Translations under genes and position numbers: made by a program
From: Bacteroidia bacterium
GTDB lineage: Bacteria; Bacteroidota; Bacteroidia; UKL13-3
Assembly (NCBI GenBank): GCA_018058135.1
Contig: JAGPCK010000011.1
Coordinates: 6 to 64,005 of the forward strand
DNA length: 64,000 nucleotides
Direction of reading: 5' to 3'
In this document: one piece after another, positions 1 to 64,000 of the stretch
How the letters are laid out: the number at the start of each line of letters is the position of its first letter
How positions within the stretch are numbered: the stretch's first letter is position 1
Notes under the pieces: generated by a model
Database searches by the model: none
What the model saw: only the letters and a program-made list of their open reading frames with translations
Told to the model about the DNA's origin: nothing

Positions 1-15
1 TTATAAGCCATTTTA

Positions 16-537
16 ATGACAACCTTCGAGACAAAGGGACATAGAGAAATTGACGTAAGTTATCAAGGCATAAACTTGACAGAGTTTGCTTTTGTGGCTG
101 ACAACCAAATTGACAATGACCAAATCGTTGACAACTTCATTCGGACAAAACATTTCAGTTATGACAGCCTGCGTGACTGTATAAAAAAAGAACCTAATAA
201 AAGTTATTTAAGACAAGCATTTAATATTGACAAGATAAAAATAAATCACTTCAAGAAATTTAGCAAAGAAGAAACTATAAAGTTCCTAGTTGACTTTTTA
301 AATGAACCAGACTGGGGAGGCGACAGGGATGAATTTGCAACAATGCTTGACAATTATTTTGAAATTCACAATCAGTTTGACAACAATGACTTTTATGTAA
401 TTTCCAAGGACTGGTTTGACAAAGACGATGAAAGAGTAATAGAACCAGAAAGATGGTGTTACACATATTACTTTCTAATTATTTCGGTTGACAAAAATCT
501 AAATTTATTAACCTTGACAGAGTGGAAGTATGACTAA
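16..537 (+). CDS. Hypothetical protein, 173 aa, AT-rich, in a cassette-like unit
   Basis: Open ORF with no recognised motif. Composition differs from the next gene (spot counts: 11/60 GC at 181-240 vs 34/60 at 661-720). Confidence 0.75.
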   Translation: MTTFETKGHREIDVSYQGINLTEFAFVADNQIDNDQIVDNFIRTKHFSYDSLRDCIKKEPNKSYLRQAFNIDKIKINHFKKFSKEETIKFLVDFLNEPDWGGDRDEFATMLDNYFEIHNQFDNNDFYVISKDWFDKDDERVIEPERWCYTYYFLIISVDKNLNLLTLTEWKYD

Positions 538-562
538 TAAACAATATGACGAAGAGAAAAAC

Positions 563-596
563 GGCTTATAACAGCACATTTGCAATAGGCGGGGTT
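563..596 (+). repeat. Left part of an attC-like cassette-associated element, apparently truncated
   Basis: GGCTTATAA(C) at 563-572 is the exact reverse complement of TTATAAGCC at 1-9. It lies just after the ORF stop. No matching right arm follows position 596. Confidence 0.5.
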
Positions 597-1230
597 GCGC
601 TACCTGCACAAAGCACCTGCGGTAAAAAATGATCATGCGCCTTTGTTAATTCTGTTGCACGGCTTTGGCAGCAATGAGCAGGATTTATTCGGGTTGGCAC
701 CGCATCTGCCTGCCGGATACAGAATACTCTCGGTACAGGCGCCCGTGGCATTGGGTCAGGGCGCGTATGCCTGGTACAAGCTCGATATGTCAACAGGTAA
801 AACGGTGTACGATAAAAAAGAAGCCGAGCAGGCGCGTTTGCAGTTGCTGCGTTTTATAGATTCAGCCAAAGTAAAGTATGCGGCAACACAAGTGCATTTA
901 CTGGGGTTTAGTCAGGGTGCAATTATGAGTTACAGCGTGGCACTTACTCAACCCCAAAAGGTAAATTCTATCACAGCCCTGAGCGGCAGAATATTGGAAG
1001 AGGTTGCTGTACAAGTAAAACCTTCACCCAAACTGATGCAATTGCAGGTGTTTATCGGGCACGGCAAAAACGATCAGGTACTGCCACTGCACTACGGTCA
1101 GGAGGCAAAAGCAGTTTGCACCCGCGCACAAGTGAAACTCACGTATCAGGAGTACAGCATGGCACATGAAATCAACCAACAGGAGCTGGCGGACATAGTG
1201 AAGTGGCTGAATGTTCAACTGCGCAAGTAA
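595..1230 (+). CDS. Phospholipase/carboxylesterase-family alpha/beta hydrolase
   Basis: LLHGFGSNE, nucleophile elbow GFSQG, HGKNDQV and HEI give a Ser-Asp-His triad. TTG start; the 5' end is uncertain. Confidence 0.9.
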   Translation: MRYLHKAPAVKNDHAPLLILLHGFGSNEQDLFGLAPHLPAGYRILSVQAPVALGQGAYAWYKLDMSTGKTVYDKKEAEQARLQLLRFIDSAKVKYAATQVHLLGFSQGAIMSYSVALTQPQKVNSITALSGRILEEVAVQVKPSPKLMQLQVFIGHGKNDQVLPLHYGQEAKAVCTRAQVKLTYQEYSMAHEINQQELADIVKWLNVQLRK

Positions 1231-1240
1231 TGACGACTCT

Positions 1241-2305
1241 TTATTTTACAAACTCCTCATCAGTCAATGTTTTTAAAAATGCCACCAGTGCTTTCTTTTC
1301 ATTGTCGGAAAGTTGCAAGTTGCTGATGTTTTCGCGTTTGTTCATGATGGGGTCAATGTAAGGCGAGTTCTTTACGCCCGAGTTATAAAATTCCACCACC
1401 TGTTCCAATGTGGCATAACGGCCATCGTGCATGTAAGGCGCAGTGCGGGCAACGTTGCGTAAAGTAGGTGTAAGAAATTTCCCTAAATCCTTGTCTGAAT
1501 TGGTTACCAGTGTACGTCCTTTATCAAAGCCGTTAAATACATTGCTCAATCCGTTGTTGTGAAAACTGTTGTCGGAAAACAAAGGGTCGCTGTGGCAATG
1601 GAAACAATCGCCCCGCTCACTAAAAAAAATGAGCATGCCGGCATATTCTTCTTCCGTAAGGGAAGTTTTTTGTGCGCGGTAACGGTCAAACTTAGAATCA
1701 GCACTCACCAGTGTGCGCATGTACTGTGAGATGGCATAACAGATTTTAATTTTCAGTTCGTGGTAGGTAAGGTTATTGAGGTTAGTTATACCGAAGGCCT
1801 TTCGGAACATTTTCGGGTATTCCGGATGTGCGTTAAGTCTTTGGTAAAGGTCGGCTGCGTTGGTGTTAAAAAATTCTGCTTCAAAATCGCCCATGCATAA
1901 AGTGTCGAGCACTTCTACTGATCCCGTCCAGTTGTAGTAGGTTTTAAATGCCAGGTTTACATGAGGCGGCACACTGAAACGAAAACCGTTGGCTGCATTA
2001 AAAGTGGGTGCTGAGTACGACAATGATTTCATGTGGCAGGAGGAGCAACTTAACCCGTTGGACGACAGAATAGGGTCGGAGTACAGGCGTTTGCCCAAGT
2101 CAATCCCTTCCACCGTTAGCGGGTTTTGTCGTGATAAGTTGGGCTGCGGAAATCCGTCAGGCACCTTTAGGTAATACGGTGTGGAAGCTGTTACCACAGG
2201 CGGCACGTAAGGTTCATCGGTGTCTGTATTTCTACAGGATATTACTGAGGTAATCAGCAGCAGTACCCATACAAGTTTACCTTGTCTCGAAAACATCTTT
2301 TCCAT
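1241..2305 (-). CDS. Di-heme cytochrome c peroxidase family lipoprotein (MauG/MbnH-like)
   Basis: Two CxxCH motifs (CSSCH, CFHCH), TPTLRNV and TAPYMHDG, lipobox VISC, and adjacency to an MbnP-like gene. Confidence 0.85.
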   Translation of the reverse strand: MEKMFSRQGKLVWVLLLITSVISCRNTDTDEPYVPPVVTASTPYYLKVPDGFPQPNLSRQNPLTVEGIDLGKRLYSDPILSSNGLSCSSCHMKSLSYSAPTFNAANGFRFSVPPHVNLAFKTYYNWTGSVEVLDTLCMGDFEAEFFNTNAADLYQRLNAHPEYPKMFRKAFGITNLNNLTYHELKIKICYAISQYMRTLVSADSKFDRYRAQKTSLTEEEYAGMLIFFSERGDCFHCHSDPLFSDNSFHNNGLSNVFNGFDKGRTLVTNSDKDLGKFLTPTLRNVARTAPYMHDGRYATLEQVVEFYNSGVKNSPYIDPIMNKRENISNLQLSDNEKKALVAFLKTLTDEEFVK

Positions 2306-3038
2306 TGTTACGTATTAGTTGCATAAGTTCAGGTATGCCCATGGTATAGTTTCCATCGGTAATAAAATTATAATTATAGGGCTGAGTGTACCATGCATTG
2401 ATATTCATGGCCAGTGTAAGTCGGCTTGTTTTATTTTGTTCAACAGTAAGCAGAATGTTCAATGGCTGATGACGTACCAAAGCCGCGTTAGTGCCCAAGT
2501 GCATGGCATAACCTTTGGGTGCACCGTTGGTATTCAGGTATTGTCCTTCCAGTTTAAGGAAGTGGTACCCGCCACCCATTACATCGGGCCAGCTCATGTT
2601 TATGTTGTCCAACGTATTGGGCAAACTGTACGATTGGTTGGTAAGTGAATCTAACCCGATTAAAAACTGAATGGAAGTATATGTGCCGACAGGAATATGC
2701 GGTAAGGTAATTTTTTCGTCACCACGTGTCGCATCTATGTAATGAAATCCTTTAGTGAAAACTGTTTTTCCTGTGGCTGTTTTTAATACGGCATTGGAAA
2801 GGTAGTACTGCAGCCGACTTACACTGTAGTAGTTTCCGGCCGCATTCTGATAAATCAGCGAGTCGAAAAGGAGTGCCTCTCCATCCACTTCATGTGTGAT
2901 GTTCAGTTGCACATTTCCGGTGCTTAAAAAATCGGTTTCCTCTTTGTCGTTTTTGCACGAGTAAAAGAAAAACTGATTGACCAAAAGTAAGGCCAGTTGT
3001 GCCATAAGTACCAACGGGGTTTTTATTCCGGAATTCAT
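2277..3038 (-). CDS. MbnP-family putative copper-binding lipoprotein
   Basis: Lipobox FYSC; SRLQYYLSN, FLIGLD and GYHFLKLEG are MbnP-type segments; overlaps the MbnH-like gene. Confidence 0.75.
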   Translation of the reverse strand: MNSGIKTPLVLMAQLALLLVNQFFFYSCKNDKEETDFLSTGNVQLNITHEVDGEALLFDSLIYQNAAGNYYSVSRLQYYLSNAVLKTATGKTVFTKGFHYIDATRGDEKITLPHIPVGTYTSIQFLIGLDSLTNQSYSLPNTLDNINMSWPDVMGGGYHFLKLEGQYLNTNGAPKGYAMHLGTNAALVRHQPLNILLTVEQNKTSRLTLAMNINAWYTQPYNYNFITDGNYTMGIPELMQLIRNNGKDVFETR

Positions 3039-3072
3039 AACTCAAAGTTCCTTTGTTATATGGGCATATTCG

Positions 3073-3086
3073 TTGACTTTGGTCAA
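3073..3086. promoter_or_regulatory. FNR-type operator TTGAC-N4-GTCAA (site 1)
   Basis: TTGACTTTGGTCAA has perfect 5-bp arms and lies in the divergent mbnP/nadA gap. Confidence 0.75.
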
Positions 3087-3137
3087 GGTTTTTGTGGTTC
3101 ATACATCGGGATATTGCAGCGTTTAAAATGATATGAC

Positions 3138-4103
3138 ATGCCGCAAGCAGATGTGAAGATGAAGTACAACCGCATTCAGCAGTTGAAAAAAGAAAAAGAT
3201 GTAACCTTACTGGCCCACTACTATATGCCTGCCGAGTTGCAATGTAAAACCACACAAGGGGGCATTGCTGATTATGTGGGTGATTCACTCGGTTTAAGTG
3301 TAGAAGCACAAAACACCCCCGCCCGCAATATTTTATTTTGTGGTGTACGTTTTATGGCCGAAACAGCTTTGGTTATTAACCCCGGTAAAAATGTTTTTAT
3401 GCCCGATGTATCCGCAGGCTGTTCACTGGCTTCCAGTATCTCTGCTCAGGATGTACGTGATTTAAAAAAGCAATATCCCGGAGTGCCGGTAATGGGCTAC
3501 ATCAATACGTATGCAGAAACGAAAACCGAACTGGACATTTGCTGTACTTCCAGAAATGCAGTAGCCATTGCTTCATCGCTGGAGGGCGACCGGCTTATTT
3601 TTGTTCCCGATTTGTACATGGGGCAAAATTTGAAACGCGTAATTGAAAAACAATGCGGCAAAGAACTTATTCTTTGGAAAGGTACCTGTGAAGTGCATGA
3701 GCAGTTTAACAACGCTATGGTAGAAGTGGAAGATGGTGATACAGAAATTCTGATGCACTGGGAGGTGCCGGGTGATACCGTGAACACGCAGCTGTCGAAA
3801 CGCAAAGGCATAGTAGGCAGCACGGGAGATATTCTGCAGTATGTTCAACAAAGTAAGGCCACCAAATTTCTGCTTGCTTCAGAATGTGATTTAGGAGTGG
3901 CACTGAAAGAAATGAATGCCGGTAAGGAATTTATTACCCCCTGCATTAAGTGTGCATACATGAAACAAAATACACTGGAAAAAGTACTGCAGGCACTGGA
4001 AGCAATAGGTACAACAGAAGAAGCTAACTACCGCATTACGCTGGATGAGGAGGTATTGCAGAAAGCGCGTAAGCCCGTGTTGCGGATGTTAAATTATAAC
4101 TAA
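3138..4103 (+). CDS. nadA: Quinolinate synthase A
   Basis: LLAHYY, GDSLGLS, FCGVRFMAE, and three [4Fe-4S] Cys (AGCSLA, GTCEVH, CAYMK). Alternative start at ATG 3159. Confidence 0.95.
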   Translation: MPQADVKMKYNRIQQLKKEKDVTLLAHYYMPAELQCKTTQGGIADYVGDSLGLSVEAQNTPARNILFCGVRFMAETALVINPGKNVFMPDVSAGCSLASSISAQDVRDLKKQYPGVPVMGYINTYAETKTELDICCTSRNAVAIASSLEGDRLIFVPDLYMGQNLKRVIEKQCGKELILWKGTCEVHEQFNNAMVEVEDGDTEILMHWEVPGDTVNTQLSKRKGIVGSTGDILQYVQQSKATKFLLASECDLGVALKEMNAGKEFITPCIKCAYMKQNTLEKVLQALEAIGTTEEANYRITLDEEVLQKARKPVLRMLNYN

Positions 4104-4109
4104 GCAAGA

Positions 4110-5639
4110 TTGAAATATTCGAAACGCATCATTTGTGCAGGCAACGGATTGGCTGCATTAAATCTGGCCCTGCACCTGGCCGATGATACCGAGTTACTCA
4201 TTCTGGCTGCTGCTGATTTTTCAGCAAGTAACAGTTACCTGGCCAAAGGAGGTATTGCCATTCCGCTGCAGGAGGAAGATTCCGAACGCCATATACAAGA
4301 TACGTTAATAGCAGGTGATGGCTTGTGTGATGAAGCTGTAGTAAGGGAACTGATTCACGAAGCTCCGGCTGTGGTAAACATGCTCCGGCATTTCGGTTTA
4401 AATTTTGATTCGAGCCTTTCCCGTGAAGGCGGACACAGTTGTGCACGTATTCACCATGTAGCCGATGAAACCGGACGGCACGTAGTAAAAGCATTGTATC
4501 AATACGTAGTACGTAAAAAGAACGTTAAAATTCTCACCGCTCATCACCTGTTGAGTTTGTACATGGATAAAGGTGTTTGTGCAGGTGCCGTTGCCGGAGA
4601 CTCCGTTACACAAAAAGTAAAGTTGATTACAGCCGATGCCGTAGTGCTGGCTACTGGTGGTTGCGGTAATCTGTATCACTACCACACCAATGCCCCTTTT
4701 GCCAACGGAGAGGGTTATGCCATGGCTGAGCGGGCAGGTGCGCGTTTGGCTGATATGGAGTTTGTACAGTTTCATCCCACGCGTTTGTATGACCCGTTGT
4801 TGCAACATCACTTATTGATTACGGAAGCTTTTCGCGGGGCAGGTGCGGTATTGCGCGACCACACCATGCGCGATCTGATGGCAGGTGTACACCCGTTGGG
4901 TAGTCTGGCTCCTCGCGATGTGGTGAGCCGGAGTATGCACACCTGCATGAAGGAATCGGGACATGATTTTCTGTGGCTCGATTTTTCCAAAGTGGATATG
5001 GAACTAATGCAAAGTGATTTTCCCGCATTGTTTAGTATGTGTACACAAAAGGGATTTATGAAAAATAAACGCATACCGGTAACACCTGCTGCGCATTACA
5101 TGTGCGGAGGAGTTGTGACCGATACGTTCGGGGCTACCACCGTTCCGGGATTATATGCAGTTGGTGAAGTGGCCCGCACCGGTTTGCATGGAGCCAACCG
5201 CTTAGCCAGTAATTCCCTGATGGAGCTGTTGGTTATATCCAAACGACTGGCTGAGCGCCTGAATGAAACAGGTACGGTAAACAAACACAAAACGGTTGAA
5301 CTGCCAACCACAGCTGAGCACCCTCATGCGGTTTATGCTGACCCTGTTTTACGTAAAGTGAAACGCATTATGTGGGACTATTTTGGTATAGTCAGAAATG
5401 CAGTATCCATGCAACACGGTTTAGAGGAATTGTATCAACTGGAAGCCTGTTTGCCACCATTGTCGCACACGGCAGATATTACACTGCAACAAACCCATCA
5501 TGCCGTTCATGCAGCTACGTTGATTGCCCGCAGTGCAGTGGTGCGTAAAGAAAGCAAAGGATGTCATTGCCGGGAAGATTTTTCAGTAACGCACGGCACT
5601 TCAGTAAAAGAACAGGAGAATCTGATAGATATCAGTTAA
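4110..5639 (+). CDS. nadB: L-aspartate oxidase
   Basis: EGGHS, QFHPT, LAPRDVV, HYMCGG and GLHGANRLASNSL motifs; 6 bp downstream of nadA. Confidence 0.93.
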   Translation: MKYSKRIICAGNGLAALNLALHLADDTELLILAAADFSASNSYLAKGGIAIPLQEEDSERHIQDTLIAGDGLCDEAVVRELIHEAPAVVNMLRHFGLNFDSSLSREGGHSCARIHHVADETGRHVVKALYQYVVRKKNVKILTAHHLLSLYMDKGVCAGAVAGDSVTQKVKLITADAVVLATGGCGNLYHYHTNAPFANGEGYAMAERAGARLADMEFVQFHPTRLYDPLLQHHLLITEAFRGAGAVLRDHTMRDLMAGVHPLGSLAPRDVVSRSMHTCMKESGHDFLWLDFSKVDMELMQSDFPALFSMCTQKGFMKNKRIPVTPAAHYMCGGVVTDTFGATTVPGLYAVGEVARTGLHGANRLASNSLMELLVISKRLAERLNETGTVNKHKTVELPTTAEHPHAVYADPVLRKVKRIMWDYFGIVRNAVSMQHGLEELYQLEACLPPLSHTADITLQQTHHAVHAATLIARSAVVRKESKGCHCREDFSVTHGTSVKEQENLIDIS

Positions 5640-5644
5640 GGTGT

Positions 5645-6058
5645 TCAGCGATTCTCCCATTCCGCATAACAGGACTCTGTTTCGTAAAGACGAAGGCGCA
5701 TAAGAGCAATGTGCTGAGGTAAAAGCGGTTTTATTTTTTCTACCATGTAGCTCAGTAAATACTCGGCAGTTGGCTCACCATCAATCCAACAGATTTTGTT
5801 CACCAGGTTTTTGGTAGCAGAGAGATTGATGGTATTGCGTTTAAGCAGCAAGGAGTGGTCAAAGTCTTTGAGAATGCTGCTCTCTACAATTTTTTTCAAA
5901 TCCTTAAAATCGAAAAGAATATTGTTTTCATTAAAATTGGTGCCGGTTACGGTGACGTGTAGTTTGTAGCCGTGGCCATGTATTTCCCTGCATGAGCCGT
6001 TGTAGCCTGAAATAGCATGAGCCGCTTCAAACTGAAATATTTTTGTAACGCTAATCAT
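5645..6058 (-). CDS. queD: 6-carboxytetrahydropterin synthase (QueD/PTPS family)
   Basis: FEAAH, CxxxHGH, DFxDLK, DH, PTAE and LYET motifs. Confidence 0.9.
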   Translation of the reverse strand: MISVTKIFQFEAAHAISGYNGSCREIHGHGYKLHVTVTGTNFNENNILFDFKDLKKIVESSILKDFDHSLLLKRNTINLSATKNLVNKICWIDGEPTAEYLLSYMVEKIKPLLPQHIALMRLRLYETESCYAEWENR

Positions 6059-7232
6059 CGGAATATTGTCTACGTTTCATTTCTTTTTTGAGCATGTCGA
6101 GTTCGCGGTTCATTTGTCCGTTTACGGAGGTGTTTTCTTCAGCCCTGCGCATCAGGTAAGGGATGGCTTTTTCTACCTCGCCATAGGGCAAATATTTGGA
6201 AGCATGGTACCCATGAGCCGCCAGATTAAACGTGATGTGGTCGCTCATACCGTACAACTGTGAGAATTGCAATTTCTCCATCGGGTTGGTAACGTTGTAA
6301 CTCTTCAGGCAGTCAATGGCATATTGAACGCTTTCTTCATTGTGAGAAGCAATACAGGTAACCACCACATCATGATTTTGAAGACAAATTTCCGTGGCGG
6401 TGTTAAATGATTTATCTGTATCCGATTTTTTTTCAAACACCGGATTGGGTAAGCCAACCTCCGCAGCATGTCGGGTTTCTTTTTCCAGATAAGCTCCACG
6501 TACCAGTTTAATGCCGCATAAATACTTGTATTGTCGTGCCCGTGCAATGGCTGCTTGTAAATACGCTACTCTGTCGGTGCGGTACATTTGCAGGGTGTTG
6601 AATACAATTACCTTTTCGTGGTTAAATTGTTTCATCATTTGTTCGGTTAAGGAATCAATCACCTCCTGCATCCAGGTTTCTTCCGCATCAATGTACACCA
6701 TAATATTTTTTTCAGCAGCAGCACGGCAAATATCTTCAACGTGTTTTCTAAAACGGTTGTATCGGTTTTGTTGTGTCCCGCTCAGTTGATTGTGGGTGTG
6801 ATTAATTTGTGTGAGAAAATCAGGGTCTTCCAATCCTGTAAGTTTTACACTGATAAAATCTGCTTTTGTTCCGTTGACCTCAGCGTTGATGTTTGCAATT
6901 ATTTTTTCAGCATTGCGGCTGAAAGCTTCTTCACTTTTTTCGCCTTCCGATACATAGTCTAAAACAGCCATTACATTGTAATCGTGCAGGTGACGTATGG
7001 TTTGAAATGCTTCGGCTTCATTTTCTCCCGAGCAAAAAACCTTAAATACAGTAGAGCGGATAATTCCTTTGAAAGGCAGGTTGTATTGAAGAATCAGTTT
7101 GGCTGCATACGAGAGTATTTTTACCAACCAGGGGTAATGAAGCAAGGTAAACACCAGTTGGGTGAAACGTATTTCTTTATCCGTTTTGTGGGCATAAGCG
7201 GTTTTAAGTTCATTAAATGATAGCGTACTCAT
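6051..7232 (-). CDS. Monofunctional proline dehydrogenase
   Basis: IDAEE, NTLQMYR, KLVRGAY, ASHN, QLYGM and YLMRRAEEN motifs. Confidence 0.92.
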   Translation of the reverse strand: MSTLSFNELKTAYAHKTDKEIRFTQLVFTLLHYPWLVKILSYAAKLILQYNLPFKGIIRSTVFKVFCSGENEAEAFQTIRHLHDYNVMAVLDYVSEGEKSEEAFSRNAEKIIANINAEVNGTKADFISVKLTGLEDPDFLTQINHTHNQLSGTQQNRYNRFRKHVEDICRAAAEKNIMVYIDAEETWMQEVIDSLTEQMMKQFNHEKVIVFNTLQMYRTDRVAYLQAAIARARQYKYLCGIKLVRGAYLEKETRHAAEVGLPNPVFEKKSDTDKSFNTATEICLQNHDVVVTCIASHNEESVQYAIDCLKSYNVTNPMEKLQFSQLYGMSDHITFNLAAHGYHASKYLPYGEVEKAIPYLMRRAEENTSVNGQMNRELDMLKKEMKRRQYSDD

Positions 7233-7233
7233 G

Positions 7234-8634
7234 TTATGCGAATTTTATCTCAGTGGATGTTTTTTCTTTTTTACGTGTTACCTGTTTGCGTTGTTTAATG
7301 TTGCAGGTAACGTAATTGCGCAGCAGCACAATAGCTAGTATGCCTAAGGTGATCATCAGTACAACACCTGAATACACAAAAAGCAGGAACCAGTTACTCA
7401 GTCCGCTCATCATAGTGCTGAAGGAAGTGGTAGTATTCCCCATTTGCCACAGTCCTTTTTCTATACCGGCTGCGTTAAGGGAGAACCAGAAAATAAACAA
7501 AGCTACTTGTGTGCCCCAAAAAGAAATGTTCAGCCATTTTTTATTTGCTTCAGCGGGATAGCAACCGGTGTTTAGGAATTCAAAACAAGCGGCCAGCAAT
7601 ATCATGGTGTTGATGCCGATGGTTGTTCCCATAGCATGAGCAACGGTAACGTGAGTACCGTGTGTATACAGATTAAGAGCAGGTACGGACATGATAATGG
7701 CCTGTCCCATGTTGATGAATACCCACAGTTCAGAAGCCATTAAAAAACGATACGGGAAGTAGTGGTAGTGCTTTTGCATGCTACTTATACTTTGTTTCCA
7801 GGTGTAAATGATGCGAGCAAAGAATATCCATTCCGTCATACTTACGGCATAACCTACATAACGTACATATGCATCGGTAGGAAGGGTGTAAACGTGGTGC
7901 CCCCAGTTAAACATGAGGTTAAACAATCCCAGAAAATACATGGCAAAAGAGAGTTTGCTGTAAGCCATTTTTTTATCCCCGCTTATTTTTTCCATCAGGA
8001 ATATAGCAGTGCCGTAAAGCAGTTGGTTCCATGAACCTACCAGCGAACCATTGGCTTTCCATTGAATGGTCATGTCGGTTACAAAGTGTTCGCGGAAGTA
8101 AGGAAATAACCAGAGATAGTTTTCGATAAAGGTGAAAAGGAAAAATACCAAACCGGTCATCCACATCCATAAGTATACGGGCCATTGCCGGATGGTTTTT
8201 GCCACTTTGATAAAGTTGATTATAAACATCAGCCAGGATATAGCAATAGGCAACGCAGGCCAAGGATTAAACTCCCAGTATTCTCTGCCGCCAAAATTGC
8301 TGTGCAGGTAATTGTAAAAAATCCAAACGATGGCAATTATCCATAAGGCCAGTTGTACTACAGCGATTCTGGCTGAAAGCAGGTGTCCGTATTTATGCCA
8401 CAACCCGCTGTACACGCAACCTGTTGCACCCAGTATAATCCAGAACAAAACGGAGGAAACGTGCATGGGGCGCAGCGCAGAAAAACCCACAGCAGAGTTC
8501 TTCCACAAGTCGGGATAGAGGTAACTGTGTGCTGCGGTTACACCTAAGCCTAATCCCAGCAATAGCATCAGCAGTGCCAACGCCAAAAATGTTTTAGCTA
8601 CAGGTTGAATAGTGTTAGTCATTTTGTTGTTCAA
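7234..8634 (-). CDS. Heme-copper oxidoreductase large subunit, NorB-like with non-canonical ligands (nNOR-like)
   Basis: About 12 hydrophobic segments; RPMH (H58), GREY, WGHH (H246/H247) and HGTHVTVAH (H333). The canonical HLWVEG aligns with NGSLVG and the canonical HxH with HAM. Confidence 0.8.
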   Translation of the reverse strand: MNNKMTNTIQPVAKTFLALALLMLLLGLGLGVTAAHSYLYPDLWKNSAVGFSALRPMHVSSVLFWIILGATGCVYSGLWHKYGHLLSARIAVVQLALWIIAIVWIFYNYLHSNFGGREYWEFNPWPALPIAISWLMFIINFIKVAKTIRQWPVYLWMWMTGLVFFLFTFIENYLWLFPYFREHFVTDMTIQWKANGSLVGSWNQLLYGTAIFLMEKISGDKKMAYSKLSFAMYFLGLFNLMFNWGHHVYTLPTDAYVRYVGYAVSMTEWIFFARIIYTWKQSISSMQKHYHYFPYRFLMASELWVFINMGQAIIMSVPALNLYTHGTHVTVAHAMGTTIGINTMILLAACFEFLNTGCYPAEANKKWLNISFWGTQVALFIFWFSLNAAGIEKGLWQMGNTTTSFSTMMSGLSNWFLLFVYSGVVLMITLGILAIVLLRNYVTCNIKQRKQVTRKKEKTSTEIKFA

Positions 8635-9034
8635 TCATTCCGTTCCACAATGTTTTGTAGGATGTGGGTCGTCCGTTTCCGGTAGCATCTGCTGCCCTTA
8701 GAAATGCCAGCAGCCGGGTAAGTTCTTCATCGGTTAAATCGAACACGGGCATTTGTTTGTTACCGCTTTTGAGTAAGGCATGAATGTAAGTGCTGTCTTT
8801 ACCGGGTGACGACATCAGGTTAGTTAAATCGGGTCCCAGATAGCCACCTAATCCATAGAGCTGGTGGCAACTCTGGCAGTTGTATTTTTGCCATACCAAA
8901 CGGCCTTCTCCGGCTTGTGAATTTGCAAGTTGCAATTCAGTTGTATGGCGTAACGGAGCAGTATAAATAGAGAAAGAATAGGCCAGAAAAAGCACACACA
9001 AAACAACAAAAATATGTCGCGGATGAATTTTCAT
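8615..9034 (-). CDS. NorC-like membrane-anchored monoheme cytochrome c
   Basis: N-terminal TM helix; GRLVWQKYNCQSCHQLYGLGGYLGPDLT matches the NorC pattern; Met in KQMP; overlaps the NorB-like gene. Confidence 0.85.
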   Translation of the reverse strand: MKIHPRHIFVVLCVLFLAYSFSIYTAPLRHTTELQLANSQAGEGRLVWQKYNCQSCHQLYGLGGYLGPDLTNLMSSPGKDSTYIHALLKSGNKQMPVFDLTDEELTRLLAFLRAADATGNGRPTSYKTLWNGMIEQQND

Positions 9035-10416
9035 AATTGCTCGAAACGTGCCTGAAAGAATCTTAAATATTTAGGTTCGTAGACCATTTTTAAGCCTTTG
9101 ATTTTGTCTCTGCGCTCCAACACAGCAGCAGCTGATTCGGCAATTACATCCATGTGTGCCTGTGTATATACCCTGCGCGGAATGGTGAAACGTACCAACT
9201 CCAGTTTAGGATAATAATTTTCTCCGTTGGCTTTTCTTCCGGCTGAAACAATGCCACGTTCCATGGTGCGCACACCTGAGTCAATATAAATTTCAGCAGC
9301 CAGTGTTTGTGCAGGAAACTGGTCTTGGGTAAGGTGAGGCAAAAATGCTTTTGCGTCTACAAATATGCCATGTCCGCCAATTGGCTTCACAATAGGGATA
9401 CCGTATTCTTCCATTCGATGCCCCAGGTATTCTACCTGACCTACACGTGCCTTCTGGTGATGGTCGTCAACACTTTCACCAATGCCCACTGCAATAGCTT
9501 CCATGTCTCTTCCTGCCAATCCGCCATAAGTATGCAAGCCTTCATATACTACTACCATATTGCGTGCTTCTTCATACACGTCCCATTCATTGGTGGCCAT
9601 AAATCCGCCAATGTTTACCAGGGCATCTTTTTTGGCACTCATGGTAGCACCGTCAGTGAGTGAACAAATTTCCTTCACAATCTCTTTCACTGATTTTGTG
9701 CTGTAACCTTTTTCGCGCTGTTGAATGAAGTACGCATTTTCAGCTACACGGGTCATGTCGTGTATAATACGTATACCGTGTTTTTTGGTATAGGCTCTCA
9801 GCTCTTTCAGATTTTTGATGCTGATAGGCTGTCCGCCTGCCATGTTTACATTGGTGGCAATGCTCACATACGGAATTTTTTCAGCTCCGTATTTTTTTGC
9901 CAGAGCTTCGAGTTTATTCAGGTCAACGTTACCTTTAAAAGGATGTTCGTTGAGCGGGTCATGTGCCTCATCAATGATAATATCGTGGAATTTTCCTCCG
10001 GCCAATTCCTGGTGCAGACGGGTAGTAGTGAAATACATGTTTCCCGGAACGATGTCTCCTTTTTTGATGAGAATCTTTGACAGAATGTTTTCAGCACCAC
10101 GACCCTGGTGTGTGGGGATGATGTATTTGTAACCGTAATACTTCTGAATAGCGGCCTCCATTTTATAGTAGCTGCTGCTGCCCGCATAGGCTTCGTCACC
10201 TAACATAAAGGCACTCCATTGGCGGTCACTCATGGCATTGGTTCCGCTATCGGTTAGCAGATCAATGTATACATCTTCTGAACGAAGTAAAAAGGTGTTG
10301 TATCCTGCTTCTTTCAGGGCCTTTACCCGTTGGGTACGTGTGGTCATTTTGAGCAGTTCAATCATTTTCATTCTGTAGGGCTCGGCCCATGAACGTTTGA
10401 TCAGTTGTTTTTTCAT
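9031..10416 (-). CDS. tpl: Tyrosine phenol-lyase
   Basis: DLLTDSGT and PLP Lys motif MSAKKD, with TPL-type specificity motifs GNMYFTTT and LRFF. Confidence 0.9.
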   Translation of the reverse strand: MKKQLIKRSWAEPYRMKMIELLKMTTRTQRVKALKEAGYNTFLLRSEDVYIDLLTDSGTNAMSDRQWSAFMLGDEAYAGSSSYYKMEAAIQKYYGYKYIIPTHQGRGAENILSKILIKKGDIVPGNMYFTTTRLHQELAGGKFHDIIIDEAHDPLNEHPFKGNVDLNKLEALAKKYGAEKIPYVSIATNVNMAGGQPISIKNLKELRAYTKKHGIRIIHDMTRVAENAYFIQQREKGYSTKSVKEIVKEICSLTDGATMSAKKDALVNIGGFMATNEWDVYEEARNMVVVYEGLHTYGGLAGRDMEAIAVGIGESVDDHHQKARVGQVEYLGHRMEEYGIPIVKPIGGHGIFVDAKAFLPHLTQDQFPAQTLAAEIYIDSGVRTMERGIVSAGRKANGENYYPKLELVRFTIPRRVYTQAHMDVIAESAAAVLERRDKIKGLKMVYEPKYLRFFQARFEQL

Positions 10417-10433
10417 TTTTAGTGGGATTAATT

Positions 10434-10886
10434 TTACTCCTCAACAGTTTTAGCAGCCAGTTGAATATTTATTTTTAAAGAAGTGGTTGATTTAATAGAG
10501 TTGGAAATGAGGCAGGCTTTTTCGGCTTTCACCAGTATACGTTCTGCCTTTTCTCTGTCTTCTTCATTGCTCACCGTGAGGGTAGGTTCCAACTCTACGT
10601 GTGTCATGGCGTATCTGCCATCGGCTTTGGTCAGTATGCCTCTCGATTTACATTCAAAATCGATGTACTCAAATTTAGAAAACTCGGCAACAGCCAAAAA
10701 AGTTGTCATGAAACAGCTATTCACTGCTGCGGTAAACAAGTGTTCAGGCGACCATATTCCGTGCATGCCTCCGTTGAATTCAGGTGGTGTAGCAACAGTA
10801 ATGTGTTCATTTATTCCAGGAGCTTTCATGGTTCCTTTTTTTAGTTCCAGCCAGTTGATGCTTACTTCATATTCGTGTGATTCCAT
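10434..10886 (-). CDS. OsmC/Ohr-family protein
   Basis: SPEHLF..AVNSCF and AEKACLISNS supply the two conserved Cys. Confidence 0.9.
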   Translation of the reverse strand: MESHEYEVSINWLELKKGTMKAPGINEHITVATPPEFNGGMHGIWSPEHLFTAAVNSCFMTTFLAVAEFSKFEYIDFECKSRGILTKADGRYAMTHVELEPTLTVSNEEDREKAERILVKAEKACLISNSIKSTTSLKINIQLAAKTVEE

Positions 10887-10897
10887 GTGTAGGTAAA

Positions 10898-12283
10898 TTA
10901 TATTTTTTCAAATTTGGCAGTGAAGTGTCTTAAGAAAGGTGGTTCATAGGTTATGCGGTAACCGTGCTGTTGTTGGCACATGTCTAGAATGTCGTCAAAT
11001 ACATCCAGTACATAATCAATGTGGCTTTGTGTGTATACTCTTCTGGGAATAGCTAAACGTACCAGTTCATTTTTGGCCGGCACCAGTTTACCGTCTTTAT
11101 CGTAATGCCCGAACATTACACTGCCCACTTCCACACAGCGGATGCCGCCTTTGATGTACAGGTCGCACACCAAAGCCTGTCCCGGATATTCTTCCACAGA
11201 TATGGCCGGGTACAATTTTTTAGCATCAATGTAAACGGCATGTCCGCCAATGGGCCACACTACCGGAATACCTTTGGCTTTGAGGTGTTCACCCAGATAA
11301 GCGGTGCTTCGAATGCGGTAGTGCAGGTAATCGGCATCAAACACTTCTTTTAGTCCGATGGCAAGCGCTTCCATGTCTCTGCCCGATAAACCACCGTAGG
11401 TAGAAAAGCCTTCAGAGATAATGAGTAGGTTGGTACATTTGCGGGCCATCTCTTCATCGCGCAGGGTAAGCAATCCACCCATGTTTACGAGTCCGTCTTT
11501 TTTTGCGCTCATCACAAAAGCATCACCCAAACGCAACATTTCTTTGGCAATTTCTTCGTAGGTTTTGTTTTCATAGCCTTGCTCACGGTGTTGTACAAAG
11601 TAACTGTTCTCTGCAATACGACAGCCGTCTATCACCAGGAGCAATCCGTGTTCGTTACATATTTTGCGCAGGCCTTTTACATTGGCCATGCTCACCGGTT
11701 GGCCACCTGAGGAGTTGTTGGTAACGGTAATAATTACTGCGGCAATTTTTTCTTTACCGTACTCTTTGATGAGTTCCTGTAGTTTATCTAAGTCGATGTT
11801 TCCTTTAAAAGGTAAATCAGCCTGCGGGTCCAGTGCTTCTTCAGGCAGAATATCAATGGCTGTTGCTCCTGTAAATTCTATGTTGGCTCGTGTAGTATCA
11901 AAGTGTGTATTGCTGATGAATATTTTATCGGGTCCGCCCAATAGGCCATACAAGATGCGCTCTGCTGCACGGCCCTGGTGGGTGGGTAAAATGTAAGGCA
12001 TGCCGGTAAGTTCTTTTACCACACTTTCCAAGTGCACCCAACTTCTGGCACCGGCATAACTTTCATCTCCCATCATAATGCCACTCCATTGTTTGTCACT
12101 CATGGCACCGGTTCCGCTATCCGTGAGCAGGTCAATAAATACATCATCAGAGCGTAAAAGAAACGGATTGTTTCCTGCTTTTTCCAGAGCAGTTTTGCGG
12201 TATTCTTCTGTAGTAATTTTGAGCGGCTCCACCATTTTTATTTTAAACGGCTCCGCCAGCGTACGTAATCTGTTATTCTCCAT
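10898..12283 (-). CDS. tnaA: Tryptophanase (tryptophan indole-lyase)
   Basis: DLLTDSGT and MSAKKD, with tryptophanase-type motifs SNTHFDTT and LRHFT. Confidence 0.88.
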   Translation of the reverse strand: MENNRLRTLAEPFKIKMVEPLKITTEEYRKTALEKAGNNPFLLRSDDVFIDLLTDSGTGAMSDKQWSGIMMGDESYAGARSWVHLESVVKELTGMPYILPTHQGRAAERILYGLLGGPDKIFISNTHFDTTRANIEFTGATAIDILPEEALDPQADLPFKGNIDLDKLQELIKEYGKEKIAAVIITVTNNSSGGQPVSMANVKGLRKICNEHGLLLVIDGCRIAENSYFVQHREQGYENKTYEEIAKEMLRLGDAFVMSAKKDGLVNMGGLLTLRDEEMARKCTNLLIISEGFSTYGGLSGRDMEALAIGLKEVFDADYLHYRIRSTAYLGEHLKAKGIPVVWPIGGHAVYIDAKKLYPAISVEEYPGQALVCDLYIKGGIRCVEVGSVMFGHYDKDGKLVPAKNELVRLAIPRRVYTQSHIDYVLDVFDDILDMCQQQHGYRITYEPPFLRHFTAKFEKI

Positions 12284-13151
12284 TCGTTGTATAGTTGATT
12301 GTATTCAAATAATTTTTAAGTGATTCTTCCCACTGCGGCATCAGGTTAACACCTCTGCGTTTAAGAAGTGAATTTTCTAATACGGAATATTTGGGACGGG
12401 CAATTTTTGCAGGGAAATCCAATGAGTTGGCACTGTGTAATTTTACATCAGTATTGCTGTTGCGGAAAATGGCATCAGCAAATTCATACCAACTGCATTG
12501 TCCTTCAGAGGTCATGTGTGTAATTCCCTGCACATCGCTCGACAATAAGCGGGTTAACTGATTAGCCACATCAGCTGTAGCCGTGGGGGAAACAAATTCA
12601 TCATTTACCACCCGTACTTCCCCTTTTTCACGTGCGAGTTTCAGCATCAACTGAATGAAGTTTAGTCCGTTTTTTGCCCTGCACGGATGTGTGCCGTATA
12701 AAGCAGATACCCGGGCAATCATGTAATCACCTCCTTCTGCTTCAATCTTTTTTTCACCCATCAGTTTTGATAGACCGTAAACGTTTAACGGAGTGGCATT
12801 ATCTGATTCAGCATACGGTTTGTTTTGTTTACCGTCAAAAACATAATCGGTGCTGATGTGAATGAATCGTGCACTTCTGTACCGACACATGCGTGCCATA
12901 AACCCTGGTGCATCAGTATTGATTCGTTTGGCCATGGCCATATCCTTTTCGCAGGCATCTACATTGTGGAATGCTGCGGTATTAATAACTACCTGAGGTT
13001 GCACGCGCATAATCTGATTTTTTACTTCCATCAGATTGCCGATATCCAAGTCTTCGTGAGTTAAGCCGATTACGTCCTGACCGGCATTGGCCATGGAGGC
13101 TACAATATCAGCACCCAGTTGGCCATTTGCTCCTGTTACTAATATTTTCAT
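12273..13151 (-). CDS. rmlD: dTDP-4-dehydrorhamnose reductase
   Basis: GANGQLG, HISTDYVFDG, YGLSK (YxxxK) and RPKYSVL motifs. Confidence 0.92.
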   Translation of the reverse strand: MKILVTGANGQLGADIVASMANAGQDVIGLTHEDLDIGNLMEVKNQIMRVQPQVVINTAAFHNVDACEKDMAMAKRINTDAPGFMARMCRYRSARFIHISTDYVFDGKQNKPYAESDNATPLNVYGLSKLMGEKKIEAEGGDYMIARVSALYGTHPCRAKNGLNFIQLMLKLAREKGEVRVVNDEFVSPTATADVANQLTRLLSSDVQGITHMTSEGQCSWYEFADAIFRNSNTDVKLHSANSLDFPAKIARPKYSVLENSLLKRRGVNLMPQWEESLKNYLNTINYTTNGE

Positions 13152-14137
13152 GCGGTGAGAGTAAGGGAGTCAGACAACATTATTTTTTGGAATACATTGA
13201 TGTTGTAGTATTTTTCATCATCAAAGTTGCGGAATAAATCCACATGCTCATGTAGGTCACTGAGAATATCCAAATCATTTTGTAGAGGATTAAAGTTTAA
13301 GAGTTGTTTTGCTTTATCTGTACTTACCTTGTAGTTGCGGTAATCTTGTTTTTCCAGGTTTTTCACTGATATGTCGATGCCATATTTTTCTTTGATGAAG
13401 CTTACTACAGACAAAGCCAGCTCTCCGATGGTAGCGTTGAAGGAGCTGATGTTGAAAATGTGTCCACCGTTCAGCATGGCTTCAATGCCGTTGTGGTAAG
13501 CCACACACAAATCATTTAATCCCAAAACAGGCCGCCATATTTTATTGTTGCTGAGTGTGATTTCTCCTTTTTGAAGGGCGTTTTTGAACATGGTATTCAT
13601 GGCCAGATCTAACCGCATTCTGGGGCTGTATCCGCTCACAGTTCCTTGTCGGAAGCAGAGGACGGAAAAATTTTCATCGGCTATAGCCAGCAATGTTTGT
13701 TCACCCTGTAGTTTAGATACACCATAAGGATAGTTGCTCACTGCAATATCCTGTTCAGTAAATGTTCTGTTGTGTGTGTAGCCGTATACAGAGCAGGAAC
13801 TGGCAAACAGCATACGTTTTACTTCGGCATCTTTGGCAATGTAACCGATGTAGGCTGGCAGAGCAGTATTGTAAATGAAATTGGCTTTCGGGGAAAACTC
13901 CGCCATCGGGTCATTGGATAAGCCGGCCAGAAAAATGATGGCATCATAAGGAGCTACATCCTCCGGTTGCAGGTTAAAAATATCCATTTGCTTCACCGGA
14001 ATATCATCGGGCAAACTGTTGCCGAACCAGCACAGGTCAACCACATCAATATCGTATCCTGCTCTTTTAAGGTAAGGACATAATACACTGCCGATATATC
14101 CGCAGCCGCCCAGTACCAATATTTTTTTCTTGCTCAT
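13148..14137 (-). CDS. NAD-dependent nucleotide-sugar epimerase/dehydratase (extended SDR)
   Basis: GGCGYIG, ASSCSVYG and YGVSK motifs. Confidence 0.88.
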   Translation of the reverse strand: MSKKKILVLGGCGYIGSVLCPYLKRAGYDIDVVDLCWFGNSLPDDIPVKQMDIFNLQPEDVAPYDAIIFLAGLSNDPMAEFSPKANFIYNTALPAYIGYIAKDAEVKRMLFASSCSVYGYTHNRTFTEQDIAVSNYPYGVSKLQGEQTLLAIADENFSVLCFRQGTVSGYSPRMRLDLAMNTMFKNALQKGEITLSNNKIWRPVLGLNDLCVAYHNGIEAMLNGGHIFNISSFNATIGELALSVVSFIKEKYGIDISVKNLEKQDYRNYKVSTDKAKQLLNFNPLQNDLDILSDLHEHVDLFRNFDDEKYYNINVFQKIMLSDSLTLTA

Positions 14138-14145
14138 GGTGTTGT

Positions 14146-14709
14146 TTATTTAATCAAATTTGATGCAGGTGTGTTTAACCATTGGGCCAATGTTAGAGCG
14201 GTTGAATCTTTTGCCGAGAGCACAGGTGTAATGTCGGGCCACTCAATGCCCACCTCCGGATCGTTCCATAAAATACCTGATTCAGCTTTGTTGCTGTATA
14301 TGCCGGTACACTTGTACTGTATTTCGGCAAAGTCGCTGGTTACACAAAACCCACGTGCAAATCCGGCAGGCGCCCAAACCATTTTTTTATTTTTAGCTGA
14401 TACGTATTCTCCGTACCACTGCCCCAATGATGGAGAGTTTTTGCGAATGTCAACAGCAACCAGAAAAGCTTCTCCCACTGTAACGCGCATCAGTTTGCCC
14501 ATAGGAGGTTCCCATTGAAAATGTAACCCACGCACCACACCATACGAGGAGCGGGAGTGATTGTCCTGCACAAATTCATCTGTTATGCCCAATGTTTGGA
14601 ATTGATCTTTACGGTATACTTCAGTGAAGAAGCCTCGATCGTCTTCGAATACTTCAGGTTGTAACACCATCAGTCCGTTTAATGCTTCGTTAATCAGTTG
14701 AATATTCAT
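14146..14709 (-). CDS. rmlC: dTDP-4-dehydrorhamnose 3,5-epimerase
   Basis: FEDDRGFF, QDNHSRS, RGLHFQ and VDIR motifs. Confidence 0.93.
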   Translation of the reverse strand: MNIQLINEALNGLMVLQPEVFEDDRGFFTEVYRKDQFQTLGITDEFVQDNHSRSSYGVVRGLHFQWEPPMGKLMRVTVGEAFLVAVDIRKNSPSLGQWYGEYVSAKNKKMVWAPAGFARGFCVTSDFAEIQYKCTGIYSNKAESGILWNDPEVGIEWPDITPVLSAKDSTALTLAQWLNTPASNLIK

Positions 14710-15751
14710 AAGGAGTATAGTTTTTTAATTGAGTGCAGGTCTTTCTTTTTTTGCCGAAGTATTCCCACACGATGCTGCCATTGTACAGAAAACGTTTTAC
14801 TTCGTTATCAGTAACCGTACGCATACGTTGCACCGATTTTCTTTTACGTAGAATAAGAAGAGGATTTAACAGTAACCACGCATGGGCCTTCAGTATTCCG
14901 CCAACGGTCGTGAAGTCGCGCTGGAGCAGTGATTGTGCGATAACAATATAATCGAGCAGAAAGTGAACCGGTACATATCGCAATACGTTTTTGCATTCGT
15001 AGTTCTTGAGCATAATGTATAAGGAGTTGCGGTGGTTCCAGTATACCTTCCTGAAACTTTTTGTTTGAATGGTGGCACCTCCTATGTGATGAATAACAGA
15101 AAGCGGTTGTACCACCGTTTTGAAACCACACATTCTCATGCGCCAACACAGGTCTATTTCATCCATGTGGTGAACGATGGTTTCGTCCAGTGTGTCGGTT
15201 ACCTCCAATGCTTCTTTGCGAATGAACATGGCTGCCCCGCTGGTCCAGAAGATTTCGCTTACATCATCGTATTGTCCGTTGTCCTCTTCTATGGTGTTGA
15301 ACAACCTGCCACGTAGAAAGGGGTAGCCGAAAACATCCATCATGCCACCTGATGCACCGGCATATTCAAATTTTTTGTTATCAAAGTAGGAAACAATTTT
15401 GGGTTGAATGGCCGCAATTTTTTCATCCGACTCGGCCAGTTGTACCAGGTGTTCTATCCACTGCGGATGTACGGTTACATCATTGTTGAGGCAGATAAAG
15501 TATTTTCCTTTGCCTGCGGAGAAACCTAAATTGTAGGCTGCACAATATCCGTTATTCAGTTTGTTCTGAATAATATTGATTTGCGGGTAGTGTTGTTTGA
15601 GCCAGCTTACGTCATCATCTGTTGATGCGTTGTCGAGTACGTGTATCTTTTTGTTGGGATAGCTGCAGTTGATAACAGAATCAAGGCATTCTTTCAGGAA
15701 TTTTTTGCCATTGTAATTCAGTATCACCACATCTGTTTCCGGGTACTCCAT
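14690..15751 (-). CDS. Glycosyltransferase family 2 (WbbL-like, possible rhamnosyltransferase)
   Basis: VILNYNG, DNAS, CLNND, SGAAMFIR and EIDLCWR motifs. Confidence 0.88.
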   Translation of the reverse strand: MEYPETDVVILNYNGKKFLKECLDSVINCSYPNKKIHVLDNASTDDDVSWLKQHYPQINIIQNKLNNGYCAAYNLGFSAGKGKYFICLNNDVTVHPQWIEHLVQLAESDEKIAAIQPKIVSYFDNKKFEYAGASGGMMDVFGYPFLRGRLFNTIEEDNGQYDDVSEIFWTSGAAMFIRKEALEVTDTLDETIVHHMDEIDLCWRMRMCGFKTVVQPLSVIHHIGGATIQTKSFRKVYWNHRNSLYIMLKNYECKNVLRYVPVHFLLDYIVIAQSLLQRDFTTVGGILKAHAWLLLNPLLILRKRKSVQRMRTVTDNEVKRFLYNGSIVWEYFGKKRKTCTQLKNYTPYEYSTD

Positions 15752-15801
15752 AACGCTCGTTTTTGATTCTTCGAAATACGGGCGGGAGCAACGTTGAAAA
15801 G

Positions 15802-15815
15802 TTGACCTTAGTCAA
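15802..15815. promoter_or_regulatory. FNR-type operator TTGAC-N4-GTCAA (site 2), upstream of the 11-gene operon
   Basis: TTGACCTTAGTCAA lies 50 bp upstream of the GT2 start. A variant, ATGATATTGGTCAC, follows at 15824-15837. Confidence 0.75.
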
Positions 15816-15836
15816 CATACTACATGATATTGGTCA

Positions 15837-16544
15837 CTAATCTTCAGTAGAAGACAGTTCGAGCAACTTGTTTTTGTTAAGAATGCGAATTTGTTTTTTA
15901 ATGAGTTGGATGAGTCCTTCTTCATCCCACTGATGTAGTGTGCGCACAGTGGTTTCCACCGCTATGCCGGTTATTCCGGCAATTTCTTCGCGGGTAAGGT
16001 GTATATTAATATAGCCTTCTTCTGTTTTGCCAAAGGATTGTTCCAGCAGAAGTAAGGTTTCAGCCAATCGCTCTTTGCTTGATTTTTGTAACAGGTTAAG
16101 TGCCCTGGTTTCAGCGTCACTGGTGTCGGCTGCAATCTTTGACATGATGTCGAGCGTAAAGTTTACGTTATGGGTAATAAACTCCAGAATTTTTTCTTTG
16201 GGAATAAAACAGATGATACTGTCTTCCATAGTTTCAGCAGTGGCAATGTAACGCCCGTTGCCCAATAAACCCCTGTAGCCTATCAGATCAGCTGATTTGG
16301 CTAAACGCACAATTTGTGTGCTTCCGTCATTCAGTGTTTTGTATAGTTTTACTTTCCCATCGTGTACACAATGCAATCCTTTTACTATATCGCCTTCGTG
16401 AAAGAGAATGTGCTTTTTCTTTACCTGAAAAGTGGTTTTGTGCTGATTGAGTGACTCCAGTTCATTCATGCGCAGGTTGCAAAAAGCTGAGGTGGCTTTG
16501 TGCTGGCAGCTGATGCAATCAATGGTATGGACTGTTTTTTTCAC
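15837..16544 (-). CDS. fnr: FNR-type Crp/Fnr regulator with N-terminal Cys cluster
   Basis: CISCQHKATSAFC plus an internal Cys (DSIICFIP), cNMP-binding fold and HTH (LTREEIA..ETTVR). Probable GTG start at 16544; the ORF track extends to 16667. Confidence 0.85.
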   Translation of the reverse strand: MKKTVHTIDCISCQHKATSAFCNLRMNELESLNQHKTTFQVKKKHILFHEGDIVKGLHCVHDGKVKLYKTLNDGSTQIVRLAKSADLIGYRGLLGNGRYIATAETMEDSIICFIPKEKILEFITHNVNFTLDIMSKIAADTSDAETRALNLLQKSSKERLAETLLLLEQSFGKTEEGYINIHLTREEIAGITGIAVETTVRTLHQWDEEGLIQLIKKQIRILNKNKLLELSSTED

Positions 16545-16653
16545 CGGAGTTACTTTGGTGCAAATATGTATAAATAAAGCCAAATATCTTTTTTCATTTT
16601 TATGATGCGGGTGATAAGCTGCATGGTGCCGGGAAATTTTTTGACAAAAAACA

Positions 16654-16667
16654 TTGACGCAGGTCAA
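16654..16667. promoter_or_regulatory. FNR-type operator TTGAC-N4-GTCAA (site 3)
   Basis: TTGACGCAGGTCAA lies in the divergent gap between fnr and the ~604-aa gene. Confidence 0.75.
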
Positions 16668-16737
16668 TTTTTTTGCAGGATAAATGGCGGTTTATTGACG
16701 GGTTTTAGTTTGAAGTATACTCTTGTCATTTAAAAAT

Positions 16738-18552
16738 ATGCACCACACTTTTCATATCCCTGTTTTGGGTTTAGCTTACTCCGTTGATACGCCTGTTAAA
16801 GTGGCCCGTTTCGGAATTTCATCTGTAGTTTCAGTTATTCAGCATGAGTTACTGGAGCAGATGCGCAAATTTCACAGCAGTCAATACAACCTTCCTTATA
16901 TGGAGATTACCGCCAAAGAGATTGATTTCAGAGCAAAGCGGGTAAAAGCCTATTTGAATATGTTGCAGGAGATTGTGAGCTTGCAACTCAATAAACTTAG
17001 AGCTGAAGCGTTTGAGGCCGATACGGATATTACCAACTACTTTAAAATGTTACCGGAGAAAAGTACCCTGAAAAAAATGTACTGCGACATGACTACTGCT
17101 GTGGGGGAGATGAAAGAAAACTTGTGTGAGAAGCTGAGGCAACAAATTACTGCCGGTAGTATTGATGTGAACATCATGACCAAAGTTGATAACCTGAATT
17201 ACGCTGCTGACGGGGAAACACTGCTGGCTCCTGAGTACTCGGATGCGTTATCTGCCTTACGTGGTTTTGCACAAAGTAATCTGGAGAGTTCGGTAGTTTT
17301 TTCAGCCGGTCTAAACCCCAAGCTTTACAGTTATATTGATACCTTTCCTGATTTTTTTCCTGATGAAAACGGACACCTGAAAAAGAAAATTATTCTTAAG
17401 GTGAGTGACTACCGCTCTGCATTAATTCAGGGTAAATTTCTGGCTAAAAAAGGAGTATGGATTTCTGAGTTCCGTATTGAATCAGGACTTAATTGCGGAG
17501 GACACGCTTTCGCCACTGATGGCTATTTACTTGGCCCCATTTTGCAGGAGTTTAAAGATAAACGGGAAGAGCTAAATGCAGAGTTGAAACAAACCGTAAA
17601 TGCTGCCTTAGCTGCAAAAAATCAGCCCTTGTTGCCATCAGCAATTCATGCACGTGTTACTGTTCAAGGTGGTATAGGCACAGGAGCTGAGGACGAATTT
17701 TTACGAGATTTTTACGGGGTAGATGCTACCGGATGGGGTAGTCCGTTCTTATTGGTGCCTGAAGCTACCAATGTAGATAATGATACGCTTCAGGGTTTAG
17801 CCACTGCACAACCTGATGATTATTACCTGAGCCATGCCTCTCCGTTGGGAGTACCATTTAACAATTTCAGAAAAAGCTCAGCGCAAAAATTACGTAATGA
17901 ACGCATGGAAAAAGGTCGTCCGGGTAGCCCGTGTTATAAAAAGCACCTCACCTTTAATAAAGAGTTTACAGCAGCACCTATATGTGAGGCATCACGGCAG
18001 TATCAGCACCTCAAGTTGCAGCAGCTGGTCGGTGAGGGGTTAACACCTGAAGCATTTAAAAAGCGAGTAGAGGAGATAACAGAAAAAGATTGCCTGTGTG
18101 AAGGACTTTCAGCAACCGCATTGCTCAAGAATAATATACCTGTGCCCCGTAACCTTACCGCAGTAACTATTTGCCCGGGCCCTAATCTGGCTTTCTTTTC
18201 CGGTGTGTTTACACTGGCTGATATGGTGGGGCATATTTACGGAAGAAAAAATTTGCTCAATCAGGTTTATCGCCCTCACATGTTTGTTAATGAACTGAAG
18301 ATATACATCAACTACCTGCAAACGGAAATTCAAAAAAGTTTACCGGAGCCTTCAGAGAAGCAGAAAAAATACTTCAAAAGTTTTTATGATAACCTGCAGC
18401 AGGGTATAGCATATTACCGCAGCATCATAACTCAGGCGGCACAGGATACGAAAGAAACATACCACACTTGGGTAAAAGATGTGGGTGAAGCCGAAGCCTC
18501 ACTGTTGCTCATCTTTGCAACCAGTGAAGGTGATACCTCTGTTTTGGTGTAG
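16738..18552 (+). CDS. Hypothetical protein, possibly a nitronate-monooxygenase/FabK-like FMN enzyme with extra Cys
   Basis: Long ORF (ATG 16738; track TTG 16723) containing ESGLNCGGH, VQGGIG, GWGSPFL, CLCEGL and ICPGPN. Confidence 0.6.
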   Translation: MHHTFHIPVLGLAYSVDTPVKVARFGISSVVSVIQHELLEQMRKFHSSQYNLPYMEITAKEIDFRAKRVKAYLNMLQEIVSLQLNKLRAEAFEADTDITNYFKMLPEKSTLKKMYCDMTTAVGEMKENLCEKLRQQITAGSIDVNIMTKVDNLNYAADGETLLAPEYSDALSALRGFAQSNLESSVVFSAGLNPKLYSYIDTFPDFFPDENGHLKKKIILKVSDYRSALIQGKFLAKKGVWISEFRIESGLNCGGHAFATDGYLLGPILQEFKDKREELNAELKQTVNAALAAKNQPLLPSAIHARVTVQGGIGTGAEDEFLRDFYGVDATGWGSPFLLVPEATNVDNDTLQGLATAQPDDYYLSHASPLGVPFNNFRKSSAQKLRNERMEKGRPGSPCYKKHLTFNKEFTAAPICEASRQYQHLKLQQLVGEGLTPEAFKKRVEEITEKDCLCEGLSATALLKNNIPVPRNLTAVTICPGPNLAFFSGVFTLADMVGHIYGRKNLLNQVYRPHMFVNELKIYINYLQTEIQKSLPEPSEKQKKYFKSFYDNLQQGIAYYRSIITQAAQDTKETYHTWVKDVGEAEASLLLIFATSEGDTSVLV

Positions 18553-18644
18553 TCTTACACTACTTATCGCCCGCCTATATCGGGTGCTTTCATGGTTTTT
18601 TATCAGATTTAAAACTAACTAAAATCATGTTTTAAATGGCCTCC

Positions 18645-18662
18645 TTATGATTGCAGTCATAA
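18645..18662. promoter_or_regulatory. Second-type Crp/Fnr-like operator TTATGAT-N4-GTCATAA upstream of the nos cluster
   Basis: TTATGATTGCAGTCATAA has perfect 6-bp arms; a near-identical site occurs at 26291. Confidence 0.6.
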
Positions 18663-18709
18663 AAACGAGGCTACTTCGCACCGCACATTTGTGTATTAAT
18701 TTTAACCAC

Positions 18710-19204
18710 ATGAAAAAAGTTATTGCACTACTATCAATTGTTGCTGTTGTTACTGCCTGCGGAGGCGGAGAATCAGCCACTAACACTACCACAGCCACAG
18801 AACAACCGGCAGCAGAAGCCACCGAAAGTTCATCATCAGAAAACCCATCGTATGATCCCAAACGCGGTGAAGGAAAATTCACAGCCGAGAATGTACAGGT
18901 TGGAGATAAAGTGGATGAAACTATGGCCACATCAGGCGAACAGATTGCCGGTGTAAAGTGTACTTCATGCCACAAGTTAACCGATGAAAAACTGGTAGGA
19001 CCGGGTTGGAAAGGTGTTACCGAAAGAAGACGCCCTGAGTGGATTATGAACTTTATTACCAACCCCGATCCTATGATTGACAAAGACCCTGAAGTGCAGG
19101 CGCAGTTAGAACTTTGTTTGGTTAGAATGCCCAATCAGAGTCTTTCTGATGACGATGCCCGCCATATTGTAGAATTCATGAGAAAAAATGATGGTATCAA
19201 ATAA
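18710..19204 (+). CDS. Monoheme cytochrome c lipoprotein of the clade II nos cluster
   Basis: Lipobox VTAC, CTSCH, VGPGW, distal Met (VRMPNQ); start at ATG 18710. Confidence 0.9.
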   Translation: MKKVIALLSIVAVVTACGGGESATNTTTATEQPAAEATESSSSENPSYDPKRGEGKFTAENVQVGDKVDETMATSGEQIAGVKCTSCHKLTDEKLVGPGWKGVTERRRPEWIMNFITNPDPMIDKDPEVQAQLELCLVRMPNQSLSDDDARHIVEFMRKNDGIK

Positions 19205-19224
19205 ACCATTAAATACTTAACACT

Positions 19225-21213
19225 ATGTACAAAAATAAAATAACCTTATGGACCGTGGTTGGAGTTACCGCAGTTCTTTATTTAGGTTCATGTAAACCTA
19301 AAAACACCAGTAATGCCGTAAGCGGAGATGCAGCATCTAAAGCATATGTTGCTCCCGGTAAGTATGATCAGTTCTATAATTTCGTGAGTGGTGGATTCAG
19401 CGGTCAAATGGCCGTTTACGGATTGCCCAGCGGAAGATTACTCCGGGTTATTCCGGTATTCTCTGTTGACCCTGAAAAAGCATGGGGTTACAGCGAAGAA
19501 ACTAAACCTATGCTGAACACATCACACGGATTTGTACCGTGGGACGATTTGCACCACCCGACATTATCACAAACTGACGGTCAAACAGATGGTCGCTGGG
19601 CTTTCGGTAATGCCAACAACACCCCGCGTGTAGCACGTATTGACCTAAAAACTTTCAGAACAGCTGAAATTATTGAATTGCCTAACAGTGGTGGTAATCA
19701 CTCATCGCCTTACCTTACTGAAAATACCGAGTACGTTGTAGCCGGTACACGTTTCAGTGTTCCACCGGATAATGCAAATGGTGATGTACCTATCAACTCT
19801 TACAAAGAAAACTTTAAAGGACACATCAGCTTTATCAGCATTGGTAAAGAAGGACAGATGGATATTGCCTTCCAGATTCAATGCCCAGGTGTAAACTTCG
19901 ACTTAAGTCGTGCAGGAAAAGGTAAATCACACGGTTGGTTCTTCTTCTCTTGTTACAATACTGAACAAGCTAATTCTTTGCTGGAAGTAAACGCTTCACA
20001 AAAAGATAAAGACTTCATTATGGCAGTGAATTGGAAAAAAGCAGAAGAGTACCTGAAAGCCGGAAAAGGTAAAAAAGTACCTGCTAAATATGCCCATAAC
20101 TATTACGATGAAAAAACACATACAGCTAAATCAGAAATCAGAACTGAGGTAACTATACTTGACTCCAAAGAACTGGCAGATATTTGCTACATGATTCCTT
20201 GCCCTAAATCACCACACGGTTGTGATGTTGATCCTTCAGGTGAGTACATTGTAGGTAGCGGTAAACTGGCAGCATTGATTCCTGTGTTCAGCTACACTAA
20301 AATTTTAGATGCCATTGCCGGTAAAAAGTTTGACGGAGATTACCAGGGCATTCCTGTGATTAAGTACGAAGCAGCTTTACACGGTGAAGTGAAAAAACCG
20401 GGTCTTGGTCCGTTGCACACCGAATTTGATGCGAACGGAAATGCCTACACTTCATTCTTTGTATCTTCAGAAGTAGTAAAATGGAACGTGAAAGACCTTA
20501 AAGTATTGGATCGTGTGCCTACTTATTATTCAGTTGGTCACTTATGTGTGCCCGGTGGCGATACCAAAAAACCTTATGGCAAATACCTGATTGCCTACAA
20601 CAAAATTACCAAAGACCGTTACCTGCCTACCGGACCTGAATTGTCGCAGAGTGCGCAGTTGTACGATATCAGCGGAGATAAAATGCAACTTATTCTTGAC
20701 TTCCCTACCATTGGTGAGCCTCACTATGCACAAGCTCTTCCGGCCGATTTGATTTCGAAAAACTCACTTAAAATATTCAAGATTGGCGAAAACATGCACC
20801 CTTATGTAACCAAAGGAGAAAAAGATGCTAAGGTGGTAAGAGAAGGTAACAAAGTACATGTGTACATGACCTCCATCCGCTCACACTTTGCACCTGATAA
20901 CATTGAAGGAGTGAGAATGGGAGATGAAGTATACTTCCACGTAACTAATCTGGAACAGGATTGGGACGTACCCCACGGTTTTGCTGTGAAAGGTGCCAAC
21001 AATTCAGAACTGTTGATTATGCCGGGCGAAACTTCCACCCTCAAATGGGTACCGGACAGAGTAGGAATTTTCCCGATGTATTGTACCGATTTCTGTAGTG
21101 CATTGCACCAGGAAATGCAGGGATACATTCGCGTGTCTCCGGCAGGCAGTAATGTGCCGCTTAAATGGAGCTTAGGTGAAAAAGCCCCGGCTACAGCTGA
21201 GGCAGGTAAATAA
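19225..21213 (+). CDS. nosZ: Clade II (Sec-type) nitrous oxide reductase
   Basis: Seven CuZ His (DLHH, GNHS, PHG, GPLH, GHL, EPHY), CuA site PHGF...CTDFCSALHQEM, lipobox LGSC and no Tat RR motif. Confidence 0.97.
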   Translation: MYKNKITLWTVVGVTAVLYLGSCKPKNTSNAVSGDAASKAYVAPGKYDQFYNFVSGGFSGQMAVYGLPSGRLLRVIPVFSVDPEKAWGYSEETKPMLNTSHGFVPWDDLHHPTLSQTDGQTDGRWAFGNANNTPRVARIDLKTFRTAEIIELPNSGGNHSSPYLTENTEYVVAGTRFSVPPDNANGDVPINSYKENFKGHISFISIGKEGQMDIAFQIQCPGVNFDLSRAGKGKSHGWFFFSCYNTEQANSLLEVNASQKDKDFIMAVNWKKAEEYLKAGKGKKVPAKYAHNYYDEKTHTAKSEIRTEVTILDSKELADICYMIPCPKSPHGCDVDPSGEYIVGSGKLAALIPVFSYTKILDAIAGKKFDGDYQGIPVIKYEAALHGEVKKPGLGPLHTEFDANGNAYTSFFVSSEVVKWNVKDLKVLDRVPTYYSVGHLCVPGGDTKKPYGKYLIAYNKITKDRYLPTGPELSQSAQLYDISGDKMQLILDFPTIGEPHYAQALPADLISKNSLKIFKIGENMHPYVTKGEKDAKVVREGNKVHVYMTSIRSHFAPDNIEGVRMGDEVYFHVTNLEQDWDVPHGFAVKGANNSELLIMPGETSTLKWVPDRVGIFPMYCTDFCSALHQEMQGYIRVSPAGSNVPLKWSLGEKAPATAEAGK

Positions 21214-21226
21214 TTAAAATACATAG

Positions 21227-21266
21227 AAAGGGATGCGGATGTGAGATGCATCCGTGTCCCTTTTTT
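21227..21266 (+). terminator. Hairpin plus U-tract between nosZ and the accessory nos genes
   Basis: GGGATGCGGATG / CATCCGTGTCCC (two G-U pairs) followed by TTTTTT. Confidence 0.6.
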
Positions 21267-21279
21267 AATGAATTAAAAC

Positions 21280-22299
21280 ATGAGTAGTACTAAAAATAGT
21301 TTGAGCATAATGTCCAGATTGCTGCTGTTATTGGCTGCAGTTGCATTAGTCGGTTCGTTGTTCGTACCTATCTGGCGTATTGAGTTGGATGCTCCGCAAT
21401 ATCCCGAAGGATTGGCTTTGCAAATTTTTGCAGATAAACTGGGTGGTGATGTGGACATCATCAACGGACTAAACCACTACATAGGCATGCAAACTTTACA
21501 TGCAGAAAACTTTATTGAGTTTACCATTCTTAAATACATTATCGGTTTTTATGCCCTGTGCTCTTTGCTTGCAGCCGCTATGGGGAATAAAAAATTTGCT
21601 TACAGTTTATTCTGGGCCTTTGTGTCTTTCGGGGTGATAGCTATGGTAGATTTCTGGAGATGGGAATACAACTACGGACACAACCTTGACCCCAATGCAG
21701 CCATCATTGTACCGGGAATGTCATACCAGCCTCCGTTAATAGGATTTAAACAGTTGCTCAATTTCGGAGCTTTTTCTGTACCTGATAAGGGTGGGTATCT
21801 TTTTATTCTGTCAGGTATTTTTATGTTGGTAGTGGTTTTGAAAGAATCAGCTTTTTTGAGCAGGTTCAAGAAACAACCTAAAATGGCATTGACGGTAAGT
21901 ATGCTTTTGCTTTTAGCTGCATGCGGTAAAAAAGGCCCGGTGCCTGTTAAGTTAAATGTCGATAATTGCGCGTCTTGTAAAATGACTATTGCCGACATTC
22001 GTTTTGCCACAGAACTGATTACCGATAAAGGACGGATATATAAATTTGACGATATCTCCTGCATGATGCGTTACCAAAAGGAAAACACATCAAAGTTACC
22101 TAACCCGGTTTTCTACGTTACCGACTACCTCAATACCACTAACTTTTTGTTATTGGATCAGGCCATTTTGATTTCAGGTGATGAGGTAGGCAGTCCCATG
22201 GGTGGCAATGTAGCAGCCTTTTCAGATATGCCCCAAGCCACAGCACATGCAGAGAAATGGAAGGCCGTGGTGATCAATGCCGGTGCGCTGAAACAATAA
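21280..22299 (+). CDS. nosL: NosB-like membrane domain fused to NosL copper chaperone
   Basis: N-terminal PIW..APQYPEGL..INGLNHYIGM membrane domain; C-terminal CASCKMTI, FDDISC and SPMGG; single reading frame. Confidence 0.8.
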   Translation: MSSTKNSLSIMSRLLLLLAAVALVGSLFVPIWRIELDAPQYPEGLALQIFADKLGGDVDIINGLNHYIGMQTLHAENFIEFTILKYIIGFYALCSLLAAAMGNKKFAYSLFWAFVSFGVIAMVDFWRWEYNYGHNLDPNAAIIVPGMSYQPPLIGFKQLLNFGAFSVPDKGGYLFILSGIFMLVVVLKESAFLSRFKKQPKMALTVSMLLLLAACGKKGPVPVKLNVDNCASCKMTIADIRFATELITDKGRIYKFDDISCMMRYQKENTSKLPNPVFYVTDYLNTTNFLLLDQAILISGDEVGSPMGGNVAAFSDMPQATAHAEKWKAVVINAGALKQ

Positions 22300-22303
22300 T
22301 ACC

Positions 22304-23539
22304 ATGAATAAAATAATTTTCGTCTTTGCCCTCTTTCTGGTAACTGTGCATGCATTTGCCGTTACCATTCATGTAGGAAAAGGTCATGTTGTGTCCTCTG
22401 TTAAGCAGGGTATCAAAAAGGCCATGGACGGAGATACTGTGCTTGTTCATCCCGGTACTTATAAAGAAGGAAATATTGTAGTAGATAAACGCATTTGCCT
22501 GAAAGGGATAAATTACCCTGTGCTTGACGGACAGTTGAAGTACGAGGTTATCTCGGTAAAGGCAAAAGGAGCGGTAATTACAGGATTGAAGGTTTGCAAC
22601 TCAGGCTACGCTTCTCTCGATGACCCGGGCGGAATAAAAGTGTACGACAGTGAGAACGTAACCATCAGTAACAATATTCTGGATAATAATTTTTTTGGCG
22701 TATACATACAATACGGTAAAAACTGCACCATCAAAGACAATAAAATAACCGCCTACGGAAAAGAAGAACAACAAATAGGCAACGGCATTCATTGCTGGAA
22801 AAGTGAGGGGCTGCGTATTTCAGGCAACACCATCTCAGGCCACCGGGATGGTATTTATTTTGAATTTGTATCACATTCGGTCATCTGGCGCAACACTTCT
22901 TTTAATAATATCCGCTACGGATTGCATTTTATGTTTTCCAACGATGATGCCTACATCAGCAATGTATTCACGAATAACGGTGCAGGCGTGGCAGTGATGT
23001 TTACCCGCAACGTAAAGATGTACGACAACACCTTTAATGAAAACTGGGGAGATGCCTCTTACGGTTTATTGCTGAAAGAAATCTCTGACAGCTACATTTA
23101 CAGAAATCGTTTTGTCGGGAATACCTCTGCCATTTACATGGAGGGCACCAACAGAATAATTATTGAAAATAATATTTTTAAAGACAACGGCTGGGGCATG
23201 AAAGTTCAGGCCAGCTGTATGGATAATGTTATACGTAAGAATAATTTTCAGGGCAATACGTTTGACGTAAGCACTAACGGTTCGCTGGTGATGAATGTTT
23301 TTGAAAACAATTACTGGGATAAATACGAGGGTTATGATTTAAACAAGGACAACACAGGTGATGTGCCCTACCGTCCGTTAAGTTTATTCTCTGTTATCGT
23401 AGAGACCAACCCGCCTGCCATGTTGCTGTACCGCAGTTTTATTATCTCTTTACTTGATCGTTCAGAGAAAATAATTCCTACACTTACGCCTGAAAATTTT
23501 ATTGACAATACACCACTAATGCACGCACTCGATTTATGA
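22304..23539 (+). CDS. nosD: Nitrous oxide reductase maturation protein (beta-helix)
   Basis: GNGIH, RDGIY, RYGLHFMFS and NYWDKY motifs. Confidence 0.93.
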   Translation: MNKIIFVFALFLVTVHAFAVTIHVGKGHVVSSVKQGIKKAMDGDTVLVHPGTYKEGNIVVDKRICLKGINYPVLDGQLKYEVISVKAKGAVITGLKVCNSGYASLDDPGGIKVYDSENVTISNNILDNNFFGVYIQYGKNCTIKDNKITAYGKEEQQIGNGIHCWKSEGLRISGNTISGHRDGIYFEFVSHSVIWRNTSFNNIRYGLHFMFSNDDAYISNVFTNNGAGVAVMFTRNVKMYDNTFNENWGDASYGLLLKEISDSYIYRNRFVGNTSAIYMEGTNRIIIENNIFKDNGWGMKVQASCMDNVIRKNNFQGNTFDVSTNGSLVMNVFENNYWDKYEGYDLNKDNTGDVPYRPLSLFSVIVETNPPAMLLYRSFIISLLDRSEKIIPTLTPENFIDNTPLMHALDL

Positions 23540-24249
23540 TTTGGATAAATAACATATCAAAACGTTTTGGCAAACTTCAGGTGCTGGATGATGTTACACT
23601 TACCTGCAACAAGGGAGAGTGCATTGCTCTGATAGGGCCGAACGGTTGTGGTAAAACCACTTTAATTAAAACCATACTGGGTATGGTGGTGGCTGATAAA
23701 GGTGATATTCTGTTTAATGCAAAATCAATAGCCAAAGATGTAGCTTACCGGAACCAGATAGGTTACATGCCGCAAATTGGTCGGTATCCTGATAACATGA
23801 CCATCGGTAAGGTGATTGACATGATAAAAGACATTCGCCACTCTGATGCAGCCCTGGATGAAGATTTATACAACGCTTTTGAACTGCACAAACTGGCAGA
23901 TAAAAAAATGAGCACACTATCCGGTGGTACTACACAAAAGGTGAGTGCCACGCTGGCTTTTCTTTTTAATCCGGATGTGCTTATTCTCGATGAGCCCACC
24001 GCAGGGTTAGATCCACTGGCTTCAGAAATACTGAAGGAGAAAATTATTTCAGAGAAAAACAAAGGCAAACTGATTCTGATTACCTCACACTTACTCAGTG
24101 AACTGGAAGATTTGGTTACACAAATTATCTTCATGCAAGACGGACGGGTGAAATTTCATGAAAGTCAGCACGCCCTTAAAGAACAAACAGGAGAGGCCAC
24201 CATTGCTAAAGCTGTTACTCATTTACTAAAAGCCGGTACGTATGAATAG
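23536..24249 (+). CDS. nosF: ABC transporter ATPase of the nos cluster
   Basis: GPNGCGKT, LSGG and LDEPT motifs; lies between nosD and nosY. Confidence 0.9.
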   Translation: MIWINNISKRFGKLQVLDDVTLTCNKGECIALIGPNGCGKTTLIKTILGMVVADKGDILFNAKSIAKDVAYRNQIGYMPQIGRYPDNMTIGKVIDMIKDIRHSDAALDEDLYNAFELHKLADKKMSTLSGGTTQKVSATLAFLFNPDVLILDEPTAGLDPLASEILKEKIISEKNKGKLILITSHLLSELEDLVTQIIFMQDGRVKFHESQHALKEQTGEATIAKAVTHLLKAGTYE

Positions 24250-25009
24250 GATTATTAAATTCGTTTTCTTCGACATTATACGAAACAAGATTATTCTCGG
24301 CTACACCTTGTTGCTGGGCATATTGTCCTGGGGTGTTTTCGGAATTGAAGACAACATTACTAAAGGATTGCTTACTATATTGAACGTTATATTGCTTACG
24401 GTACCGTTGGTGAGCATTATTTTCTCTACCATTTATATTTACAACAGCGCTGAGTTTATTGAGTTACTCATCAGCCAGCCGGTAAAACGGAAGCGGATAT
24501 GGTTGAGTCTTTTTAACGGGCTGAGTATTTCGCTTATTCTTGCATTTTTAGCAGGAGCGGGAATACCCATTCTCTTGTATGCACCCTTGCGTATTGGTGT
24601 TATGATTACCCTCTCAGGGTGTTTGATAACAGCCGTATTTACAGCAATTGCATTTTTAAGTTCCGTATCTACCCGTGATAAAGCACGTGGAATAGGGGTC
24701 TCTATTTTATTGTGGCTTTATTTCGCACTGCTGTTTGACGGACTGGTACTTTTTATTCTTTTTCAATTAGCAGATTACCCCATTGAGCAAGCCATGATTG
24801 GAGTTTCCATGCTTAGTCCGGTTGACCTAGCCCGTATACTTATACTGCTGCAAATGGATGTTTCGGCTATGTTGGGTTACACCGGAGCAGTATTCAAAGA
24901 GTTCTTCGGATCAGGTATTGGCGTTGTGCTGGCCTCCGTATTTCTGGTACTCTGGATTGCCATACCATTTTCACTTTCCCTGCGTAAGTTCAGCAGAAAG
25001 GATTTGTAG
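24242..25009 (+). CDS. nosY: ABC transporter permease of the nos cluster
   Basis: About six TM segments; ELLISQP and SPVDLAR motifs; overlaps nosF. Confidence 0.88.
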   Translation: MNRIIKFVFFDIIRNKIILGYTLLLGILSWGVFGIEDNITKGLLTILNVILLTVPLVSIIFSTIYIYNSAEFIELLISQPVKRKRIWLSLFNGLSISLILAFLAGAGIPILLYAPLRIGVMITLSGCLITAVFTAIAFLSSVSTRDKARGIGVSILLWLYFALLFDGLVLFILFQLADYPIEQAMIGVSMLSPVDLARILILLQMDVSAMLGYTGAVFKEFFGSGIGVVLASVFLVLWIAIPFSLSLRKFSRKDL

Positions 25010-25037
25010 TCGTTTTATGTTTTAAGCAACCTCTGCC

Positions 25038-25409
25038 ATGAAAACAGATATTGAGAATAGAAATGATATAGAACTTCTTATTACTACCTTTTATGAAAAG
25101 GTAAAGAAGGACGAATCATTGGCTTATTATTTTACGGATGTGGTAAAAGTGAACTGGGAAAAACACTTGCCCGTGATGTATGATTTTTGGGAGAACGTAC
25201 TTTTCTACTCCGGTACCTACACCGGTAATCCCATGATGATACACACTAAAATTCATCAGAGGAGTCCGTTTAAAAAGGAGCATTTTCAACAGTGGCTGCA
25301 CCACTTTAATCAAAGTGTGGATGAGTTGTATGAAGGAGAACATGCCGAGCAGATTAAACTGCGTGCCAACAACATTGCCACAGTAATGCAGATTAAAATT
25401 CTGGACTGA
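25038..25409 (+). CDS. Group III truncated hemoglobin
   Basis: FYEKV, WEKHLP.MYDFW, YTGNPM..H and HFQQWL motifs. Confidence 0.9.
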   Translation: MKTDIENRNDIELLITTFYEKVKKDESLAYYFTDVVKVNWEKHLPVMYDFWENVLFYSGTYTGNPMMIHTKIHQRSPFKKEHFQQWLHHFNQSVDELYEGEHAEQIKLRANNIATVMQIKILD

Positions 25410-25680
25410 TATCACCTTACCTTTTTCGTTTTCTTACCTCAGCTTATCCAGCGCTCCGGTTTAAAGTTGTGCTCTTAGGTCAAAAAATAAATGATTAGCT
25501 GTCCGTTTTCCATTTATTATAGTGTCATATTATTATCGTACACATGTGGAGTTTACTATCTGTGTGCGTAAGAGAGTAGATTTGATAGCTTTATTCCCCT
25601 TTAAAAAAGAAAGCTGCACCAACTTGCGCTGGCACAGCTTCTTTATAATGAAAAAAGTGCTATCGTATTTGCTAATACAT

Positions 25681-26238
25681 TTATTGAGGTAACAATACCT
25701 CGTCAATCACATGGATAATGCCGTTGCTGGCAGGGATAGAAGCGACAATGTGTGCTTTTCCGTTTATGAGGGGTTTGCCATCCTGCATGGTAATGGTAAT
25801 GTTGCCTCCGTTAACCTGTCCCAGTGTTCGGCCATCGGTTAAATCTTCCGCTTTAATTACACCTACATATACATGGTATTGCAGTATGTCGGTAAGGGCA
25901 TCTCTTTTATCCGCTTGCAATAAACCTTCCACAGTACCTGCGGGTAATTTATCAAAGGCAGCATTAACGGGAGCAAATACAGTGAATGGTCCGGCATTGC
26001 TCAGTACATCTACCAGTTCAGCAGTTTGAACGGCTGTTACCAGTGTACTGTGATCTTTACTGCCTACTGCAATTTGCACCACATTTTTTTCTGAAACATC
26101 GTCCTGTACACCTGATTGGCCTACGTTGGCTACTTCGGCTGTGGCTTCCGATGCACTTGCTTCAGGTGCGGGGGAACTGCTGCAACTGCCTAAAAAAAGC
26201 AGCGTACAGAGGTAAATGGTTGGGTTGAACGTTTTCAT
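25681..26238 (-). CDS. Fasciclin (FAS1) domain lipoprotein
   Basis: GPFTVFAPVNAAF, ILQYHV and NGIIHVID motifs; lipobox LGSC; start at ATG 26238. Confidence 0.9.
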   Translation of the reverse strand: MKTFNPTIYLCTLLFLGSCSSSPAPEASASEATAEVANVGQSGVQDDVSEKNVVQIAVGSKDHSTLVTAVQTAELVDVLSNAGPFTVFAPVNAAFDKLPAGTVEGLLQADKRDALTDILQYHVYVGVIKAEDLTDGRTLGQVNGGNITITMQDGKPLINGKAHIVASIPASNGIIHVIDEVLLPQ

Positions 26239-26290
26239 TTTATTTATATAATTTAACAAAACAAAGTTGAGGAAATCACACAGCTGGTTT

Positions 26291-26308
26291 TTATGACCTC
26301 AGTCATAA
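26291..26308. promoter_or_regulatory. Second-type operator TTATGAC-N4-GTCATAA upstream of the fasciclin gene
   Basis: TTATGACCTCAGTCATAA has perfect 7-bp arms. Confidence 0.65.
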
Positions 26309-26343
26309 TCACCCCCTGTTTTTGCATGATTTATATTAGGAAT

Positions 26344-27561
26344 TTAACTGACTTTTCTCCACTGCGAGCTTAGTAAAAGCAGTATTGACGCACCTATAAG
26401 CACTGCTATGTAAAAAAGCAGTTCATTCACATAAGGAATCATAACGTAGCTGATTCCTGCAATTCCCTGTATGCCCAATATAAGTTCATTCAGAAAAACT
26501 CCTGCACTGATGGAAATAATGGCTGTAGTGGTAAGGATATTTTTTTTGATGTAGTTGAACGTGTAAAGATAGCCGATAAGGAACATTGTTAGTATAGCCA
26601 GTAATACCAGGTGCAGGTAAGCCATCACAATGGGGCGGAATCCGAAGGCCATTTTACTCATGGCCGGAAAGGTAGAGCCGGCCTGTAACATAAATTTTAT
26701 AGTAAGTGCAGTACCTACAAACAAAAACAGGTAGCGCGACAACAACGAAAGTTGCGTTTTTATCTTATTGCTGTTATCGCGCATAGCACGGATAACCAGC
26801 AGCCAGGCTATAAGTTGCGCAATGGAAGCAGCCACGATAAACGGATACAACCACACGGGCAGGTGGGCCCACAATACGGATAAGAAGTAAGCGGGGAGGC
26901 AAGAAATACTGAAGAGAAGAAATACCTTTTTCTCTTGTGGGAAAGCAAAATTTAACGCGCTCACCTGAGCTGTAAAAAGTCCCATCACGGCAAAAAAGAA
27001 CCAGCCGTTGTATTGAAAATGCAGGTAAAAATAGACCGATGCCAGGTATTGGTGTTGCGGAATGTGTTTACTTACCATCATGTAAATTAAGGCTAAGGTA
27101 CCCAACGAAGAGAGCAGGTTAAACACGAGTGCAGTAGTGAACCATTTTTTTGCAGGATGCTGTTTTACCTGTTTTAAACTTTTAAAATAGCTGATGGCAA
27201 ACCAGGCGTTTAATATGAGGTGAAGAAACGAGAACGTAATGGAGATAACTCCATATCCCTGTAAGAAAAAACCGGTGAGCATTCCATAGCTGCACAGCAC
27301 ATGCGCACGCAACAAAAAAACATATTTGCTTACTTTTAACTGTGTGGCGTACTGTTGCAGGTAGTGAACCATAAACACCATTAAGGTCTGACTTATCCAG
27401 CCGGTAAAGGCAAAATGGGAATGTGCGTGCTGAATGTTTTTCTGATTAAAGAGCGGAAATTCGAAGCCTATTTTGTAACGCATCAATATCCCCATTAAGG
27501 CTACGAGCAGTAAATTTATAAGCGATAGTCTTACCCAAAAAGCGGTTTTAAATTCCTTCAT
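26344..27561 (-). CDS. Polytopic membrane protein with intramembrane His motifs (function unknown)
   Basis: About 12 TM segments; HAHSHF, YLHFQYNGW and YLHL; start overlaps the Crp/Fnr stop. Confidence 0.7.
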   Translation of the reverse strand: MKEFKTAFWVRLSLINLLLVALMGILMRYKIGFEFPLFNQKNIQHAHSHFAFTGWISQTLMVFMVHYLQQYATQLKVSKYVFLLRAHVLCSYGMLTGFFLQGYGVISITFSFLHLILNAWFAISYFKSLKQVKQHPAKKWFTTALVFNLLSSLGTLALIYMMVSKHIPQHQYLASVYFYLHFQYNGWFFFAVMGLFTAQVSALNFAFPQEKKVFLLFSISCLPAYFLSVLWAHLPVWLYPFIVAASIAQLIAWLLVIRAMRDNSNKIKTQLSLLSRYLFLFVGTALTIKFMLQAGSTFPAMSKMAFGFRPIVMAYLHLVLLAILTMFLIGYLYTFNYIKKNILTTTAIISISAGVFLNELILGIQGIAGISYVMIPYVNELLFYIAVLIGASILLLLSSQWRKVS

Positions 27562-28154
27562 TAAAAGTAGAGTTTGTGGTTGATGATTTCTACTTTTTTC
27601 TCCTTTTTCATTCTGGAGAGTGTACGTATAACCGTTTCAACCCTTAAGCCGGTGAGGTTGGCTAACTCCTGCCGGGTGTGTGGTATCATTATTTTTTCAC
27701 CTTTTTTGCTGTGTTCTTTTTTTATCTGTTTTAAAAAACTCAACAACCTCGACTCCGGACTATTGTTTATCACCTCCCGGGCGGTGAGGGCTTTGTTGTA
27801 GAGCCGTTGCGACAACAGCAGTATCATTTTTTTTTGCATTTCAGGATATGCATCCAACATGCGCATAAAGTTTTCGCGCGATAGTTTTATGATAACAGAT
27901 TCTTTTTGTGTGATGGCACTGGCAGGGTAGGGTACATCAATAAACAAGGCAGGTTCGCCAAAACTTTGCCCTTCATTAAAAATGCCCTGAATAAATTCTT
28001 TTCCATCGTTATTGATGTTTACCATTTTTACTTTACCCTCCAATATCTGGTGATAAAAATGGCTACGCTCATCTTCAGAGAAAATACATTCTCCCTTGCC
28101 GTATATTTTGGCTACTGCGCCCCAGGTAAACAATATGTCCTGATCAATGTGCAT
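27561..28154 (-). CDS. Crp/Fnr-family regulator without N-terminal Cys cluster (DNR-like)
   Basis: cNMP fold (FGEPALF) and HTH (HTRQELANLTGLRVETVIR). Confidence 0.9.
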   Translation of the reverse strand: MHIDQDILFTWGAVAKIYGKGECIFSEDERSHFYHQILEGKVKMVNINNDGKEFIQGIFNEGQSFGEPALFIDVPYPASAITQKESVIIKLSRENFMRMLDAYPEMQKKMILLLSQRLYNKALTAREVINNSPESRLLSFLKQIKKEHSKKGEKIMIPHTRQELANLTGLRVETVIRTLSRMKKEKKVEIINHKLYF

Positions 28155-28351
28155 TCAGATGTTTTTATTTTTTAGCTTGCAAACCGAGTTTCTTATGTAC
28201 TTGTCATGAAAAAGTAATTTTTTCTGTTTCGTGCGCGGCATTTTTTTTCTGTTTTTGCTGCTAACAAATTCCGCTTCTGCTTTCTGTTGTTGAGTTTATT
28301 CACACGCTTTAGTTGTTTTGGCAATGAATAATCCGCAGGGCAAAAATAATC

Positions 28352-28379
28352 ATTATTCGGACAAAAATATCCGAATAAT
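28352..28379. promoter_or_regulatory. Probable Rrf2 autoregulatory operator
   Basis: ATTATTCGGA-N8-TCCGAATAAT is a perfect 10-bp inverted repeat just upstream of the -7 element TATATTTG (28390-28397). Confidence 0.65.
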
Positions 28380-28415
28380 AAAATTGACCTATATTTGTGC
28401 CCGAATAAGTAACCA

Positions 28416-28850
28416 ATGTTTTCAAAAGCTTGTGAATATGCCATCAGGGCAACCATATACATAGCCTTGCAATCGCAAGAGAGCAGGCGTGTAACGTTAA
28501 AAGACATTGCCAAGGAAATTGATTCCCCCGAGGCATTCACCGCTAAAATAATGCAGCAACTGGTTAAGCAGGGCATAGTTGATTCTTTGAAAGGTCCTAC
28601 AGGCGGCTTTGTAATGGAGCCACACAACCTGTTTACTACCAAACTGAGTGAAGTGGTATATGCCATTGATGGCGACAGTGTTTTTAAAGGTTGCGGATTA
28701 GGATTAAAAATGTGCAATGAGAAAAAACCTTGTCCGGTACATGAAAAATTCATCTCCATACGGCAAGAACTTAAGCACATGCTGGAGACTACCACCATTG
28801 AAGAACTAGCTCTGGGACTTAAGCAAGGCATGACATTTTTGAAGAGATAA
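28416..28850 (+). CDS. Rrf2-family regulator with three C-terminal Cys
   Basis: FSKACEYAIRA, S.KGPTGG and CGLGLKMCNEKKPCPVH motifs. Confidence 0.92.
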   Translation: MFSKACEYAIRATIYIALQSQESRRVTLKDIAKEIDSPEAFTAKIMQQLVKQGIVDSLKGPTGGFVMEPHNLFTTKLSEVVYAIDGDSVFKGCGLGLKMCNEKKPCPVHEKFISIRQELKHMLETTTIEELALGLKQGMTFLKR

Positions 28851-28867
28851 AAAAAATTACACTAAAA

Positions 28868-28884
28868 AAGGACAATATTGTCTT
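28868..28884. promoter_or_regulatory. Probable Rrf2 operator upstream of ric
   Basis: GACAATATTGTC is a perfect palindrome sharing the GGACAA core with the site at 28352. Confidence 0.55.
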
Positions 28885-28903
28885 AAATTAAAATTTACAT
28901 CAT

Positions 28904-29635
28904 ATGAACACATTAGTTTTAAAAAAAGTAGGGGAGTTGGTTGCGGAAGACTACCGCACAGCCGCTGTATTTCAATCTAACGGAATTGACTTTTGCTGCA
29001 AGGGAAACAGAACCATTGCCGAGGCTTGTGCAACGGCTCAGAAAGACGAAGCACAACTGCTTGTGCAACTGGAATCGGTATTGAATGCTCCGGGCAATAC
29101 GGCTATGGACTATGCCTCATGGCCGGCTGATTTGCTGGTGGATTACATTGAGAAGAAACACCACCGCTACGTAGTAGAACGCACTCCGGTGCTGCTGCAA
29201 TATCTCGATAAGTTGTGCAAGGTACACGGCAAAACCCACCCCGAACTGTTTGACGTTTTTCAGCAGTTTACAGCCTCTGCCAGCGAGTTGGCAGCTCACA
29301 TGAAAAAAGAAGAACTGGTATTATTTCCTTACCTGCGCAAAATTGCCGAGGCAATAAACAAAGGTGAAAACATTGAAAAGCCTCATTTTGGTACAGTTGA
29401 AAATCCCGTAGCCATGATGATGCAGGAACATGAAGTGGAAGGTGAGCGCTTCAGAACAATGGCCGTGCTTACGGATGATTACACCCCTCCGGCTGATGCC
29501 TGCAATACCTATAGAGTAACTTATGCATTACTCAAAGAATTTGAAGAAGACCTGCACCTGCACATTCACTTGGAGAACAATATTCTATTCCCTTGGGGCA
29601 TTGAGCAGGAAAAATTATTGGCTACCGCATCATGA
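28904..29635 (+). CDS. ric: Iron-sulfur cluster repair di-iron protein (Ric/YtfE/ScdA)
   Basis: GIDFCCKG, HH, HMKKEE..LFP, EH and HIHLENNILF motifs. Confidence 0.93.
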   Translation: MNTLVLKKVGELVAEDYRTAAVFQSNGIDFCCKGNRTIAEACATAQKDEAQLLVQLESVLNAPGNTAMDYASWPADLLVDYIEKKHHRYVVERTPVLLQYLDKLCKVHGKTHPELFDVFQQFTASASELAAHMKKEELVLFPYLRKIAEAINKGENIEKPHFGTVENPVAMMMQEHEVEGERFRTMAVLTDDYTPPADACNTYRVTYALLKEFEEDLHLHIHLENNILFPWGIEQEKLLATAS

Positions 29636-30081
29636 AAAAGCAGTTTATTTATTTGCTCCTGCTATCGGCAGTTTTTATTTTCTCTTGCGGCAACCCGCAA
29701 ACAAAACAGGAAACAACTCCGCAGGTTACCAAGGAACAAGTGCCTTCAGAGCATAACATAGAGTTGAATGAGGGTAACAAGTGGAAGGTGGATGTGCAAA
29801 TGATGGTTTACCTGCGTGCCATGGAAAAAGCCGTTGAGGCTTACACCGGTGATAGTGCAGACAGCTTTGATACCCTGGCCATATTTTTACAGGAGCAAAC
29901 CAATGAGCTTACTTCCAACTGCACCATGGAAGGAAAACCGCACGATGAGTTACATAAGTGGCTGTTGCCTTATATGGAACTGGTAGCCTCTATGCAGGGG
30001 GCAAAAGAGGAAACCCAGCGCAAGGAAATTCTCCTTGAACTCAAGGCTTCTTTTACTGAACTGAATACTTATTTTGAATGA
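29632..30081 (+). CDS. Hypothetical lipoprotein (paralog of 32416..32877)
   Basis: Lipobox FSC; CTMEGKPHDELHKWLLPY. Confidence 0.8.
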   Translation: MKKQFIYLLLLSAVFIFSCGNPQTKQETTPQVTKEQVPSEHNIELNEGNKWKVDVQMMVYLRAMEKAVEAYTGDSADSFDTLAIFLQEQTNELTSNCTMEGKPHDELHKWLLPYMELVASMQGAKEETQRKEILLELKASFTELNTYFE

Positions 30082-30557
30082 GCAACATTACACCCATTAA
30101 ACGCAACATTGCCTTGCAGCCATTAAGCCGTGAACATTACCACGGCTTAATGCTGTGCCTTAAAATTCGTAAAGGCATTGCCCGCCACGTGGAGGAATCA
30201 AGAATGAAACGTTATGCCGACTGGTTTTATGCCACTCACCTCATTCCTCATTTTCAAGCAGAGGAGCAGCATATATTTCCTGTTTTGGGCAACGGACATA
30301 AGCTGGTGGAAAAAGCCCTGTTTGAGCACCGCAGGATTAACCGCTTGTTTGTAAAAGAAAAAAACCTGCTCAAATCAGTGAGCCTTATTGAAGAAGAACT
30401 GGAGCGGCACATTCGCTTTGAAGAACGCATTTTGTTCAATGAGCTGGAGCGCACCGCCACAGCAGAACAACTGGTGATGGTAGACAAGTTGCATCAGGAA
30501 CACCACTTTGAAGAAAATACCGAAGACGAGTTTTGGAAGAAACTGCCGGGGGAATGA
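30078..30557 (+). CDS. Hemerythrin-domain protein
   Basis: SREHYHG, HFQAEE..FP, EH and HIRFEER.LF motifs. Confidence 0.85.
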   Translation: MSNITPIKRNIALQPLSREHYHGLMLCLKIRKGIARHVEESRMKRYADWFYATHLIPHFQAEEQHIFPVLGNGHKLVEKALFEHRRINRLFVKEKNLLKSVSLIEEELERHIRFEERILFNELERTATAEQLVMVDKLHQEHHFEENTEDEFWKKLPGE

Positions 30558-30971
30558 GTAAGATTAACAGTGTTGAGTTTTTTTGAAGGACTACGCAAGA
30601 CAAAGGAGAAATAAGTAATATTATCGAATCCCAACAGTATTTAAAACATATGCATCAATCACTCATAACTTTATACTTTTGAGTATAATACTAAGTGGTA
30701 TAAAATAAGGTGAGACTCACCGTTCTTGTAGTCTAACAGAGATTAAGCATTCATCTATCTACCTTACAAATCAACGAGGATTTCTTTTTTTCTGAGTTTG
30801 TAACGCTCGCTACGTTGAGTCTCATGTTTAAGTGTATTGTGGAATGTTTACCATATCTTTTCAAGCTAGCTATAAGACAAAAATGGTGTTGTAATAGCTT
30901 AATTCTGATACCGGTGCTCATCATATTTATAGATTATCAAAAAAAAATTGTAGCTCTGAATATAATTCAAT

Positions 30972-30998
30972 TACCTTTGTGAGCGAACATTTACTTAC
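30972..30998 (+). promoter_or_regulatory. Bacteroidota -7 promoter element followed by a putative TetR operator
   Basis: TACCTTTG at 30972-30979, then the imperfect palindrome GTGAGCGAACATTTACTTAC at 30979-30998. Confidence 0.5.
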
Positions 30999-31015
30999 AT
31001 TTAAATGCAAGCAAA

Positions 31016-31426
31016 ATGAACGGCAAAAACAACATAGCAATTGGCTTCCTTACAATGGGGCTTTTTATGGCTTACGGCTTTCTATTAATTTACCTCCGCG
31101 ACTTTGCTCCCGACAAAGAAGAATGGGCAAATTCATATAGTACTGGAAAGCACTTTGAAAGCAGACTGGCTCACGTTCACGGAAACTTGTTCGCTTTTCT
31201 TAACATCTTAATTGGTTATCTTCTACTTCATTTCAGAAACAAACTCCAGAACGTTAAAGCAATTTCTTGGTTAGCATTTACAGGCCTATTAATGCCAATA
31301 GGTATATTAACAGAAGTGTATTTTGGCTTGCCTCCTGCTTTGGTATTAATCGGAGCAATAGCTATGACTGTTTCTGTAATTTGGTTAGGAATTGCTTTTT
31401 TTAAAATGAAAACTATAATCGAATAA
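31016..31426 (+). CDS. Small 4-TM hypothetical membrane protein
   Basis: Four hydrophobic segments and AHVHGNL. Confidence 0.75.
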   Translation: MNGKNNIAIGFLTMGLFMAYGFLLIYLRDFAPDKEEWANSYSTGKHFESRLAHVHGNLFAFLNILIGYLLLHFRNKLQNVKAISWLAFTGLLMPIGILTEVYFGLPPALVLIGAIAMTVSVIWLGIAFFKMKTIIE

Positions 31427-31436
31427 AAAATAACAA

Positions 31437-32033
31437 ATGACAGCAACAATTTCAGACAGACAACTTGAAGTTATCGAAGCGGCAGGAAAAATACTTACCG
31501 CATCAGGTGTTAGTGGTTTAACGATTAAGAATCTTGCTAAAGAAATGAAGTTTTCTGAAAGTGCTATTTACAGGCATTTTGCAAGCAAGGAAGAAATAAT
31601 TATTGCCTTACTCGAATATCTTGCTACGAGTATGGATGATCGCTATACTAATGCAATTTCCAGTGAGCAACCACCGGAAGAAAAATTCACAACGTTGTTT
31701 CAAAATCAATTTTCATTCTTTAAAAAGAACCCTCATTTTGTAGCTGCGGTATTTTCTGACGGGCTGATGGAAGAAAGTCAACGCATCAACGAAACTATAT
31801 TGAAAATAATGGGTGTGAAAATGAAGCACTTGATGCCTATTATTCTAGAAGGACAGCAGAAGAAAGTATTTACAAATTCAATAACATCCGATGAATTAAT
31901 GCATATCATAATGGGAACTTTCAGGTTGCAAATGTATAAATGGAGAGTTGCTAACTTTCAATTTGATATAACCAGAAACGGGGATAATATGATTCAATCG
32001 GTTTTAACTCTTATAAAAACCAAATCGAAATGA
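31437..32033 (+). CDS. TetR/AcrR-family regulator
   Basis: N-terminal HTH (LTIKNLAKEM..SESAIYRHF.SKEEI). Confidence 0.92.
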   Translation: MTATISDRQLEVIEAAGKILTASGVSGLTIKNLAKEMKFSESAIYRHFASKEEIIIALLEYLATSMDDRYTNAISSEQPPEEKFTTLFQNQFSFFKKNPHFVAAVFSDGLMEESQRINETILKIMGVKMKHLMPIILEGQQKKVFTNSITSDELMHIIMGTFRLQMYKWRVANFQFDITRNGDNMIQSVLTLIKTKSK

Positions 32034-32419
32034 AAAAAATAATTCCCTACTTATTAGCAGCAATCTTAACTGGATTTGGTTTGCTTACATTGTTTCTTAG
32101 CTCCTCCGTAATATTTGATTTGTTTGGTATTAGAGTCAAAGAGGGCAATTATGTTCTATTTGTTGTTTGGTCAAATTTTATTAGTAGCATCCTTTATCTT
32201 TTTGCGGCCTATGGTTTTGTTAAAGTCAAAAATTGGACTACTATACTCTTAGGAATTTCAACACTCATATTAATAGCCGCTTTTATTGGTCTTAAAATTT
32301 ACGCAAGTTCAGGCGGTATTTATGAAACAAAAACTGTTGGTGCAATGATTTTTAGAATTTCTGTAACCCTTGTATTTACAATTATTGCATATTTCACAAT
32401 ATCAAAAAAGAAAATATGA
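32030..32419 (+). CDS. Hypothetical 4-TM membrane protein
   Basis: Hydrophobic ORF coupled to both neighbours by ATGA overlaps. Confidence 0.75.
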   Translation: MKKIIPYLLAAILTGFGLLTLFLSSSVIFDLFGIRVKEGNYVLFVVWSNFISSILYLFAAYGFVKVKNWTTILLGISTLILIAAFIGLKIYASSGGIYETKTVGAMIFRISVTLVFTIIAYFTISKKKI

Positions 32420-32877
32420 AAACGTTAGCAATTTCAATTACAGCAATCAGTTTATTCCTTTTCGGTTGTGGCGATACATCTAAAGAAAAATCAAAAGAGC
32501 AAACCGAAACCGTTACTCATCAAGAACATCAGCACAACGCTGAAATACAAACCATTGAACTTAACAATGGAGAAAAATGGAACGTTGATGCCAATATGAT
32601 AACTCATATTCGTAATATGGAAAACGATGTTATTTCCTTTGCTAATGTTGATCAAAAAGATTACAAATCACTATCTGAAAAGTTACAATCCAACATTGAT
32701 TTGCTTACCTCTAACTGTACAATGGAAGGCAAAGCACACGATGAACTGCATAAGTGGTTATTGCCCTACATTGATATGGTAAAAGAACTTTCAGAAGTTA
32801 AAGACGAAACCGAAGCCGCAAAACAATTTCAAAAAATAGAAAATTCATTCATAACATTTAATCAATACTTCCAATGA
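32416..32877 (+). CDS. Hypothetical lipoprotein (paralog of 29632..30081)
   Basis: Lipobox FGC; CTMEGKAHDELHKWLLPY. Confidence 0.8.
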   Translation: MKTLAISITAISLFLFGCGDTSKEKSKEQTETVTHQEHQHNAEIQTIELNNGEKWNVDANMITHIRNMENDVISFANVDQKDYKSLSEKLQSNIDLLTSNCTMEGKAHDELHKWLLPYIDMVKELSEVKDETEAAKQFQKIENSFITFNQYFQ

Positions 32878-33161
32878 ACATAAAAGACTTACACACACAA
32901 GAAAAACCTGTTTCAGCAACTTCTCTTTTTAAAAGTGAACATGGCAATGCAACGGCAATAAAAATTTTGAAAAGTGAAAAATTAAAAGAACATATCACCA
33001 AAACTCCTGCACTTTTAATTTGTATGGAAGGAGAAGTGATTTTTGAAAACGAAAAAGACATTAAAGAAACACTAATGTCAGGTGATTATGTAAACATTGA
33101 ACCAATGGTAAAGCATTGGGTTGAAGGAACAATTGAAAGTCAATTAATACTCATCAAGTAA
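32874..33161 (+). CDS. Small cupin-domain protein
   Basis: LKEH, ALLICMEG and VKHWV give a cupin-like pattern. Confidence 0.7.
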   Translation: MNIKDLHTQEKPVSATSLFKSEHGNATAIKILKSEKLKEHITKTPALLICMEGEVIFENEKDIKETLMSGDYVNIEPMVKHWVEGTIESQLILIK

Positions 33162-33174
33162 AAAAATTTGACAA

Positions 33175-34509
33175 ATGAAGTTAGTAAACATTCACAAACA
33201 AACATTGTTGCTGCTATTCTTTTTAATAGTAGTTAATGCCGTTCAGGCCCAAGTCTGGACGCTTCAACAGTGTATTGATACAGCACAGGTTCATAATAGA
33301 AACCTGCAAATAGGCAGAAATAACATTGCTATCGGGGAACAAAAGGCAAAAGAAGCAAAAGCCAATTTAATTCCGAAAGTAACAGCCAATGCTGATTACA
33401 AATATTTTACTAATCTGCCTTACCAGTTAATGCCTTTGTCCACCTTTAATCCAACAGCACCTGAAGGGCAGTTTAAAGAAGCACAGTTTGGCGTTCCTCA
33501 CAACATCAATGCAAACCTGCAATTATCAATGCCTTTGTATAATCCGCAAATTTACGGAGCTATTCAAACTACTAAGATAGCCTCGGAATTGACGGAATTG
33601 CAATACCAAAAAACAGAAGAGCAAATCTATTTTGAAATTTCCAATCTGTATTACAATGCTCAAATTTTGCATCATCAAATAGCTTTTATAGATAGCAACC
33701 TTATAAATGCAGAAAGGTTATTAAAAAACATTCAACTGCTCAACGAACTACTACTTGCCAAAGGGACAGATGTAAGCAAGGCAAAATTGCAAGTATCACA
33801 ATTAACCACTCAAAAGGAAAAATTAAGCAGTAAATACGAACAAGTTTTAAATGCGTTGAAATTTGCAATGGGCATTTCCATGGAACAAAATCTACAAATT
33901 GAAGCGAACATACAATATCAAAACGCCAATGAATATAACCCTTCATCAACTTTAGATATTCGTATAATAAAAACGCAAAACCGCTTATTGTCGAGTGAAA
34001 TAAACACACTAAACAAATCAAGGTTTTTACCTTCGCTTAATCTTATCGGAACTTATGGTACAACAGGTTTTGGATATAATGGACAGCGAAATTCTTTTTT
34101 AGATTTTTATCCCATTGGCTTTGCAGGTATTCAATTTTCCTATCCTTTATTTAACGGAATAGTTACGCAACGAAAATTAAATCAAAAAAGGTATGAACTT
34201 CAAAATAATGAACTTCAATTTGAGCTGAACACCGAACAAAATAATATGCAGGTTGAAAATGCAAAACTGCTAAAAATGGTTGCTAAAAAATCAGTAGAAT
34301 CAACAACAGAACAAATTGAACTTGCAAAAACTATTTACGAGCAAACTATTCTTCAACAAAAACAAGGAACAGCAAGCCTGACAGATGTTTTGCTTGCAGA
34401 CAACGCATTACGTGAAGCACAACAAACATACCTCAATGCGGTAATAGATTATCTAAAAGCAGACTTGGAACTTAAAAAACTAACCGGAAATATTTTAACA
34501 ACTAAATAA
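33175..34509 (+). CDS. TolC-family outer membrane efflux protein
   Basis: Signal peptide, LIPKV, FLPSLNL, YPLFNG and GTASLTDVL; precedes MFP and RND genes. Confidence 0.9.
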   Translation: MKLVNIHKQTLLLLFFLIVVNAVQAQVWTLQQCIDTAQVHNRNLQIGRNNIAIGEQKAKEAKANLIPKVTANADYKYFTNLPYQLMPLSTFNPTAPEGQFKEAQFGVPHNINANLQLSMPLYNPQIYGAIQTTKIASELTELQYQKTEEQIYFEISNLYYNAQILHHQIAFIDSNLINAERLLKNIQLLNELLLAKGTDVSKAKLQVSQLTTQKEKLSSKYEQVLNALKFAMGISMEQNLQIEANIQYQNANEYNPSSTLDIRIIKTQNRLLSSEINTLNKSRFLPSLNLIGTYGTTGFGYNGQRNSFLDFYPIGFAGIQFSYPLFNGIVTQRKLNQKRYELQNNELQFELNTEQNNMQVENAKLLKMVAKKSVESTTEQIELAKTIYEQTILQQKQGTASLTDVLLADNALREAQQTYLNAVIDYLKADLELKKLTGNILTTK

Positions 34510-34522
34510 TTGTTACAATGAA

Positions 34523-34593
34523 ATCACCATGTTGCCGAAACACAAACATCCAATTAATAAACATGGTGATACCATCCCGAAATAAATTCGGGA
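34523..34593. repeat. Two adjacent inverted repeats in the tolC-MFP gap
   Basis: ATCACCATGTT/AACATGGTGAT (34523-34570) and TCCCGAA-N5-TTCGGGA (34575-34593). Confidence 0.55.
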
Positions 34594-34628
34594 CAAGTAA
34601 TGAGAACTAAAAAACAAATTATACAGAT

Positions 34629-35699
34629 ATGAATACAAAAACATCAATCTTAAAAAAGGTACTATACATTACTATACCATTGGTATTGATTGCCGTAGTG
34701 GTAATTAAGTTAAAAAACAACAAAGAAATTACACAGAGTAAAGTTTATCAATACGATAAAGAACAAGCTATTAATGTTCAGGCTGACACTCTACAAATTG
34801 AAAATGTGAATGCTGAATTTTCTTATTCAGGAACATTTGAACCTAACAAGGAGACGAAAATAAGTGCCGAAATACAGGGAAAGATAAATGAAATTTTAGT
34901 TGATGTTGGAAGTATTGTAAAAAAAGGACAATCATTAGTGCTGTTGGATAATTCATTGTTGAAACTGCAACTGCAAACTATTGAAGTGCAAATAGAAGGC
35001 TTGGAAGCCGATGTAAACCGCTATACCATTTTAGCTAAAGCGGATGCCATACAAGGTGTTCAGTTAGAGAAAGCGGTGTTAGGTTTAAAATCTGCAAAAG
35101 TACAAAGAGCCACTTTACTTGAACAAATAGACAAAACAACTATTAAAGTTCCTTTTAACGGTATAGTTACAGCAAAACTAAGTGAAGAAGGAGCATTCGC
35201 GGCACCCGGTATTCCATTACTTCAAATAACAGACATTACAAATTTAAAATTCACTGTAAATGTTCCCGAAAAGGAATTAAGTAAATTCAAATTAAATCAA
35301 AGCTATTCTCTTATAGTAGATGCTTATTCTGATATTTCGTTAACAGGAAAAGCTATAATGATAGGAAGTAAAGCAAATATGGGTAGTAGTTTTCCTGTTC
35401 AGTTTACGCTAAATAATACGTCAGATTTGAAAATAAAATCAGGGATGTTTGGTAAAGTGAATTTGAAAAATCCCACCCAAGAAATGGGGATTATTATTCC
35501 TGCATCTGCAATTGTAGGCTCCGCTAATCAACCACAAATTTATTTAATTAAAAACGGTAGATCTGTTCTGCAGAACATCACTATTTCAAAAAAGATACAG
35601 AATAAAGTAGTTGTGTCAAGTGGTTTGAAAGAAGGCGATGTAATTGTAACCAATGGCTTTATCAATCTTTTTGACGGTGCAAATGTAATTGTTAAATAA
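34629..35699 (+). CDS. RND efflux membrane-fusion (periplasmic adaptor) subunit
   Basis: N-terminal TM; GKINEI.VDVG, I.VPFNGIV and GMFG motifs. Confidence 0.9.
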   Translation: MNTKTSILKKVLYITIPLVLIAVVVIKLKNNKEITQSKVYQYDKEQAINVQADTLQIENVNAEFSYSGTFEPNKETKISAEIQGKINEILVDVGSIVKKGQSLVLLDNSLLKLQLQTIEVQIEGLEADVNRYTILAKADAIQGVQLEKAVLGLKSAKVQRATLLEQIDKTTIKVPFNGIVTAKLSEEGAFAAPGIPLLQITDITNLKFTVNVPEKELSKFKLNQSYSLIVDAYSDISLTGKAIMIGSKANMGSSFPVQFTLNNTSDLKIKSGMFGKVNLKNPTQEMGIIIPASAIVGSANQPQIYLIKNGRSVLQNITISKKIQNKVVVSSGLKEGDVIVTNGFINLFDGANVIVK

Positions 35700-35711
35700 A
35701 ATCAGCGAAAA

Positions 35712-38700
35712 ATGAATATTACAGAAATATCAATCAAACGCCCTTCGCTGATAATAGTTCTCTTCAGCGTATTCACTTTATTAGGTTTTATAGGGTATAA
35801 AAATTTGAGTTACGAATTAATGCCCGACTTTAATCAGCCGGTAGTTGTAATTAAAACTGTTTATCCGGGTGCTGAACCCAATGAAGTAGAAACATCGGTT
35901 TCACGAAAAATAGAAGATGCCTTATCCAACTTGGAAGGTGTAGATTACTTGGTAACAAAATCATTACCCAACGCATCTATCATCATAGCCAATCTGAAAT
36001 ACGGAACTGATTTGGATAAAGCAATGCAAGACGCTCAACGCTATATTGACAATATACGAAAAGATTTACCGCAAGATATTTTAAGTCCTGTGATGAGTAA
36101 AGTTTCGCCAAATGATTTGCCTATAATGTCAATCAGCGCAACAAGTAATTTGTCGGCCACCGAATTTTATCAAAAAATGAAAGATGATTATCTGCCACAA
36201 ATTCAACAAATAAAAGGCGTTGCAGAGATTACTATTTTAGGAGGAGAAGAAAGAGAAATACAAGTAAAAATAAATCAGAACAAACTGAAACATTACAAAA
36301 TTTCAATGGTTCAGGTTGTCGAAGCAATTAATCGTTCGGGCTTAGATTTACCTGCCGGAAGAGTGCAAACCGAAAAAGAAAACAATTCAGTTCGTTTAAC
36401 GGGAAAATTCACATCATTAGACAACATTAAAAATGTTCAAGTGGCGATGCCTGTTTTAGGAAGTCCGGTTTATGTAAAAGATGTAGCAGATGTTATTGAT
36501 GGTATAAAAGAAACAACTTCGATAAGTCGTTACAATGGCAAAAACGGAATTGGCTTAATGTTGAAAAAACAAGGTGATGCAAACGCTGTTGATGTTTCAA
36601 AATTAGTTCGCGAAAAATTCAAATCCATTGAGCAACAAAATATAGGTTCAGGTGTGAAATTTATTATTGCAGACGACAGCACCGACAACACTATTGCAGC
36701 AGTTAATTCCGTTATTTTTGATTTAATATTAGCCGTAATATTGGTTTCAATCGTGATGCTTTTATTCCTAAGAAGTTTCAGAAACTCATTGATTGTAATA
36801 GTTGCCATACCTACTTCTTTAGTTACAGCATTTGCCGTTATGTGGTTCTTAGGTTATACGCTCAATTTAATGACCTTACTCGCAATGTCTTTAATCATCG
36901 GCATTTTGGTGGATGACGCGGTGGTAGTATTAGAAAATATTCAAAAACATTTAGATATAGGAAAAGATAAACGCACAGCTGCAATGGATGGACGAATGGA
37001 AATAGGGTTTGCGGCATTATCTATCACATTGGTTGACGTAGTGGTATTTTTACCAATTCTTTTTTTACAAGTGTTTGTTGCCGATATGCTCAAACAGTTT
37101 TCAGTTGTTGTAGTAACTTCTACTCTTACAAGTTTATTAGTTGGATTTACGCTTACACCATGGCTGGCTTCACGTATTGGGAAAAAAGAAGATTTAAAAC
37201 CAACTACTTTTTTCAATCGCTTTTTGCTTTGGTTTGAGCATCAATTAGAAATATTTACCAATTGGTATGGCAAACAATTAGAATGGGTTTTGAGCCACAA
37301 ACTAATTTTTACAGGTATTGTTCTTTTACTTTTCGTTATGACTTTAGGCATTATGAAACAAGGTATTATTGGTAAAGAACTAATATCAACCGGTGATCAG
37401 GGAAAATTCAGAATGGCTTTAGAGTTTGATAAATCAACTTCCATTCATCAAAATAATTTAATTGCTCAAAAAATTGAAACATACATCATCCAACAACCTG
37501 AAGTTGCAACAGTTTTCAGCAACATTGGCGGACCAAGCACAGGCATTGGAAGTTTGGGTGTAGGTTCAGCAAATAAAACGGAATTTACCATTCAATTAAA
37601 GTCAAAAAAAGAACTCAAAAATGTGCCGACAGAAACATTTATGAAAAAACTCCGAGAGGAATTAAAAACCAAATTTCCGAGTATCAATTATTCAATGGCA
37701 GCACTGGGTTTAATACCTCGTTCTGCACCTATTGAAATTACATTAAGCGGAAGCAATTTGGATTTGGTAATGAAAACAGGAAATGATTTAAAAGCAATTA
37801 TTGAAAAAATTCCCGGTGCGGATAATGTTCGCTTATCCGTTGAAGCAGGTAGTCCCGAATACAAAATTATTCCCGACAAAGATAAAATGCAGCGACTGGG
37901 TTTAACAACTGCTTACGTTGGATTGAACCTTAGAACAGCGTTTACAGGAAATGATGATGCAACGCTTACAGAGAACGGAATAGAATATTCTGTTCGAATT
38001 TGGCTAGATGAATTTAGCAGACGAAATTTTGAAGATGTGCAACGCCTTTCGTTAATTAATCCAATGGGACTACCAGTAGAAGTTTCGCAATTTGCAATAG
38101 TTGAACAAGACAATTCCCCTTCCTTATTAGAACGAAAAGACCGACAACCAGCAGTTACACTTACTGCTGACGCTTTGGGTAGACCTTCAGGAACTGTAGC
38201 AGATGATGTAGTAGCTTATCTAAAAAAGAATCCATTACCTAAAGGAATACAAATGACTTGGGGTAGCGACATCAAAAGACAGAATGATAGTTTTGGAGCA
38301 TTAGGTTCAGTATTGCTGATTTCGTTTTTACTAATTTACTTGATTATGGTAGCACTCTATGACAATTTTGTTTATCCATTTGTAGTTTTATTTTCTATTC
38401 CAGTAGCAGCAATTGGGGCGTTTTTTGCATTGAATTTGTCGTTAAGTAATTTGAGTTTGTTCGCCTTACTTGGTTTAATTATGCTAATGGGGTTAGTGGT
38501 GAAAAACGCTATTCTAATAGTGGATTTTACTAATCAATTAAAAGCTGAAGGCAAACACTTCAAAGAAGCTTTAATCATTGCAGGAAAAGGTCGTATGCGA
38601 CCAATTCTAATGACAACGCTTTCAATGGTTGTTGGTATGCTTCCAATTGCAATGGCAACAGGAACAGCGGCAGAATGGAAAAATGGCCTTGCTTGGGTAA

Positions 38701-38807
38701 TCATTGGTGGACTTCTTTCCTCATTAATTTTGACCGTGTTTTTAGTTCCGATGATCTATTATTTAGTTGATACAGCTAAAGAAAAAATATATCATAAAAA
38801 TGATTGA
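35712..38807 (+). CDS. RND efflux permease (AcrB/AcrD/AcrF family)
   Basis: 1031 aa; GILVDDAVVVLENI, VKNAILIVDF and RPILMTT motifs. Confidence 0.95.
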   Translation: MNITEISIKRPSLIIVLFSVFTLLGFIGYKNLSYELMPDFNQPVVVIKTVYPGAEPNEVETSVSRKIEDALSNLEGVDYLVTKSLPNASIIIANLKYGTDLDKAMQDAQRYIDNIRKDLPQDILSPVMSKVSPNDLPIMSISATSNLSATEFYQKMKDDYLPQIQQIKGVAEITILGGEEREIQVKINQNKLKHYKISMVQVVEAINRSGLDLPAGRVQTEKENNSVRLTGKFTSLDNIKNVQVAMPVLGSPVYVKDVADVIDGIKETTSISRYNGKNGIGLMLKKQGDANAVDVSKLVREKFKSIEQQNIGSGVKFIIADDSTDNTIAAVNSVIFDLILAVILVSIVMLLFLRSFRNSLIVIVAIPTSLVTAFAVMWFLGYTLNLMTLLAMSLIIGILVDDAVVVLENIQKHLDIGKDKRTAAMDGRMEIGFAALSITLVDVVVFLPILFLQVFVADMLKQFSVVVVTSTLTSLLVGFTLTPWLASRIGKKEDLKPTTFFNRFLLWFEHQLEIFTNWYGKQLEWVLSHKLIFTGIVLLLFVMTLGIMKQGIIGKELISTGDQGKFRMALEFDKSTSIHQNNLIAQKIETYIIQQPEVATVFSNIGGPSTGIGSLGVGSANKTEFTIQLKSKKELKNVPTETFMKKLREELKTKFPSINYSMAALGLIPRSAPIEITLSGSNLDLVMKTGNDLKAIIEKIPGADNVRLSVEAGSPEYKIIPDKDKMQRLGLTTAYVGLNLRTAFTGNDDATLTENGIEYSVRIWLDEFSRRNFEDVQRLSLINPMGLPVEVSQFAIVEQDNSPSLLERKDRQPAVTLTADALGRPSGTVADDVVAYLKKNPLPKGIQMTWGSDIKRQNDSFGALGSVLLISFLLIYLIMVALYDNFVYPFVVLFSIPVAAIGAFFALNLSLSNLSLFALLGLIMLMGLVVKNAILIVDFTNQLKAEGKHFKEALIIAGKGRMRPILMTTLSMVVGMLPIAMATGTAAEWKNGLAWVIIGGLLSSLILTVFLVPMIYYLVDTAKEKIYHKND

Positions 38808-38836
38808 AATGAAAATAGCAATCACAGCACCAGAGA

Positions 38837-38928
38837 GAGGATATTCATCTTCCCTTCTTCCATGTATCTTTCCCGGAAGCAAATTTTTTTGCGCAAAATA
38901 TTTATCCTGCTAAGGCAAACTAAAACTA
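38837..38928. repeat. Modular dispersed repeat, copy 1 (modules A+B)
   Basis: GAGGATATTCATC...GAAGCAAATTTTT-TTGCGCAAAATATTTATCCTGCTAAGGCAAACTAAAACTA; similar sequence at 50759 and 51727. Confidence 0.8.
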
Positions 38929-39187
38929 GGAAGTCTTGAGGCAGGCCAATAAAGGTTAGCTATATCACCAACCGTTTGCCTGAATAAATGCACCATAGGA
39001 GAGCATTCGAGAGGGCAAAGCGGAGGAGGCTTTCTGGATAAATGAAGCAGGTTGAAAATTGTTTGCTGACAATTTCATATTTTTGTTTGGAGATGAAAAA
39101 AATGCAGCAGAAAGAATCAATACTGGGAGATATCTTTTTGTAGCTATTCCTTGTCTCCCGTTCCGTAAATATTTTACTCTGAAAAAG

Positions 39188-42100
39188 ATGAAAAAACATT
39201 ATTTGTTTTGCTTAGTATTAACATGTGTGGTTGGGTTTTCCTTTGCACAAAAAAGTAACTACATTAGCAATGTTCCTGGTGCTAATGGTCCCGTGAATGC
39301 AATTACTTCACATGGCGATACCGTATTTGTAGGAGGAGATTTTACAACACTTTTTTCAAGGCTCGATTCTGTTAACAGGGCTAAATACAGCGCACTTATT
39401 GACTCCACTACAGGTTTAGCAAATGCTGCATACCCCAAACCCAATAGCACGGTGTATACCGCAATTCCTGACGGGCATAACGGATATTATATCGGTGGAG
39501 CTTTTACAAAAGTGGGCAATGCTTTCAGGAGTCGTGTTGCACACATTGATTCAACCGGAAATGTAACAGGGAAGTTTAGTAAGGCAGGCATTATAGGGGG
39601 GGCGGTAAGGTCACTGGCACTTAAAGGCGACACCTTGTTTGTGGGAGGCTATTTTACTGGTGCGGGTAAAGTGGTGAACGGGGCAGCTTTTGCAGTAGAT
39701 GCTGCTTATGCTACATATCCGTTGCCTGAGATTGATCGGGGGACGGTGTATTGTGCGTTAAGTGACGATAAAGGTGGATGGTATATAGGCGGCACTTTTT
39801 CAATGGTGGGTGATTCCAGTCGTTGGGGTCTTGCACATATTGACTCAGCAGGCAATGTGACCGCATGGGATCCACATGTGTTTGGACCGGTATATACCAT
39901 TTACAAACAAGGGGATGTTATATATTTGGGAGGTTCTTTTACACAAGTAGGTGGTTTTCCCAGAAACAATCTGGCAGCGGTTTCTGCAACTAGCGGTGAT
40001 ATTCTTAATTGGGTAAACAATTGCAATGGTACCGTGAATGCAATTTCAGGCGACAACTCACAGTTGATTATAGCAGGGGGGTTTAGCACAATAGGAGGGC
40101 TTGCAAGGCAAAGGCTTGCCGCTATTGACATGAGCGGAAGTATAACCGGGCTTATGTTTTCCATGAATGGTTCGGTATTATGCACTAAAGTAAAAAACGG
40201 AATCCTTTACCTGGGTGGAAGCTTTACCAATATCGGTGGTCAGTCAAGAAGCCGGCTTGCCGCCATCAACCTGTCTTCCGGAACCATAACCGGATGGAAC
40301 CCTTCTGCCAATGACATAGTGAGAGCAATTGATTGTGTCGATACCATTCTTTATGTAGGAGGAGATTTTACCACAGTAAGTAATGAGTCAAGAGGCCGAC
40401 TGTGCGCAATCAGTATGTTAAACGCATCGGTTACGAGCTGGAACCCCGGAGCTGATGCGCCCGTATATGCGCTGAGCGTGATGGACAGTATGGTATATGC
40501 AGGCGGAGATTTTACCATCATTGGTGGTCAAAGTATACAAAGCGCGGTAGCTATCAACCTCACTACAGGCATAGTGTCTTCCTTTAATCCCAGATTGATT
40601 TATACCACCTATGCACTTGCATCATCGGGCAGTCGAATGCTGATTGGAGGTGCGTTTTACTCCGGTGGAGGGCAAGCACGAGGAGGATTGGTAGCACTAA
40701 GTATCTCCGGTGACAGCTTGCTCACTTGGAATTCAGGTATAGCTAAACAACACACTGTGCATGCTTTATGCATTACAGATTCAATTCTTTTAATCGGAGG
40801 TGCATTTCATGTCAATTCAAGAACAAACCTGGCAGCAATACAAAAAAATACACTTGCTAGTTTGCCTTGGGGTCCTGTGCCCAATGGTCCAGTTTATGCC
40901 TTGGCGGCCCGTAACGACAGTATTTTTGTGGGAGGCGCTTTTAGTTTAATTAGCTCATCAGGCTTGACTGGGTTGGCTTGTTTTAAATGGCCGAGTTCTT
41001 CAGCGAGCAGCTGGAATGCCAATATCACTGATGGAAGGGTGCATGCTTTATGTCTTACAGCCGATAAAATTTATATAGGTGGAGATATTGCCACCATCAA
41101 TTCGCAAACGAGAAACAACCTGGGTGCAATTAATCTTTCTTCAGCTTCACTGAGTAGTTGGAATCCAGATGCCAATGGAGTTGTGAATGCACTTAGTGTT
41201 TATGGAGGGGCTGTGTATGCAGGCGGAAATTTTACTAAAATAGGCGGGCAGTTGAGAAACCGTATAGCTAAAATTGATCTTTCAACTGCTGCAATTTCTT
41301 CCTGGGACGCAGTGGCCAGTCACACCATAAACGTTATACATGCCGGTAACAATGGAGTATATGCGGGTGGAGATTTTGCTTCTATGGGTGGTAAGAACAG
41401 GTATTACATCGCTGCATTTTCTGAATCAACGGGAAATATTCTCGATTGGGCACCACAGGCCAATGACCAAGTACATTGTTTTAAATATACCGGAGCCACG
41501 TTGTATGCCGGAGGGAATTTTACTACTATGAGCGGCCAAACCCGCAACAGAGTTGCTTCGTTTAATGTAACCACAGGAGCAATGAAAAGTTTTAATCCCG
41601 GTGCCGATGCAGTGGTTCGTACTATTGATGTGTGGGACAATAAGGTATACATGGGCGGGGATTTCAATAATGCAGGTGGACAAGGCCGTACAAGACTAGT
41701 GGAGGTTGATTCTGCCACGGGAAATGCTACTGCTCTCAATATTTCGTTTAACGGAACAGTTTATGCCCTTGCAGCTTCGGCCAATATGCTTTTTGCAGGA
41801 GGTAATTTTACTTTTGTTGCAGGTCAAACAAGAAGTTTTTTTGTGGCCATAGATCGGGGCAATTCTTCACTATCATCTTCTTTTGCTAATATATTGAATG
41901 GTCAAGTTAGATCAATGTTCGTTAAAGATAGTGTACTCTTTTTAGGTGGAATGTTTTCCAATATTAATGGTCCGGTGAGAATAGGTGTTGGTGCGGTACA
42001 TATGACCACAGGTGCTTTAACTGCATGGAATCCCAATTCTACTTTAGGGAGTAATCCCGGTACGTGGGCTGTTACATCAATAACTCCTTATGCCGATAGG

Positions 42101-45100
42101 CTGTTTTATAGTAACCTTACTTCAGTTTACCCATATTCCATTTCAGAAGTTGATTTTTTTACCGGATATCATTTTCCCTGGATTGCCAAAACAGTTTCCT
42201 CCAAGGATATTTATGCATTACATGCCAACAAGAAGGTGTTGTATGCCGGAGGAGCTTTTGTTAATATTACGGGAGTTAATGTTTCCAGGTCAGATCCGGC
42301 TTATTTTATTGGTCACGATATTGATACCAACCTGAGGATTGTCGGAAGCGTGGTGCAGAGTATTTGCCAGAATCATGAACTTTCTGTACCTTTTTTTAAA
42401 AATAGCAATACTACAAATACATTTGTTATTCAATTAAGCGATTCCTCTGGAAGTTTTGCCAATCCTTTGAACATAGGCAGCACCACTGGAGCACGTTACG
42501 GATTTATTACCGGACGCGTTCCGAGAAACATTCCGGCAGGTGTCAATTACCGTATTCGTTTAGCGGGTTTAAATCCTGCAATCTACTCTGCCCCGTCTCC
42601 AAACAACATTATTATTAAAGTTAATGCTTACACAGGGTTCAGTATTTCCGATACAGATCAGTGTTTGAGCGGTAATGTTTTTTCATTGAATGATACCTCA
42701 GTACTTGCCTCAGGATACAGCATGTTAAGGCTGTGGAGATTTGGTGATGGTACTGAAGGATTAATAAAGACTCCTGCAAAAGTATATGCAACCAACGATA
42801 CATTTACGGTGATATTGTCGCAATTGGTTAATAACGGTTGCAGAGATTCTTTTTCAAGGCAAGTGGTGGTTTTCCCTGAACCCGTTCCGGGTTACACCAT
42901 CAATGATTCAACGCAATGTTTCAGGGATAATAATTTTGTTTTTGCTGATACATCCCGTATTGCATCAGGAAACATTGCATCACGTACTTGGAATTTTGGT
43001 GCAGGAACAAATGATACATCGGACGCAATAAGTTATAATAAAAACTATACCGCTGATGGGAACTTTATGGTTAAACTAAAGGTTACAAGCAACAAAGGTT
43101 GTATTGATTCGATTATAAAACCGGTAACTGTATATCTTCATCCTCGTGCAGGGTTTATTGTAAGTAGTGTATCCAACTGTAGTGGTGATAGCTTTTTTCT
43201 AAGCGACACCTCACAAATTTCATCAGGAACATTAAGTCGTACATGGAATTTTGGTGCCGGGCCCAATGATACGTTAAGCTTGAGCAGTGTATCCAAGTCA
43301 TATACTGTTGCGGGTTTATACACCGTTCAGTTGGTTGCAAAAAGCAATTTCGATTGTACAGATACAGCCACTACAACTTTGGTTGTAAATCCGGTACCGG
43401 TCGCCAGAATGGTAGTGAATAACCCTGCTCAATGTTACAGCGGAAATACATTTTTGTTTACAGACTCATCAGCCATTACATACGGCAATCTCACTGTGCT
43501 GTGGAATTTTGGTGAGGGCATCAACGATACCTCTTCACAAAGTATTTTCTCGAAAAATTATTCAACCCCCGGAATTTATATTGCCAAGCTGGTGGTGAGA
43601 AGCGGTGCCAATTGCGTTGATTCAGCTATAACAAATGTTACAGTTCATCCATCGCCTCTGGCAAGTTTTTTTGTGAATGACACTACCCAGTGTTTAAATA
43701 CAAATAGTTTTGCTTTTACTGATTCCTCCTCAATTTCATCCGGCAATCTGATGCGGGTATGGAACTTTGGCTCAGGAAGCGGTGATACTTCTTTGCTGAG
43801 TAATCCTGTAAAATCATATACACTGCCGGGAGCATATCTCATCCGTCTCATTTCAATATCCGACTCCGGCTGTACTGACACTGTGTTGAAAGGTGTAGTG
43901 GTTTATCATGCCCCGAATGCAGGTTTCAGAATAACTACGTCCTCAGCACAATGTTGGAGTACAAACAGTTTCACAGTTCAGGATACTTCAGTTATTGTAC
44001 AGGGTACACTAAACACGAAATGGAATTTTGGCTCCTCTGTTAGCGATACTTCTTCACAAACTCAGGCACAAAAAACGTATACTGTTCATGGCAATTACCC
44101 GATTACACTTATTGCTGAAAGCAATTTAGGATGCAAGGATACCGCAGTGAAAATGGTTGAGGTTTATCCGCAGGCCAATATTCAGTTTACGGTTAATGAT
44201 TCTCAGCAGTGTTTAAAGGGGAATAAATTTGTTTTTTCAAATCAGAGTTCTGTAGCATCAGGCACTTTTAGTTCGTATTGGACATTCGGAGATTCTGCTG
44301 CTTCAAGTTCACCTAATGTACAACATAGTTATAACAATACAGGTTCTTACAATGTATGGCTCAGAACTATCACCAATAATGGTTGTGTAGATTCGCTGTA
44401 CAGGCAAGTAAGTCTGTTCGGTCATCCGGCTGCATCGTTTACCTGCGCTGATACGCAGCAATGTTTAAACGGAAATGTGTTTGCATTTACAAATACAAGT
44501 GTGTCATCGGTAAGTTACCTTTGGAACTTTGGTAATTCAGCTACCACAGTTCAGATGAGTCCTCAATATACCTACGCCAATTCAGGAGTATTTGATGTGC
44601 GTCTTATTTCATACGACAGCAATGGTTGCACCGATACAACGGGTCGCAAAATTTATGTAGAGGCACCTCCCGCACCTCCCCAACTTACTGTTACCCCTGA
44701 TTCGGTTGTATGTGCAGGCACAGTGGTTACACTTAGGTGCGCCTCTACCTTTAACAAAGAATGGTTCAAAGATAGTACCCCATTGAGTATATTCACCGAT
44801 TCGCTGGTTTTGCAAAGCAGTACGGGATATTATCATGTAGAGGTGAGAAATGCCGCGAATTGTGCAAGTGGGTCTGTGCCTATATACATTCTTTTTAAAT
44901 CAGTACCAGTGAAGCCAAATGTTACTGCATCGGGAAGTTTATTTACATCTAATGCACCATACGGCAACCAATGGTACAATACAGCCGGAATATTATCCGG
45001 TGATACCGGAGTTACTTACACAGCGAGTGCAGCAAACGTTTACTACTCAATAGTTACTGTTAACGGCTGCTCTTCCGATTCTTCCAACAACATTACGTAT

Positions 45101-45376
45101 CCTGCAACAGGGGTTGTGCGTCCTGAGCAAAGTATGCAGGTATTGGTTTATCCTAATCCAAACAACGGAGATTTTACGCTGGCGTGCAATAGTTGCCCTT
45201 CATCGGGTTCTTACAACATACTGCTAACGGATTATTGCGGAAAACAGTTACTCAGAGAAAGTGTTGCTGATCTGTCATCTGTTCGTATACGTAACAGCGG
45301 ACTGGCAGCAGGTTTATATTTGTTGAGTGTAACAGGCGCAGAGGGAACAGCACGAATTCCTGTTTTTATAAGGTAG
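39188..45376 (+). CDS. Giant T9SS-secreted repeat protein: about 21 GGxF/WxP repeats, 8 PKD-like domains, CTD
   Basis: Signal peptide from ATG 39188; repeated [YF]xGGxF and WxP motifs; eight WxFG motifs; CTD (YPNPNNG..GLYLL). Confidence 0.85.
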   Translation: MKKHYLFCLVLTCVVGFSFAQKSNYISNVPGANGPVNAITSHGDTVFVGGDFTTLFSRLDSVNRAKYSALIDSTTGLANAAYPKPNSTVYTAIPDGHNGYYIGGAFTKVGNAFRSRVAHIDSTGNVTGKFSKAGIIGGAVRSLALKGDTLFVGGYFTGAGKVVNGAAFAVDAAYATYPLPEIDRGTVYCALSDDKGGWYIGGTFSMVGDSSRWGLAHIDSAGNVTAWDPHVFGPVYTIYKQGDVIYLGGSFTQVGGFPRNNLAAVSATSGDILNWVNNCNGTVNAISGDNSQLIIAGGFSTIGGLARQRLAAIDMSGSITGLMFSMNGSVLCTKVKNGILYLGGSFTNIGGQSRSRLAAINLSSGTITGWNPSANDIVRAIDCVDTILYVGGDFTTVSNESRGRLCAISMLNASVTSWNPGADAPVYALSVMDSMVYAGGDFTIIGGQSIQSAVAINLTTGIVSSFNPRLIYTTYALASSGSRMLIGGAFYSGGGQARGGLVALSISGDSLLTWNSGIAKQHTVHALCITDSILLIGGAFHVNSRTNLAAIQKNTLASLPWGPVPNGPVYALAARNDSIFVGGAFSLISSSGLTGLACFKWPSSSASSWNANITDGRVHALCLTADKIYIGGDIATINSQTRNNLGAINLSSASLSSWNPDANGVVNALSVYGGAVYAGGNFTKIGGQLRNRIAKIDLSTAAISSWDAVASHTINVIHAGNNGVYAGGDFASMGGKNRYYIAAFSESTGNILDWAPQANDQVHCFKYTGATLYAGGNFTTMSGQTRNRVASFNVTTGAMKSFNPGADAVVRTIDVWDNKVYMGGDFNNAGGQGRTRLVEVDSATGNATALNISFNGTVYALAASANMLFAGGNFTFVAGQTRSFFVAIDRGNSSLSSSFANILNGQVRSMFVKDSVLFLGGMFSNINGPVRIGVGAVHMTTGALTAWNPNSTLGSNPGTWAVTSITPYADRLFYSNLTSVYPYSISEVDFFTGYHFPWIAKTVSSKDIYALHANKKVLYAGGAFVNITGVNVSRSDPAYFIGHDIDTNLRIVGSVVQSICQNHELSVPFFKNSNTTNTFVIQLSDSSGSFANPLNIGSTTGARYGFITGRVPRNIPAGVNYRIRLAGLNPAIYSAPSPNNIIIKVNAYTGFSISDTDQCLSGNVFSLNDTSVLASGYSMLRLWRFGDGTEGLIKTPAKVYATNDTFTVILSQLVNNGCRDSFSRQVVVFPEPVPGYTINDSTQCFRDNNFVFADTSRIASGNIASRTWNFGAGTNDTSDAISYNKNYTADGNFMVKLKVTSNKGCIDSIIKPVTVYLHPRAGFIVSSVSNCSGDSFFLSDTSQISSGTLSRTWNFGAGPNDTLSLSSVSKSYTVAGLYTVQLVAKSNFDCTDTATTTLVVNPVPVARMVVNNPAQCYSGNTFLFTDSSAITYGNLTVLWNFGEGINDTSSQSIFSKNYSTPGIYIAKLVVRSGANCVDSAITNVTVHPSPLASFFVNDTTQCLNTNSFAFTDSSSISSGNLMRVWNFGSGSGDTSLLSNPVKSYTLPGAYLIRLISISDSGCTDTVLKGVVVYHAPNAGFRITTSSAQCWSTNSFTVQDTSVIVQGTLNTKWNFGSSVSDTSSQTQAQKTYTVHGNYPITLIAESNLGCKDTAVKMVEVYPQANIQFTVNDSQQCLKGNKFVFSNQSSVASGTFSSYWTFGDSAASSSPNVQHSYNNTGSYNVWLRTITNNGCVDSLYRQVSLFGHPAASFTCADTQQCLNGNVFAFTNTSVSSVSYLWNFGNSATTVQMSPQYTYANSGVFDVRLISYDSNGCTDTTGRKIYVEAPPAPPQLTVTPDSVVCAGTVVTLRCASTFNKEWFKDSTPLSIFTDSLVLQSSTGYYHVEVRNAANCASGSVPIYILFKSVPVKPNVTASGSLFTSNAPYGNQWYNTAGILSGDTGVTYTASAANVYYSIVTVNGCSSDSSNNITYPATGVVRPEQSMQVLVYPNPNNGDFTLACNSCPSSGSYNILLTDYCGKQLLRESVADLSSVRIRNSGLAAGLYLLSVTGAEGTARIPVFIR
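44162..45376 (+). repeat. Direct repeat of 49433..50647 (3' ends of the two giant genes)
   Basis: Constant offset of 5271 bp; no differences seen by eye over 44162-45249, about a dozen in the last ~125 bp. Confidence 0.9.
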
Positions 45377-45529
45377 ACAAGGAATGCATATGTTACAACT
45401 CTGCATCAAAAGTGAGTTGGTGGGCGAGTTAGCTAGCATGGCTTCTTTAAAATTTTAAAATCTCTGTTCCTTTAAGTTTTCTTGTTCATTTTATATGTTA
45501 TATTGCCATATCAAAAGCAAAATTAAACC

Positions 45530-48500
45530 ATGAGTCTGATGAAAATTTCTGTTTATACTGTAAAAGGAATCCTCCTTCTTTTAAGTTTCATAATACATAC
45601 CCGTGTTGATGCACAGGTATCTTATAACTATATGCCACAAACGGACGGAACTGTTCGTGCTTTGGCTCACAAAGGCGATACTGTATTTGTAGGTGGCAGC
45701 TTCAATTGCATTTACAGTAAAGATAGTAGTATTACGAATTATGCTGCAAGGTTTGGTTTTAATAATAATAATATCGTGTTGGGTAAACCCAACCCTGACA
45801 ATGCGGTACTATCTTCTATCTCTTACGGACAAAACGGTTTTATTGCAGGTGGGAATTTTACTACGTATGGGGATTCAGTTCGTTACGGAATTGCTCATCT
45901 TGATTCATCCGGAAAAGTAAGTGGATTGTTGTCTCAGGCGGGGGTTAATGGTCCCATACATTCAATGGCTTTGCAAGGCGACACACTATTTGTTGGAGGT
46001 AGTTTTTCCAGGGCAGCTGTTCCAATCGCTTCAGGCGGAGCAGAGATTAGTACCAATGGGTTGGTGAAAAACTTCCCTTACATCAACGGGGATGTATATT
46101 CTGTTGCTTCTGATGGAAATGGGGGGTGGTACATTGGCGGGGAATTTTCACAAATCGGATCGGTACAACGGTATTGTCTTGCCCATGTGGATAGCAACAG
46201 GAATGTTACTTCGTGGAACCCTAACGTAAATTCAATTGTAAAGCAAATTATTGTTACGTCCAATAGCGTTTACATAGGTGGTGGATTTACAAGGGTGGGG
46301 ACGCAAACACGTATAGCGTTGGCATGTGTCAGCCGGCAAACGGGTCAGGCGAATTCGTGGCAACCCTCTGTGGTAGATACAACTTTTAGTGTTGTGGATG
46401 TGCGATCAATGGTGCTTCATAACGGAATCTTATACATTGCAGGCGGGTTTAACAAAATCAACGGGGTGCCAAGAAGATGTATAGCCGCTATCAGTCCTGT
46501 TTCGTCAACCGGTGTTTTCCCTTTTAACCCTTCTCCTAATCAGGTGGTATATGCAATTTGCATTGATAACGGGACACTCTACATGGGAGGGGCCTTTACT
46601 TCCATAGGAGCTGTAACAAGAAACAGGTTGGCATCAATTGATCTCAGCAACAATAGCCTTACTTCTTGGAATCCAAATATGAGTGGAAACGTTCATGCTA
46701 TATACGCTTTTAACAACCGGATATATGCAGGAGGATTATTTACTTCTCCACGAATCAGACTTGCTGAATTTTTAGCTACAGGATCAATGACCCCTTGGAA
46801 TCCTGCACCCAATGCAGATGTTACTTCTTTATTTGTGAATGCAAACGGGGTACATGCTGGCGGGAAATTTAATTACATCGGAGGGAGTAAGCGGAACAAA
46901 CTTGCCCTGCTTGATTTTACAACGGGTAGTGCTGTTTCATCGTGGGATCCAGAACCGAATGGCGACATTTATGTTGTAAATGGCGATAGTAACAAAATTT
47001 TTGTTGGCGGAAATTTCAACACCATTGGCGGGACAAAAAGAAAAAACCTGTGTGCATTTAGTTTAACCAACGGACTTTTGCCAATAATTTCTACAGGGGT
47101 TGACAGTACAGTGTATGCCTTGACTTTATCAGGAGGGGTATTGTATGCTGGCGGTTTTTTTTCAAATGCAGAAGGGCAGGTAAGAAATCGTTTAGCTGCA
47201 TTTAATACTACTAGTGGAGCACTTACATCATTTAGTCCGGTGGTTACAGGTACAGCTTATATTTATGCACTTGCTTCACAAAACAATATACTGTATGTGG
47301 GAGGCTATTTCACATTGATAGGTGGGCAAAGCAGATCTAATCTTGCTTCAATTAATTTGAGCACCGGCACTGTTATGCCACTTAATATAAATTTTAATAA
47401 TATAATTGTTTCGCTTTCTGTATACGGGAATACACTATATGCAGGCGGTAACTTTACCATAGTGGGGGCGCAATCCAGAAATTATGCGGCTGCAATTAAT
47501 CTGAGTACATCAACAGTGAAGTCGTGGAATCCATTGTTGAATGGCATGGTAAAGACATTGGCTTGCCGTGAGGGTGTTGTTTATTTGGGTGGGCATTTCA
47601 CCAAAGCAGGTACTTTGAAAAGAGACTATATTGCTTCAGTTGATACTGGAACAGCGGTGTGTACCCCATGGACACCTGATTTTAGTGCTGTTGTCAATAC
47701 TATTACACCTTCGCAAGACTATCTGTATGTAGGCTCTTACAGTTTGGTCATTAATGGAATTAAAAGGAGTCGTTTGGCTGCTTTCCTAGCTTCTACCGGA
47801 GAAATTTTGCCATGGAACCCCGGAGCAAATAACACTGTAAATGTGTTGAAGGTAGATAATAATATAGTATATGCAGGAGGTAAGTTTGATACTGTTTCAA
47901 CCTTCCCTCGTCAACGTATAGTTGCTATTGATTATTTATCTGGAGTACCAACTGCATGGGTTCCGCAAGGCTATTCAGTTGAAACGGCAGCAGTTGCCAC
48001 AAAAGACAGTCTTGTATATTTAGGAGGTTCTTTTACATTAGCCGCCTATCATAAAACAACAGGTACACAGCTATGGGCGGTTTCAGGTAACGGTGCAAAA
48101 ACCATAGAGGTAAGTAACAATACAGCATTTGTGGGAGGGGGGTTTAATTCACTAAACGGTATTTCAAGGTCACACATAGGGGCAGTAAATGCTACCACAG
48201 GAGCTGTAACTGGATGGAACCCCGGAGGGGGAAATACAGATGCAGTGTCAATGAAAGTGTGGGAGAATAAAGTTTATGTAGGCGGGTTCTCGAATTACAT
48301 GGGCGGGCAAGCCAGAAGTCGCCTGGCTTCATTAGATACTTCAACAGGCTTAGCAACATCATGGGATCCTAATTCTAACGGTTCGGTGTACCAGATTTTC
48401 ATAGATACAGGTGTTTGTTATGCCTTAGGGAAATTTGAAAAAGTGGGTAATAAAGGGCGTATGAATGTTGCTGCAATAGATTTAAATACCGGAGAAGCCA

Positions 48501-50647
48501 CACCATGGATGGCTGATGTATATTCTTTTGCCTTTGCTATTGATATTGTGGGTGACAAGGTGTTTATCGGTGGGGTATTTGATAAATCCATGGGATTTGG
48601 TAGTCCAAACTACCTGACCTGTTTTAGTAAATATTTTCTTGCTACAGACCTTGGGGGGCAAAGTTCTTTTTGTCAGGGGGCGCAATATCGATTACCCGTT
48701 TTAATGGGTGATTCTGCAAAAGCAGGAAATATTATCTCAGTTCAGTTAAGCAGGAAAGAAGATAATTTTAGTAATCCCATTATTATTGGTAGTCTAAACG
48801 CAAGAAAGACGGATACCATCGCAATAACGATTCCCGATACATTAAATACACAACATAACTATAGGCTCAGGGTGGTTTGCAGTAATCCTAATATTGCCTC
48901 AAAAGACAATGGAGAAGATATTTCCATTTTCGCGAGTCCAAAGGCTGCGTTTTCTGTAAATCAATACCAGCAATGTCTCGCTGGAAATATTTTTGTATTT
49001 AACGATACAAGCGCAACAGTATCAGGTAGCTTAACAAGCGAATGGAGTTTTGGTGACAATACTTCTTCATCAAATGTGCAGGTTCAGAAAACATATGCAG
49101 TTGCAGATTCGTTTTGGGTGAAACTTGTTTCACGGGGCAATGGAGGTTGTTCTGATTCGATTTCAAAAAAGGTAACAGTTTTCCCAGATGCCAGCATTCT
49201 TTCAATAAGTGTAAATGACAGTGAACAGTGTCGGGGTGGAAATATTTTTACATTCAATGATAGTTGTTTTGTGCAATCAGGTACTTTTAGCAGAATGTGG
49301 CTGTTCAGTGATAACACATCAACCCTGTTGCCCGATCCACAAAAATCCTTTACTAGTTCCGGTACTTTTGATGTACAACTTGTGGCTACAACGGATAAAG
49401 GGTGCAAAGATTCTGCTGTTATGTCAGTGGTAGTTTATCCGCAGGCCAATATTCAGTTTACGGTTAATGATTCTCAGCAGTGTTTAAAGGGGAATAAATT
49501 TGTTTTTTCAAATCAGAGTTCTGTAGCATCAGGCACTTTTAGTTCGTATTGGACATTCGGAGATTCTGCTGCTTCAAGTTCACCTAATGTACAACATAGT
49601 TATAACAATACAGGTTCTTACAATGTATGGCTCAGAACTATCACCAATAATGGTTGTGTAGATTCGCTGTACAGGCAAGTAAGTCTGTTCGGTCATCCGG
49701 CTGCATCGTTTACCTGCGCTGATACGCAGCAATGTTTAAACGGAAATGTGTTTGCATTTACAAATACAAGTGTGTCATCGGTAAGTTACCTTTGGAACTT
49801 TGGTAATTCAGCTACCACAGTTCAGATGAGTCCTCAATATACCTACGCCAATTCAGGAGTATTTGATGTGCGTCTTATTTCATACGACAGCAATGGTTGC
49901 ACCGATACAACGGGTCGCAAAATTTATGTAGAGGCACCTCCCGCACCTCCCCAACTTACTGTTACCCCTGATTCGGTTGTATGTGCAGGCACAGTGGTTA
50001 CACTTAGGTGCGCCTCTACCTTTAACAAAGAATGGTTCAAAGATAGTACCCCATTGAGTATATTCACCGATTCGCTGGTTTTGCAAAGCAGTACGGGATA
50101 TTATCATGTAGAGGTGAGAAATGCCGCGAATTGTGCAAGTGGGTCTGTGCCTATATACATTCTTTTTAAATCAGTACCAGTGAAGCCAAATGTTACTGCA
50201 TCGGGAAGTTTATTTACATCTAATGCACCATACGGCAACCAATGGTACAATACAGCCGGAATATTATCCGGTGATACCGGAGTTACTTACACAGCGAGTG
50301 CAGCAAACGTTTACTACTCAATAGTTACTGTTAACGGCTGCTCTTCCGATTCTTCCAACAACATTACGTATCCTGCAACAGGGGTTGTGCGTCCTGAGCA
50401 AAGTATGCAGGTATTGGTTTATCCTAATCCAAACAACGGAGATTTTACGCTGGCGTGCAATAGTTGCCCTTCATCGGGTTCTTACAACATACTGCTAACG
50501 GATTATTGCGGAAAACAGTTGCTCAAAGAAAGTGTTGCTGATTTGTCATCTGTTCGCATACGTACCAACGGATTGGCAGCAGGTTTATATCTGTTGAGTG
50601 TAACAAGCGCAGAGGGAACAGCACGAATACCTGTATTTATAAGGTAG
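45530..50647 (+). CDS. Paralogous giant T9SS-secreted repeat protein: about 21 GGxF repeats, 4 PKD-like domains, CTD
   Basis: Same architecture as the upstream gene; WSFGD, WLFSD, WTFGD and WNFGN modules. Confidence 0.85.
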   Translation: MSLMKISVYTVKGILLLLSFIIHTRVDAQVSYNYMPQTDGTVRALAHKGDTVFVGGSFNCIYSKDSSITNYAARFGFNNNNIVLGKPNPDNAVLSSISYGQNGFIAGGNFTTYGDSVRYGIAHLDSSGKVSGLLSQAGVNGPIHSMALQGDTLFVGGSFSRAAVPIASGGAEISTNGLVKNFPYINGDVYSVASDGNGGWYIGGEFSQIGSVQRYCLAHVDSNRNVTSWNPNVNSIVKQIIVTSNSVYIGGGFTRVGTQTRIALACVSRQTGQANSWQPSVVDTTFSVVDVRSMVLHNGILYIAGGFNKINGVPRRCIAAISPVSSTGVFPFNPSPNQVVYAICIDNGTLYMGGAFTSIGAVTRNRLASIDLSNNSLTSWNPNMSGNVHAIYAFNNRIYAGGLFTSPRIRLAEFLATGSMTPWNPAPNADVTSLFVNANGVHAGGKFNYIGGSKRNKLALLDFTTGSAVSSWDPEPNGDIYVVNGDSNKIFVGGNFNTIGGTKRKNLCAFSLTNGLLPIISTGVDSTVYALTLSGGVLYAGGFFSNAEGQVRNRLAAFNTTSGALTSFSPVVTGTAYIYALASQNNILYVGGYFTLIGGQSRSNLASINLSTGTVMPLNINFNNIIVSLSVYGNTLYAGGNFTIVGAQSRNYAAAINLSTSTVKSWNPLLNGMVKTLACREGVVYLGGHFTKAGTLKRDYIASVDTGTAVCTPWTPDFSAVVNTITPSQDYLYVGSYSLVINGIKRSRLAAFLASTGEILPWNPGANNTVNVLKVDNNIVYAGGKFDTVSTFPRQRIVAIDYLSGVPTAWVPQGYSVETAAVATKDSLVYLGGSFTLAAYHKTTGTQLWAVSGNGAKTIEVSNNTAFVGGGFNSLNGISRSHIGAVNATTGAVTGWNPGGGNTDAVSMKVWENKVYVGGFSNYMGGQARSRLASLDTSTGLATSWDPNSNGSVYQIFIDTGVCYALGKFEKVGNKGRMNVAAIDLNTGEATPWMADVYSFAFAIDIVGDKVFIGGVFDKSMGFGSPNYLTCFSKYFLATDLGGQSSFCQGAQYRLPVLMGDSAKAGNIISVQLSRKEDNFSNPIIIGSLNARKTDTIAITIPDTLNTQHNYRLRVVCSNPNIASKDNGEDISIFASPKAAFSVNQYQQCLAGNIFVFNDTSATVSGSLTSEWSFGDNTSSSNVQVQKTYAVADSFWVKLVSRGNGGCSDSISKKVTVFPDASILSISVNDSEQCRGGNIFTFNDSCFVQSGTFSRMWLFSDNTSTLLPDPQKSFTSSGTFDVQLVATTDKGCKDSAVMSVVVYPQANIQFTVNDSQQCLKGNKFVFSNQSSVASGTFSSYWTFGDSAASSSPNVQHSYNNTGSYNVWLRTITNNGCVDSLYRQVSLFGHPAASFTCADTQQCLNGNVFAFTNTSVSSVSYLWNFGNSATTVQMSPQYTYANSGVFDVRLISYDSNGCTDTTGRKIYVEAPPAPPQLTVTPDSVVCAGTVVTLRCASTFNKEWFKDSTPLSIFTDSLVLQSSTGYYHVEVRNAANCASGSVPIYILFKSVPVKPNVTASGSLFTSNAPYGNQWYNTAGILSGDTGVTYTASAANVYYSIVTVNGCSSDSSNNITYPATGVVRPEQSMQVLVYPNPNNGDFTLACNSCPSSGSYNILLTDYCGKQLLKESVADLSSVRIRTNGLAAGLYLLSVTSAEGTARIPVFIR
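49433..50647 (+). repeat. Direct repeat of 44162..45376
   Basis: See the partner copy. Confidence 0.9.
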
Positions 50648-50758
50648 ATAAGGAGAGTATATGTGTTATGACCATGTTCAAAAGTTGATGTAATGCAGTA
50701 TTGCAATAACTTAGAGATATTCATCAAACAAGGTGAATCAAAATGCAAAATCGTAAGG

Positions 50759-50925
50759 GAGGATGTTCATCCTCCTCCCTTCTTTCATGTGTCTTTCCAA
50801 GAAGCAATTTTTTTTGCGCATGATATTTATCCTGCTAAGACGAACTTTTTTCTGTAAGTTAAAAAATAGTTTACCTATTGGTTGGTAGGGGATGCCAGCC
50901 AATAGGACAAACATCCTCTTGCATC
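50759..50925. repeat. Modular dispersed repeat, copy 2 (modules A+B+C)
   Basis: A+B match 38837-38921; C (50840-50925) matches 51641-51726. Confidence 0.8.
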
Positions 50926-50998
50926 CTCGTTGCACTTGTCAGCCTCGGGTAGAAAAAAGGATGAGTTGGGAACTTCATGCCTATACAGTCAATGATGG

Positions 50999-51577
50999 TT
51001 ATTTAAATGTCAGAATCACTTTTTTCCGTTGCAATTCTCTTTTCGAAGCGCCATAACCTTCAGTCGAAAAAAATACGAGGTACAAAGGTTTGGCAAACTT
51101 TTTTGCTTTGATGGTTTCCTGGGTTTCAATGTTGAAAAAGTTGCTCACGGTAAATGTAGTAATCGTTTCAGCATTTGTTAAGATCACTTTTTTGTCTATG
51201 CGATGTGGCGTATTGTTAAGTGAATCATAAGCCCAGTAATGCAGCGATTCGGAATGAACGGACAGTCTTTTATTTGGGTTGTAATTTAATTCAGCCATTA
51301 CTTTGGTATCTATCTCGTCCCAATCCAGAAAACGGGTGTCCTTTGGGGTGTCAAAGTAAAGTCCGCCAAAAGAGGCGCTGGTATATATGCCTTCAAGGTG
51401 CCTCCATTGCATCTTAATCACAAAGGCTTTTTTCTTCAGGTTTATTTCTTTTGGTTCATCATATCTTACTTCGGTACGCTGTTTTCCTTGCACAATAAAG
51501 ATGCTAAAAGAGGGGTCGTTGCTTTCGCGGGCTGACACAAACAAAAGAATAATGCCGAAAAGAATGATCTGTTTCAT
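50999..51577 (-). CDS. Hypothetical exported protein
   Basis: 192-aa ORF with a signal-peptide-like N-terminus; no recognised motif. Confidence 0.7.
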   Translation of the reverse strand: MKQIILFGIILLFVSARESNDPSFSIFIVQGKQRTEVRYDEPKEINLKKKAFVIKMQWRHLEGIYTSASFGGLYFDTPKDTRFLDWDEIDTKVMAELNYNPNKRLSVHSESLHYWAYDSLNNTPHRIDKKVILTNAETITTFTVSNFFNIETQETIKAKKFAKPLYLVFFSTEGYGASKRELQRKKVILTFK

Positions 51578-51640
51578 AAAACAAATTTAGAAGTATGAGT
51601 AATATTTCAACCTGCAAAAGGGTATATTTCTTTGTATAAC

Positions 51641-51766
51641 ACGAACTATTTTATCTGCAAGTTAAAAAATAGTTGACATATTGATTGGCAGGGGATGCCA
51701 ACCAAGGACAAACACCCTCTTGCATCTTGCGCAGGATATTTATCTTGCTAACACAAACTAAAACTA
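51641..51766. repeat. Modular dispersed repeat, copy 3 (modules C+B)
   Basis: 86-bp module C, then TTGCGCAGGATATTTATCTTGCTAACACAAACTAAAACTA. Confidence 0.8.
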
Positions 51767-51790
51767 AAGGTTACCTTTAGGCATAAAATA

Positions 51791-51819
51791 AAAAAGCACA
51801 CCCAATCAGGTGTGCTTTT
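51791..51819. terminator. Intrinsic terminator downstream of tRNA-Arg
   Basis: AAAAGCACACC-N6-GGTGTGCTTTT. Confidence 0.75.
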
Positions 51820-51825
51820 ATGTAG

Positions 51826-51897
51826 TGGCCTCGTCAGGAATCGAACCTGAATCTGGAGCTTCGGAAACTCTTATACTATCCGTTGTACTACGAGGCC
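51826..51897 (-). tRNA. tRNA-Arg (anticodon CCG); CCA not encoded
   Basis: Acceptor stem GGCCTCG/CGAGGCC, D arm GTAC..GTAT, anticodon loop TTCCGAA, T arm TCAGG-TTCGATT-CCTGA. A -7 promoter element TATCTTTG lies at 51908-51915 (minus strand). Confidence 0.92.
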
Positions 51898-51928
51898 AAA
51901 AGAGGTGCAAAGATAGTACTTTTCAAAT

Positions 51929-52498
51929 TTACCAAGGGCGTGGAATCTGCAGGATATCTCCGGGTTGCATATCGTTCAGCCACAAAGTATTGATGCGTAC
52001 CCGCACCAAGCGTACTGTAGGGAACCCCACAGCGGAGGTCATTCTGCGTATCTGCCTGTTTTTACCTTCTTTGAGCACAATGGAGAGCCAGGTGTAAGGT
52101 TTTTTCTGGTGTTTAATCATGTGCGGTAAGCGGTGGGGAATGGGCAGGGGTTCCTGCAATATTTTTACGGTGCAGGGTTGTGTGGTGTAAGGCACCCCCT
52201 CCACACTAATGTGTATCCCTTGTTCCAGTGCCAGTCGCTGTTCTTCACTTACCACACCTACCACCTGTACCCAGTACTCTTTCTCCATGCTTTTATCATG
52301 GAGTGTGAGGTGGTGAAAACTTTTATCGTCAGTAAGTAGCAATAAGCCCTCGCTGTCTTCATCTAAGCGGCCAAGCGGTTGTACCCCTTCAGCAAACAGG
52401 TGTACATCGCGCAGTGTTTTTTTCTTTTTCACATCACTGAAATGCTGGCTGATAATACCGATGGGTTTATACAACAGGTAATAACGAAACTCACTCAT
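51929..52498 (-). CDS. RNA pseudouridine synthase (RsuA/RluE-like)
   Basis: YKPIG, GRLDEDSEGLLLLTDD and EGKNRQIRRM; probable start at ATG 52498 (track 52519). Confidence 0.9.
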   Translation of the reverse strand: MSEFRYYLLYKPIGIISQHFSDVKKKKTLRDVHLFAEGVQPLGRLDEDSEGLLLLTDDKSFHHLTLHDKSMEKEYWVQVVGVVSEEQRLALEQGIHISVEGVPYTTQPCTVKILQEPLPIPHRLPHMIKHQKKPYTWLSIVLKEGKNRQIRRMTSAVGFPTVRLVRVRINTLWLNDMQPGDILQIPRPW

Positions 52499-52667
52499 CG
52501 GCACAACATTTTCCATCATGTGTTTCTTTTATCCAGGCTTCGTCTGTTGGTTGTTCGTCAGGTTTATCGGGTGCGGTTTCTTTTGCGGGCGTACACCAGT
52601 CGCAGGGTTCACCGTTGGCGGTAAAGCCGGTTCCTTCACATTGTGGGCACACATATCCGCAGGTCAT
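52491..52667 (-). CDS. Small Cys-rich protein, 58 aa, missing from the ORF track
   Basis: MTCGYVCPQCEGTGFTANGEPCDWCTPAKETAPDKPDEQPTDEAWIKETHDGKCCADE. Its ATG directly follows the miaA TAA and its stop overlaps the next ATG (ATGAGTGA). Confidence 0.75.
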   Translation of the reverse strand: MTCGYVCPQCEGTGFTANGEPCDWCTPAKETAPDKPDEQPTDEAWIKETHDGKCCADE

Positions 52668-53642
52668 TTATTTAAGTTGAGAGTGCAAAGATAGTTCATG
52701 TAACAGCATCTGCAATTGTTCGCTTACGGGTAAGTTGGCATCCATCCAATGAATGTGCAAACCCTCACGCTCCAATTTGCGCCACCAGGTCATTTGCCTG
52801 CGCGAATATTGTTGTATGGCAATAGTCAACAGTTCTTGCAATTGTGTATAGGAATATTTGCCCTGTAAAAACTCGGTTACAAATTTATACTCCAGTCCGT
52901 AGCGGATGAGTTGAGCGGCTTCAATACCTGAGGCCAGCAAACTTTCGGTTTCTTCTATCAAGCCGTTTTGTAAACGAAAGCGCAGGCGCTCAGTAATATT
53001 TTTTTTGCGGTGTTCGGCAGTCAACGCCATACCAAAACACAACGGTAGAACTTTGGGGTAATTGTTTTGAGGCAAAGAGTGGTGAAGTAACCAGGAGCAT
53101 ATTTCAATGGCGCGAATTAATCTTTTGGCTGTTGATGTATCTGCCAACCGTGTGTAAGCAGTAGCAGGAAGTTGCCGGAAAATATGTAGTAACTCTTCTT
53201 TACTTTTTGGCTCCAGTTCACTGCGCAAAATTTCGTTAACGGGCACGGAGGTAAATTGATGCTCGTGCAACAATGCATGAAAATAAAGAGCCGTACCACC
53301 GCAAAGCACGGGCAACTTGTGTTGTTCAGTAAGTTGTTTAAATACGGTATTAAAATCATGGGTAAACTGATGCAGGTGATACGTGGTGCCGGGTTCGGCA
53401 ATGTCAATCAGGTGCACGGGTAGTTGTTTTCCGTTTACGGTATATTCCTGCAAATCCTTTCCTGTTCCAATGTTCATGCCTCTGTAAACCTGACGAGAGT
53501 CGAGGCTGATAACGTCTGTGTGCAGGGCAAAAGCAGCGGCTGCAGCCAATCGGGTTTTACCCGAGGCTGTAGGACCGATAATAGTAATGCAGTTAATTGC
53601 TTCCAAATATCTCTGAACTTGAGGTCTTGTTTTACAGCGCAA
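52668..53642 (-). CDS. miaA: tRNA dimethylallyltransferase
   Basis: GPTASGKT, DSRQVYRGM.IGTGKD, CGGTALY and YSRRQMTW motifs; exact start uncertain. Confidence 0.9.
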   Translation of the reverse strand: MRCKTRPQVQRYLEAINCITIIGPTASGKTRLAAAAAFALHTDVISLDSRQVYRGMNIGTGKDLQEYTVNGKQLPVHLIDIAEPGTTYHLHQFTHDFNTVFKQLTEQHKLPVLCGGTALYFHALLHEHQFTSVPVNEILRSELEPKSKEELLHIFRQLPATAYTRLADTSTAKRLIRAIEICSWLLHHSLPQNNYPKVLPLCFGMALTAEHRKKNITERLRFRLQNGLIEETESLLASGIEAAQLIRYGLEYKFVTEFLQGKYSYTQLQELLTIAIQQYSRRQMTWWRKLEREGLHIHWMDANLPVSEQLQMLLHELSLHSQLK

Positions 53643-53706
53643 ATATGTAATTTTACCATCACAACCTAATCAATATCGGAAGAAAACAAGAGTTCGCTAT
53701 CATGTA

Positions 53707-54030
53707 GTGGCATTATATATGCTAAGAGTGGACATGCTTCGAAATCCAAGATTGCCGATTCTTTACCAATTCTATAAAACGACTTGTCAGGTCAATTTTT
53801 GTCTGTCCGCATGTATGGCAATACTTGCTTTCAATTCCTTCATTGATATGTTTCTGCTCTGTTGGGGAACAGGTGGCTCATTGCTCAGTTTCTTGTATAA
53901 AGAATTACTGCATCAAAACACTTATGTGTTTTATCAAAATCTGAGTGCATCAAAACTCCAACTGTGGTTATTTACGATAGCCGTCAATTTATCTATCGTT
54001 GTAATTATTTATTCCCTCTTCTGTTTATGA
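53707..54030 (+). CDS. Small hypothetical membrane protein
   Basis: About three hydrophobic segments; ATGA overlap with the ABC ATPase. Confidence 0.6.
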   Translation: MALYMLRVDMLRNPRLPILYQFYKTTCQVNFCLSACMAILAFNSFIDMFLLCWGTGGSLLSFLYKELLHQNTYVFYQNLSASKLQLWLFTIAVNLSIVVIIYSLFCL

Positions 54031-54656
54031 TTAACTGCATTGAAATAGACAGTGTACAAAAAACAATCGGAGGTAAAAAAGTTCTTGCTGATATTTATCT
54101 TAAGATTAACTCGGGAGAAATAATTTCTCTTACAGGAAACAACGGAACTGGCAAATCTACTTTGCTCAAAATTATCTTCGGAACCATGCCCGCTGATCAA
54201 AAATTCATCCGCATTAACGGTAGGCCTTGCAATAAACCTTATACTTTACCACACACAATAACTTACCTCCCTCAACATCCTTTTATCCCTTCACAATTGC
54301 GTTTACATAAGGCTGTATCTATGTTTATTGGAGAACAACTAACGTATGCCTTCTTACAAGACCCTTTTTTACAACCGCTGACAAACACCAAAATAGTTGA
54401 TTTGTCTGGCGGAGAATTAAGGTATTTGGAAACGAAGCTGATATTAAATAAGCCCTCTTTGTTTACGTTATTAGATGAGCCATTCAATAAGTTGTCACCT
54501 ATACTGGTTGAGCAACTCAAAAATGATATAAATAACGCAGCTCATCACAAAGGCATTCTGATTACAAACCATCAGCAGAAACACATCAGCGACATATCAA
54601 ATAGACACTATATACTGCATGATGCTACGTTAAAAGAAGTTCATGGAACCTCCTAA
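54027..54656 (+). CDS. ABC-type ATP-binding protein
   Basis: GNNGTGKST, LSGGE and LLDEP motifs; probable start at ATG 54027. Confidence 0.85.
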   Translation: MINCIEIDSVQKTIGGKKVLADIYLKINSGEIISLTGNNGTGKSTLLKIIFGTMPADQKFIRINGRPCNKPYTLPHTITYLPQHPFIPSQLRLHKAVSMFIGEQLTYAFLQDPFLQPLTNTKIVDLSGGELRYLETKLILNKPSLFTLLDEPFNKLSPILVEQLKNDINNAAHHKGILITNHQQKHISDISNRHYILHDATLKEVHGTS

Positions 54657-54663
54657 TTTGCAG

Positions 54664-57240
54664 CTACCCTACCTTAATCTTCAATAACCTGTTGCTGTAT
54701 TCCTCGGCCACGCGAAGCTTTTCTTTTACAATCAGGTACTGTGCCTCTCCCTCTTTTAGTTTTTGCAAATCAGCTTTGTGTTGCTGAATTTCTTTTTCCA
54801 TGCGCTCCTGCAATTGGTATATGTTCCCTGATAATACCATCGGCATTAGTCCTTTGCTATCACCTTGTGCTGCATTTTCTAAGAAACGAACACCTTGCTC
54901 CAACGCATCTCCCTGCTGACGTAATAAATAAAAACTATAATAGAAAAATGAGTTGATATCATTCTTGGCATATACTTCTTCAAAAAAAAGTTGTTCGTTT
55001 TCCTTACTGTGTTTTGATAAAATCTCTGCCACTACCGGACGCATGTACGGACTCCGAACAGGCTTATTCAGTCGCGCAATCAGTGTTGCCGTATCGGGTG
55101 ATAACTCAGCCAACACATACAATGCAGCACTTGCAGCGGAGTACGCTGAATCATTGGTACCTGCCAGCAACAACGTTTTCATATCAGGATGAATAATTTT
55201 CTTAAGTGTGTAAAATGCTGTGGCACGTACACCTGCATAAGGATCTCCTACAGCCATCTCTGTAAGTTGACTGCGGTATTTCTGAATGGTAGCTGCTTTG
55301 GTTTGCCCCAGTACATCGAGTGCCTCAAGGCGTAGGTGCCAGCTGTGGTCTTTGATTGCTGCAGCCAGAGATATGCGTTGCAAAGAATCATTGGTCCACT
55401 CAGGGTGCAGTTGCTGAAAAGCCTGCAAACGAATAAGCGCTGAAGTATGCAAGCGGTAAACATTCCACCATTCCTGCTGCGTGCGAACATCATTGCGCGA
55501 ACACAGCAATACCCGCTCCGGATCTGCCAGCACATAATCAGGAACAGTATCCAGCTTAAAGCGATAAACGGCCCTTTCTCCTTTCAGCCATACACGTCCG
55601 CGGGTTACTTTACCTTTCAAACAAAAATCTACATCCACGGGCATACGAAAAAAATTCGCATCTTCGGTTCCGGTTTTTTGCAGCACCGTCAATTTCACTT
55701 CTTTGGTTTCAGGCAGCCAGGTATAAAACGTTTCCAAATCCGGATGCCCTTTACCGTAGAACCACTGATTAAAAAACCAGTTCAAATCTTCGCCTGTTAC
55801 TTCTTCAAAGCATAAACGCAGCTGGTGCATTTCGGCAGTTGAAAATTTATGACGGGTAAGATAAAGCTGCAAGGCTATAAAAAAAGCCTCATCGCCCACA
55901 TAGTTTCGCAGCATGTTCAATATCAAACCACCCTTCTGATAGCTGTGGTTATCGAACATATCGTTAGGGTCTTTGTGGTAAAAACGAATCATCCGCTTTT
56001 TCTCTCTCATGCTCTCGCCCATGAATTGTTGGTAATCGAGCAACTGATGAAAATCGGCCTCGTCTTTCCCGTATTTGTGTTCAATCCACAAGTATTCTCC
56101 GTAAGTCGCAAATGATTCGTTCAAAGGTAAATTGGCCCATGATTCAGCAGTAACCAAATCGCCAAACCAATGATGGAACAACTCATGGGCAATCACATCC
56201 TCGTGGGGGTCATCAATATGTTCGCGGGCATCGTGTTGCAGAAATTCTCCGTGAACCACAGCGCCAGTATTCTCCATGGCTCCGCTCACAAAATCGCGCA
56301 CCACCACTTGTGCAAATTTTTTCCAGGGATAATTTACGCCCAACTTCTTTGAATAAAACTCCAGCATCTCCCGCGTGTTGCCAAAAATAAGTCGGGCATA
56401 GGGTTGGTATTGTTGTTCCAGGTAATAACTTACCTCCACACTATCGCGCCACAATTCTTTGGTTACAGTAAACGGCCCCACCGCTACCATAGCAAGGTAA
56501 GGTGAGTGGGGTAAATCCTGCTTCCAGCAATCGGTACGGGTGCCGTCTTTGTTAAAATTGGAATACATCAACTCCCCATTGGAAAGTGTAACGTCTTTTT
56601 CATTTACGGTGAGGTAAACTTCTTGCGTCATTTTTTCGTTTGGTGAGTCAATGGTGGGGAACCAACAAGAGGCATACTCCGTTTCTCCCTGTGTCCATAT
56701 TTGACGGGGCTTGTCTTTTTCCTTCCCGTCAGCATTAATAAAGTATAACCCTTTCGAATCCGTAATAGCAGCTGAGCCTTTAGCTCCGTTTCGCTCAGGA
56801 AATGCTGTGTAAGCTATGCGCAGTGTAAAAGTTTCGTTATTCCGATAAATTCTGTCTAACTGAATGGTAATTTTTTTGCTGTTGTAACTGTACGCTAAAG
56901 AATCTCTTCTACCGTCAGCACGTAGTAGTTTTATTTCTTTGAGTTCAAAATTTTTAGCATCCAACTCAAGTACATCAGCGGGATAGAAATATGGCCTGAA
57001 ACTAAGGGTGGCCATACCGTTTACCTCCTTCTTTTCATAATTGAAACTCAACTCCAGTTTGGTGTGCAATAAATCATGTACCCTTTTGGCTGATGGTTGG
57101 TATTCTTTTCCCTCGGAGGTAACCTCTTCAGCGGCTTCCTCTACTATTACGGGAGCTGCTGCAGGTTTTGTTTGCTTTGGTGTGTGGCAGGCAGAAAGCA
57201 GCAAAAACGTATAAATAATGAAAAGTGTTCCGTATCTCAT
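54664..57240 (-). CDS. M1-family aminopeptidase lipoprotein with C-terminal HEAT-like repeats
   Basis: GAMEN, HELFHHWFGD-x-NE (HExxH-x18-E) and YQKG; lipobox LSAC; probable start at 57240. Confidence 0.92.
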   Translation of the reverse strand: MRYGTLFIIYTFLLLSACHTPKQTKPAAAPVIVEEAAEEVTSEGKEYQPSAKRVHDLLHTKLELSFNYEKKEVNGMATLSFRPYFYPADVLELDAKNFELKEIKLLRADGRRDSLAYSYNSKKITIQLDRIYRNNETFTLRIAYTAFPERNGAKGSAAITDSKGLYFINADGKEKDKPRQIWTQGETEYASCWFPTIDSPNEKMTQEVYLTVNEKDVTLSNGELMYSNFNKDGTRTDCWKQDLPHSPYLAMVAVGPFTVTKELWRDSVEVSYYLEQQYQPYARLIFGNTREMLEFYSKKLGVNYPWKKFAQVVVRDFVSGAMENTGAVVHGEFLQHDAREHIDDPHEDVIAHELFHHWFGDLVTAESWANLPLNESFATYGEYLWIEHKYGKDEADFHQLLDYQQFMGESMREKKRMIRFYHKDPNDMFDNHSYQKGGLILNMLRNYVGDEAFFIALQLYLTRHKFSTAEMHQLRLCFEEVTGEDLNWFFNQWFYGKGHPDLETFYTWLPETKEVKLTVLQKTGTEDANFFRMPVDVDFCLKGKVTRGRVWLKGERAVYRFKLDTVPDYVLADPERVLLCSRNDVRTQQEWWNVYRLHTSALIRLQAFQQLHPEWTNDSLQRISLAAAIKDHSWHLRLEALDVLGQTKAATIQKYRSQLTEMAVGDPYAGVRATAFYTLKKIIHPDMKTLLLAGTNDSAYSAASAALYVLAELSPDTATLIARLNKPVRSPYMRPVVAEILSKHSKENEQLFFEEVYAKNDINSFFYYSFYLLRQQGDALEQGVRFLENAAQGDSKGLMPMVLSGNIYQLQERMEKEIQQHKADLQKLKEGEAQYLIVKEKLRVAEEYSNRLLKIKVG

Positions 57241-57302
57241 GTTTTGGTTGTTAATTTGAAACCGCACACAAAGAAGGAACAAATCGTTTAAGATTACAAG
57301 TT

Positions 57303-57800
57303 ATGTACAAGGCGCTCGTCAACGGAAAAGAATATTCCATCGAAAAAAAAGAAGATCAGTGGTTCATCAACAATGAGGCCGCCAATATAGAAGTGGCTTT
57401 GCTTCCTGATGGTACCCGACATGTGTTGTTTAACCATGGCTCGTACCACGTAGAGTTGTTGGGCAGCGATGAAACAACTAAACTGCACACTTTAAAAATA
57501 AACGGTAAAAAAATAGAGGTAAGTGTAAAAGATCATTTCGACCAATTGCTGGCTCAACTGGGTATGGATAATCTGAGTGCAGCCAAGATGAATGATATTA
57601 AAGCCCCGATGCCAGGCATGGTTTTAAGTGTGCTGGTAAAAGCCGGACAAACCATCGAAAAGGGTGAACCTTTGCTGGTGCTCGAAGCCATGAAAATGGA
57701 AAACATACTCAAATCACCCGGCTCAGGCGTTATCAAAAAAGTGGCTGTTGCCGCTCAGGATAAAGTAGAAAAAAATCAGGTACTCATTTCTCTGGAGTGA
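57303..57800 (+). CDS. Biotin carboxyl carrier protein subunit
   Basis: APMPG and biotinylation motif EAMKM. Confidence 0.92.
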
Positions 57801-58117
57801 TGTATGTGCGAATACTTCTTTTGTGGTTGCTGCTGGGAACAGGCCTTTGTTCCTTTGCACAAAACAATGACTCCTTAGCTAACGGCAAACACCGGTACTA
57901 TTTCTCCAATGGACAACTGAAACTCGAAAACAGGTTCAAAAACAAACTGGCCAGCGGTACCTGGAAATACTACAACGAGAAAGGACAATTAATCAAGCAG
58001 GAAAAATACCGCAAGGGCCATTTAAAATGGACCTTTCATTACAATGAACGGGGCCGCCTCATTCGCATCATTGATAAAAAAGGGAAAGAAACTAAAAAAA
58101 GCGACTGCGGATGTTAA
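57797..58117 (+). CDS. Small exported MORN-variant repeat protein
   Basis: Signal peptide; [19 protein letters not shown] and YNERGRL repeats. Confidence 0.7.
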
Positions 58118-58218
58118 GCGCACCTGCTGTGGTTTGGCGAGGGCACCAACCACTTACAGAACCTTAAGCTCAGCGAAACTAAATCAGTGCAATCAGTGGC
58201 TGCAAAAAAACTAAAGCA

Positions 58219-60507
58219 TTATTCTTTCGACTGCGCATCCACCACGGCAATAGTAATCATGTTGATGATTTCTCTTACTGTGCTGCCCAGTTGAAGTATG
58301 TGCACCGACTTGCGCAAACCCAGCAGTACCGGCCCGATTGCTTCAGCGTTGCCTAATTCCTGCAACAACTTATACGCAATATTACCTGCGGAAAGTTTAG
58401 GGAAAATAAACGTATTGGCCGGCTCACCACATAAAGCACTGAACGGGAAATTTTCCTGCAGCAGTTTTTTATTCAACGCAAAATTAGCCTGCATGTCTCC
58501 ATCCACAATCATATCTGGATATCGTTGGCGCAGCATGTGCACAGCATTTTGAACTTTAGTTGGTGTTTCTCCTTTCACACTTCCAAAATTGGAATAAGAC
58601 AACATGGCAATGCGTGGCTTTATATTAAACTTCTGTACCTCTTTTGCCGTCAACGCGGTTATTTCTACCAGATCTTCTGTTGAGGGGTCTACGTTAATCG
58701 TAGTGTCGGCAAAGAATAAGGTGCCTTTTTTGGTAAGCATAATGTACATACCGGCTACTTTAGTGGCTCCGTCTTCCTTACCAAACACGTGCAGGGCCGG
58801 ACGAATGGTGTTGGCATAACTGCGGGTTAATCCTGATATCAAAGCATCACCCTCACCGCACTCTACCATCATGCTTCCAAAATAATTGCGTTCCCGCATT
58901 AGCTTTTTGGCATCGTATAAAGTCATGCCTTTACGCTGACGTTTTTTCCATAACAACTCAGCAAATGCATTTCGTTTTTCTTCCAGCTCCTGTGTAAGCG
59001 GATCTATAATGAGTGTTTCTCCCAGGTCAAGATTATTCTCTGCGAGTATCTGTTCAATCTTTTTACGACTACCTAAAAGAATAGGTTCACACAATCCTTC
59101 ATCACGCGAAATTTGTGCTGCCTTTAATATTTTGTAATTATCTGCCTCAGCAAATACCACTCGTTTAGGATTTGATTTTGCCTTTTGTGTGATGGCTGTA
59201 ATAAACTTATTCTCGTGCCCCAGACGGCTGCGCAATTCTTGTTCGTAAGCATCCCAGTCGGTAATGGGGTGTTTGGCTACACCACTATCCATAGCCGCTT
59301 TTGCAACTGCAGGTGCAACCGTATAAATTAAACGCGGGTCAATGGGTTTGGGAATAATATATGTTTTGCCAAACGTTACATTTTTTTCGTTGTAAGCCAG
59401 ATTCACAATTTCAGGAACGGGTTCATGCGCTAAAGCAGCAATAGCACGCACAGCAGCCAGTTTCATTTCTTCATTAATAGTGGTGGCACGAACATCCAAA
59501 GCTCCTCTGAAAATATACGGAAAGCCCAGTACGTTGTTCACCTGATTGGGATAATCACTTCGGCCGGTAGCCATCACAATATCTTCCCGTGCAGCTATAG
59601 CTTCATTGTACTCAATCTCCGGATCAGGATTGGCCATTGCAAATACAACAGGATCTTTAGCCATAGAACGCAACATATCGGCATTGAGCACATTGCCTTT
59701 AGAGAGCCCTACAAACACATCAGCATCTTTCATAGCCTCTTCCAATGTGTTAATGTTGCGGGTAGTGGCAAATTCCTTTTTAGTAATATCCAAATTAGGG
59801 CTATCGGTTCTGATAACGCCTTTACTATCGAGCATCACAATGTTTTCCTTCTTCACTCCCAGGCTCACAAACAAACGGGTACACGATATGGCAGAAGCAC
59901 CCGCACCGTTCACAACCAGTTTTATTTTATCAATTTTCTTTTTAACTACTATCAGTGCATTTAACAAAGCCGCACCACTAATAATAGCTGTGCCGTGCTG
60001 GTCGTCATGCATCACCGGAATATTTAATTCCTCTTTCAACCTGCGTTCAATTTCAAAACACTCCGGTGCTTTAATATCTTCCAGATTTACTCCGCCAAAT
60101 GTGGGCTCAAGTATTTTTACCGTGCGTACAAATTCATCCACATCTTTGGTGTTCAACTCCAGATCAAACACATCAATATCCGCAAATATTTTAAACAGGA
60201 TTCCTTTACCTTCCATCACGGGTTTTGATGCTTCCGGTCCTATATCTCCCAAACCCAGCACTGCTGTTCCGTTGGAAATTACAGCCACCAGATTACCCTT
60301 AATGGTGTACTTGTATACGTCTTCCACGTTTGCGGCAATTTCCAAACAAGGCTCTGCCACACCCGGTGAATAGGCCAAACTTAAATCGCGCTTGGTGTTT
60401 GTGGGTTTGGTAGAGACTACTTCTATTTTCCCCGGACGGCCTTTAGTGTGATAAGCCAGTGCATCTTTCTTTAAATTCTCTGCTGAACTATTTTGGTTGT
60501 TGCTCAT
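58219..60507 (-). CDS. maeB: NADP-dependent malic enzyme with PTA-like C-terminal domain
   Basis: AYSPGVA, GKGILFK, NLEDI, HDDQHGT, GAGASA and GRSDYPNQVNN motifs; 762 aa. Confidence 0.96.
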   Translation of the reverse strand: MSNNQNSSAENLKKDALAYHTKGRPGKIEVVSTKPTNTKRDLSLAYSPGVAEPCLEIAANVEDVYKYTIKGNLVAVISNGTAVLGLGDIGPEASKPVMEGKGILFKIFADIDVFDLELNTKDVDEFVRTVKILEPTFGGVNLEDIKAPECFEIERRLKEELNIPVMHDDQHGTAIISGAALLNALIVVKKKIDKIKLVVNGAGASAISCTRLFVSLGVKKENIVMLDSKGVIRTDSPNLDITKKEFATTRNINTLEEAMKDADVFVGLSKGNVLNADMLRSMAKDPVVFAMANPDPEIEYNEAIAAREDIVMATGRSDYPNQVNNVLGFPYIFRGALDVRATTINEEMKLAAVRAIAALAHEPVPEIVNLAYNEKNVTFGKTYIIPKPIDPRLIYTVAPAVAKAAMDSGVAKHPITDWDAYEQELRSRLGHENKFITAITQKAKSNPKRVVFAEADNYKILKAAQISRDEGLCEPILLGSRKKIEQILAENNLDLGETLIIDPLTQELEEKRNAFAELLWKKRQRKGMTLYDAKKLMRERNYFGSMMVECGEGDALISGLTRSYANTIRPALHVFGKEDGATKVAGMYIMLTKKGTLFFADTTINVDPSTEDLVEITALTAKEVQKFNIKPRIAMLSYSNFGSVKGETPTKVQNAVHMLRQRYPDMIVDGDMQANFALNKKLLQENFPFSALCGEPANTFIFPKLSAGNIAYKLLQELGNAEAIGPVLLGLRKSVHILQLGSTVREIINMITIAVVDAQSKE

Positions 60508-60516
60508 TTGGCAATA

Positions 60517-61224
60517 TTAGAAATTAGGCGATAAAGCATATTTAGTATAAAATTCATTGATATAGGCTACACATTCATCGGCTGTATCAACTACTTTAAA
60601 GAGATCAAGGTCTTTGGCATTAATATTATTTTCCTGCTCCAGCATTACTTTTTTAATCCAGTCAATCAACCCTCCCCAGAATTCACTTCCAACCAATACA
60701 ATGGGAAATTTGGCAATCTTTTGTGTTTGTATAAGTGTGAGCGCCTCGAACAGTTCATCCATGGTACCAAAGCCACCGGGCAACACCACAAATCCTTGCG
60801 CATATTTTACAAACATTACTTTACGAACAAAAAAGTAATCGAAGTGAATGAGTTTATCGTAATCAATGTAAGGGTTATGACTTTGTTCAAAAGGTAAATC
60901 TATATTAAGACCAACGGATTTGCCATTGTTGTCTTTGGCTCCTTTGTTTCCGGCCTCCATAATACCCGGGCCTCCACCGGTAATCACACCAAAACCATTT
61001 TCTGAAAGTTTAGCGGCAATCTCTTCAGCCAGTTTAAAGTATTTGTTATCAGGTTTGGTTCTTGCTGAACCGAATATGGAAACACAAGGACCTATTTTCG
61101 ACAGTTTTTCAAAACCGCTCACAAACTCCGACATGATTTTAAATATGGCCCAGGAGTCGGAGATTTTAATTTCGGGCCAACGTTTGTTTTCAAAAGCCCT
61201 GCGGATACGTTCGTCTTCGTTCAT
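60517..61224 (-). CDS. LOG-family (TIGR00730-type) protein
   Basis: FGSAR, TGGGPGIMEA and PGGFGTMDE motifs. Confidence 0.92.
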   Translation of the reverse strand: MNEDERIRRAFENKRWPEIKISDSWAIFKIMSEFVSGFEKLSKIGPCVSIFGSARTKPDNKYFKLAEEIAAKLSENGFGVITGGGPGIMEAGNKGAKDNNGKSVGLNIDLPFEQSHNPYIDYDKLIHFDYFFVRKVMFVKYAQGFVVLPGGFGTMDELFEALTLIQTQKIAKFPIVLVGSEFWGGLIDWIKKVMLEQENNINAKDLDLFKVVDTADECVAYINEFYTKYALSPNF

Positions 61225-61380
61225 GTTTACGCGTTTTAAAAAGCATACAAATTAAATGTTTTTTTCTGAAGCGAGAGCGGTAAAAACAAAGCCCTTTACT
61301 ATCAAAGTTTTACCCCCATTTTTATTTGGTAGAATAAACCAATGCCTTTACCTTTAATCTATATTTCAAATATTTTAGCC

Positions 61381-61851
61381 ATGAAAAAAATAATGCTTTT
61401 TCTTACCCTGATATGCAGCATAGTGCTGGTTCAGGCTCAACAACCCAAACCCGGAAAACCTCATGCCCATCACCCCAAAGGTAATCCGATGGAAAAAATT
61501 GACAAGCGCATTGCACAAATGACCAAGCAGTACAACCTCAATGAAGCTCAACAAAAGCAGGTGCGCGAACTGATGGTGAGCAGCGGAGAAAAAATGAAGG
61601 CCGTACGTGAAAAATACAAAGGAGACCGCAAGGCTGCTGCACCTGAAATGAAAATGTTACGTCAGGAGTACCACACAAAATTAAAAACCATATTAACTCC
61701 GGAACAATATGCCAAATGGAAAGCAGACGCCAAGGCACGCCATGAAAAAATGAAAATGAAAAGAGAACAAAAAATGCAAGACAAGGCTCCTGCACCATCA
61801 CCCGTAAAAGAAGGCGATGACGATGATGATTTGAATATTCTTGAAGACTAA
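61381..61851 (+). CDS. Hypothetical periplasmic helical protein (Spy/CpxP-like LTxxQ repeats)
   Basis: Signal peptide; LNEAQ and LTPEQ motifs; Lys/Met-rich. Confidence 0.75.
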   Translation: MKKIMLFLTLICSIVLVQAQQPKPGKPHAHHPKGNPMEKIDKRIAQMTKQYNLNEAQQKQVRELMVSSGEKMKAVREKYKGDRKAAAPEMKMLRQEYHTKLKTILTPEQYAKWKADAKARHEKMKMKREQKMQDKAPAPSPVKEGDDDDDLNILED

Positions 61852-61866
61852 CTTTTTCAGGTAACA

Positions 61867-61904
61867 ATAAAAAAGCAGCACAAAAAATTGTGCTGCTTTT
61901 TTAT
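61867..61904. terminator. Bidirectional intrinsic terminator
   Basis: ATAAAAAAGCAGCACAA-N4-TTGTGCTGCTTTTTTAT between convergent ORFs. Confidence 0.85.
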
Positions 61905-62104
61905 TGCGGGTGATTATAGCTTCTGAAAATAAATGTGAGAATGTACCTGTCATTTGCAATATGATTCTGAACAATGTTTTCGATGTACATTCCGTCATCA
62001 AATAAATAATCCAATTCAGGGTAGAGTTTAACAAACGATTTATCCTGTGCTGTTGCTCCGGCAGGGATATCTGCAAAAACAGTTACTACTTTTTGTGCAT
62101 TCAT
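61901..62104 (-). CDS. Small hypothetical protein, 67 aa
   Basis: ATG-started ORF fills the gap and ends at the bidirectional terminator. Confidence 0.55.
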   Translation of the reverse strand: MNAQKVVTVFADIPAGATAQDKSFVKLYPELDYLFDDGMYIENIVQNHIANDRYILTFIFRSYNHPQ

Positions 62105-62262
62105 ATTTTTAATATTGAGTGATAAAGGTAACCCTGTTTACTGCGCTATGATTCCACACCTGTGAAAACTACAACATCTGTCTTTAGATGTGTAACACTA
62201 CCTGCAAATTTCCTGACCACCTTTGCTGAGTGAAAACTAATTCACCGCTTAAGCGAAAATTA

Positions 62263-63507
62263 ATGAACCCATTCAGCCGATATTTTTTATTAACCTTTTC
62301 CACTGTGTTGTGGTCTGCTTGTCTTTTTGCACAATCGCCACCATTAGGCAGCACTATAAATTTTATACTCTTCTCCTCAAGTGGTGCGGTGTCAAACGCG
62401 GGAAACACTGTTTTAACGGGAGATGTGGGAACTAACAGCGGTACACCAACAGGCTTTGATACATCTTTAGTAAACGGAACGGTTCACTTAAGTCCCAACG
62501 CTGCAACCGCTCAATGTGCCACAGATTTGGGTTTGTTATTTGCCTACCTTGACAGTCTGCCGCACGATAGTCAACTGGCTAACCCCGCAACTTTTGGCAA
62601 CAGCATGGTACTTACTGCGCGCGTGTATTACCTGAATGCTGCAACCGTGATGACCGATACTTTATTCCTGGATGCACAAAACAACTCCACTGCTGTATTT
62701 GTCATCAAAGTGAACGGTGCTCTAACAACAAGTAAACACGCACATGTTGTTTTGCGTAATGGTGCGCAAGCCAAAAACGTGTATTGGAAAATAGAAGGTG
62801 CAGCCACCATCATGGACTCCTCCTATTTTAAAGGAACACTGGTATGCCATACAGGAGCCATTTCCATCAAAAACGGAACACACTTAGATGGCCGTGCCCT
62901 CACTACCAGTGGTGCGGTTGATGTAACGTCTAACATGTCCAACATACCATTACCGGTAACGTTACTTCAATTTTCTGCCTCTGCATCAAACGGTCAAGTG
63001 TACCTTAGTTGGGTAACTGCAACAGAAAACAACAACCATTTTTTCAGCGTTCAAAATTCAGATGATGGAATGTTGTTTAACGATATTGCCATTATAAATG
63101 GAGCAGGAAACAGTCTTGAGCCTGTTTATTATTCAACAGTTGATTATTCGCCACTTAATGGCCTTTCTTACTACCGCCTGAAACAAACAGATTTTAACGG
63201 CAGCTTTAAATATCTGAAAACAATACCTGTACAAATACGGACTTCAAATTTTGCAAGCATCAGTTTATTCCCTAACCCCGCAAGCAACAATGTAACAACA
63301 TTGATTGTTGAAGGAGAGAAGGGCCACTCTGTTCTTGTTGAGTTAACTGATATAACAGGCAAAATACATTACTCTGCAAACTCACTTATAGAAAGCGACA
63401 AGCATATATTAACTATCCCATTGAACAAACTGAAGACAAAAGGAACATATCTGGTATGCGTTTCGGGCAACACCAACCGTTACTTCAAAAGACTAATAGT
63501 TCAGTAA
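62263..63507 (+). CDS. DUF3494 (ice-binding-type) protein with T9SS C-terminal domain
   Basis: GAVSNAG..LTGDVG, LDAQ..AVFVIK, NGAQAKNVYW and GRALT motifs; CTD (FPNPA..GTYLV); probable start at ATG 62263. Confidence 0.85.
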   Translation: MNPFSRYFLLTFSTVLWSACLFAQSPPLGSTINFILFSSSGAVSNAGNTVLTGDVGTNSGTPTGFDTSLVNGTVHLSPNAATAQCATDLGLLFAYLDSLPHDSQLANPATFGNSMVLTARVYYLNAATVMTDTLFLDAQNNSTAVFVIKVNGALTTSKHAHVVLRNGAQAKNVYWKIEGAATIMDSSYFKGTLVCHTGAISIKNGTHLDGRALTTSGAVDVTSNMSNIPLPVTLLQFSASASNGQVYLSWVTATENNNHFFSVQNSDDGMLFNDIAIINGAGNSLEPVYYSTVDYSPLNGLSYYRLKQTDFNGSFKYLKTIPVQIRTSNFASISLFPNPASNNVTTLIVEGEKGHSVLVELTDITGKIHYSANSLIESDKHILTIPLNKLKTKGTYLVCVSGNTNRYFKRLIVQ

Positions 63508-63720
63508 TTCATGTATTAGGTTTGTTAGACTGGCGGGGTGCTTTTCTTAGGAAGGGTGCCCTGCTTTTTATATGATACTACCTCAACAAAAAATCTATAC
63601 CCGTCATATTTAACCGTGAATTATGTAATTCCTATTCAGATGGATGTAACGATTAAAAATGCCTCCCATCAGACCTTTGTGGGGTAAAATATTTTTACAC
63701 TAATTAACTATATACAGTAC

Positions 63721-64000
63721 ATGAAAATCAAGAAAATTTTAACAACGCTTGTCATTGCATCCGTTGTATTAATCGCAGCTTGCAAAAAAGACAATTTTGA
63801 AGAAATTGTCGGAGTATGCCCGCTCGTAGTTGCCACCAGCCCGGTAGCTAATGCTACGGCTGTCTCTACAGGGAAAGTTGTAACCGTAACCTTTAACGAG
63901 AGAATGGACCCCGCAACAATTAACAAGGCCACCTTTACACTTAAAGGTGCAACACGCGTAGAAGGAACCGTAACTTATGACGATCTTACCAAGACCATGA
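63721..64000 (+). CDS. Ig-like-domain lipoprotein, 5' part only (runs off the window)
   Basis: MKIKKILTTLVIASVVLIAAC lipobox, then VVATSP...VTVTFNERMDPATI, open to position 64000. Confidence 0.75.
   Translation, partial: MKIKKILTTLVIASVVLIAACKKDNFEEIVGVCPLVVATSPVANATAVSTGKVVTVTFNERMDPATINKATFTLKGATRVEGTVTYDDLTKTM

Follow-up and report, generated by a model that had tools for sequence, protein, structure and literature searches.

Three TTGAC-N4-GTCAA boxes around an FNR-type regulator gene in a Bacteroidia bacterium: putative operators of a local regulon

Three copies of one perfect palindrome, TTGAC-N4-GTCAA, lie around the gene for an FNR-type regulator in a 64-kb stretch of Bacteroidia DNA (hereafter the window). 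Their arrangement raises the question of whether they are operators, which protein would bind them, which genes they would serve and to what signal. A first-pass annotation had read them as a local FNR regulon with a variant consensus, a regulator of shifted specificity and autoregulation. The search pattern for perfect boxes was TTGACNNNNGTCAA, and the matches were as follows.

3073..3086, box 1, TTGACTTTGGTCAA, in the divergent promoter region of mbnP (leftward) and nadA (rightward)
15802..15815, box 2, TTGACCTTAGTCAA, putative proximal operator of an 11-gene operon
16654..16667, box 3, TTGACGCAGGTCAA, in the promoter region of a gene for a 604-aa protein

All three are exact matches at the positions first reported, with TTGAC in 6/6 half-sites, and the window contains no further copy; shuffled versions of it held a mean of 0.12 copies and at most 1. 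The 3.02 Mb draft genome (G000) has 5 copies against 3.5 expected by base composition, and the remaining two are inside long ORFs, leaving boxes 1-3 as the only intergenic ones. The probability that three of five random sites fall inside 13.6 kb is 6.6e-4, and that of all three boxes being intergenic by chance is about 5e-4. All three boxes are intergenic, although box 3 falls inside a mechanical ORF with a TTG start (15837-16667); the conserved protein starts near GTG 16544. The sister genomes G002 (99% complete, with a 100% identical regulator) and G004 have exactly three copies each, at the three orthologous places, and the reversed-pattern control occurs 6 and 4 times, respectively. Box 1 is identical in both sisters and box 3 differs from that of G000 only in the N4 spacer; the three genomes are too alike for footprinting.

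Among more distant relatives, about 19 genomes, from 9 genera, show the layout of regulator, box, GT2 gene and rmlC, and the proximal-box position holds yTGAC-N4-GTCAr in 18 genomes. The 14 distinct orthologous proximal boxes have C at position 5 in 12 cases and G at position 10 in 13. An unbiased count of TGAC-N4-GTCA palindromes in 10 orthologous islands found 14 intergenic copies (in 9 of the 10 genomes) versus 1 in coding DNA, which is about 5.7 times more abundant. The first-pass reading is partly borne out. Orthologous nadA/mbnP intergenic regions of four genomes (G028, G003, G001, G035) carry TTGAY-N4-RTCAA boxes, one ortholog clade has CTGAC-N4-GTCAG boxes instead, and clade II genomes have a single TTGAC box only, beside the island regulator. 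TTGAT or mixed half-sites occur at the orthologous nadA/mbnP, nosZ and fasciclin promoters of other genera, which weakens the case for strict discrimination of C from T. A second palindrome accompanies box 2. G120, G142 and all members of the g3 clade have this 22-bp tandem too, with the ATGAT-type box distal and the TGAC-type box proximal.

15824..15837, second-class box on the distal side, ATGATATTGGTCAC, at a spacing of exactly 22 bp to box 2, centre predicted at -63.5

The variant consensus first proposed therefore stands as a preference for C5 and G10 and falls as a novelty: TTGAC-N4-GTCAA is the published HcpR1 motif, wyTTGACnnnnGTCAArw, which precedes hcp, frdX and norB and belongs to regulators of Geobacter, Desulfuromonas, Desulfotalea and cyanobacteria (Rodionov et al. 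2005, PMC1274295). The Bacteroides-type HcpR2 site is GTAAC-N4-GTTAC (PMC1274295), and the Anr box has been written TTGac-N4-gtCAA (PMC4974557). The box is not a new consensus but one already known from other bacteria, and the island adds a new case to a familiar type of switch.

The genes that surround the boxes are listed below.

1241..3038, minus strand, mbnP-mbnH-like pair (Pfam MbnP 112.9 bits, CCP_MauG 106.5 bits)
3138..5639, plus strand, nadA-nadB, for quinolinate synthase and L-aspartate oxidase (Pfam NadA 291.7 bits, FAD_binding_2 270.8 bits)
5645..15751, minus strand, 11-gene operon with ORFs overlapping or at most 17 nt apart
15837..16544, minus strand, P0001, the FNR-type regulator of the island, probably starting at GTG 16544, MKKTVHTIDCISCQ...SAFC...IICFIP...AVETTVR
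16738..18552, plus strand, gene for the 604-aa protein, start perhaps TTG 16723

The mbnH-like gene product scored 202 bits with the MbnH-family model, under its cutoff. The 11-gene operon encodes GT2, RmlC-like, epimerase, RmlD-like, tryptophanase-like, OsmC-like and tyrosine phenol-lyase proteins, as well as a cytochrome c, a NorB-like haem-copper oxidase, a proline-dehydrogenase-like protein and PTPS. Among solved structures, NorB 4xyd and 3o0r are the best relatives of the oxidase. The 604-aa protein has no relative in Pfam, NCBIfam or PDB, and its gene accompanies the regulator in G120, G067, G142, G034, G003 and G001. The gene nadA is confined to island-bearing genomes; it is missing in 13 of the 15 near-complete family genomes without the regulator. 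The island adjoins nosZ, an Rrf2 regulator and RIC, and the nosZ operon here has a different box, ATGATTGCAGTCAT.

The distance from the centre of box 1 to the ATG is 41.5 nt for mbnP and 58.5 nt for nadA; box 2 lies 22 bp past the regulator stop codon, with its centre 57.5 nt from the GT2 start. Downstream of the boxes, -7-like elements were found in four directions.

3043..3050, minus strand, mbnP, GAACTTTG, in phase, offset 22-29 after the box
3109..3116, plus strand, nadA, GGATATTG, weaker match with the G in phase
15772..15779, minus strand, GT2 operon, GTATTTCG, in phase
16690..16697, plus strand, 604-aa gene, GTTTATTG, in phase

Both nadA and the 604-aa gene have imperfect elements (TATTG). 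Most orthologous GT2 promoters have TATTTCG conserved at the offset of the GT2 element here. A TTTG starts at offset 26 past the box in 13/33 oriented cases and at offsets 25 to 27 in 18/33, against a background of 0.63 per offset; the same TTTG phase was found around paralogs, at 57/67 phased boxes. The flavobacterial sigmaA -7 box, TAnnTTTG, spans -12 to -5 (PMC9723704). Since the boxes keep a fixed phase to this element, their centres are at the predicted position of -41.5. This is the classical position of a class II activator. With this geometry the mbnP mRNA would be leaderless, or its start codon would be further downstream.

The first-pass annotation counted five transcription units behind the boxes. 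The genes are those it named, but an in-phase -7-like element serves four units only, and none was found toward the regulator gene. The distance from box 3 to the 604-aa gene is nearly constant among relatives, at about 65 to 77 nt (65 to 73 nt in G120 and G142, where the box is kept), whereas that to the regulator gene ranges from 104 to 292 nt. Because box 3 tracks the 604-aa gene and lacks an in-phase element toward the regulator, the proposed autoregulation is doubtful.

The regulator itself has the two-domain Crp/Fnr fold, matching Pfam cNMP_binding (PF00027, 72 bits) and HTH_Crp_2 (PF13545, 57 bits). Its top NCBIfam match is Fnr (NF008365) at 84.2 bits, far under the cutoff of 228, and its PDB matches are 2gau and then Aliivibrio fischeri FNR, its best named relative there, with C114 aligned to C122 of FNR. 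In E. coli FNR the Cys ligands are C20, C23, C29 and C122, the recognition helix is E209-x-x-S212-R213 and the operator is TTGAT-N4-ATCAA. The N-terminal cysteines of the island regulator form CxxC-x8-C, versus the x5 spacing of FNR; C12, C15 and C114 never vary among 10 relatives, at least 90% of which also have C24, although this third Cys is missing in the orthologs G030, G097, L043 and L044. On account of this motif and the equivalent of C122, the regulator probably holds an O2-labile, NO-reactive [4Fe-4S] cluster. The island-regulator orthologs form their own clade (support 100/97), apart from the cbb3-linked, "global" Bacteroidota FNR.

Alignment to A. fischeri FNR confirmed the FNR-like cysteines and the ETTVR helix noted at first, against ETISR in E. 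coli FNR, with Glu and Arg retained and Val at Ser212 of FNR. The suggestion that ETTVR marks a shifted specificity did not survive: V or I occupies this position in every Bacteroidota/FCB relative examined, including cbb3-linked paralogs with ATGAY-N4-RTCAT boxes. As ET(x)(V/I)R is common to relatives whatever their box, the helix does not explain the TTGAC box.

Taken together, we consider it probable that boxes 1-3 are operators of the Crp/Fnr regulator encoded between boxes 2 and 3, acting as a low-O2 class II activator. The boxes are clustered, exclusive in three genomes and conserved in about 19 to 29, and they keep the class II phase; all this ties them to the island regulator and upholds the local regulon first proposed. 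The firm part of this reading is the boxes, with the exclusivity, conservation and promoter phase that mark them as real operators, together with the fold, conserved cysteines and clade of the regulator. We infer the identity of the binder, that it activates and does not repress, that it carries the cluster, and that its signal is O2 or NO. With its [4Fe-4S] cluster intact, the regulator dimer would bind each box and, at about -41.5 of a sigmaA-type promoter (TAnnTTTG), would exert class II activation. Its direct targets would be four units: the mbnPH-like pair, nadAB, the 11-gene operon with the NorB-like oxidase, and the 604-aa gene. The predicted regulon is purely local, each genome having three operators, and would belong to an accessory hypoxia/nitrogen-oxide island beside nosZ. 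G000 also encodes a kynureninase (460 bits, above cutoff), and its neighbour, a VioC-like FAD aromatic monooxygenase (220 bits, under the cutoff of 760), is read as kynurenine-monooxygenase-like. An O2-dependent kynurenine route would thus exist in the genome as well, and NadA/NadB would supply quinolinate without O2.

The same operators and regulator could answer not to O2 but to nitric oxide or to nitrosative stress, as an analogue of HcpR, DNR or NnrR, which we regard as unlikely though the most serious alternative. The match to the HcpR1 box of hcp, frdX and norB, the NorB-like oxidase inside the operon and the nosZ, Rrf2 and RIC genes beside the island are consistent with it; in G030, G097 and L044 the orthologous regulator is, moreover, paired with the Fe-S repair gene RIC, with TTGAC-N4-GTCAA 55.5 nt upstream, and O2 sensing could fall to the cbb3-linked FNR that the genome already has. 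The conserved FNR-like Cys set with its C122 equivalent points, however, to an Fe-S sensor, and in known FNRs this sensor is inactivated, not activated, by NO. DNR (3dkw) is a weaker relative of the regulator than FNR (41 versus 64 bits), anoxia is a better fit than NO for induction of nadAB, and neither hcp nor frdX lies behind any perfect box in G000, G002 and G004, with all copies accounted for.

It is improbable that the main binder is another Crp/Fnr protein, either the FNR paralog on contig C16 or a Cys-less Crp2 (27561-28154), with the island regulator on a different or overlapping site such as the ATGAT-type distal box. The E-T-x-(V/I)-R helix is common to all three proteins, the 22-bp tandem boxes suggest two binding events per promoter, and TTGAY-type and ATGAY-type boxes interchange at orthologous promoters. 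Yet Crp2 orthologs were found in only 3 of the 9 island genomes tested, and the C16-type paralog, which groups with Flavobacterium cco-linked proteins, is present in 56 of 61 relatives irrespective of the island. The neighbourhood of this paralog and the cbb3 promoters carry ATGAY-N4-RTCAT boxes, not TTGAC-N4-GTCAA (the ccoNO promoter box of G000 is ATGACCAAAATCAG), whereas perfect TTGAC boxes are confined to the island (intergenic copies in G000, all copies in G002 and G004), and the lone TTGAC box of clade II sits beside the island regulator. The island regulator thus remains the favoured binder, and the co-resident FNR paralog may cross-bind its boxes.

That the palindromes are chance matches, hairpin terminators or repeat remnants is highly implausible and largely refuted already by the comparative data: although box 3 is embedded in a longer A-run/T-run palindrome (extended hairpin z = -4.6) and the genomic count is near its expectation, box 3 lies between divergent genes with nothing to terminate, the box 2 hairpin has no T-run and does not outperform shuffles (z = -0.7), and the three boxes show no extended similarity to one another in their flanks. 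Also speaking against chance are the clustering of the boxes, their place between genes, their exclusivity, their conservation across genera and their fixed phase to the promoter.

The proposed island regulator can be compared with several known systems. With FNR of E. coli and A. fischeri (PDB 5e44) it shares the two-domain architecture, the N-terminal Cys cluster and the Cys aligned with C122, the E and R of the recognition helix, and a 14-bp palindrome of the TTGA-N6-TCAA type with a predicted class II centre at -41.5. It differs in Cys spacing (CxxC-x8-C here, CxxC-x5-C there), in Val for Ser212, in operator positions 5/10 (C/G here, T/A there), in having three operators rather than a global regulon, and in promoters of the Bacteroidota -33/-7 type. 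HcpR1, compared by operator and regulon, has the identical operator consensus, small local regulons adjoining the regulator gene and likewise nitrogen-oxide-related targets, including norB in Synechocystis; the differences here are the lack of an hcp or frdX target and the FNR-like Cys set on the regulator. DNR and NnrR use haem-based sensing without an Fe-S Cys cluster, in contrast to the conserved Cys set found here, and their regulon is nir/nor/nos; here the operon behind box 2 includes a NorB-like oxidase, and the nosZ operon has a different box. In denitrifying proteobacteria (ANR-DNR, FnrP/NNR/NarR) and in multi-FNR genomes such as that of Pseudomonas putida, as here, several co-resident Crp/Fnr paralogs use common FNR-like boxes and split the genes for respiration, denitrification and stress between them. 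Unlike in ANR-DNR-type systems, the two paralogs here both have Cys clusters, their boxes appear distinct mainly at the outermost base (T versus A/C) and position 5, and tandem sites are exactly 22 bp apart. Finally, the cbb3-linked FNR-like regulators of Flavobacterium, Chitinophaga and Ignavibacteria belong to the same family and have the E-T-x-(V/I)-R helix and the -41.5 phase to TAnnTTTG in common with it, but they form a separate clade, adjoin ccoI, ccoS and ccoNO, and have mostly ATGAY-N4-RTCAT boxes with an outer A.

Three exact matches to the palindrome TTGACNNNNGTCAA (TTGAC-N4-GTCAA) lie in the window, with none elsewhere in it:

3073-3086, box 1, TTGACTTTGGTCAA, exact match
15802-15815, box 2, TTGACCTTAGTCAA, exact match
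16654-16667, box 3, TTGACGCAGGTCAA, exact match

The first-pass annotation had placed three perfect boxes at exactly these positions, and 100 dinucleotide-preserving shuffles of the window gave a mean of 0.12 copies and never reached three. In the draft genome to which the window belongs, G000 (3.02 Mb in 127 contigs), the motif occurs five times, where base composition predicts 3.5; the other two copies are within long open reading frames, and the probability of three of five random sites falling inside 13.6 kb is 6.6e-4. In two close sisters, G002 (99% complete, with the Crp/Fnr regulator encoded between boxes 2 and 3 100% identical) and G004 (83% complete), exactly three copies occur genome-wide, at the three orthologous boxes, and a reversed-pattern control gave six and four copies, respectively. 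The observation is thereby confirmed and the motif is exclusive to the locus. In the genome-wide scan proposed at first pass, the 78 one-mismatch copies in G000 are intergenic only at the background rate (~8%); none was convincing, and a wider regulon built on perfect and one-mismatch copies was rejected. Canonical TTGAT-N4-ATCAA sites as the basis of a regulon in G000 were also rejected (six copies, of which one, abutting a gene start, is intergenic), as was a role for boxes 2 and 3 as terminators. Footprinting among G000, G002 and G004 was uninformative because their intergenic DNA is at least 95% identical. Box 3 sits inside a longer palindrome at 16641-16675 (CAAAAAACA-TTGACgcagGTCAA-TTTTTTTG), and further TTGAC half-sites near it begin at 16641 and 16696. 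Judged from sequence, all three boxes are genuine and conserved operators in class II position, serving a small local regulon.

The genes around the boxes, and two further boxes of a second class, are arranged as follows:

3138-5639, plus strand, nadA-nadB; box 1 separates it from an MbnP/MbnH-like pair on the minus strand
15837-16544, minus strand, the Crp/Fnr island regulator, with a probable GTG start at 16544
18647-18660, second-class box before the cytochrome c-nosZ operon, ATGATTGCAGTCAT, correct phase
26293-26306, second-class box of the fasciclin gene, ATGACCTCAGTCAT, correct phase
27561-28154, Crp2, a Crp/Fnr protein without the cysteines
28904-29635, RIC (Fe-S repair), placed after an Rrf2 regulator

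Box 2 is 22 bp past the stop codon of the regulator gene and 51 bp ahead of a GT2 glycosyltransferase gene, the first of 11 tightly packed genes. The remainder encode, in order, an RmlC-like protein, an epimerase, an RmlD-like protein, a tryptophanase-like lyase, an OsmC-like protein, a tyrosine phenol-lyase, a cytochrome c, a haem-copper oxidase with NorB proteins as its best solved relatives, a proline-dehydrogenase-like protein, and PTPS. Box 3 separates the regulator gene from a divergent open reading frame of 604 aa, the product of which has no relative in Pfam, NCBIfam or PDB. Downstream in the window are cytochrome c-nosZ-nosLDFY, the fasciclin gene, a gene for a 405-aa membrane protein, Crp2, the Rrf2 regulator and RIC.

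The position of the boxes can be read against the flavobacterial sigmaA -7 box, TAnnTTTG, which spans -12 to -5 (PMC9723704). The islands give 33 oriented box-to-gene cases; in 13 of them TTTG begins at offset 26 past the box, and in 18 at offsets 25 to 27, against a background of 0.63 per offset, and the same offset is found for 57 of 67 phased boxes at the 75 loci of a related paralog. With the G of TTTG at -5, the box occupies -48 to -35 and is centered at -41.5, as FNR and CRP sites are in the class II arrangement. This predicted geometry holds at the unusual -33/-7 promoters of Bacteroidota, and is useful for promoter and regulon annotation across the phylum. In-phase elements are present toward mbnP (GAACTTTG), nadA (GGATATTG), GT2 (GTATTTCG) and the 604-aa gene (GTTTATTG), and the window has no comparable in-phase element in the direction of the regulator gene. 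Moreover, the distance from box 3 to the 604-aa gene is steady at ~65 to 77 nt in G000, G120 and G142, while between box 3 and the regulator gene it ranges from 104 to 292 nt. Of the five transcription units first proposed, four are therefore supported, but direct autoregulation of the regulator is not. The GT2/rml promoters (window 15772-15779 and orthologs) share TATTTCG, with the TA one base closer to the T-run than that of TAnnTTTG. The arrangement is reminiscent of the SM5 promoter class, which is associated with LPS biosynthesis genes (PMC9723704).

The regulator has cNMP_binding and HTH_Crp_2 domains, and its conserved sequence begins near the GTG at 16544, so that the mechanical TTG open reading frame extending over box 3 is an artefact. 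The NCBIfam Fnr model scores 84 bits, well under its cutoff of 228. In PDB an uncharacterised Porphyromonas Crp/Fnr protein, 2gau, ranks first, followed by Aliivibrio fischeri FNR (64 bits), with DNR (41 bits) and FixK2 behind it; by these comparisons FNR proteins are its best named relatives. Alignment to A. fischeri FNR agrees with the FNR-like cysteines and the ETTVR for ETISR replacement noted at first pass: IICFIPKE matches MVCEIPYE at the C122 position, and AVETTVR matches TVETISR. C12, C15 and C114 are found in every one of ten relatives and C24 in at least 90% of them, although the N-terminal spacing is CxxC-x8-C, not the x5 of FNR. We consider it most likely, with reasonably good confidence, that the boxes are bound by this adjacent Cys-bearing FNR paralog, a putative Fe-S protein.

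Of 119 species genomes in the same GTDB family, 29, spread over 9 of its 17 genera, encode an ortholog of the regulator at 43 to 68% identity, and these orthologs form one clade (support 100/97) whose named relatives are Chitinophagales-like MAGs. The island moves together with the regulator, usually beside nosZ, and is variable in composition, drawing on cytochrome c with the NorB-like oxidase, the 604-aa gene, PTPS, nadAB, mbnPH, lyases and sugar genes. A motif-free count of 4+4 palindromes across ten islands, in which coding DNA is 5.7 times more abundant than intergenic DNA, placed TGAC-N4-GTCA near the top for the intergenic part, with 14 intergenic occurrences (9 of 10 genomes) against one coding; TGAT-N4-ATCA in the same islands has 16 against five. 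Conservation in orthologous promoters, which had been proposed as a check, was found at the GT2-rmlC promoter directly downstream of the regulator gene, where a proximal box is present in 18 genomes as 14 distinct sequences. Positions T2, G3, A4, T11, C12 and A13 are invariant among these, position 5 is C in 12 and position 10 is G in 13. C5/G10 is conserved among the operators of this clade, so that TTGAC in all six half-sites of the window is no accident. The outer pair is mostly T/A, and C/G in one monophyletic clade. This is the clade of genus g3 (L138, L139, L141-L145 and L042; helix LATETIIR), with the proximal operator CTGAC-N4-GTCAG in place of TTGAC-N4-GTCAA, which is a single co-change of regulator and operator at the outer base pair.

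Box 2 has a second-class partner, ATGATATTGGTCAC, at 15824-15837, exactly 22 bp away. This tandem layout with its 22-bp spacing is found again in G120 and G142, throughout the g3 clade and at several promoters of G003, G001, G035 and G030. As here, Crp/Fnr-type boxes at L033, L036, L037, L128, L130 and L138-L145 very frequently pair up exactly 22 bp apart start to start. In such pairs an AT-rich spacer goes with the distal box (ATGAT-N4-ATCAT type) and a GC-rich one with the proximal box (TGAC-N4-GTCA type), and the predicted centers of the two are -63.5 and -41.5, respectively. The nosZ-operon and fasciclin boxes each have an in-phase xAnnTTTG 23 nt downstream; the true start of the cytochrome c preceding nosZ is probably the ATG at 18710. 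Because Crp2 orthologs are present in only 3 of 9 island genomes tested, Crp2 cannot bind second-class boxes as a general rule; in genomes lacking Crp2, the orthologous nosZ-operon and fasciclin promoters have TTGAY boxes. A likelier candidate binder of the second class would be the family-wide FNR paralog. Elsewhere in G000 (contig C9, 4855-5937), a small Crp/Fnr-family regulator gene is followed by TTGATATATGTCAA, 57.5 nt ahead of an SRPBCC-domain gene whose -7 element is in phase, apparently a separate one-gene local regulon.

At Flavobacterium, Chitinophaga and Ignavibacteria loci (L045-L119), FNR-like genes beside ccoI-ccoS-ccoNO-ccoP are flanked mostly by ATGAY-N4-RTCAT boxes, such as ATGACAAATATCAT (Flavobacterium) and TTGACGCATATCAT (Chitinophaga). 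These look like a phylum-wide FNR box with class II geometry, for which we found no description in the literature searched. Eighty more distant homologs considered as carriers of the island box were rejected, having few TTGA-N6-TCAA sites at loci of this other paralog class with ATGAY boxes. G000 has such a second paralog on contig C16 (CxxC-x10-C, ETVIR), which groups with the cco-linked Flavobacterium proteins. The ccoNO (cbb3 oxidase) promoter of G000 has the box ATGACCAAAATCAG, outside the window on contigs C27 (about 9150-9250) and C34 (about 2500-2600); the ccoI-ccoS-ccoNO stretches there differ slightly, as if strains were heterogeneous or a duplicate had been collapsed in the MAG. All three island boxes have the outer pair T..A, found in none of about nine other phased G000 boxes; within G000 it is chiefly the outer base pair that separates the two sets.

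Four units are thereby tied, on this prediction, to low-oxygen or NO control: the 604-aa gene, for an enzyme of no known family, the atypical NorB-like oxidase operon, the MbnPH-like pair, and nadAB, the O2-independent NAD route. Of 15 near-complete family genomes that lack the regulator, 13 have no nadA, which defeated a comparison of nadA promoters in such genomes; nadAB is an accessory part of the island. On contig C65 of G000 (910-3601), a kynureninase gene (TIGR01814, 460 bits) adjoins one for an FAD-dependent aromatic monooxygenase (best named match VioC-like, 220 bits, under the 760 cutoff), possibly a kynurenine 3-monooxygenase; a second-class box, CTGATAAATATCAG, lies ahead of this operon. 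Quinolinate synthesis by the kynurenine route requires O2 and that by NadA/NadB does not, so FNR-type control of nadAB is sensible for life without O2. RIC lacks a TTGAC-N4-GTCAA box in the window, and in G030, G097 and a related MAG (L037 10045, L044 11458, L146 2961) it is convergent with the regulator ortholog and has the box 55.5 nt upstream, at L044 with a perfect -7 box (TATTTTTG). The island context of the NorB-like oxidase, the nosZ neighborhood and RIC behind TTGAC boxes (G030, G097, L044) points to a nitrogen-oxide link. Bacteroidota are major carriers of clade II nosZ, and the Fe-S cluster of FNR reacts with NO as well.

Bacteroidota could have an FNR code of their own, so far undescribed, a reading we hold only tentatively and think rather unlikely. 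In it, ATGAY-N4-RTCAT at -41.5 relative to the -7 element would be the site of the ancestral, cbb3-linked FNR. One family would have recruited a paralog to an accessory hypoxia/NO island, and this paralog would have gained a distinct operator, TTGAC-N4-GTCAA (CTGAC-N4-GTCAG in one clade). Discrimination between the two putative Fe-S regulators would rest on the outermost base pair together with position 5, and tandem sites 22 bp apart (-41.5 and -63.5) at some promoters may combine two redox or NO signals. No characterised FNR-type regulator from Bacteroidota was found in the literature searched. What the window offers is a concrete three-operator regulon, predicted from sequence and open to direct testing.

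As a description, the variant consensus claimed at first pass is real, with C5/G10 conserved, but orthologous nadA/mbnP, nosZ and fasciclin promoters of other genera have TTGAT or mixed boxes, one being the perfect E. coli consensus (TTGATGATTATCAA), and the motif itself is already published. ETTVR does not account for a shifted specificity: all Bacteroidota/FCB relatives examined share the E-T-x-(V/I)-R helix, and among them are the paralogs adjoining ccoI-ccoS-ccoNO with their mostly ATGAY-N4-RTCAT boxes. No single HTH residue was found to covary with the outer base (T or C) or position 5, clade III differing by residue combination only. Neither the box sequence nor the idea of a local Crp/Fnr regulon is new. 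The Pseudomonas Anr box is given as TTGac-N4-gtCAA (PMC4974557), and in Geobacter, Desulfuromonas, Desulfotalea and two cyanobacteria TTGAC-N4-GTCAA is the HcpR1 motif, found before hcp, frdX and norB (PMC1274295). The island boxes have the same operator motif as HcpR1.

Follow-up and report, generated by a model that had tools for sequence, protein, structure and literature searches.

An 11-gene cluster for oxygen-independent tyrosine, tryptophan and proline breakdown with a relative of nitric-oxide reductase in an uncultured Bacteroidota bacterium

What could unite genes for the breakdown of three amino acids, a relative of nitric-oxide reductase and a set of sugar genes in one closely spaced series? 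The question is raised by a stretch of 64,000 nucleotides (the window, to which all positions refer) from an uncultured Bacteroidota bacterium. Here, 11 closely spaced minus-strand genes (5645-15751) lie downstream of a perfect TTGAC-N4-GTCAA box. Our best reading, to which we give a probability of about 0.6, is that the cluster represents the form taken in one lineage by an accessory island widespread in Bacteroidota, a survival kit that would be switched on by Crp/Fnr-type control under anoxia in the presence of nitrogen oxides.

Gene content and layout

The cluster genes were identified by Pfam and NCBIfam profile searches. From the box onwards, the features are:

15802..15815, no strand: TTGAC-N4-GTCAA Crp/Fnr-type box (TTGACCTTAGTCAA), perfect palindrome, 51 bp before the start of GT2
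14690..15751, minus: family-2 glycosyltransferase (GT2), first gene of the cluster (PF00535, E 8.5e-28)
14146..14709, minus: dTDP-4-dehydrorhamnose 3,5-epimerase RmlC (TIGR01221, 225.8 bits, above cut-off), second genome copy
13148..14137, minus: SDR-type sugar-nucleotide epimerase/dehydratase, specificity not assigned (PF01370)
12273..13151, minus: dTDP-4-dehydrorhamnose reductase RmlD (TIGR01214, 291 bits, above cut-off), second genome copy
10898..12283, minus: tryptophanase (tryptophan indole-lyase, TnaA), divergent type (PRK13238, 675 bits; best PDB match tryptophanase 8sij)
10434..10886, minus: OsmC/Ohr-family thiol peroxidase-like protein (PF02566)
9031..10416, minus: tyrosine phenol-lyase (TPL, gene tpl; TIGR02618, 735 bits against a cut-off of 720.7)
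8615..9034, minus: NorC-like membrane-anchored monohaem cytochrome c (PF13442, PF00034; weak NorB_cytochrome_c-like match)
7234..8634, minus: cNOR-derived haem-copper subunit I (HCO; PF00115, E 4e-27)
6051..7232, minus: monofunctional proline dehydrogenase (proDH; PF01619, E 1.4e-73), second genome copy
5645..6058, minus: QueD-type (COG0720) 6-carboxy-tetrahydropterin synthase-like protein (PTPS; PF01242; CREIHGH, a CxxxHGH motif)

An earlier reading made from the sequence alone had described a one-strand cluster whose neighbouring genes overlap by 4-20 bp or stand 1-17 bp apart. The coordinates and strand of all 11 ORFs are as it gave them, all gene calls were confirmed, and the spacing was found again when all 10 junctions were re-measured (in bp, overlaps negative: GT2/rmlC -20, rmlC/SDR +8, SDR/rmlD -4, rmlD/tnaA -11, tnaA/osmC +11, osmC/tpl +17, tpl/cytochrome c -4, cytochrome c/HCO -20, HCO/proDH +1, proDH/queD -8). 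The cluster is real, and it combines O2-independent breakdown of tyrosine, tryptophan and proline with a relative of nitric-oxide reductase.

The cytochrome c and haem-copper pair

The cytochrome c has a CQSCH haem motif and an N-terminal hydrophobic helix. The start of its gene overlaps the tpl stop (ATGA), and it is paired with the HCO gene in 80 of 80 loci. The only PDB matches of the HCO are to cNOR NorB (4xyd, 2.3e-11; 3o0r, 5e-8), and the periplasmic glutamate pair E118/E121 is retained. The active site, however, is altered (N195, V199, N203, M335, H328). Compared with cNOR, one FeB histidine is replaced by Asn and one haem histidine by Met, so that two of the six canonical histidines are lost together with two catalytic active-site glutamates. 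This pattern is invariant across 128 homologues. Judged by its residues, the HCO is cNOR-derived and yet no cNOR. The name 'NO reductase' in the earlier reading applies only by analogy, these histidines and glutamates being absent. Since the canonical FeB ligands are missing, NO reduction by the HCO is an extrapolation; reduction of NO at the modified site would still be its most likely reaction, at odds a little short of even.

Searches of the host genome for nirK, nirS and a canonical NOR found none, and without a nitrite reductase any NO must be external. Among related loci, a canonical cNOR or qNOR gene lies beside the HCO in at least 10 of 80, which suggests that the HCO reaction is not redundant and possibly different.

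Amino-acid catabolism genes

The two lyases are distinguished by their specificity positions: TnaA carries Asp (HFDTTR) and His (LRHFTA), both of the TnaA type, where TPL has Thr124 and Phe448. The window TPL scores 612 bits against the solved TPL, retains Arg100, Thr124 and Phe448/449, and is 83-89% identical to its counterparts in related loci; the tnaA product is 78-83% identical in many of them. The proDH has a paralogue on contig C95 (41% identical). Homogentisate dioxygenase was searched for and not found, so that an O2-dependent tyrosine route for TPL to replace is not demonstrated.

Conservation of the cluster in other genomes

The synteny set comprised 91 Bacteroidota loci, and neighbours were counted in 80 related loci. 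The tpl gene lies within 10 kb of the cytochrome c-HCO pair in 41 of these and just upstream in 35, either directly (24) or with only an acyl-CoA synthetase gene between (11), and in 27 tnaA lies no more than 10 kb away. The gene that directly follows the HCO gene is proDH in 21 of 80 loci and queD-like in 17 of 80. The synteny search suggested by the sequence-only reading thus succeeds: the order tnaA/tpl-cytochrome c-HCO-proDH/queD recurs across many Bacteroidota. The exact 11-gene set is lineage-specific, being confined to the species group of the window.

Of 25 genomes from the host's family, the same 9 carry the HCO, a true TPL, NadA and the extra QueD-like gene, which so behave as one accessory island. 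NosZ is present in 12 of 13 HCO genomes. The genes that keep recurring nearby in relatives are plainly linked to anaerobic life or to NO: nosZ, the anaerobic ribonucleotide reductase genes (NrdD/NrdG), ADP-forming acyl-CoA synthetase, RIC (ScdA_N plus hemerythrin; repair of NO damage), Rrf2, U32 peptidase, and cNOR or qNOR. The core in other lineages is led by an ATGAY-N4-RTCAT box, and its first gene encodes a 604-aa flavoenzyme-like protein that is also found beside the cluster in the window.

Boxes, regulators and flanking genes

The flanking features are:

1241..3038, minus: MbnP-like and MbnH-like (di-haem MauG family) pair (PF20243; PF03150, TIGR04039)
3073..3086, no strand: third TTGAC-N4-GTCAA box, perfect, between the MbnP-like gene and nadA
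3138..5639, plus: nadA-nadB, quinolinate synthase and L-aspartate oxidase (PF02445; TIGR00551, 475 bits, above cut-off)
15837..16546, minus: Fnr-like Crp-family regulator with N-terminal cysteine cluster (cNMP_binding and HTH_Crp_2; best NCBIfam match Fnr PRK11161)
16654..16667, no strand: second TTGAC-N4-GTCAA box, perfect, between the regulator and the divergent 604-aa gene
16738..18552, plus: 604-aa soluble protein with a Cys-rich region, predicted FabK/NMO-type FMN TIM barrel (AF2 model)
18646..25009, plus: TATGAY-N4-RTCATA box, cytochrome c, clade II (Sec) nosZ (TIGR04246, 931 bits) and nosL-D-F-Y (NosL, NosD, ABC components)
26292..28154, minus: TATGAY-N4-RTCATA box (26292-26307), 405-aa gene of no assigned family, Cys-less Crp-family regulator (27561-28154)

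The three perfect TTGAC-N4-GTCAA copies in the window are all intergenic, against 0.12 expected (three or more in 0 of 100 shuffles), and represent three of the five in the whole 3.02-Mb assembly. Boxes similar to that at 15802-15815 also precede GT2 in two related loci (L071, L078), and five others (L025, L028, L039, L055, L064) have a box at the position of 3073-3086. The upstream site had been called a perfect FNR-type box. It is a perfect palindrome of an enriched type, but differs from the classical Escherichia coli box, TTGAT-N4-ATCAA. With the adjoining cysteine-cluster regulator, these local boxes provide sequence evidence for the proposed membership of a Crp/Fnr-type regulon. The regulator probably starts at a GTG at 16546 (the listed ORF extends to 16667), and its cysteines (C-x2-C-x8-C and two further Cys) are kept in most homologues compared. 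In relatives, the ATGAY-N4-RTCAT box was observed 69 times against about 10 expected, with sites 5' of the homologous operon, of a fasciclin gene and of cytochrome c-nosZ.

NadA is confined, within the host family, to the 9 HCO-bearing genomes. Kynureninase is present in 38 of 41 genomes, and this near-universal presence makes NadAB an added, O2-independent NAD route. The MbnP-like/MbnH-like genes, which recur in 14-15 of 80 loci, are probably a copper-acquisition pair. The 604-aa protein has no Pfam or NCBIfam match; its AF2 model (pLDDT 75, pTM 0.78) has as best fold match 4cw5 (DfnA enoyl reductase, E 1.7e-6), and its gene is present in 35 of 80 loci, being the first of the homologous operon in most relatives. 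A truncated globin gene follows nosY.

Proposed role of the island

Crp/Fnr-type regulators would probably induce the island in cells that lack O2 but meet nitrogen oxides. We infer that the cysteine-cluster regulator binds the TTGAC-N4-GTCAA boxes, activating the 11-gene cluster, its own gene with the divergent flavoenzyme gene, and nadAB/mbnPH, and that the Cys-less Crp acts at the TATGAY-N4-RTCATA boxes of nosZ. TPL and TnaA would then cleave tyrosine and tryptophan without O2 to pyruvate, NH3 and phenol or indole, while ProDH would pass proline electrons to the quinone pool. In relatives, ATP may be gained from pyruvate-derived acetyl-CoA by the ADP-forming acyl-CoA synthetase, as the position of its gene between tpl and the cytochrome gene suggests. 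Cytochrome c would carry the electrons on to the cNOR-derived HCO and to clade II NosZ, with external nitrogen oxides as sinks, and NadAB would make NAD while the O2-dependent kynurenine route is blocked. The interpretation given in the earlier reading is supported in part; tryptophan, tyrosine and proline would be plausible fuels for NO/N2O respiration. Flavobacteria with clade II nosZ and without nir pass electrons to N2O during transient anoxia (PMC9697520), and many Flavobacteriaceae isolates have nosZ and nor without nir (PMC13502197).

Several observations count against this explanation. Among them are the lost FeB ligands, the canonical NOR genes beside the HCO in relatives, the absence of nirK and nirS from the host and the failure to find homogentisate dioxygenase. 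NadA, being an Fe-S enzyme, would be a surprising component under NO stress. Nor do the QueD copy, OsmC or the sugar module fit in any evident way into a scheme of energy metabolism. Finally, the coupling of tpl to the cytochrome c gene is very tight and widespread, and could exceed mere co-regulation.

Alternative explanations

That coupling could mean that lyases and HCO form one biochemical unit, in which phenol or indole is substrate, co-substrate or redox mediator at the 2-His/Asn site (for example, in NO-dependent nitrosation or oxidation, or with diffusible phenol replacing the missing His-Tyr cofactor). The immediate 5' position of tpl or tnaA in 27 of 80 loci, the ATGA overlap, the presence of the HCO in 10 of 11 TPL genomes and the invariant site across the 128 sequences would fit. 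But 39 of 80 loci have the pair with no tpl inside 10 kb, 3 of 13 HCO genomes have no true TPL, and tpl is unlinked in one genome (G035) and 9-12 kb off, across the nos cluster, in three (G001, G003, G005). The intervening acyl-CoA synthetase gene (11 loci) better fits carbon flow than product channelling, we know of no such chemistry in any HCO, and we consider such a unit improbable. Somewhat less improbable, though still unlikely, is another nitrogen-oxide reaction of the HCO, such as N2O reduction or an NO-dismutase-like reaction. Murali et al. (2024, PMC11214002) proposed that an HCO family related to cNOR is a membrane-bound N2O reductase insensitive to acetylene and sulfide, and NO dismutation has been proposed for the qNOR-derived NOD, likewise with a His-to-Asn change (PMC3413370). 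The window HCO parallels NOD in this change and in its glutamate loss, is closest to cNOR and has a host among the Bacteroidota (the argument made for Flexibacter canadensis), and the adjacent cNOR or qNOR genes argue against plain redundancy. Yet NosZ, often adjacent in HCO genomes, would make a second N2O reductase redundant and an NO reductase complementary. The cytochrome c input subunit and E118/E121 are more in keeping with a reductase than with an electron-neutral dismutase, and the many O2-independent substitutes in the island speak against internal O2 production.

The island might instead serve chiefly in nitrosative-stress defence, the HCO detoxifying NO while PLP lyases, NadAB and others replace NO-sensitive iron or haem enzymes. 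RIC/ScdA (21 of 80 loci), nearby Rrf2 regulators and qNOR, the truncated globin gene and a host that makes no NO itself agree with this. On the other hand, NrdDG, ADP-forming acyl-CoA synthetase and U32 peptidase indicate strict anoxia rather than NO alone, NadA has an NO-sensitive Fe-S cluster, and the regulator's cysteine cluster is of the kind usual in O2 sensors, even if NO also reacts with Fe-S clusters. We regard this view as doubtful, its chances lying between those of the two preceding ones. A chance juxtaposition of unrelated genes without common control, for which the restriction of the full set to one species group could be cited, is very improbable: sub-modules recur in dozens of species with order and orientation kept, co-distribution of island genes within the family is perfect, and the common boxes are statistically enriched. 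The synteny and co-distribution data already contradict it.

Sugar, OsmC and QueD-like genes

The GT2 weakly matches the rhamnosyltransferase subfamily TIGR01556 and has a paralogue on contig C102 (38% identical); those of rmlC and rmlD are on contigs C99 and C18. The SDR gene has no NCBIfam equivalog at or above its cut-off, and its best PDB match is a putative sugar-nucleotide epimerase/dehydratase (6vo6, E 2.6e-23). The sugar module turns up again at about 9 of 91 loci, only in a sub-clade, and its probable role under anoxia is to remodel a surface glycan. The osmC insert is lineage-specific, confined to the window's species group (L013, L014/L024). Strong QueD-like homologues occur in 9 of 9 HCO genomes against 1 of 16 other family genomes, a weak paralogue being near-universal; the QueD-like gene is an extra copy specific to the island.

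Gene content of the cluster and its flanks

Eleven tightly packed genes on one strand (GT2-rmlC-SDR-rmlD-tnaA-osmC-tpl-cytc-HCO-proDH-queD) had been described in the sequence-only reading. An ORF map of the window bears out both this layout and the junction sizes, and profile searches of the cluster ORFs agree with all of the gene names proposed. The features concerned are the following (window coordinates).

1241-3038: an MbnP-like gene (PF20243) and an MbnH-like di-haem MauG-family gene, behind a TTGAC-N4-GTCAA box
5645-15751, minus strand: the eleven ORFs, neighbours overlapping by 4-20 bp or lying 1-17 bp apart
7234-8634, minus strand: HCO, the haem-copper subunit I gene (466 aa)
15802-15815: TTGAC-N4-GTCAA box TTGACCTTAGTCAA, a perfect palindrome 51 bp upstream of GT2
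16738-18552, plus strand: gene for a 604-aa soluble protein, divergent from the regulator gene
25038-25409: a truncated (bacterial-like) globin gene, directly after nosY
26344-28831: genes for a 405-aa and a 212-aa protein with no family match, flanking a Cys-less Crp regulator

The first gene encodes a GT2 protein. RmlC and RmlD both score above their own equivalog cut-offs. RmlB is excluded for the SDR epimerase/dehydratase, which reaches 24.5 bits where the cut-off is 365 and appears to be of the sugar-nucleotide epimerase/dehydratase type. No RmlA was found within the cluster by profile search, and the dTDP-L-rhamnose pathway (RmlABCD) is incomplete there, with only RmlC and RmlD of the four enzymes. 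The other products include an OsmC-like protein, a monofunctional proline dehydrogenase, a QueD-type COG0720 protein carrying a CxxxHGH motif and, encoded directly upstream of HCO, a cytochrome c (cytc) of 139 aa with an N-terminal helix and a CQSCH motif. Second copies of proDH, the queD-type gene, rmlC, rmlD and GT2 occur elsewhere in the genome; tpl, tnaA, nadA and nadB are single-copy. The common strand and junctions of no more than 17 bp are compatible with a single transcript of eleven genes. A scan of the cluster for sigma-70 promoters and terminators did not rise above shuffled sequences, using a consensus other than that of Bacteroidota promoters.

The 604-aa protein has no match in Pfam, NCBIfam or PDB sequence searches. 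Its AlphaFold model (pLDDT 75, pTM 0.78) gave one significant PDB match in a fold search, the FabK/NMO-type FMN enoyl reductase DfnA (E 1.7e-6), and the protein is a predicted FMN TIM barrel of the FabK/NMO type that carries a Cys-rich insert. We refer to it as the flavoenzyme. In most relatives its gene heads the lyase/HCO operon, with 50-59% identity among the proteins.

Beyond the flavoenzyme gene lie a cytochrome c gene, a clade II Sec-type nosZ (931 bits), nosLDFY and the truncated globin gene, homologues of which are present in 10 of 80 related loci. These are followed by a fasciclin protein, the two genes without family match and a second, Cys-less Crp regulator. The 405-aa and 212-aa proteins and the Cys-less regulator recur near HCO in relatives (the 212-aa protein in 34/80 loci). 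The other flank of the cluster carries nadA-nadB and the MbnP/MbnH-like pair. This pair recurs in 14-15 of the 80 loci and plausibly serves copper acquisition for NosZ.

Conservation of the gene order

Relatives of HCO occur in at least 595 species genomes. Synteny was compared in 11 loci from relatives and in 80 loci from Bacteroidota species genomes. The cytc-HCO pair is constant across the compared loci; its neighbours vary, as listed in the table.

Table. Genes recurring around the cytc-HCO pair. The rows from RIC/ScdA onwards were found by clustering the unmapped genes of the related loci.
tpl within 10 kb of cytc-HCO: 41/80 loci
tpl immediately upstream of cytc-HCO: 24/80 loci
tpl parted from cytc by an ADP-forming acyl-CoA synthetase gene alone (about 683 aa): 11/80 loci
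tnaA within 10 kb of cytc-HCO: 27/80 loci
proDH immediately downstream of HCO: 21/80 loci
QueD-type gene immediately downstream of HCO: 17/80 loci
604-aa flavoenzyme-like gene: 35/80 loci
nadA/nadB: 26-27/80 loci
RIC/ScdA di-iron repair protein: 21 loci
4HBT thioesterase: 13 loci
NrdD anaerobic ribonucleotide reductase, downstream of HCO: 12 loci
NrdG activase, downstream of HCO: 9 loci (NrdD and NrdG, for example, at 14565-17521 in locus L029)
Rrf2 regulator: 7 loci
U32 peptidase: 5 loci

The order of genes was thus conserved in part. A tpl-cytc-HCO core recurs, together with tnaA and proDH/queD, but the exact set of eleven genes is lineage-specific. The unit that is conserved can be written [flavoenzyme]-[nadAB]-[tnaA]-tpl-[acs]-cytc-HCO-[proDH]-[queD], where brackets mark variable members and acs is the acyl-CoA synthetase gene; the eleven genes of the window are a lineage-specific concatenation. 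The sugar module with its regulator (crp-GT2-rmlC-SDR-rmlD) precedes the core, whole or in part, in about nine loci (L020, L025, L039, L055, L064, L071, L077, L078 and L088), and OsmC is restricted to the species group of the window among the compared loci. Two forms of nadA/nadB occur. Genes of the first (about 36% identical) are upstream and co-directional; those of the second, the form of the window, are downstream on the opposite strand (62-71% identity). Flavobacterium proteolyticum 1Y8A (locus L102) has nadAB-cytc-HCO adjoining nos.

The acyl-CoA synthetase (domains CoA_binding_2, Succ_CoA_lig and ATP-grasp_5) lies between tpl and cytc in loci L029, L039, L055, L056, L061, L064, L068, L069, L077, L083 and L086. 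The genome of the window lacks this synthetase.

With quinolinate, pterin, aromatic units and a glycosyltransferase all represented, the region might pass for one that makes a natural product or a cofactor. Enzymes that would build a scaffold were not seen, and we reject this as the main reading because the recurrent neighbours are NrdDG, RIC, the acyl-CoA synthetase and the nos genes.

A haem-copper enzyme related to cNOR

Among solved structures HCO matches only the NorB subunits of cNOR, 4xyd (E 2.3e-11) and 3o0r (5e-8). Its residues in these cNOR alignments were set against two family alignments, one of 14 members and one of 128. Of the canonical histidines, HCO keeps His60 (as H58, haem b), His347 (H333, haem b3) and His258/259 (H246/H247, at the metal site that holds FeB in cNOR). 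The two others are replaced: His207 is Asn in 125 of the 128 family sequences and the haem b ligand His349 is Met in all 128. No invariant His is present between residues 59 and 245 in these 128 sequences, and the loss of the first metal ligand is therefore independent of alignment details. Of the active-site glutamates only Glu280 is kept (E268); the FeB ligand Glu211 is Val199 and Glu215 is Asn203. The periplasmic pair Glu135/Glu138, which we take to be the Ca site and proton entry of NorB, is retained as the invariant E118/E121 (GGREYWEF aligned to NorB GREFLE), as is the upstream NorC-type monohaem cytochrome c partner. His328 and Lys193 are additional invariant residues of the family that are absent from the cNOR pattern.

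The residue pattern points clearly to derivation from cNOR. The designation 'non-canonical NO reductase' holds as an analogy: HCO lacks two of the histidines and two of the glutamates that define cNOR, and a true NOR is sometimes found alongside it. Neither cNOR nor a C-family (cbb3) or other oxygen reductase is an acceptable identity, as defining residues are missing in each case. The three CuB histidines and cross-linked tyrosine of O2 reductases are not all present; with the first metal His missing, the His-Tyr cross-link cannot form. In addition, the ccoN model scores 24.7 bits on HCO against a cut-off of 583. Database labels of NorB or cbb3 oxidase for these proteins are mislabels.

The pair resembles NorCB of cNOR (Pseudomonas aeruginosa 3O0R, Roseobacter denitrificans 4XYD) in that a gene for a membrane-anchored monohaem cytochrome c is followed by one for a 12-helix subunit I of about 460 aa. 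It differs in that HCO is just 20-23% identical to true NorB, which adjoins HCO in some loci, and in that HCO associates with nosZ and not with nirK or nirS. No norQ- or norD-like genes were present among the 14 most recurrent unmapped neighbour families. A canonical norCB (HLWVEGVWE motif) lies within a few kb of the variant cytc-HCO in three loci (L040, L050, L057) and a qNOR does so in seven (L026, L066, L093, L096, L098, L101, L103); both enzyme types therefore coexist.

Other NOR-related enzymes were also considered. The putative NO dismutase (NOD) of Methylomirabilis oxyfera has, like HCO, an Asn in place of an FeB-ligating His (consistently so in NOD) and has likewise lost a catalytic glutamate (PMC3413370). 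NOD is, however, derived from qNOR, is fused (about 800 aa) and has neither haem c nor a quinol site (PMC3413370), whereas HCO is of the cNOR type and can receive electrons from haem c on a separate subunit. The His/Met ligand pair of the low-spin haem in HCO is also not reported for NOD. The nNOR, gNOR, eNOR and sNOR enzymes are described as derived from B-family oxidases, with homologues of CuA-type subunit II (PMC11214002); on this description the cytochrome c partner and the matches to cNOR alone rule them out.

The closest counterpart that we found is a family called 'N2O red' by Murali et al. (2024), an uncharacterised haem-copper family closely related to cNOR, forming a sister clade to it within the C-family branch, without the active-site Tyr and present in hundreds of genomes (PMC11214002). 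These authors suggest, as a speculation, that this family accounts for the membrane-bound N2O reductase of Flexibacter canadensis, a member of the Bacteroidota (PMC11214002). The relationship to cNOR, the absence of the Tyr and the Bacteroidota host agree qualitatively with HCO, which, matched by description only, is probably a member. The family has thus been flagged once in the literature, and is uncharacterised in the passages of that paper on cNOR-related and N2O-reductase families, which mention no link to TPL, TnaA, ProDH, NadAB or the flavoenzyme. In the literature searched we found neither biochemical data on family members nor papers coupling HCO to any of these five.

The beta-lyases

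The tpl product is, on both equivalog score and specificity residues, a predicted tyrosine phenol-lyase: it scores 735 bits with TIGR02618 (NCBIfam; cut-off 720.7) and, aligned to 9j3u, keeps Arg100, Thr124 and Phe448/449. The tnaA product is less straightforward, with near-equal scores against solved tryptophanases and solved TPLs. It scores 675 bits with the PRK13238 subfamily model and falls below the cut-offs of the equivalog models TIGR02617 and NF053783, and therefore represents a divergent TnaA lineage. We accept it as a divergent tryptophanase because Asp (HFDTTR) and His (LRHFTA) replace Thr124 and Phe448 of TPL; we take these as the positions separating TnaA from TPL on the basis of the Escherichia coli and Proteus vulgaris enzymes. 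TPL is 83-89% identical across loci whose HCOs share only 55-63%.

These are the same PLP-dependent beta-eliminating lyases, with conserved specificity residues, as those of the tnaCAB operon and enterobacterial tpl. In contrast to tnaCAB, the window shows neither a tnaC leader nor a tnaB permease, and the predicted tie is to a respiratory HCO and a Crp/Fnr box instead of catabolite/tryptophan control or, for tpl, TyrR. Homogentisate dioxygenase, a marker of the O2-dependent tyrosine route, had no match in 41 related genomes, and the idea that TPL substitutes for the dioxygenase route is unsupported. For NAD, the corresponding idea of NadA as a stand-in for the kynureninase route does have support.

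Operators and regulators

The box before GT2 had been called a perfect FNR-type box. It is a perfect palindrome, but of the form TTGAC-N4-GTCAA and not the classical TTGAT-N4-ATCAA. The classical consensus has no perfect site in the window, and its one-mismatch sites are at chance level. Three perfect TTGAC-N4-GTCAA boxes occur in the window against 0.12 expected (none of 100 shuffles reached three), all of them intergenic: before the eleven-gene cluster, between the regulator and the 604-aa gene, and between the MbnP-like gene and nadA. Across the whole 3.02-Mb assembly there are no more than five, and the predicted regulon therefore looks local. The other two are on contigs C102 (near 32941) and C46 (near 15478); one lies at a distance of 75 bp from an ORF of 161 aa, and the second is intragenic.

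A Crp/Fnr-family regulator is encoded directly upstream of the cluster on the same strand. Its N-terminal C-x2-C-x8-C motif and two further Cys are conserved in most homologues compared; the spacing differs from the C-x2-C-x5-C of E. coli FNR. The FNR-type characters visible in the sequence alone are thus a Crp-family fold, a Cys cluster and perfect 5-4-5 palindromes nearby. A further operator, TATGAY-N4-RTCATA, occurs twice in the window (0.04 expected), before cytc-nosZ and before the fasciclin gene, and nowhere else in the genome.

Most relatives lack the TTGAC box. Their loci contain 69 ATGAY-N4-RTCAT palindromes, where shuffled sequences give about 10. These palindromes precede the operon headed by the flavoenzyme gene (19), the fasciclin gene (20) and cytc-nosZ (8). 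Elsewhere, therefore, the lyase/HCO operon and nosZ share an operator; in the lineage of the window, the lyase/HCO operon appears to have been brought under a dedicated Cys-containing Fnr-like regulator. TTGAC- or TTGAT-type boxes also precede GT2 in loci L071 and L078, and in a sub-clade the sugar module truly belongs to the predicted Fnr-box regulon. As to its role, a change of surface glycans under anoxia is our guess.

Anaerobic and denitrification regulons of the Fnr/Dnr type are well known. The present case resembles FNR/DNR/NnrR regulons in its Crp/Fnr-family regulator with an N-terminal Cys cluster, in its 5-4-5 palindromes at promoter regions of N-oxide reductase and anaerobic genes, and in an apparent two-tier control by a Cys-containing protein and a Cys-less paralogue. 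It differs in the box variants (TTGAC-N4-GTCAA and TATGAY-N4-RTCATA instead of TTGAT-N4-ATCAA), in the local nature of the predicted regulon (three of the five genome boxes are in the island) and in its predicted members, which include TPL, TnaA, ProDH, a QueD copy and the rhamnose/GT2 module.

Co-distribution and N-oxide genes

The assembly of the window is 84% complete and those of congeners are 99% complete; neither nirK nor nirS was found in the former or the latter, and the organism is unable to make NO itself. The haem-copper inventory of the assembly comprises an aa3-type oxidase, a cbb3-type oxidase, a fragment and the variant HCO; no canonical cNOR or qNOR was found in it. HCO is present in 13 of 41 related genomes, 12 of which also carry clade II NosZ. 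With NosZ and without nirK or nirS, the hosts are therefore non-denitrifying N2O reducers, a genotype already known in Flavobacteria (PMC9697520, PMC13502197).

In the host family (25 genomes, G000 to G024), HCO, TPL above its cut-off, NadA and a strong QueD-type homologue share the same nine genomes from four genera. NadA is found only in these nine; the QueD-type homologue occurs in one more. Kynureninase is present in 38 of the 41 genomes, including that of the window, and the default NAD route is therefore probably the O2-dependent kynurenine pathway, judged on kynureninase alone. As NadA is confined to HCO genomes and kynureninase is near-universal, NadAB would arrive with the island; they look like an accessory O2-independent NAD route, and illustrate cleanly how a cofactor pathway that needs no O2 can be an accessory trait.

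A proposed role for the island

We propose that the island is an accessory anoxia/N-oxide set gathering O2-independent functions. Its own would be the Tyr and Trp lyases, the second ProDH and NadAB, to which relatives would add NrdDG, an ATP-yielding acyl-CoA synthetase and the U32 enzyme. U32 proteins of the UbiU/UbiV type suggest that this U32 enzyme may hydroxylate without O2. These functions would surround N-oxide reductases, repair of NO damage and copper supply. We infer anoxic induction, co-transcription and enzyme activity for the island. This supports the main suggestion of the sequence-only reading, that a programme induced by anoxia joins amino-acid catabolism to N-oxide reduction, with three qualifications: HCO falls outside cNOR and may act on a substrate other than NO, the organism has no NO production of its own, and the full set of eleven genes is specific to one lineage.

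A bolder proposal is that cytc and HCO, with two His and an Asn at the metal site and a His/Met haem, form a new catalytic class of the haem-copper superfamily whose reaction is other than the plain NO-to-N2O conversion of canonical NORs. The coupling to TPL and TnaA would then be mechanistic: at the altered site phenol or indole would act as co-substrate or redox mediator, or it would be transformed together with NO. We consider this quite improbable.

Bacteroidota with clade II nosZ and without nitrite reductase are regarded as important N2O sinks; to our knowledge, little is known of their anoxic livelihood. The island suggests that in anoxia they live on amino acids split by O2-independent lyases, with N-oxides as electron sinks, and it defines a testable physiology for these abundant N2O consumers. 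It predicts that environmental Bacteroidota turn on phenol and indole release and N2O/NO reduction jointly. It also makes a large haem-copper family accessible through well-defined genomic markers and opens a tractable way into its chemistry; inventories of denitrification genes would count this family as 'nor'.

Elsewhere in the window, the plus strand at 39059-50647 carries two ORFs of very large size (2105 aa and 1705 aa).

What the first reader, a model, noticed from the sequence alone, without database searches (positions are those of the whole stretch)
7234..9034. NorBC-like enzyme with His->Asn active-site and His->Met heme-ligand substitutions
Seen, by manual alignment to the cNOR pattern: HLWVEGxWE becomes NGSLVGSWN, so Asn195 (codon 8050-8052) replaces the first FeB His and both Glu are lost. 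HH (246/247) and H58 are kept. HxH becomes HAM, so His333 is kept and Met335 (codon 7630-7632) replaces the low-spin heme His. No cross-linking Tyr is evident. From memory (unverified), this matches the nNOR family proposed from genomes in heme-copper superfamily classifications, which I believe lacks biochemical characterisation. Inference: His/Met low-spin heme of raised potential and a 2-His/Asn metal site. Standard norB screens could miss it.
Basis: partly seen in the sequence, partly recalled or inferred. Interest (0 to 1): 0.85.

Follow-up and report, generated by a model that had tools for sequence, protein, structure and literature searches.

The report
NosZ-linked NorCB-like haem enzyme, altered site
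This gene pair encodes a membrane haem enzyme built like bacterial nitric-oxide reductase but lacking a metal-binding histidine and two catalytic glutamates; it belongs to a large untested Bacteroidota family that almost always accompanies the nitrous-oxide reductase NosZ, so it probably acts in NO/N2O turnover.

Summary
The sequence observation holds. The 466-aa haem-copper-superfamily protein (7234-8634, minus strand) reads NGSLVGSWN where cNOR has HLWVEGxWE, and HAM where cNOR has HxH. H58, H246/H247 and H333 are kept. These residues are invariant in 120 close homologues.

The "nNOR" label is wrong. Published nNOR derives from the B family, has a CuA-type subunit II and a cNOR-like 3-His+Glu site. 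This protein is sister to cNOR and has a NorC-type cytochrome c partner (8615-9034). It is probably the cNOR-related "N2O red" family that the same paper names but does not characterise.

"Asn replaces His" is not secure. Position 195 varies across the wider family, mostly Tyr. K193, G196 and N203 are invariant. Three of four alignments place G196 at the histidine position.

New here:
- In the organism's order, 43 of 47 genomes with the gene have NosZ, against 14 of 72 without it.
- All 10 NirK genomes carry it.
- The FeB-insertion factor NorQ tracks only canonical cNOR.
- In this window the gene lies 10.6 kb from a clade II nos cluster, behind shared FNR-type boxes.

Best reading (about 45%) is a cytochrome-c-fed NO reductase or scavenger with a remodelled, possibly FeB-free pocket. 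An N2O reductase role is not excluded.

The parts
7234..8634 (-). Haem-copper-superfamily subunit I, NorB-like (466-aa ORF; probable start ATG 8620-8622). It is a K-clade member of a family sister to cNOR.
   Evidence: Pfam COX1 scores 95.6 bits. The best PDB hits are cNOR NorB 4xyd_A and 3o0r_B. The AF2 model has pLDDT 93.4, and Foldseek gives TM 0.79-0.85 to cNOR and cbb3.
8615..9034 (-). NorC-like membrane-anchored monohaem cytochrome c (139 aa). It has CQSCH, the Met of KQMPVF and a G-G-Y motif matching the NorC Ca2+ site. Its stop overlaps the start of the subunit I gene.
   Evidence: The best PDB hits are NorC 3o0r_C (E 8e-11) and 4xyd_B (1.5e-8), aligned over the anchor and the haem domain. 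This gene sits immediately upstream of the HCO in 35 of 35 further loci.
8026..8064 (-). Helix VI segment Q191-W-K193-A-N195-G196-S-L-V199-G200-S-W-N203, which replaces cNOR WWVVH207LWVE211GVWE215. Codons: K193 8056-8058, N195 8050-8052, G196 8047-8049, N203 8026-8028.
   Evidence: K193, G196 and N203 are invariant in 63 family members down to 24% identity. Position 195 is variable.
7894..7899 (-). H246-H247, the two retained helix VII histidines of the non-haem metal site.
   Evidence: They align with GHH of cNOR and are invariant.
7630..7638 (-). H333-A-M335. H333 is the proximal ligand of the high-spin haem. M335 stands in place of the second His ligand of the low-spin haem.
   Evidence: H333 is invariant and M335 is conserved in at least 90% of members.
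8461..8463 (-). H58, the first ligand of the low-spin haem.
8272..8283 (-). E118 (invariant in 120 close homologues, >=90% in the wider family) and E121 in GGREYWEF. They match cNOR GREFLEQ Glu135 (Ca2+ ligand) and Glu138 (entrance of the periplasmic proton path).
7831..7833 (-). E268 in SMTE, matching cNOR Glu280 in SALE. It is invariant in the K clade.
9031..10416 (-). Tyrosine phenol-lyase. Its stop overlaps the cytochrome c start by 4 nt.
   Evidence: TIGR02618 scores 735 bits against a cut-off of 720.7. A lyase of this family lies beside cytc-HCO in 28 of 49 loci.
10898..12283 (-). Second beta-eliminating lyase, of the tryptophanase subfamily.
   Evidence: NF009709 scores 675 bits.
6051..7232 (-). 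Proline dehydrogenase, 1 nt downstream of the HCO gene.
   Evidence: Pfam Pro_dh scores 248 bits. It is directly downstream in 8 of 35 loci and in L017-L020.
5645..6058 (-). PTPS/QueD-family protein, the last gene of the run.
   Evidence: Pfam PTPS scores 105 bits. It follows the HCO, or HCO-ProDH, in 24 of 35 loci.
15802..15815 (.). Perfect palindrome TTGACCTTAGTCAA (CRP/FNR-type box), about 57 bp upstream of the first gene of the 11-gene co-directional run that contains the HCO.
   Evidence: Three perfect TTGAC-N4-GTCAA sites occur in the window against 0.12 expected, and 0 of 100 shuffles reach 3. Related boxes lie 26-142 bp upstream of cytc-HCO or lyase-cytc-HCO in 13 other loci.
16654..16667 (.). 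Second perfect box, TTGACGCAGGTCAA, 63 bp upstream of the fam5-cytc-nosZ genes.
15837..16667 (-). Crp/Fnr-family regulator with an N-terminal Cys-rich stretch (CISCQHKATSAFC).
   Evidence: Pfam cNMP_binding plus HTH_Crp_2. The best NCBIfam hit is Fnr.
16723..18552 (+). Conserved 609-aa protein with no family hit ('fam5'). It is a recurrent operon partner of cytc-HCO in other genomes, and here it heads the nosZ operon.
   Evidence: No Pfam or NCBIfam hit. It is present in 17 of 35 loci. A copy 50% identical precedes the cytc-HCO of a member only 26% identical to ours.
19225..21213 (+). Clade II (Sec-dependent) nitrous-oxide reductase NosZ. A lipoprotein cytochrome c lies upstream (18647-19204), and NosL-like, NosD, NosF, NosY and a truncated globin follow downstream (21280-25409).
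   Evidence: TIGR04246 scores 931 bits against a cut-off of 625.
28904..29635 (+). ScdA/RIC di-iron protein, a marker of nitrosative stress. A second Crp/Fnr regulator lies at 27561-28154 (-).

Best explanation
Shown: the pair 8615-9034 and 7234-8634 encodes a two-subunit, cytochrome-c-fed membrane haem enzyme with cNOR architecture.
- The small subunit is a NorC-type anchored monohaem cytochrome c.
- The large subunit is a 12-helix NorB-like protein that keeps the low-spin haem site, the high-spin haem histidine, two of the three non-haem-metal histidines, the Ca2+-bridge residues and Glu280.
- It belongs to a large, deep family, mainly in Bacteroidota, that is sister to cNOR.
- That family has lost the helix-VI histidine and Glu211/Glu215, carries invariant Lys193, Gly196 and Asn203 instead, and ligates the low-spin haem with His/Met.
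- The family does not travel with the FeB-insertion factor NorQ.
- It almost always travels with clade II NosZ, often within 3-17 kb and behind the same CRP/FNR-type boxes. NO-stress genes (RIC/ScdA, truncated globin) lie alongside.

Inferred: under low oxygen or N-oxide stress the FNR-type regulator switches on the operon. Electrons pass from the periplasmic cytochrome c pool to haem c, then to the His/Met haem b, whose potential is likely raised, and then to the high-spin haem. There a small N-oxide is reduced in a remodelled pocket that is polar, free of glutamate and possibly free of FeB.

The substrate I consider most likely is NO (2NO + 2e- + 2H+ -> N2O + H2O). The enzyme would then remove NO, an inhibitor of N2O respiration (recalled from memory; not looked up here), and hand its product to the co-regulated NosZ. 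It would also be the missing NOR of Bacteroidota that have NirK and NosZ but no canonical nor.

I am about 90% confident of the identity and about 45% confident of NO as substrate.
For: Architecture and lineage:
- Pairwise and profile hits rank cNOR first. 4xyd_A scores 99 bits and 3o0r_B 82 bits, ahead of cbb3 (76-53) and qNOR (61). No A or B family member appears at E<=10.
- hhalign against a cNOR alignment gives probability 99.8%.
- The tree is (A,(cbb3,(cNOR,(H clade,K clade)))) with 95-100 SH-aLRT support.
- The Foldseek ranking agrees.
- The small subunit is NorC-like, with CxxCH, the Met ligand and the G-x-Y Ca2+ motif.
- GREYWE matches GREFLE and SMTE matches SALE.

Selection: the key residues are invariant in 121 close sequences and 63 distant ones.

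Link to N-oxides:
- In the window the gene lies 10.6 kb from clade II nosZ, with nosLDFY, a truncated globin, ScdA and two Crp/Fnr genes nearby.
- Three perfect TTGAC-N4-GTCAA boxes occur against 0.12 expected.
- Related boxes lie ahead of the operon in 13 other loci.
- In the order (119 genomes) the HCO x NosZ table is 43/4/14/58, with odds ratio 44.5 and Fisher p 1.6e-15. The four exceptions are MAGs under 90% complete.
- 12 of 14 carriers from other families of the class have NosZ, against a phylum baseline of 103 of 300.
- At least 21 carriers have both genes on one contig.

Favouring NO over N2O:
- All 10 NirK genomes of the order carry the gene, and 6 of them have no canonical NOR.
- The dependence is one-way. 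Carriers nearly always have NosZ, but only 3 of 103 NosZ genomes in the phylum sample carry the gene. That fits a supplier or protector of NosZ better than a substitute.
- ScdA/RIC, DUF2249/DUF1858, Rrf2 and globin genes are neighbours.
- PMC12569097 notes that 9% of Bacteroidota with denitrification genes have nir and nosZ but no nor.
Against: - The residues lost are catalytic ones. His207 and Glu211 ligate FeB, and Glu215 lies in the same catalytic pocket. From memory, Glu211-equivalent mutants of cNOR are inactive.
- NorQ is absent from 41 of 47 carriers, so there may be no FeB.
- Six genomes of the order carry both a canonical cNOR and this gene. In G311 they sit in one gene run. This argues for a different or non-redundant reaction.
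- 35 of 47 carriers have neither NirK nor a canonical NOR, so any NO would have to come from outside the cell.
- The only published opinion on what is probably this family is N2O reduction (PMC11214002).
- NOD, which has a parallel His->Asn and Glu->Gln change, is thought not to be an NO reductase (PMC3413370).
- The recurrent partners (fam5, PTPS, Tyr/Trp lyases, ProDH) are not explained by NO reduction.
Confidence: 0.45

Rival explanations
1. It is a haem-based, membrane-bound N2O reductase (N2O + 2e- + 2H+ -> N2 + H2O). This is the 'N2O red' family that Murali et al. 2024 propose, citing the sulfide- and acetylene-insensitive, membrane-bound N2O reductase activity of Flexibacter canadensis. 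It would work beside NosZ as a second N2O sink that tolerates inhibitors.
For: PMC11214002 names exactly one further family 'closely related to cNOR', without the active-site tyrosine and with a novel active site, and links it to a Bacteroidota bacterium. Our family is sister to cNOR and is mostly found in Bacteroidota. It occurs in 4 of 300 sampled genomes of the phylum, the same order of magnitude as the paper's 293 GTDB genomes. Tight co-occurrence and co-regulation with NosZ fits two enzymes sharing one substrate. Loss of the FeB ligands and independence from NorQ fit a reaction other than NO reduction.
Against: If it could replace NosZ, carriers without NosZ should exist. In fact 55 of 61 carriers have NosZ. 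Among the exceptions only one genome is complete, and its copy is a distant one at 39% identity. All NirK genomes carry it. The paper gives no biochemical or residue-level argument in its main text. I could not verify that its family is ours, because the supplements are not held. I know of no N2O reduction at a haem site of this superfamily.
Confidence: 0.2
2. It catalyses some other reaction tied to its conserved operon partners (fam5, PTPS, Tyr/Trp lyases, ProDH). It might be a low-oxygen electron sink for amino-acid catabolism. It might scavenge O2 or peroxide to protect NosZ. Or it might act on a product of fam5 or the lyases. On this view the NorCB scaffold is reused with a Lys-containing pocket that holds no FeB.
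For: fam5-cytc-HCO is conserved even where the HCO is only 26% identical, while fam5 stays 50% identical. PTPS follows the gene in 24 of 35 loci, lyases accompany it in 28 of 49, and ProDH follows in 8 of 35. Canonical cNOR coexists with it and can sit beside it. K193 and G196 are invariant while position 195 varies, and many clades carry Tyr195. Some members are fused to FixO-type and further cytochrome c domains, as in cbb3 oxidases.
Against: No partner is universal apart from the cytochrome c. The lyases and ProDH are ordinary catabolic enzymes that an FNR-type regulon could include on its own account. O2 reduction by this superfamily needs the His-Tyr cofactor, which cannot form here. N195 versus Y195 does not track lyase adjacency. 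The fam5 fold could not be resolved: pLDDT was 60 and no Foldseek hit reached E<=0.001.
Confidence: 0.25
3. It is a member of the nNOR family.
For: It shares the His/Met low-spin haem ligation that PMC11214002 and bioRxiv 10.1101/592808 describe for nNOR.
Against: nNOR is related to the B family and to sNOR, has a CuA-type subunit II, and keeps the cNOR-type 3-His+Glu site. Here no B-family structure is hit at E<=10, the tree places the family with cNOR, subunit II is NorC-like, and the site lacks a histidine and the glutamate.
Confidence: 0.02
4. It is a decaying or non-catalytic NorB relic.
For: Canonical catalytic residues are missing.
Against: The frame is intact. Homologues number more than 2,200 at 90% clustering and 253 clusters at E<=1e-10. 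Nineteen columns are invariant down to 24% identity. The gene is translationally coupled to its cytochrome c partner, and its synteny and regulatory boxes are conserved.
Confidence: 0.03

Closest known systems
cNOR (NorCB, cytochrome-c-dependent nitric oxide reductase; structures 3O0R of P. aeruginosa and 4XYD of R. denitrificans)
   Same: It has the same two-subunit architecture, with an anchored monohaem NorC-type cytochrome c. The large subunit is 12-helix and NorB-like, with a low-spin haem, a high-spin haem histidine and the GHH pair. It keeps the Ca2+-site residues (NorB Glu135; NorC Gly-x-Tyr), Glu138, Glu280 and the NxYTHGT motif. cNOR is its nearest relative by sequence, profile and tree.
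   Different: The FeB ligands His207 and Glu211 and the nearby Glu215 are absent. The family-invariant Lys193, Gly196 and Asn203 stand in that helix instead. The low-spin haem is His/Met rather than bis-His. NorQ does not co-occur. The gene is linked to clade II nosZ rather than to nir. Sequence identity to cNOR is only about 20-25%.
'N2O red' heme-copper family of Murali et al. 2024 (PMC11214002), an uncharacterised putative N2O reductase
   Same: The paper describes it as closely related to cNOR, lacking the active-site tyrosine and having an unprecedented active site. It is linked to a Bacteroidota bacterium and is similarly rare. It is probably the same family; I put this at about 70%.
   Different: Identity could not be checked, because no sequences or residue description are held. 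My co-occurrence data show near-obligate pairing with NosZ, and all NirK genomes carry the gene. Neither result is what a stand-alone N2O reductase predicts.
nNOR (Murali et al. 2024; first mentioned in bioRxiv 10.1101/592808)
   Same: It shares the His/Met ligation of the low-spin haem and is also uncharacterised.
   Different: nNOR descends from the B family, has a CuA-type subunit II, a cNOR-like 3-His+Glu site and a conserved cytoplasmic proton channel. None of the first three features holds here.
NOD, the putative NO dismutase (qNOR-derived; Ettwig et al. 2012, PMC3413370)
   Same: It shows parallel remodelling of the catalytic pocket. One metal-binding histidine is replaced by Asn and a catalytic Glu by an amide residue.
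   Different: NOD is a fused qNOR-type protein without haem c or a quinol site, so it has no electron input. The enzyme here keeps a CxxCH cytochrome c subunit and an intact electron path. The two lineages are different.
cbb3-type cytochrome c oxidase subunit CcoN (the NCBI label for family members)
   Same: It shares the overall fold (Foldseek TM 0.81-0.83) and the D-x3-QW motif at the start of helix VI. Some family members carry fused FixO-type domains.
   Different: TIGR00780 scores 24.7 bits against a cut-off of 583. There is no CuB histidine in helix VI and no helix VII tyrosine (L240 stands there). The partner is NorC-like rather than CcoO/CcoP. A genuine cbb3 is encoded elsewhere in the genome.

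Membership tests
nNOR | [quoted passage not shown] | tested here: not met
   The profile search against PDB hits cNOR, cbb3 and qNOR only, with no ba3 or other B-family chain at E<=10. The tree places the family as sister to cNOR. Foldseek gives B-family E values of 1e-5 to 1e-6 against 1e-11 to 1e-13 for cNOR and cbb3.
nNOR | CuA-type (cupredoxin) subunit II | tested here: not met
   The adjacent, translationally coupled gene is a NorC-like monohaem cytochrome c.
nNOR | Same active-site residues as cNOR (3 His + Glu) | tested here: not met
   His207 and Glu211 are absent in every alignment register.
nNOR | Low-spin haem ligated by His and Met | tested here: met
   H58 is kept, and M335 stands in place of His349.
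cNOR (NorCB) | NorC monohaem cytochrome c subunit with a membrane anchor | tested here: met
   3o0r_C hits at E 8e-11 over residues 8-115. CxxCH and the Met ligand are conserved.
cNOR (NorCB) | FeB site of three His plus Glu211 | tested here: not met
   Only H246 and H247 remain. N195 or G196 stands at the His207 position, and V199 or G200 at Glu211.
cNOR (NorCB) | Bis-His low-spin haem b | tested here: not met
   M335 replaces the second histidine and is conserved in at least 90% of the family.
cNOR (NorCB) | Proximal His of haem b3, Ca2+ bridge (NorB Glu135, NorC Gly71/Tyr73) and Glu280 | tested here: met
   H333, E118, the G-G-Y motif of the cytochrome c, and E268 are all present. This rests on sequence only.
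cNOR (NorCB) | Co-occurrence with the FeB-insertion factors NorQ/NorD | tested here: not met
   NorQ (PF08406) occurs in exactly the 7 genomes of the order that have a canonical cNOR. It is absent from the other 41 carriers, including this genome.
cNOR (NorCB) | NO reductase activity | not testable with these tools
   This needs an enzyme assay.
'N2O red' HCO family (Murali et al. 2024) | Closely related to cNOR within the C-family/NOR branch | tested here: met
'N2O red' HCO family (Murali et al. 2024) | No active-site tyrosine and a novel active-site structure | tested here: inconclusive
The paper's main text gives no residues to compare, and its supplements are not held.
'N2O red' HCO family (Murali et al. 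2024) | Present in Flexibacter (Solitalea) canadensis, and N2O reductase activity | not testable with these tools
cbb3 oxidase subunit I (CcoN) | Scores above the equivalog cut-off; CuB with three His; helix VII Tyr | tested here: not met
   TIGR00780 scores 24.7 against a cut-off of 583. The helix VI histidine is absent, and L240 stands at the tyrosine position.
NOD (NO dismutase) | qNOR-type fused protein with no electron entry | tested here: not met
   A separate CxxCH cytochrome c subunit is present, and the protein has 466 aa with no N-terminal qNOR domain.

The most novel reading that the evidence does not exclude
The family is a new catalytic class within the heme-copper superfamily. 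It would be a cytochrome-c-fed reductase whose distal pocket holds no FeB or CuB. An invariant Lys (K193) would reach into the space opened by an invariant Gly (G196) at the old histidine position, next to two histidines and Asn203. Electrons would arrive through a high-potential His/Met haem b. The enzyme would be functionally tied to NosZ. It would either reduce NO by a haem-only mechanism or act as the long-sought second, acetylene- and sulfide-insensitive N2O reductase of Bacteroidota.
Probability: 0.3. Interest if true: 0.85.

Novelty: new variant of a known kind. Interest (0 to 1): 0.66.

Why it matters
According to PMC12569097, Bacteroidota are the main 'terminators' of denitrification, holding nosZ without nir, and 9% of those with denitrification genes have nir and nosZ but no recognised nor.

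A NorCB-like enzyme that accompanies NosZ in about 90% of its carriers, and that is present in every NirK genome of this order, bears directly on budgets of N2O production and consumption.
- If it reduces NO, gene-based surveys under-count N2O producers where it is labelled cbb3. They mis-assign its mechanism where it is labelled norB.
- If it reduces N2O, it is a second type of biological sink for this greenhouse gas.

It is also a natural experiment for enzymology. It tests what the NOR scaffold can do without the FeB histidine and glutamates, and with a His/Met haem.

The family has been named in print at most once and has no published biochemistry. The NosZ, NirK and NorQ statistics here give concrete predictions to test.

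Tried and rejected
1. nNOR membership was rejected on lineage, subunit II and active site.

2. I looked for a canonical FNR box TTGAT-N4-ATCAA. There was no perfect site, and 1-mismatch sites were at chance level. The real motif is TTGAC-N4-GTCAA, or ATGAY-N4-RTCAT in relatives.

3. I asked whether free phenol from the adjacent tyrosine phenol-lyase stands in for a missing active-site Tyr. If so, N195-type enzymes should sit beside the lyase and Y195-type enzymes should not. The counts were N with lyase 17 and without 16, and Y with lyase 7 and without 3. There is no association.

4. I tried to infer the fam5 function from structure. With a 7-sequence alignment the model reached only pLDDT 60. 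Foldseek gave weak TIM-barrel hits, with nitronate monooxygenase on top at E 3e-3 and TM 0.26-0.39. This is unresolved.

5. I tried to find cultured carriers through cluster members. Only MAG and metagenome records carry names.

7. The supplements of PMC11214002, which would settle the family identity, are not held.

8. The helix VI register could not be fixed from the AF2 model, because the tool returns no coordinates. DSSP shows only an unbroken helix from 184 to 218.

9. The own-genome search found no NirK, NirS, cNOR, qNOR or NorQ. The MAG is only 84% complete, so absence is not proven.


Full report
**1. What is there**

On the minus strand, a 139-aa ORF (8615-9034) and a 466-aa ORF (7234-8634) overlap.
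- The small protein has an N-terminal hydrophobic anchor, a CQSCH motif and a KQMPVF methionine.
- Its best solved relatives are NorC of P. aeruginosa (3o0r_C, E 8e-11) and of R. denitrificans (4xyd_B, 1.5e-8). The alignment runs over almost its whole length and includes the G-x-Y motif that supplies the NorC Ca2+ ligands.
- The large protein matches Pfam COX1 at 95.6 bits.
- It scores far below the cbb3 equivalog cut-off, with TIGR00780 at 24.7 bits against 583.
- Its only significant PDB sequence hits are the two cNOR NorB chains.

Close homologues start at residue 5.

**2. The observation**

| This protein | cNOR | Meaning |
|---|---|---|
| NGSLVGSWN (195-203) | HLWVEGxWE | N195 / His207, V199 / Glu211, N203 / Glu215 |
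| H246-H247 | GHH pair | two helix VII histidines kept |
| AH333AM335 | AHGH | H333 kept, M335 / His349 |
| H58 | His60 | low-spin haem ligand kept |

In 121 sequences of 59-95% identity, N195, N203, M335, H58, H246, H247 and H333 never vary. This is therefore a selected state and not decay.

**3. A caveat on "Asn replaces His"**

I searched 1.84 billion cluster representatives. This found 388 clusters at E<=1e-3 and 121 at E<=1e-30.

Across 79 full-length representatives down to about 25% identity, position 195 is not conserved. Tyr is the commonest residue, and N, Q, F, A, T, L, G, M, V, C and I all occur.

In a 63-sequence alignment the invariant helix-VI residues are K193, G196 and N203. 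Q191 and W192 are conserved in at least 90% of sequences.

The stretch D187..K214 is one residue shorter than in cNOR, so the register is ambiguous.
- Pairwise HMMER puts N195 at the His207 position.
- MAFFT and profile-profile hhalign put the invariant G196 there.
- This genome's own cbb3 reads VQDALVQWWYGH. The family reads TDMTIQWKANG. The shared D-x3-QW anchor again places G196 at the histidine.

K193 would then lie one turn above a glycine-lined gap (G196, G200), with N203 two turns below.

A sister clade, the "H clade", has QWH at this place, that is, His where ours has K193.

The AF2 model is confident, with pLDDT 93.4 and pTM 0.93. It shows helix 184-218 unbroken, but the tool returns no coordinates, so I could not settle the register.

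The robust points are these:
- The helix-VI histidine, Glu211 and Glu215 are gone in every register.
- No His-Tyr cofactor can form.
- "2-His/Asn metal site" is one possibility among several.

**4. Lineage**

- A family profile hits cNOR at 99 and 82 bits, cbb3 CcoN at 76-53 bits and qNOR at 61 bits. It hits no A- or B-family oxidase at E<=10.
- hhalign against six cNOR sequences, four of them from the same bacterial order, gives 99.8% probability.
- A maximum-likelihood tree gives (A family,(cbb3,(cNOR,(H clade,K clade)))) with SH-aLRT support of 95-100. The query lies in the K clade.
- Foldseek ranks cbb3 and cNOR at TM 0.79-0.85, qNOR at 0.69-0.76, and the A and B families well behind.
- The family keeps the NOR-type GREYWE and GREFLE motif (Glu135 and Glu138), SMTE and SALE (Glu280), and NxYTHGT.

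**5. Comparison with the literature**

Murali et al. 2024 (PMC11214002) describe nNOR as follows:
- It is related to the B family.
- It has a CuA-type subunit II.
- It has a His/Met low-spin haem, which they expect to be about 150 mV higher in potential.

[quoted passage not shown] It cites work on Flexibacter canadensis, a Bacteroidota bacterium, and counts 293 GTDB genomes.

Our family is sister to cNOR and mostly in Bacteroidota. It is present in 4 of 300 evenly drawn genomes of the phylum. I think it is that family, at about 70%. The paper's main text gives no residues, and its supplements are not held.

NOD, the putative NO dismutase, shows a parallel His->Asn and Glu->Gln change on a qNOR scaffold that has lost its electron entry (PMC3413370). 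Here the electron entry is intact.

Public annotation is inconsistent. IMG calls members "nitric oxide reductase subunit B", and NCBI calls them "cbb3-type cytochrome c oxidase subunit I".

**6. Context in the window**

The gene is ninth in a run of eleven co-directional genes whose junctions range from a 20-nt overlap to a 17-nt gap. The run is:
- GT2, RmlC, an epimerase and an RmlD-like gene
- a tryptophanase-type lyase, OsmC and tyrosine phenol-lyase
- the cytochrome c, the HCO, proline dehydrogenase and PTPS/QueD

Ahead of the run lies a perfect palindrome, TTGACCTTAGTCAA (15802-15815), and then a Crp/Fnr-family regulator with an N-terminal Cys-rich stretch.

A second perfect box (16654-16667) serves the divergent operon. 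That operon comprises:
- a conserved 609-aa protein with no family hit ("fam5")
- a lipoprotein cytochrome c
- clade II NosZ (TIGR04246, 931 bits)
- NosL-like, NosD, NosF and NosY proteins
- a truncated globin

Further on are a fasciclin gene with its own box, a second Crp/Fnr gene and ScdA/RIC.

Three perfect boxes occur against 0.12 expected, and 0 of 100 shuffles reach three.

**7. Context elsewhere**

In 35 further loci from the order and the class:

| Neighbour of the HCO | Loci out of 35 |
|---|---|
| cytochrome c immediately upstream | 35 |
| PTPS downstream | 24 |
| NosZ within the fetched stretch | 19 |
| fam5 in the locus | 17 |
| a Tyr/Trp lyase | 15 |
| an FNR-like regulator | 11 |
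| ScdA | 10 |
| ProDH directly downstream | 8 |

Some fetched stretches were positioned so as to include a nosZ gene whose place was already known, so the NosZ count is biased upwards.

More distant contigs show the order fam5, lyase, cytochrome c, HCO, ProDH. Beside them lie ScdA/hemerythrin, DUF2249/DUF1858, Rrf2 and the anaerobic ribonucleotide reductase.

fam5 even precedes the cytochrome c and HCO of an H-clade member that is 26% identical to ours. There fam5 itself is 50% identical.

Boxes of the form [AT]TGA[CT]-N4-[GA]TCA[AT] lie 26-142 bp upstream of cytc-HCO in 5 loci, lyase-cytc-HCO in 8, fam5 in 4 and the fasciclin gene in 12.

**8. Co-occurrence**

In the organism's order (119 species genomes), 47 carry the gene and 57 carry NosZ.

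| | NosZ present | NosZ absent |
|---|---|---|
| HCO present | 43 | 4 |
| HCO absent | 14 | 58 |

- The odds ratio is 44.5 and Fisher p is 1.6e-15. This is not corrected for phylogeny.
- The four carriers without NosZ are MAGs of 68-89% completeness.
- At least 21 genomes have both genes on one contig, 3-17 kb apart.
- Twelve of 14 carriers from other families of the class have NosZ, against 103 of 300 in the phylum sample.
- Only 3 of those 103 NosZ genomes carry the HCO, so the dependence is one-way.
- NirK above its cut-off occurs in 10 genomes of the order. All ten are carriers (Fisher p 4.9e-5).
- NirS is effectively absent.
- Canonical cNOR, at 48-52% identity to 3o0r_B, occurs in 7 genomes, 6 of them carriers.
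- In G311 the run reads cytochrome c, HCO, PTPS, NorC, NorB, ScdA and NorQ, with NosZ 13 kb further on.
- Six NirK+NosZ genomes have the HCO as their only NOR-like gene.
- NorQ (PF08406) occurs in exactly the seven cNOR genomes and in none of the other 41 carriers.
- This genome, at 84% completeness, shows no NirK, NirS, cNOR, qNOR or NorQ.

**9. Interpretation**

The scaffold, the electron entry and the Ca2+/haem framework are those of cNOR. The distal pocket has been rebuilt, and the FeB-insertion chaperone is not needed. The gene belongs to an FNR-type low-oxygen/N-oxide regulon and is close to obligately paired with NosZ.

Several things lead me to favour NO reduction or scavenging that feeds and protects N2O respiration, at about 45%:
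- The dependence on NosZ is one-way.
- Every NirK genome of the order carries the gene, and six of them have no other NOR.
- The neighbours are NO-stress genes.
- From memory, NO inhibits N2O respiration. I did not look this up here.

The N2O-reductase proposal of Murali et al. remains open, at about 20%. Its main difficulty is that the gene almost never occurs without NosZ.

A different reaction, tied to fam5, PTPS and the amino-acid lyases, cannot be dismissed, at about 25%. The coexistence of canonical cNOR in the same cluster points that way.

The raised potential of the His/Met haem is inferred by analogy with what the authors say for nNOR.

**10. Verdict**

The family label and the "Asn ligand" reading are wrong or unproven.

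The object is a member of a large, uncharacterised, cNOR-sister family that has at most been named in print. The new, testable facts are its NosZ linkage, its presence in every NirK genome of the order, its independence from NorQ, and the invariant Lys/Gly/Asn helix-VI pattern.

Earlier notes from this scan on other genomes had reached the "uncharacterised cNOR-like family" reading, the invariant lysine and the lyase pairing. I re-derived those points independently here.

Noticed in passing
window 16723-18552 (+); also L060:256-2076 and fam5 genes in L008-L012, L017, L019: A conserved 600-609-aa cytoplasmic protein has no Pfam, NCBIfam or PDB sequence match. It carries a GLNCGGHAF motif and five invariant Cys in its C-terminal half. 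It travels with the cytc-HCO pair across both clades and stays 50% identical where the HCO is only 26% identical. In this window it heads the nosZ operon. Its secondary structure alternates strand and helix like a TIM barrel, and nitronate monooxygenase is the weak top Foldseek hit.
   Followed up: partly
window 9031-10416 and 10898-12283 (-); 28 of 49 related loci: Tyrosine phenol-lyase, very conserved at 76-90% identity, sits directly upstream of cytc-HCO in many Bacteroidota, often with a tryptophanase-type paralogue, behind the same FNR-type box. Phenol and indole production may therefore be switched on together with low-oxygen N-oxide respiration. Both enzymes can also, from memory, desulfhydrate cysteine. 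I did not test whether they could supply sulfide for the CuZ centre of NosZ.
   Followed up: partly
window 5645-6058 (-); 24 of 35 related loci: A PTPS/QueD-family gene is the most constant neighbour of the HCO after its cytochrome c. In G311 it sits between the HCO and a canonical norCB. No explanation was found.
   Followed up: no
window 3073-3086: A third perfect TTGAC-N4-GTCAA box lies between a 253-aa unknown gene (2277-3038, -) and a 321-aa ORF (3138-4103, +) followed by a 509-aa ORF (4110-5639). By eye these look like nadA and nadB, but I did not run them against any family library. If so, NAD synthesis genes may belong to the same regulon.
   Followed up: no
proteins P0224, P0233, P0242-P0270 (H clade); L060-L063: A sister clade of the family has QWH-x-[IL]-D in helix VI and GHHHY in helix VII, lacks the Glu280 equivalent and keeps the His/Met haem. 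It also has a small cytochrome c upstream. One member has fam5 upstream, and another lies among two-component sensor genes and an ApbE gene.
   Followed up: partly
proteins P0138, P0148, P0177, P0194: These family members of about 790-820 aa are fusions of the HCO domain with a FixO (CcoO)-like domain and one or two further cytochrome c domains. This is a cbb3-style electron-entry module on the variant catalytic subunit.
   Followed up: partly
window 25681-26259 (-) with box at 26293-26306; 12 related loci: A fasciclin-domain gene carries the same palindromic box 26-52 bp upstream of its start in 12 loci and lies next to nos genes. It appears to be a core member of the regulon, but its role is unknown.
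   Followed up: no
G000 contigs C27 and C34 (L002, L003): The first 197 residues of the cbb3 CcoNO fusion appear at the end of a second contig, with the same leading residues as the full copy. This is probably an assembly duplicate at a contig end and not a second gene.
   Followed up: no
G375, G376, G379 versus G377, G378 (same genus as the window; L036-L038): Species of the window's own genus carry two different versions of the HCO, at about 95% and about 50% identity to ours, in different arrangements. In the second version the order is nosZ, then divergently FNR, cytochrome c, HCO, fam5 and PTPS. This suggests replacement or transfer within the genus.
   Followed up: no
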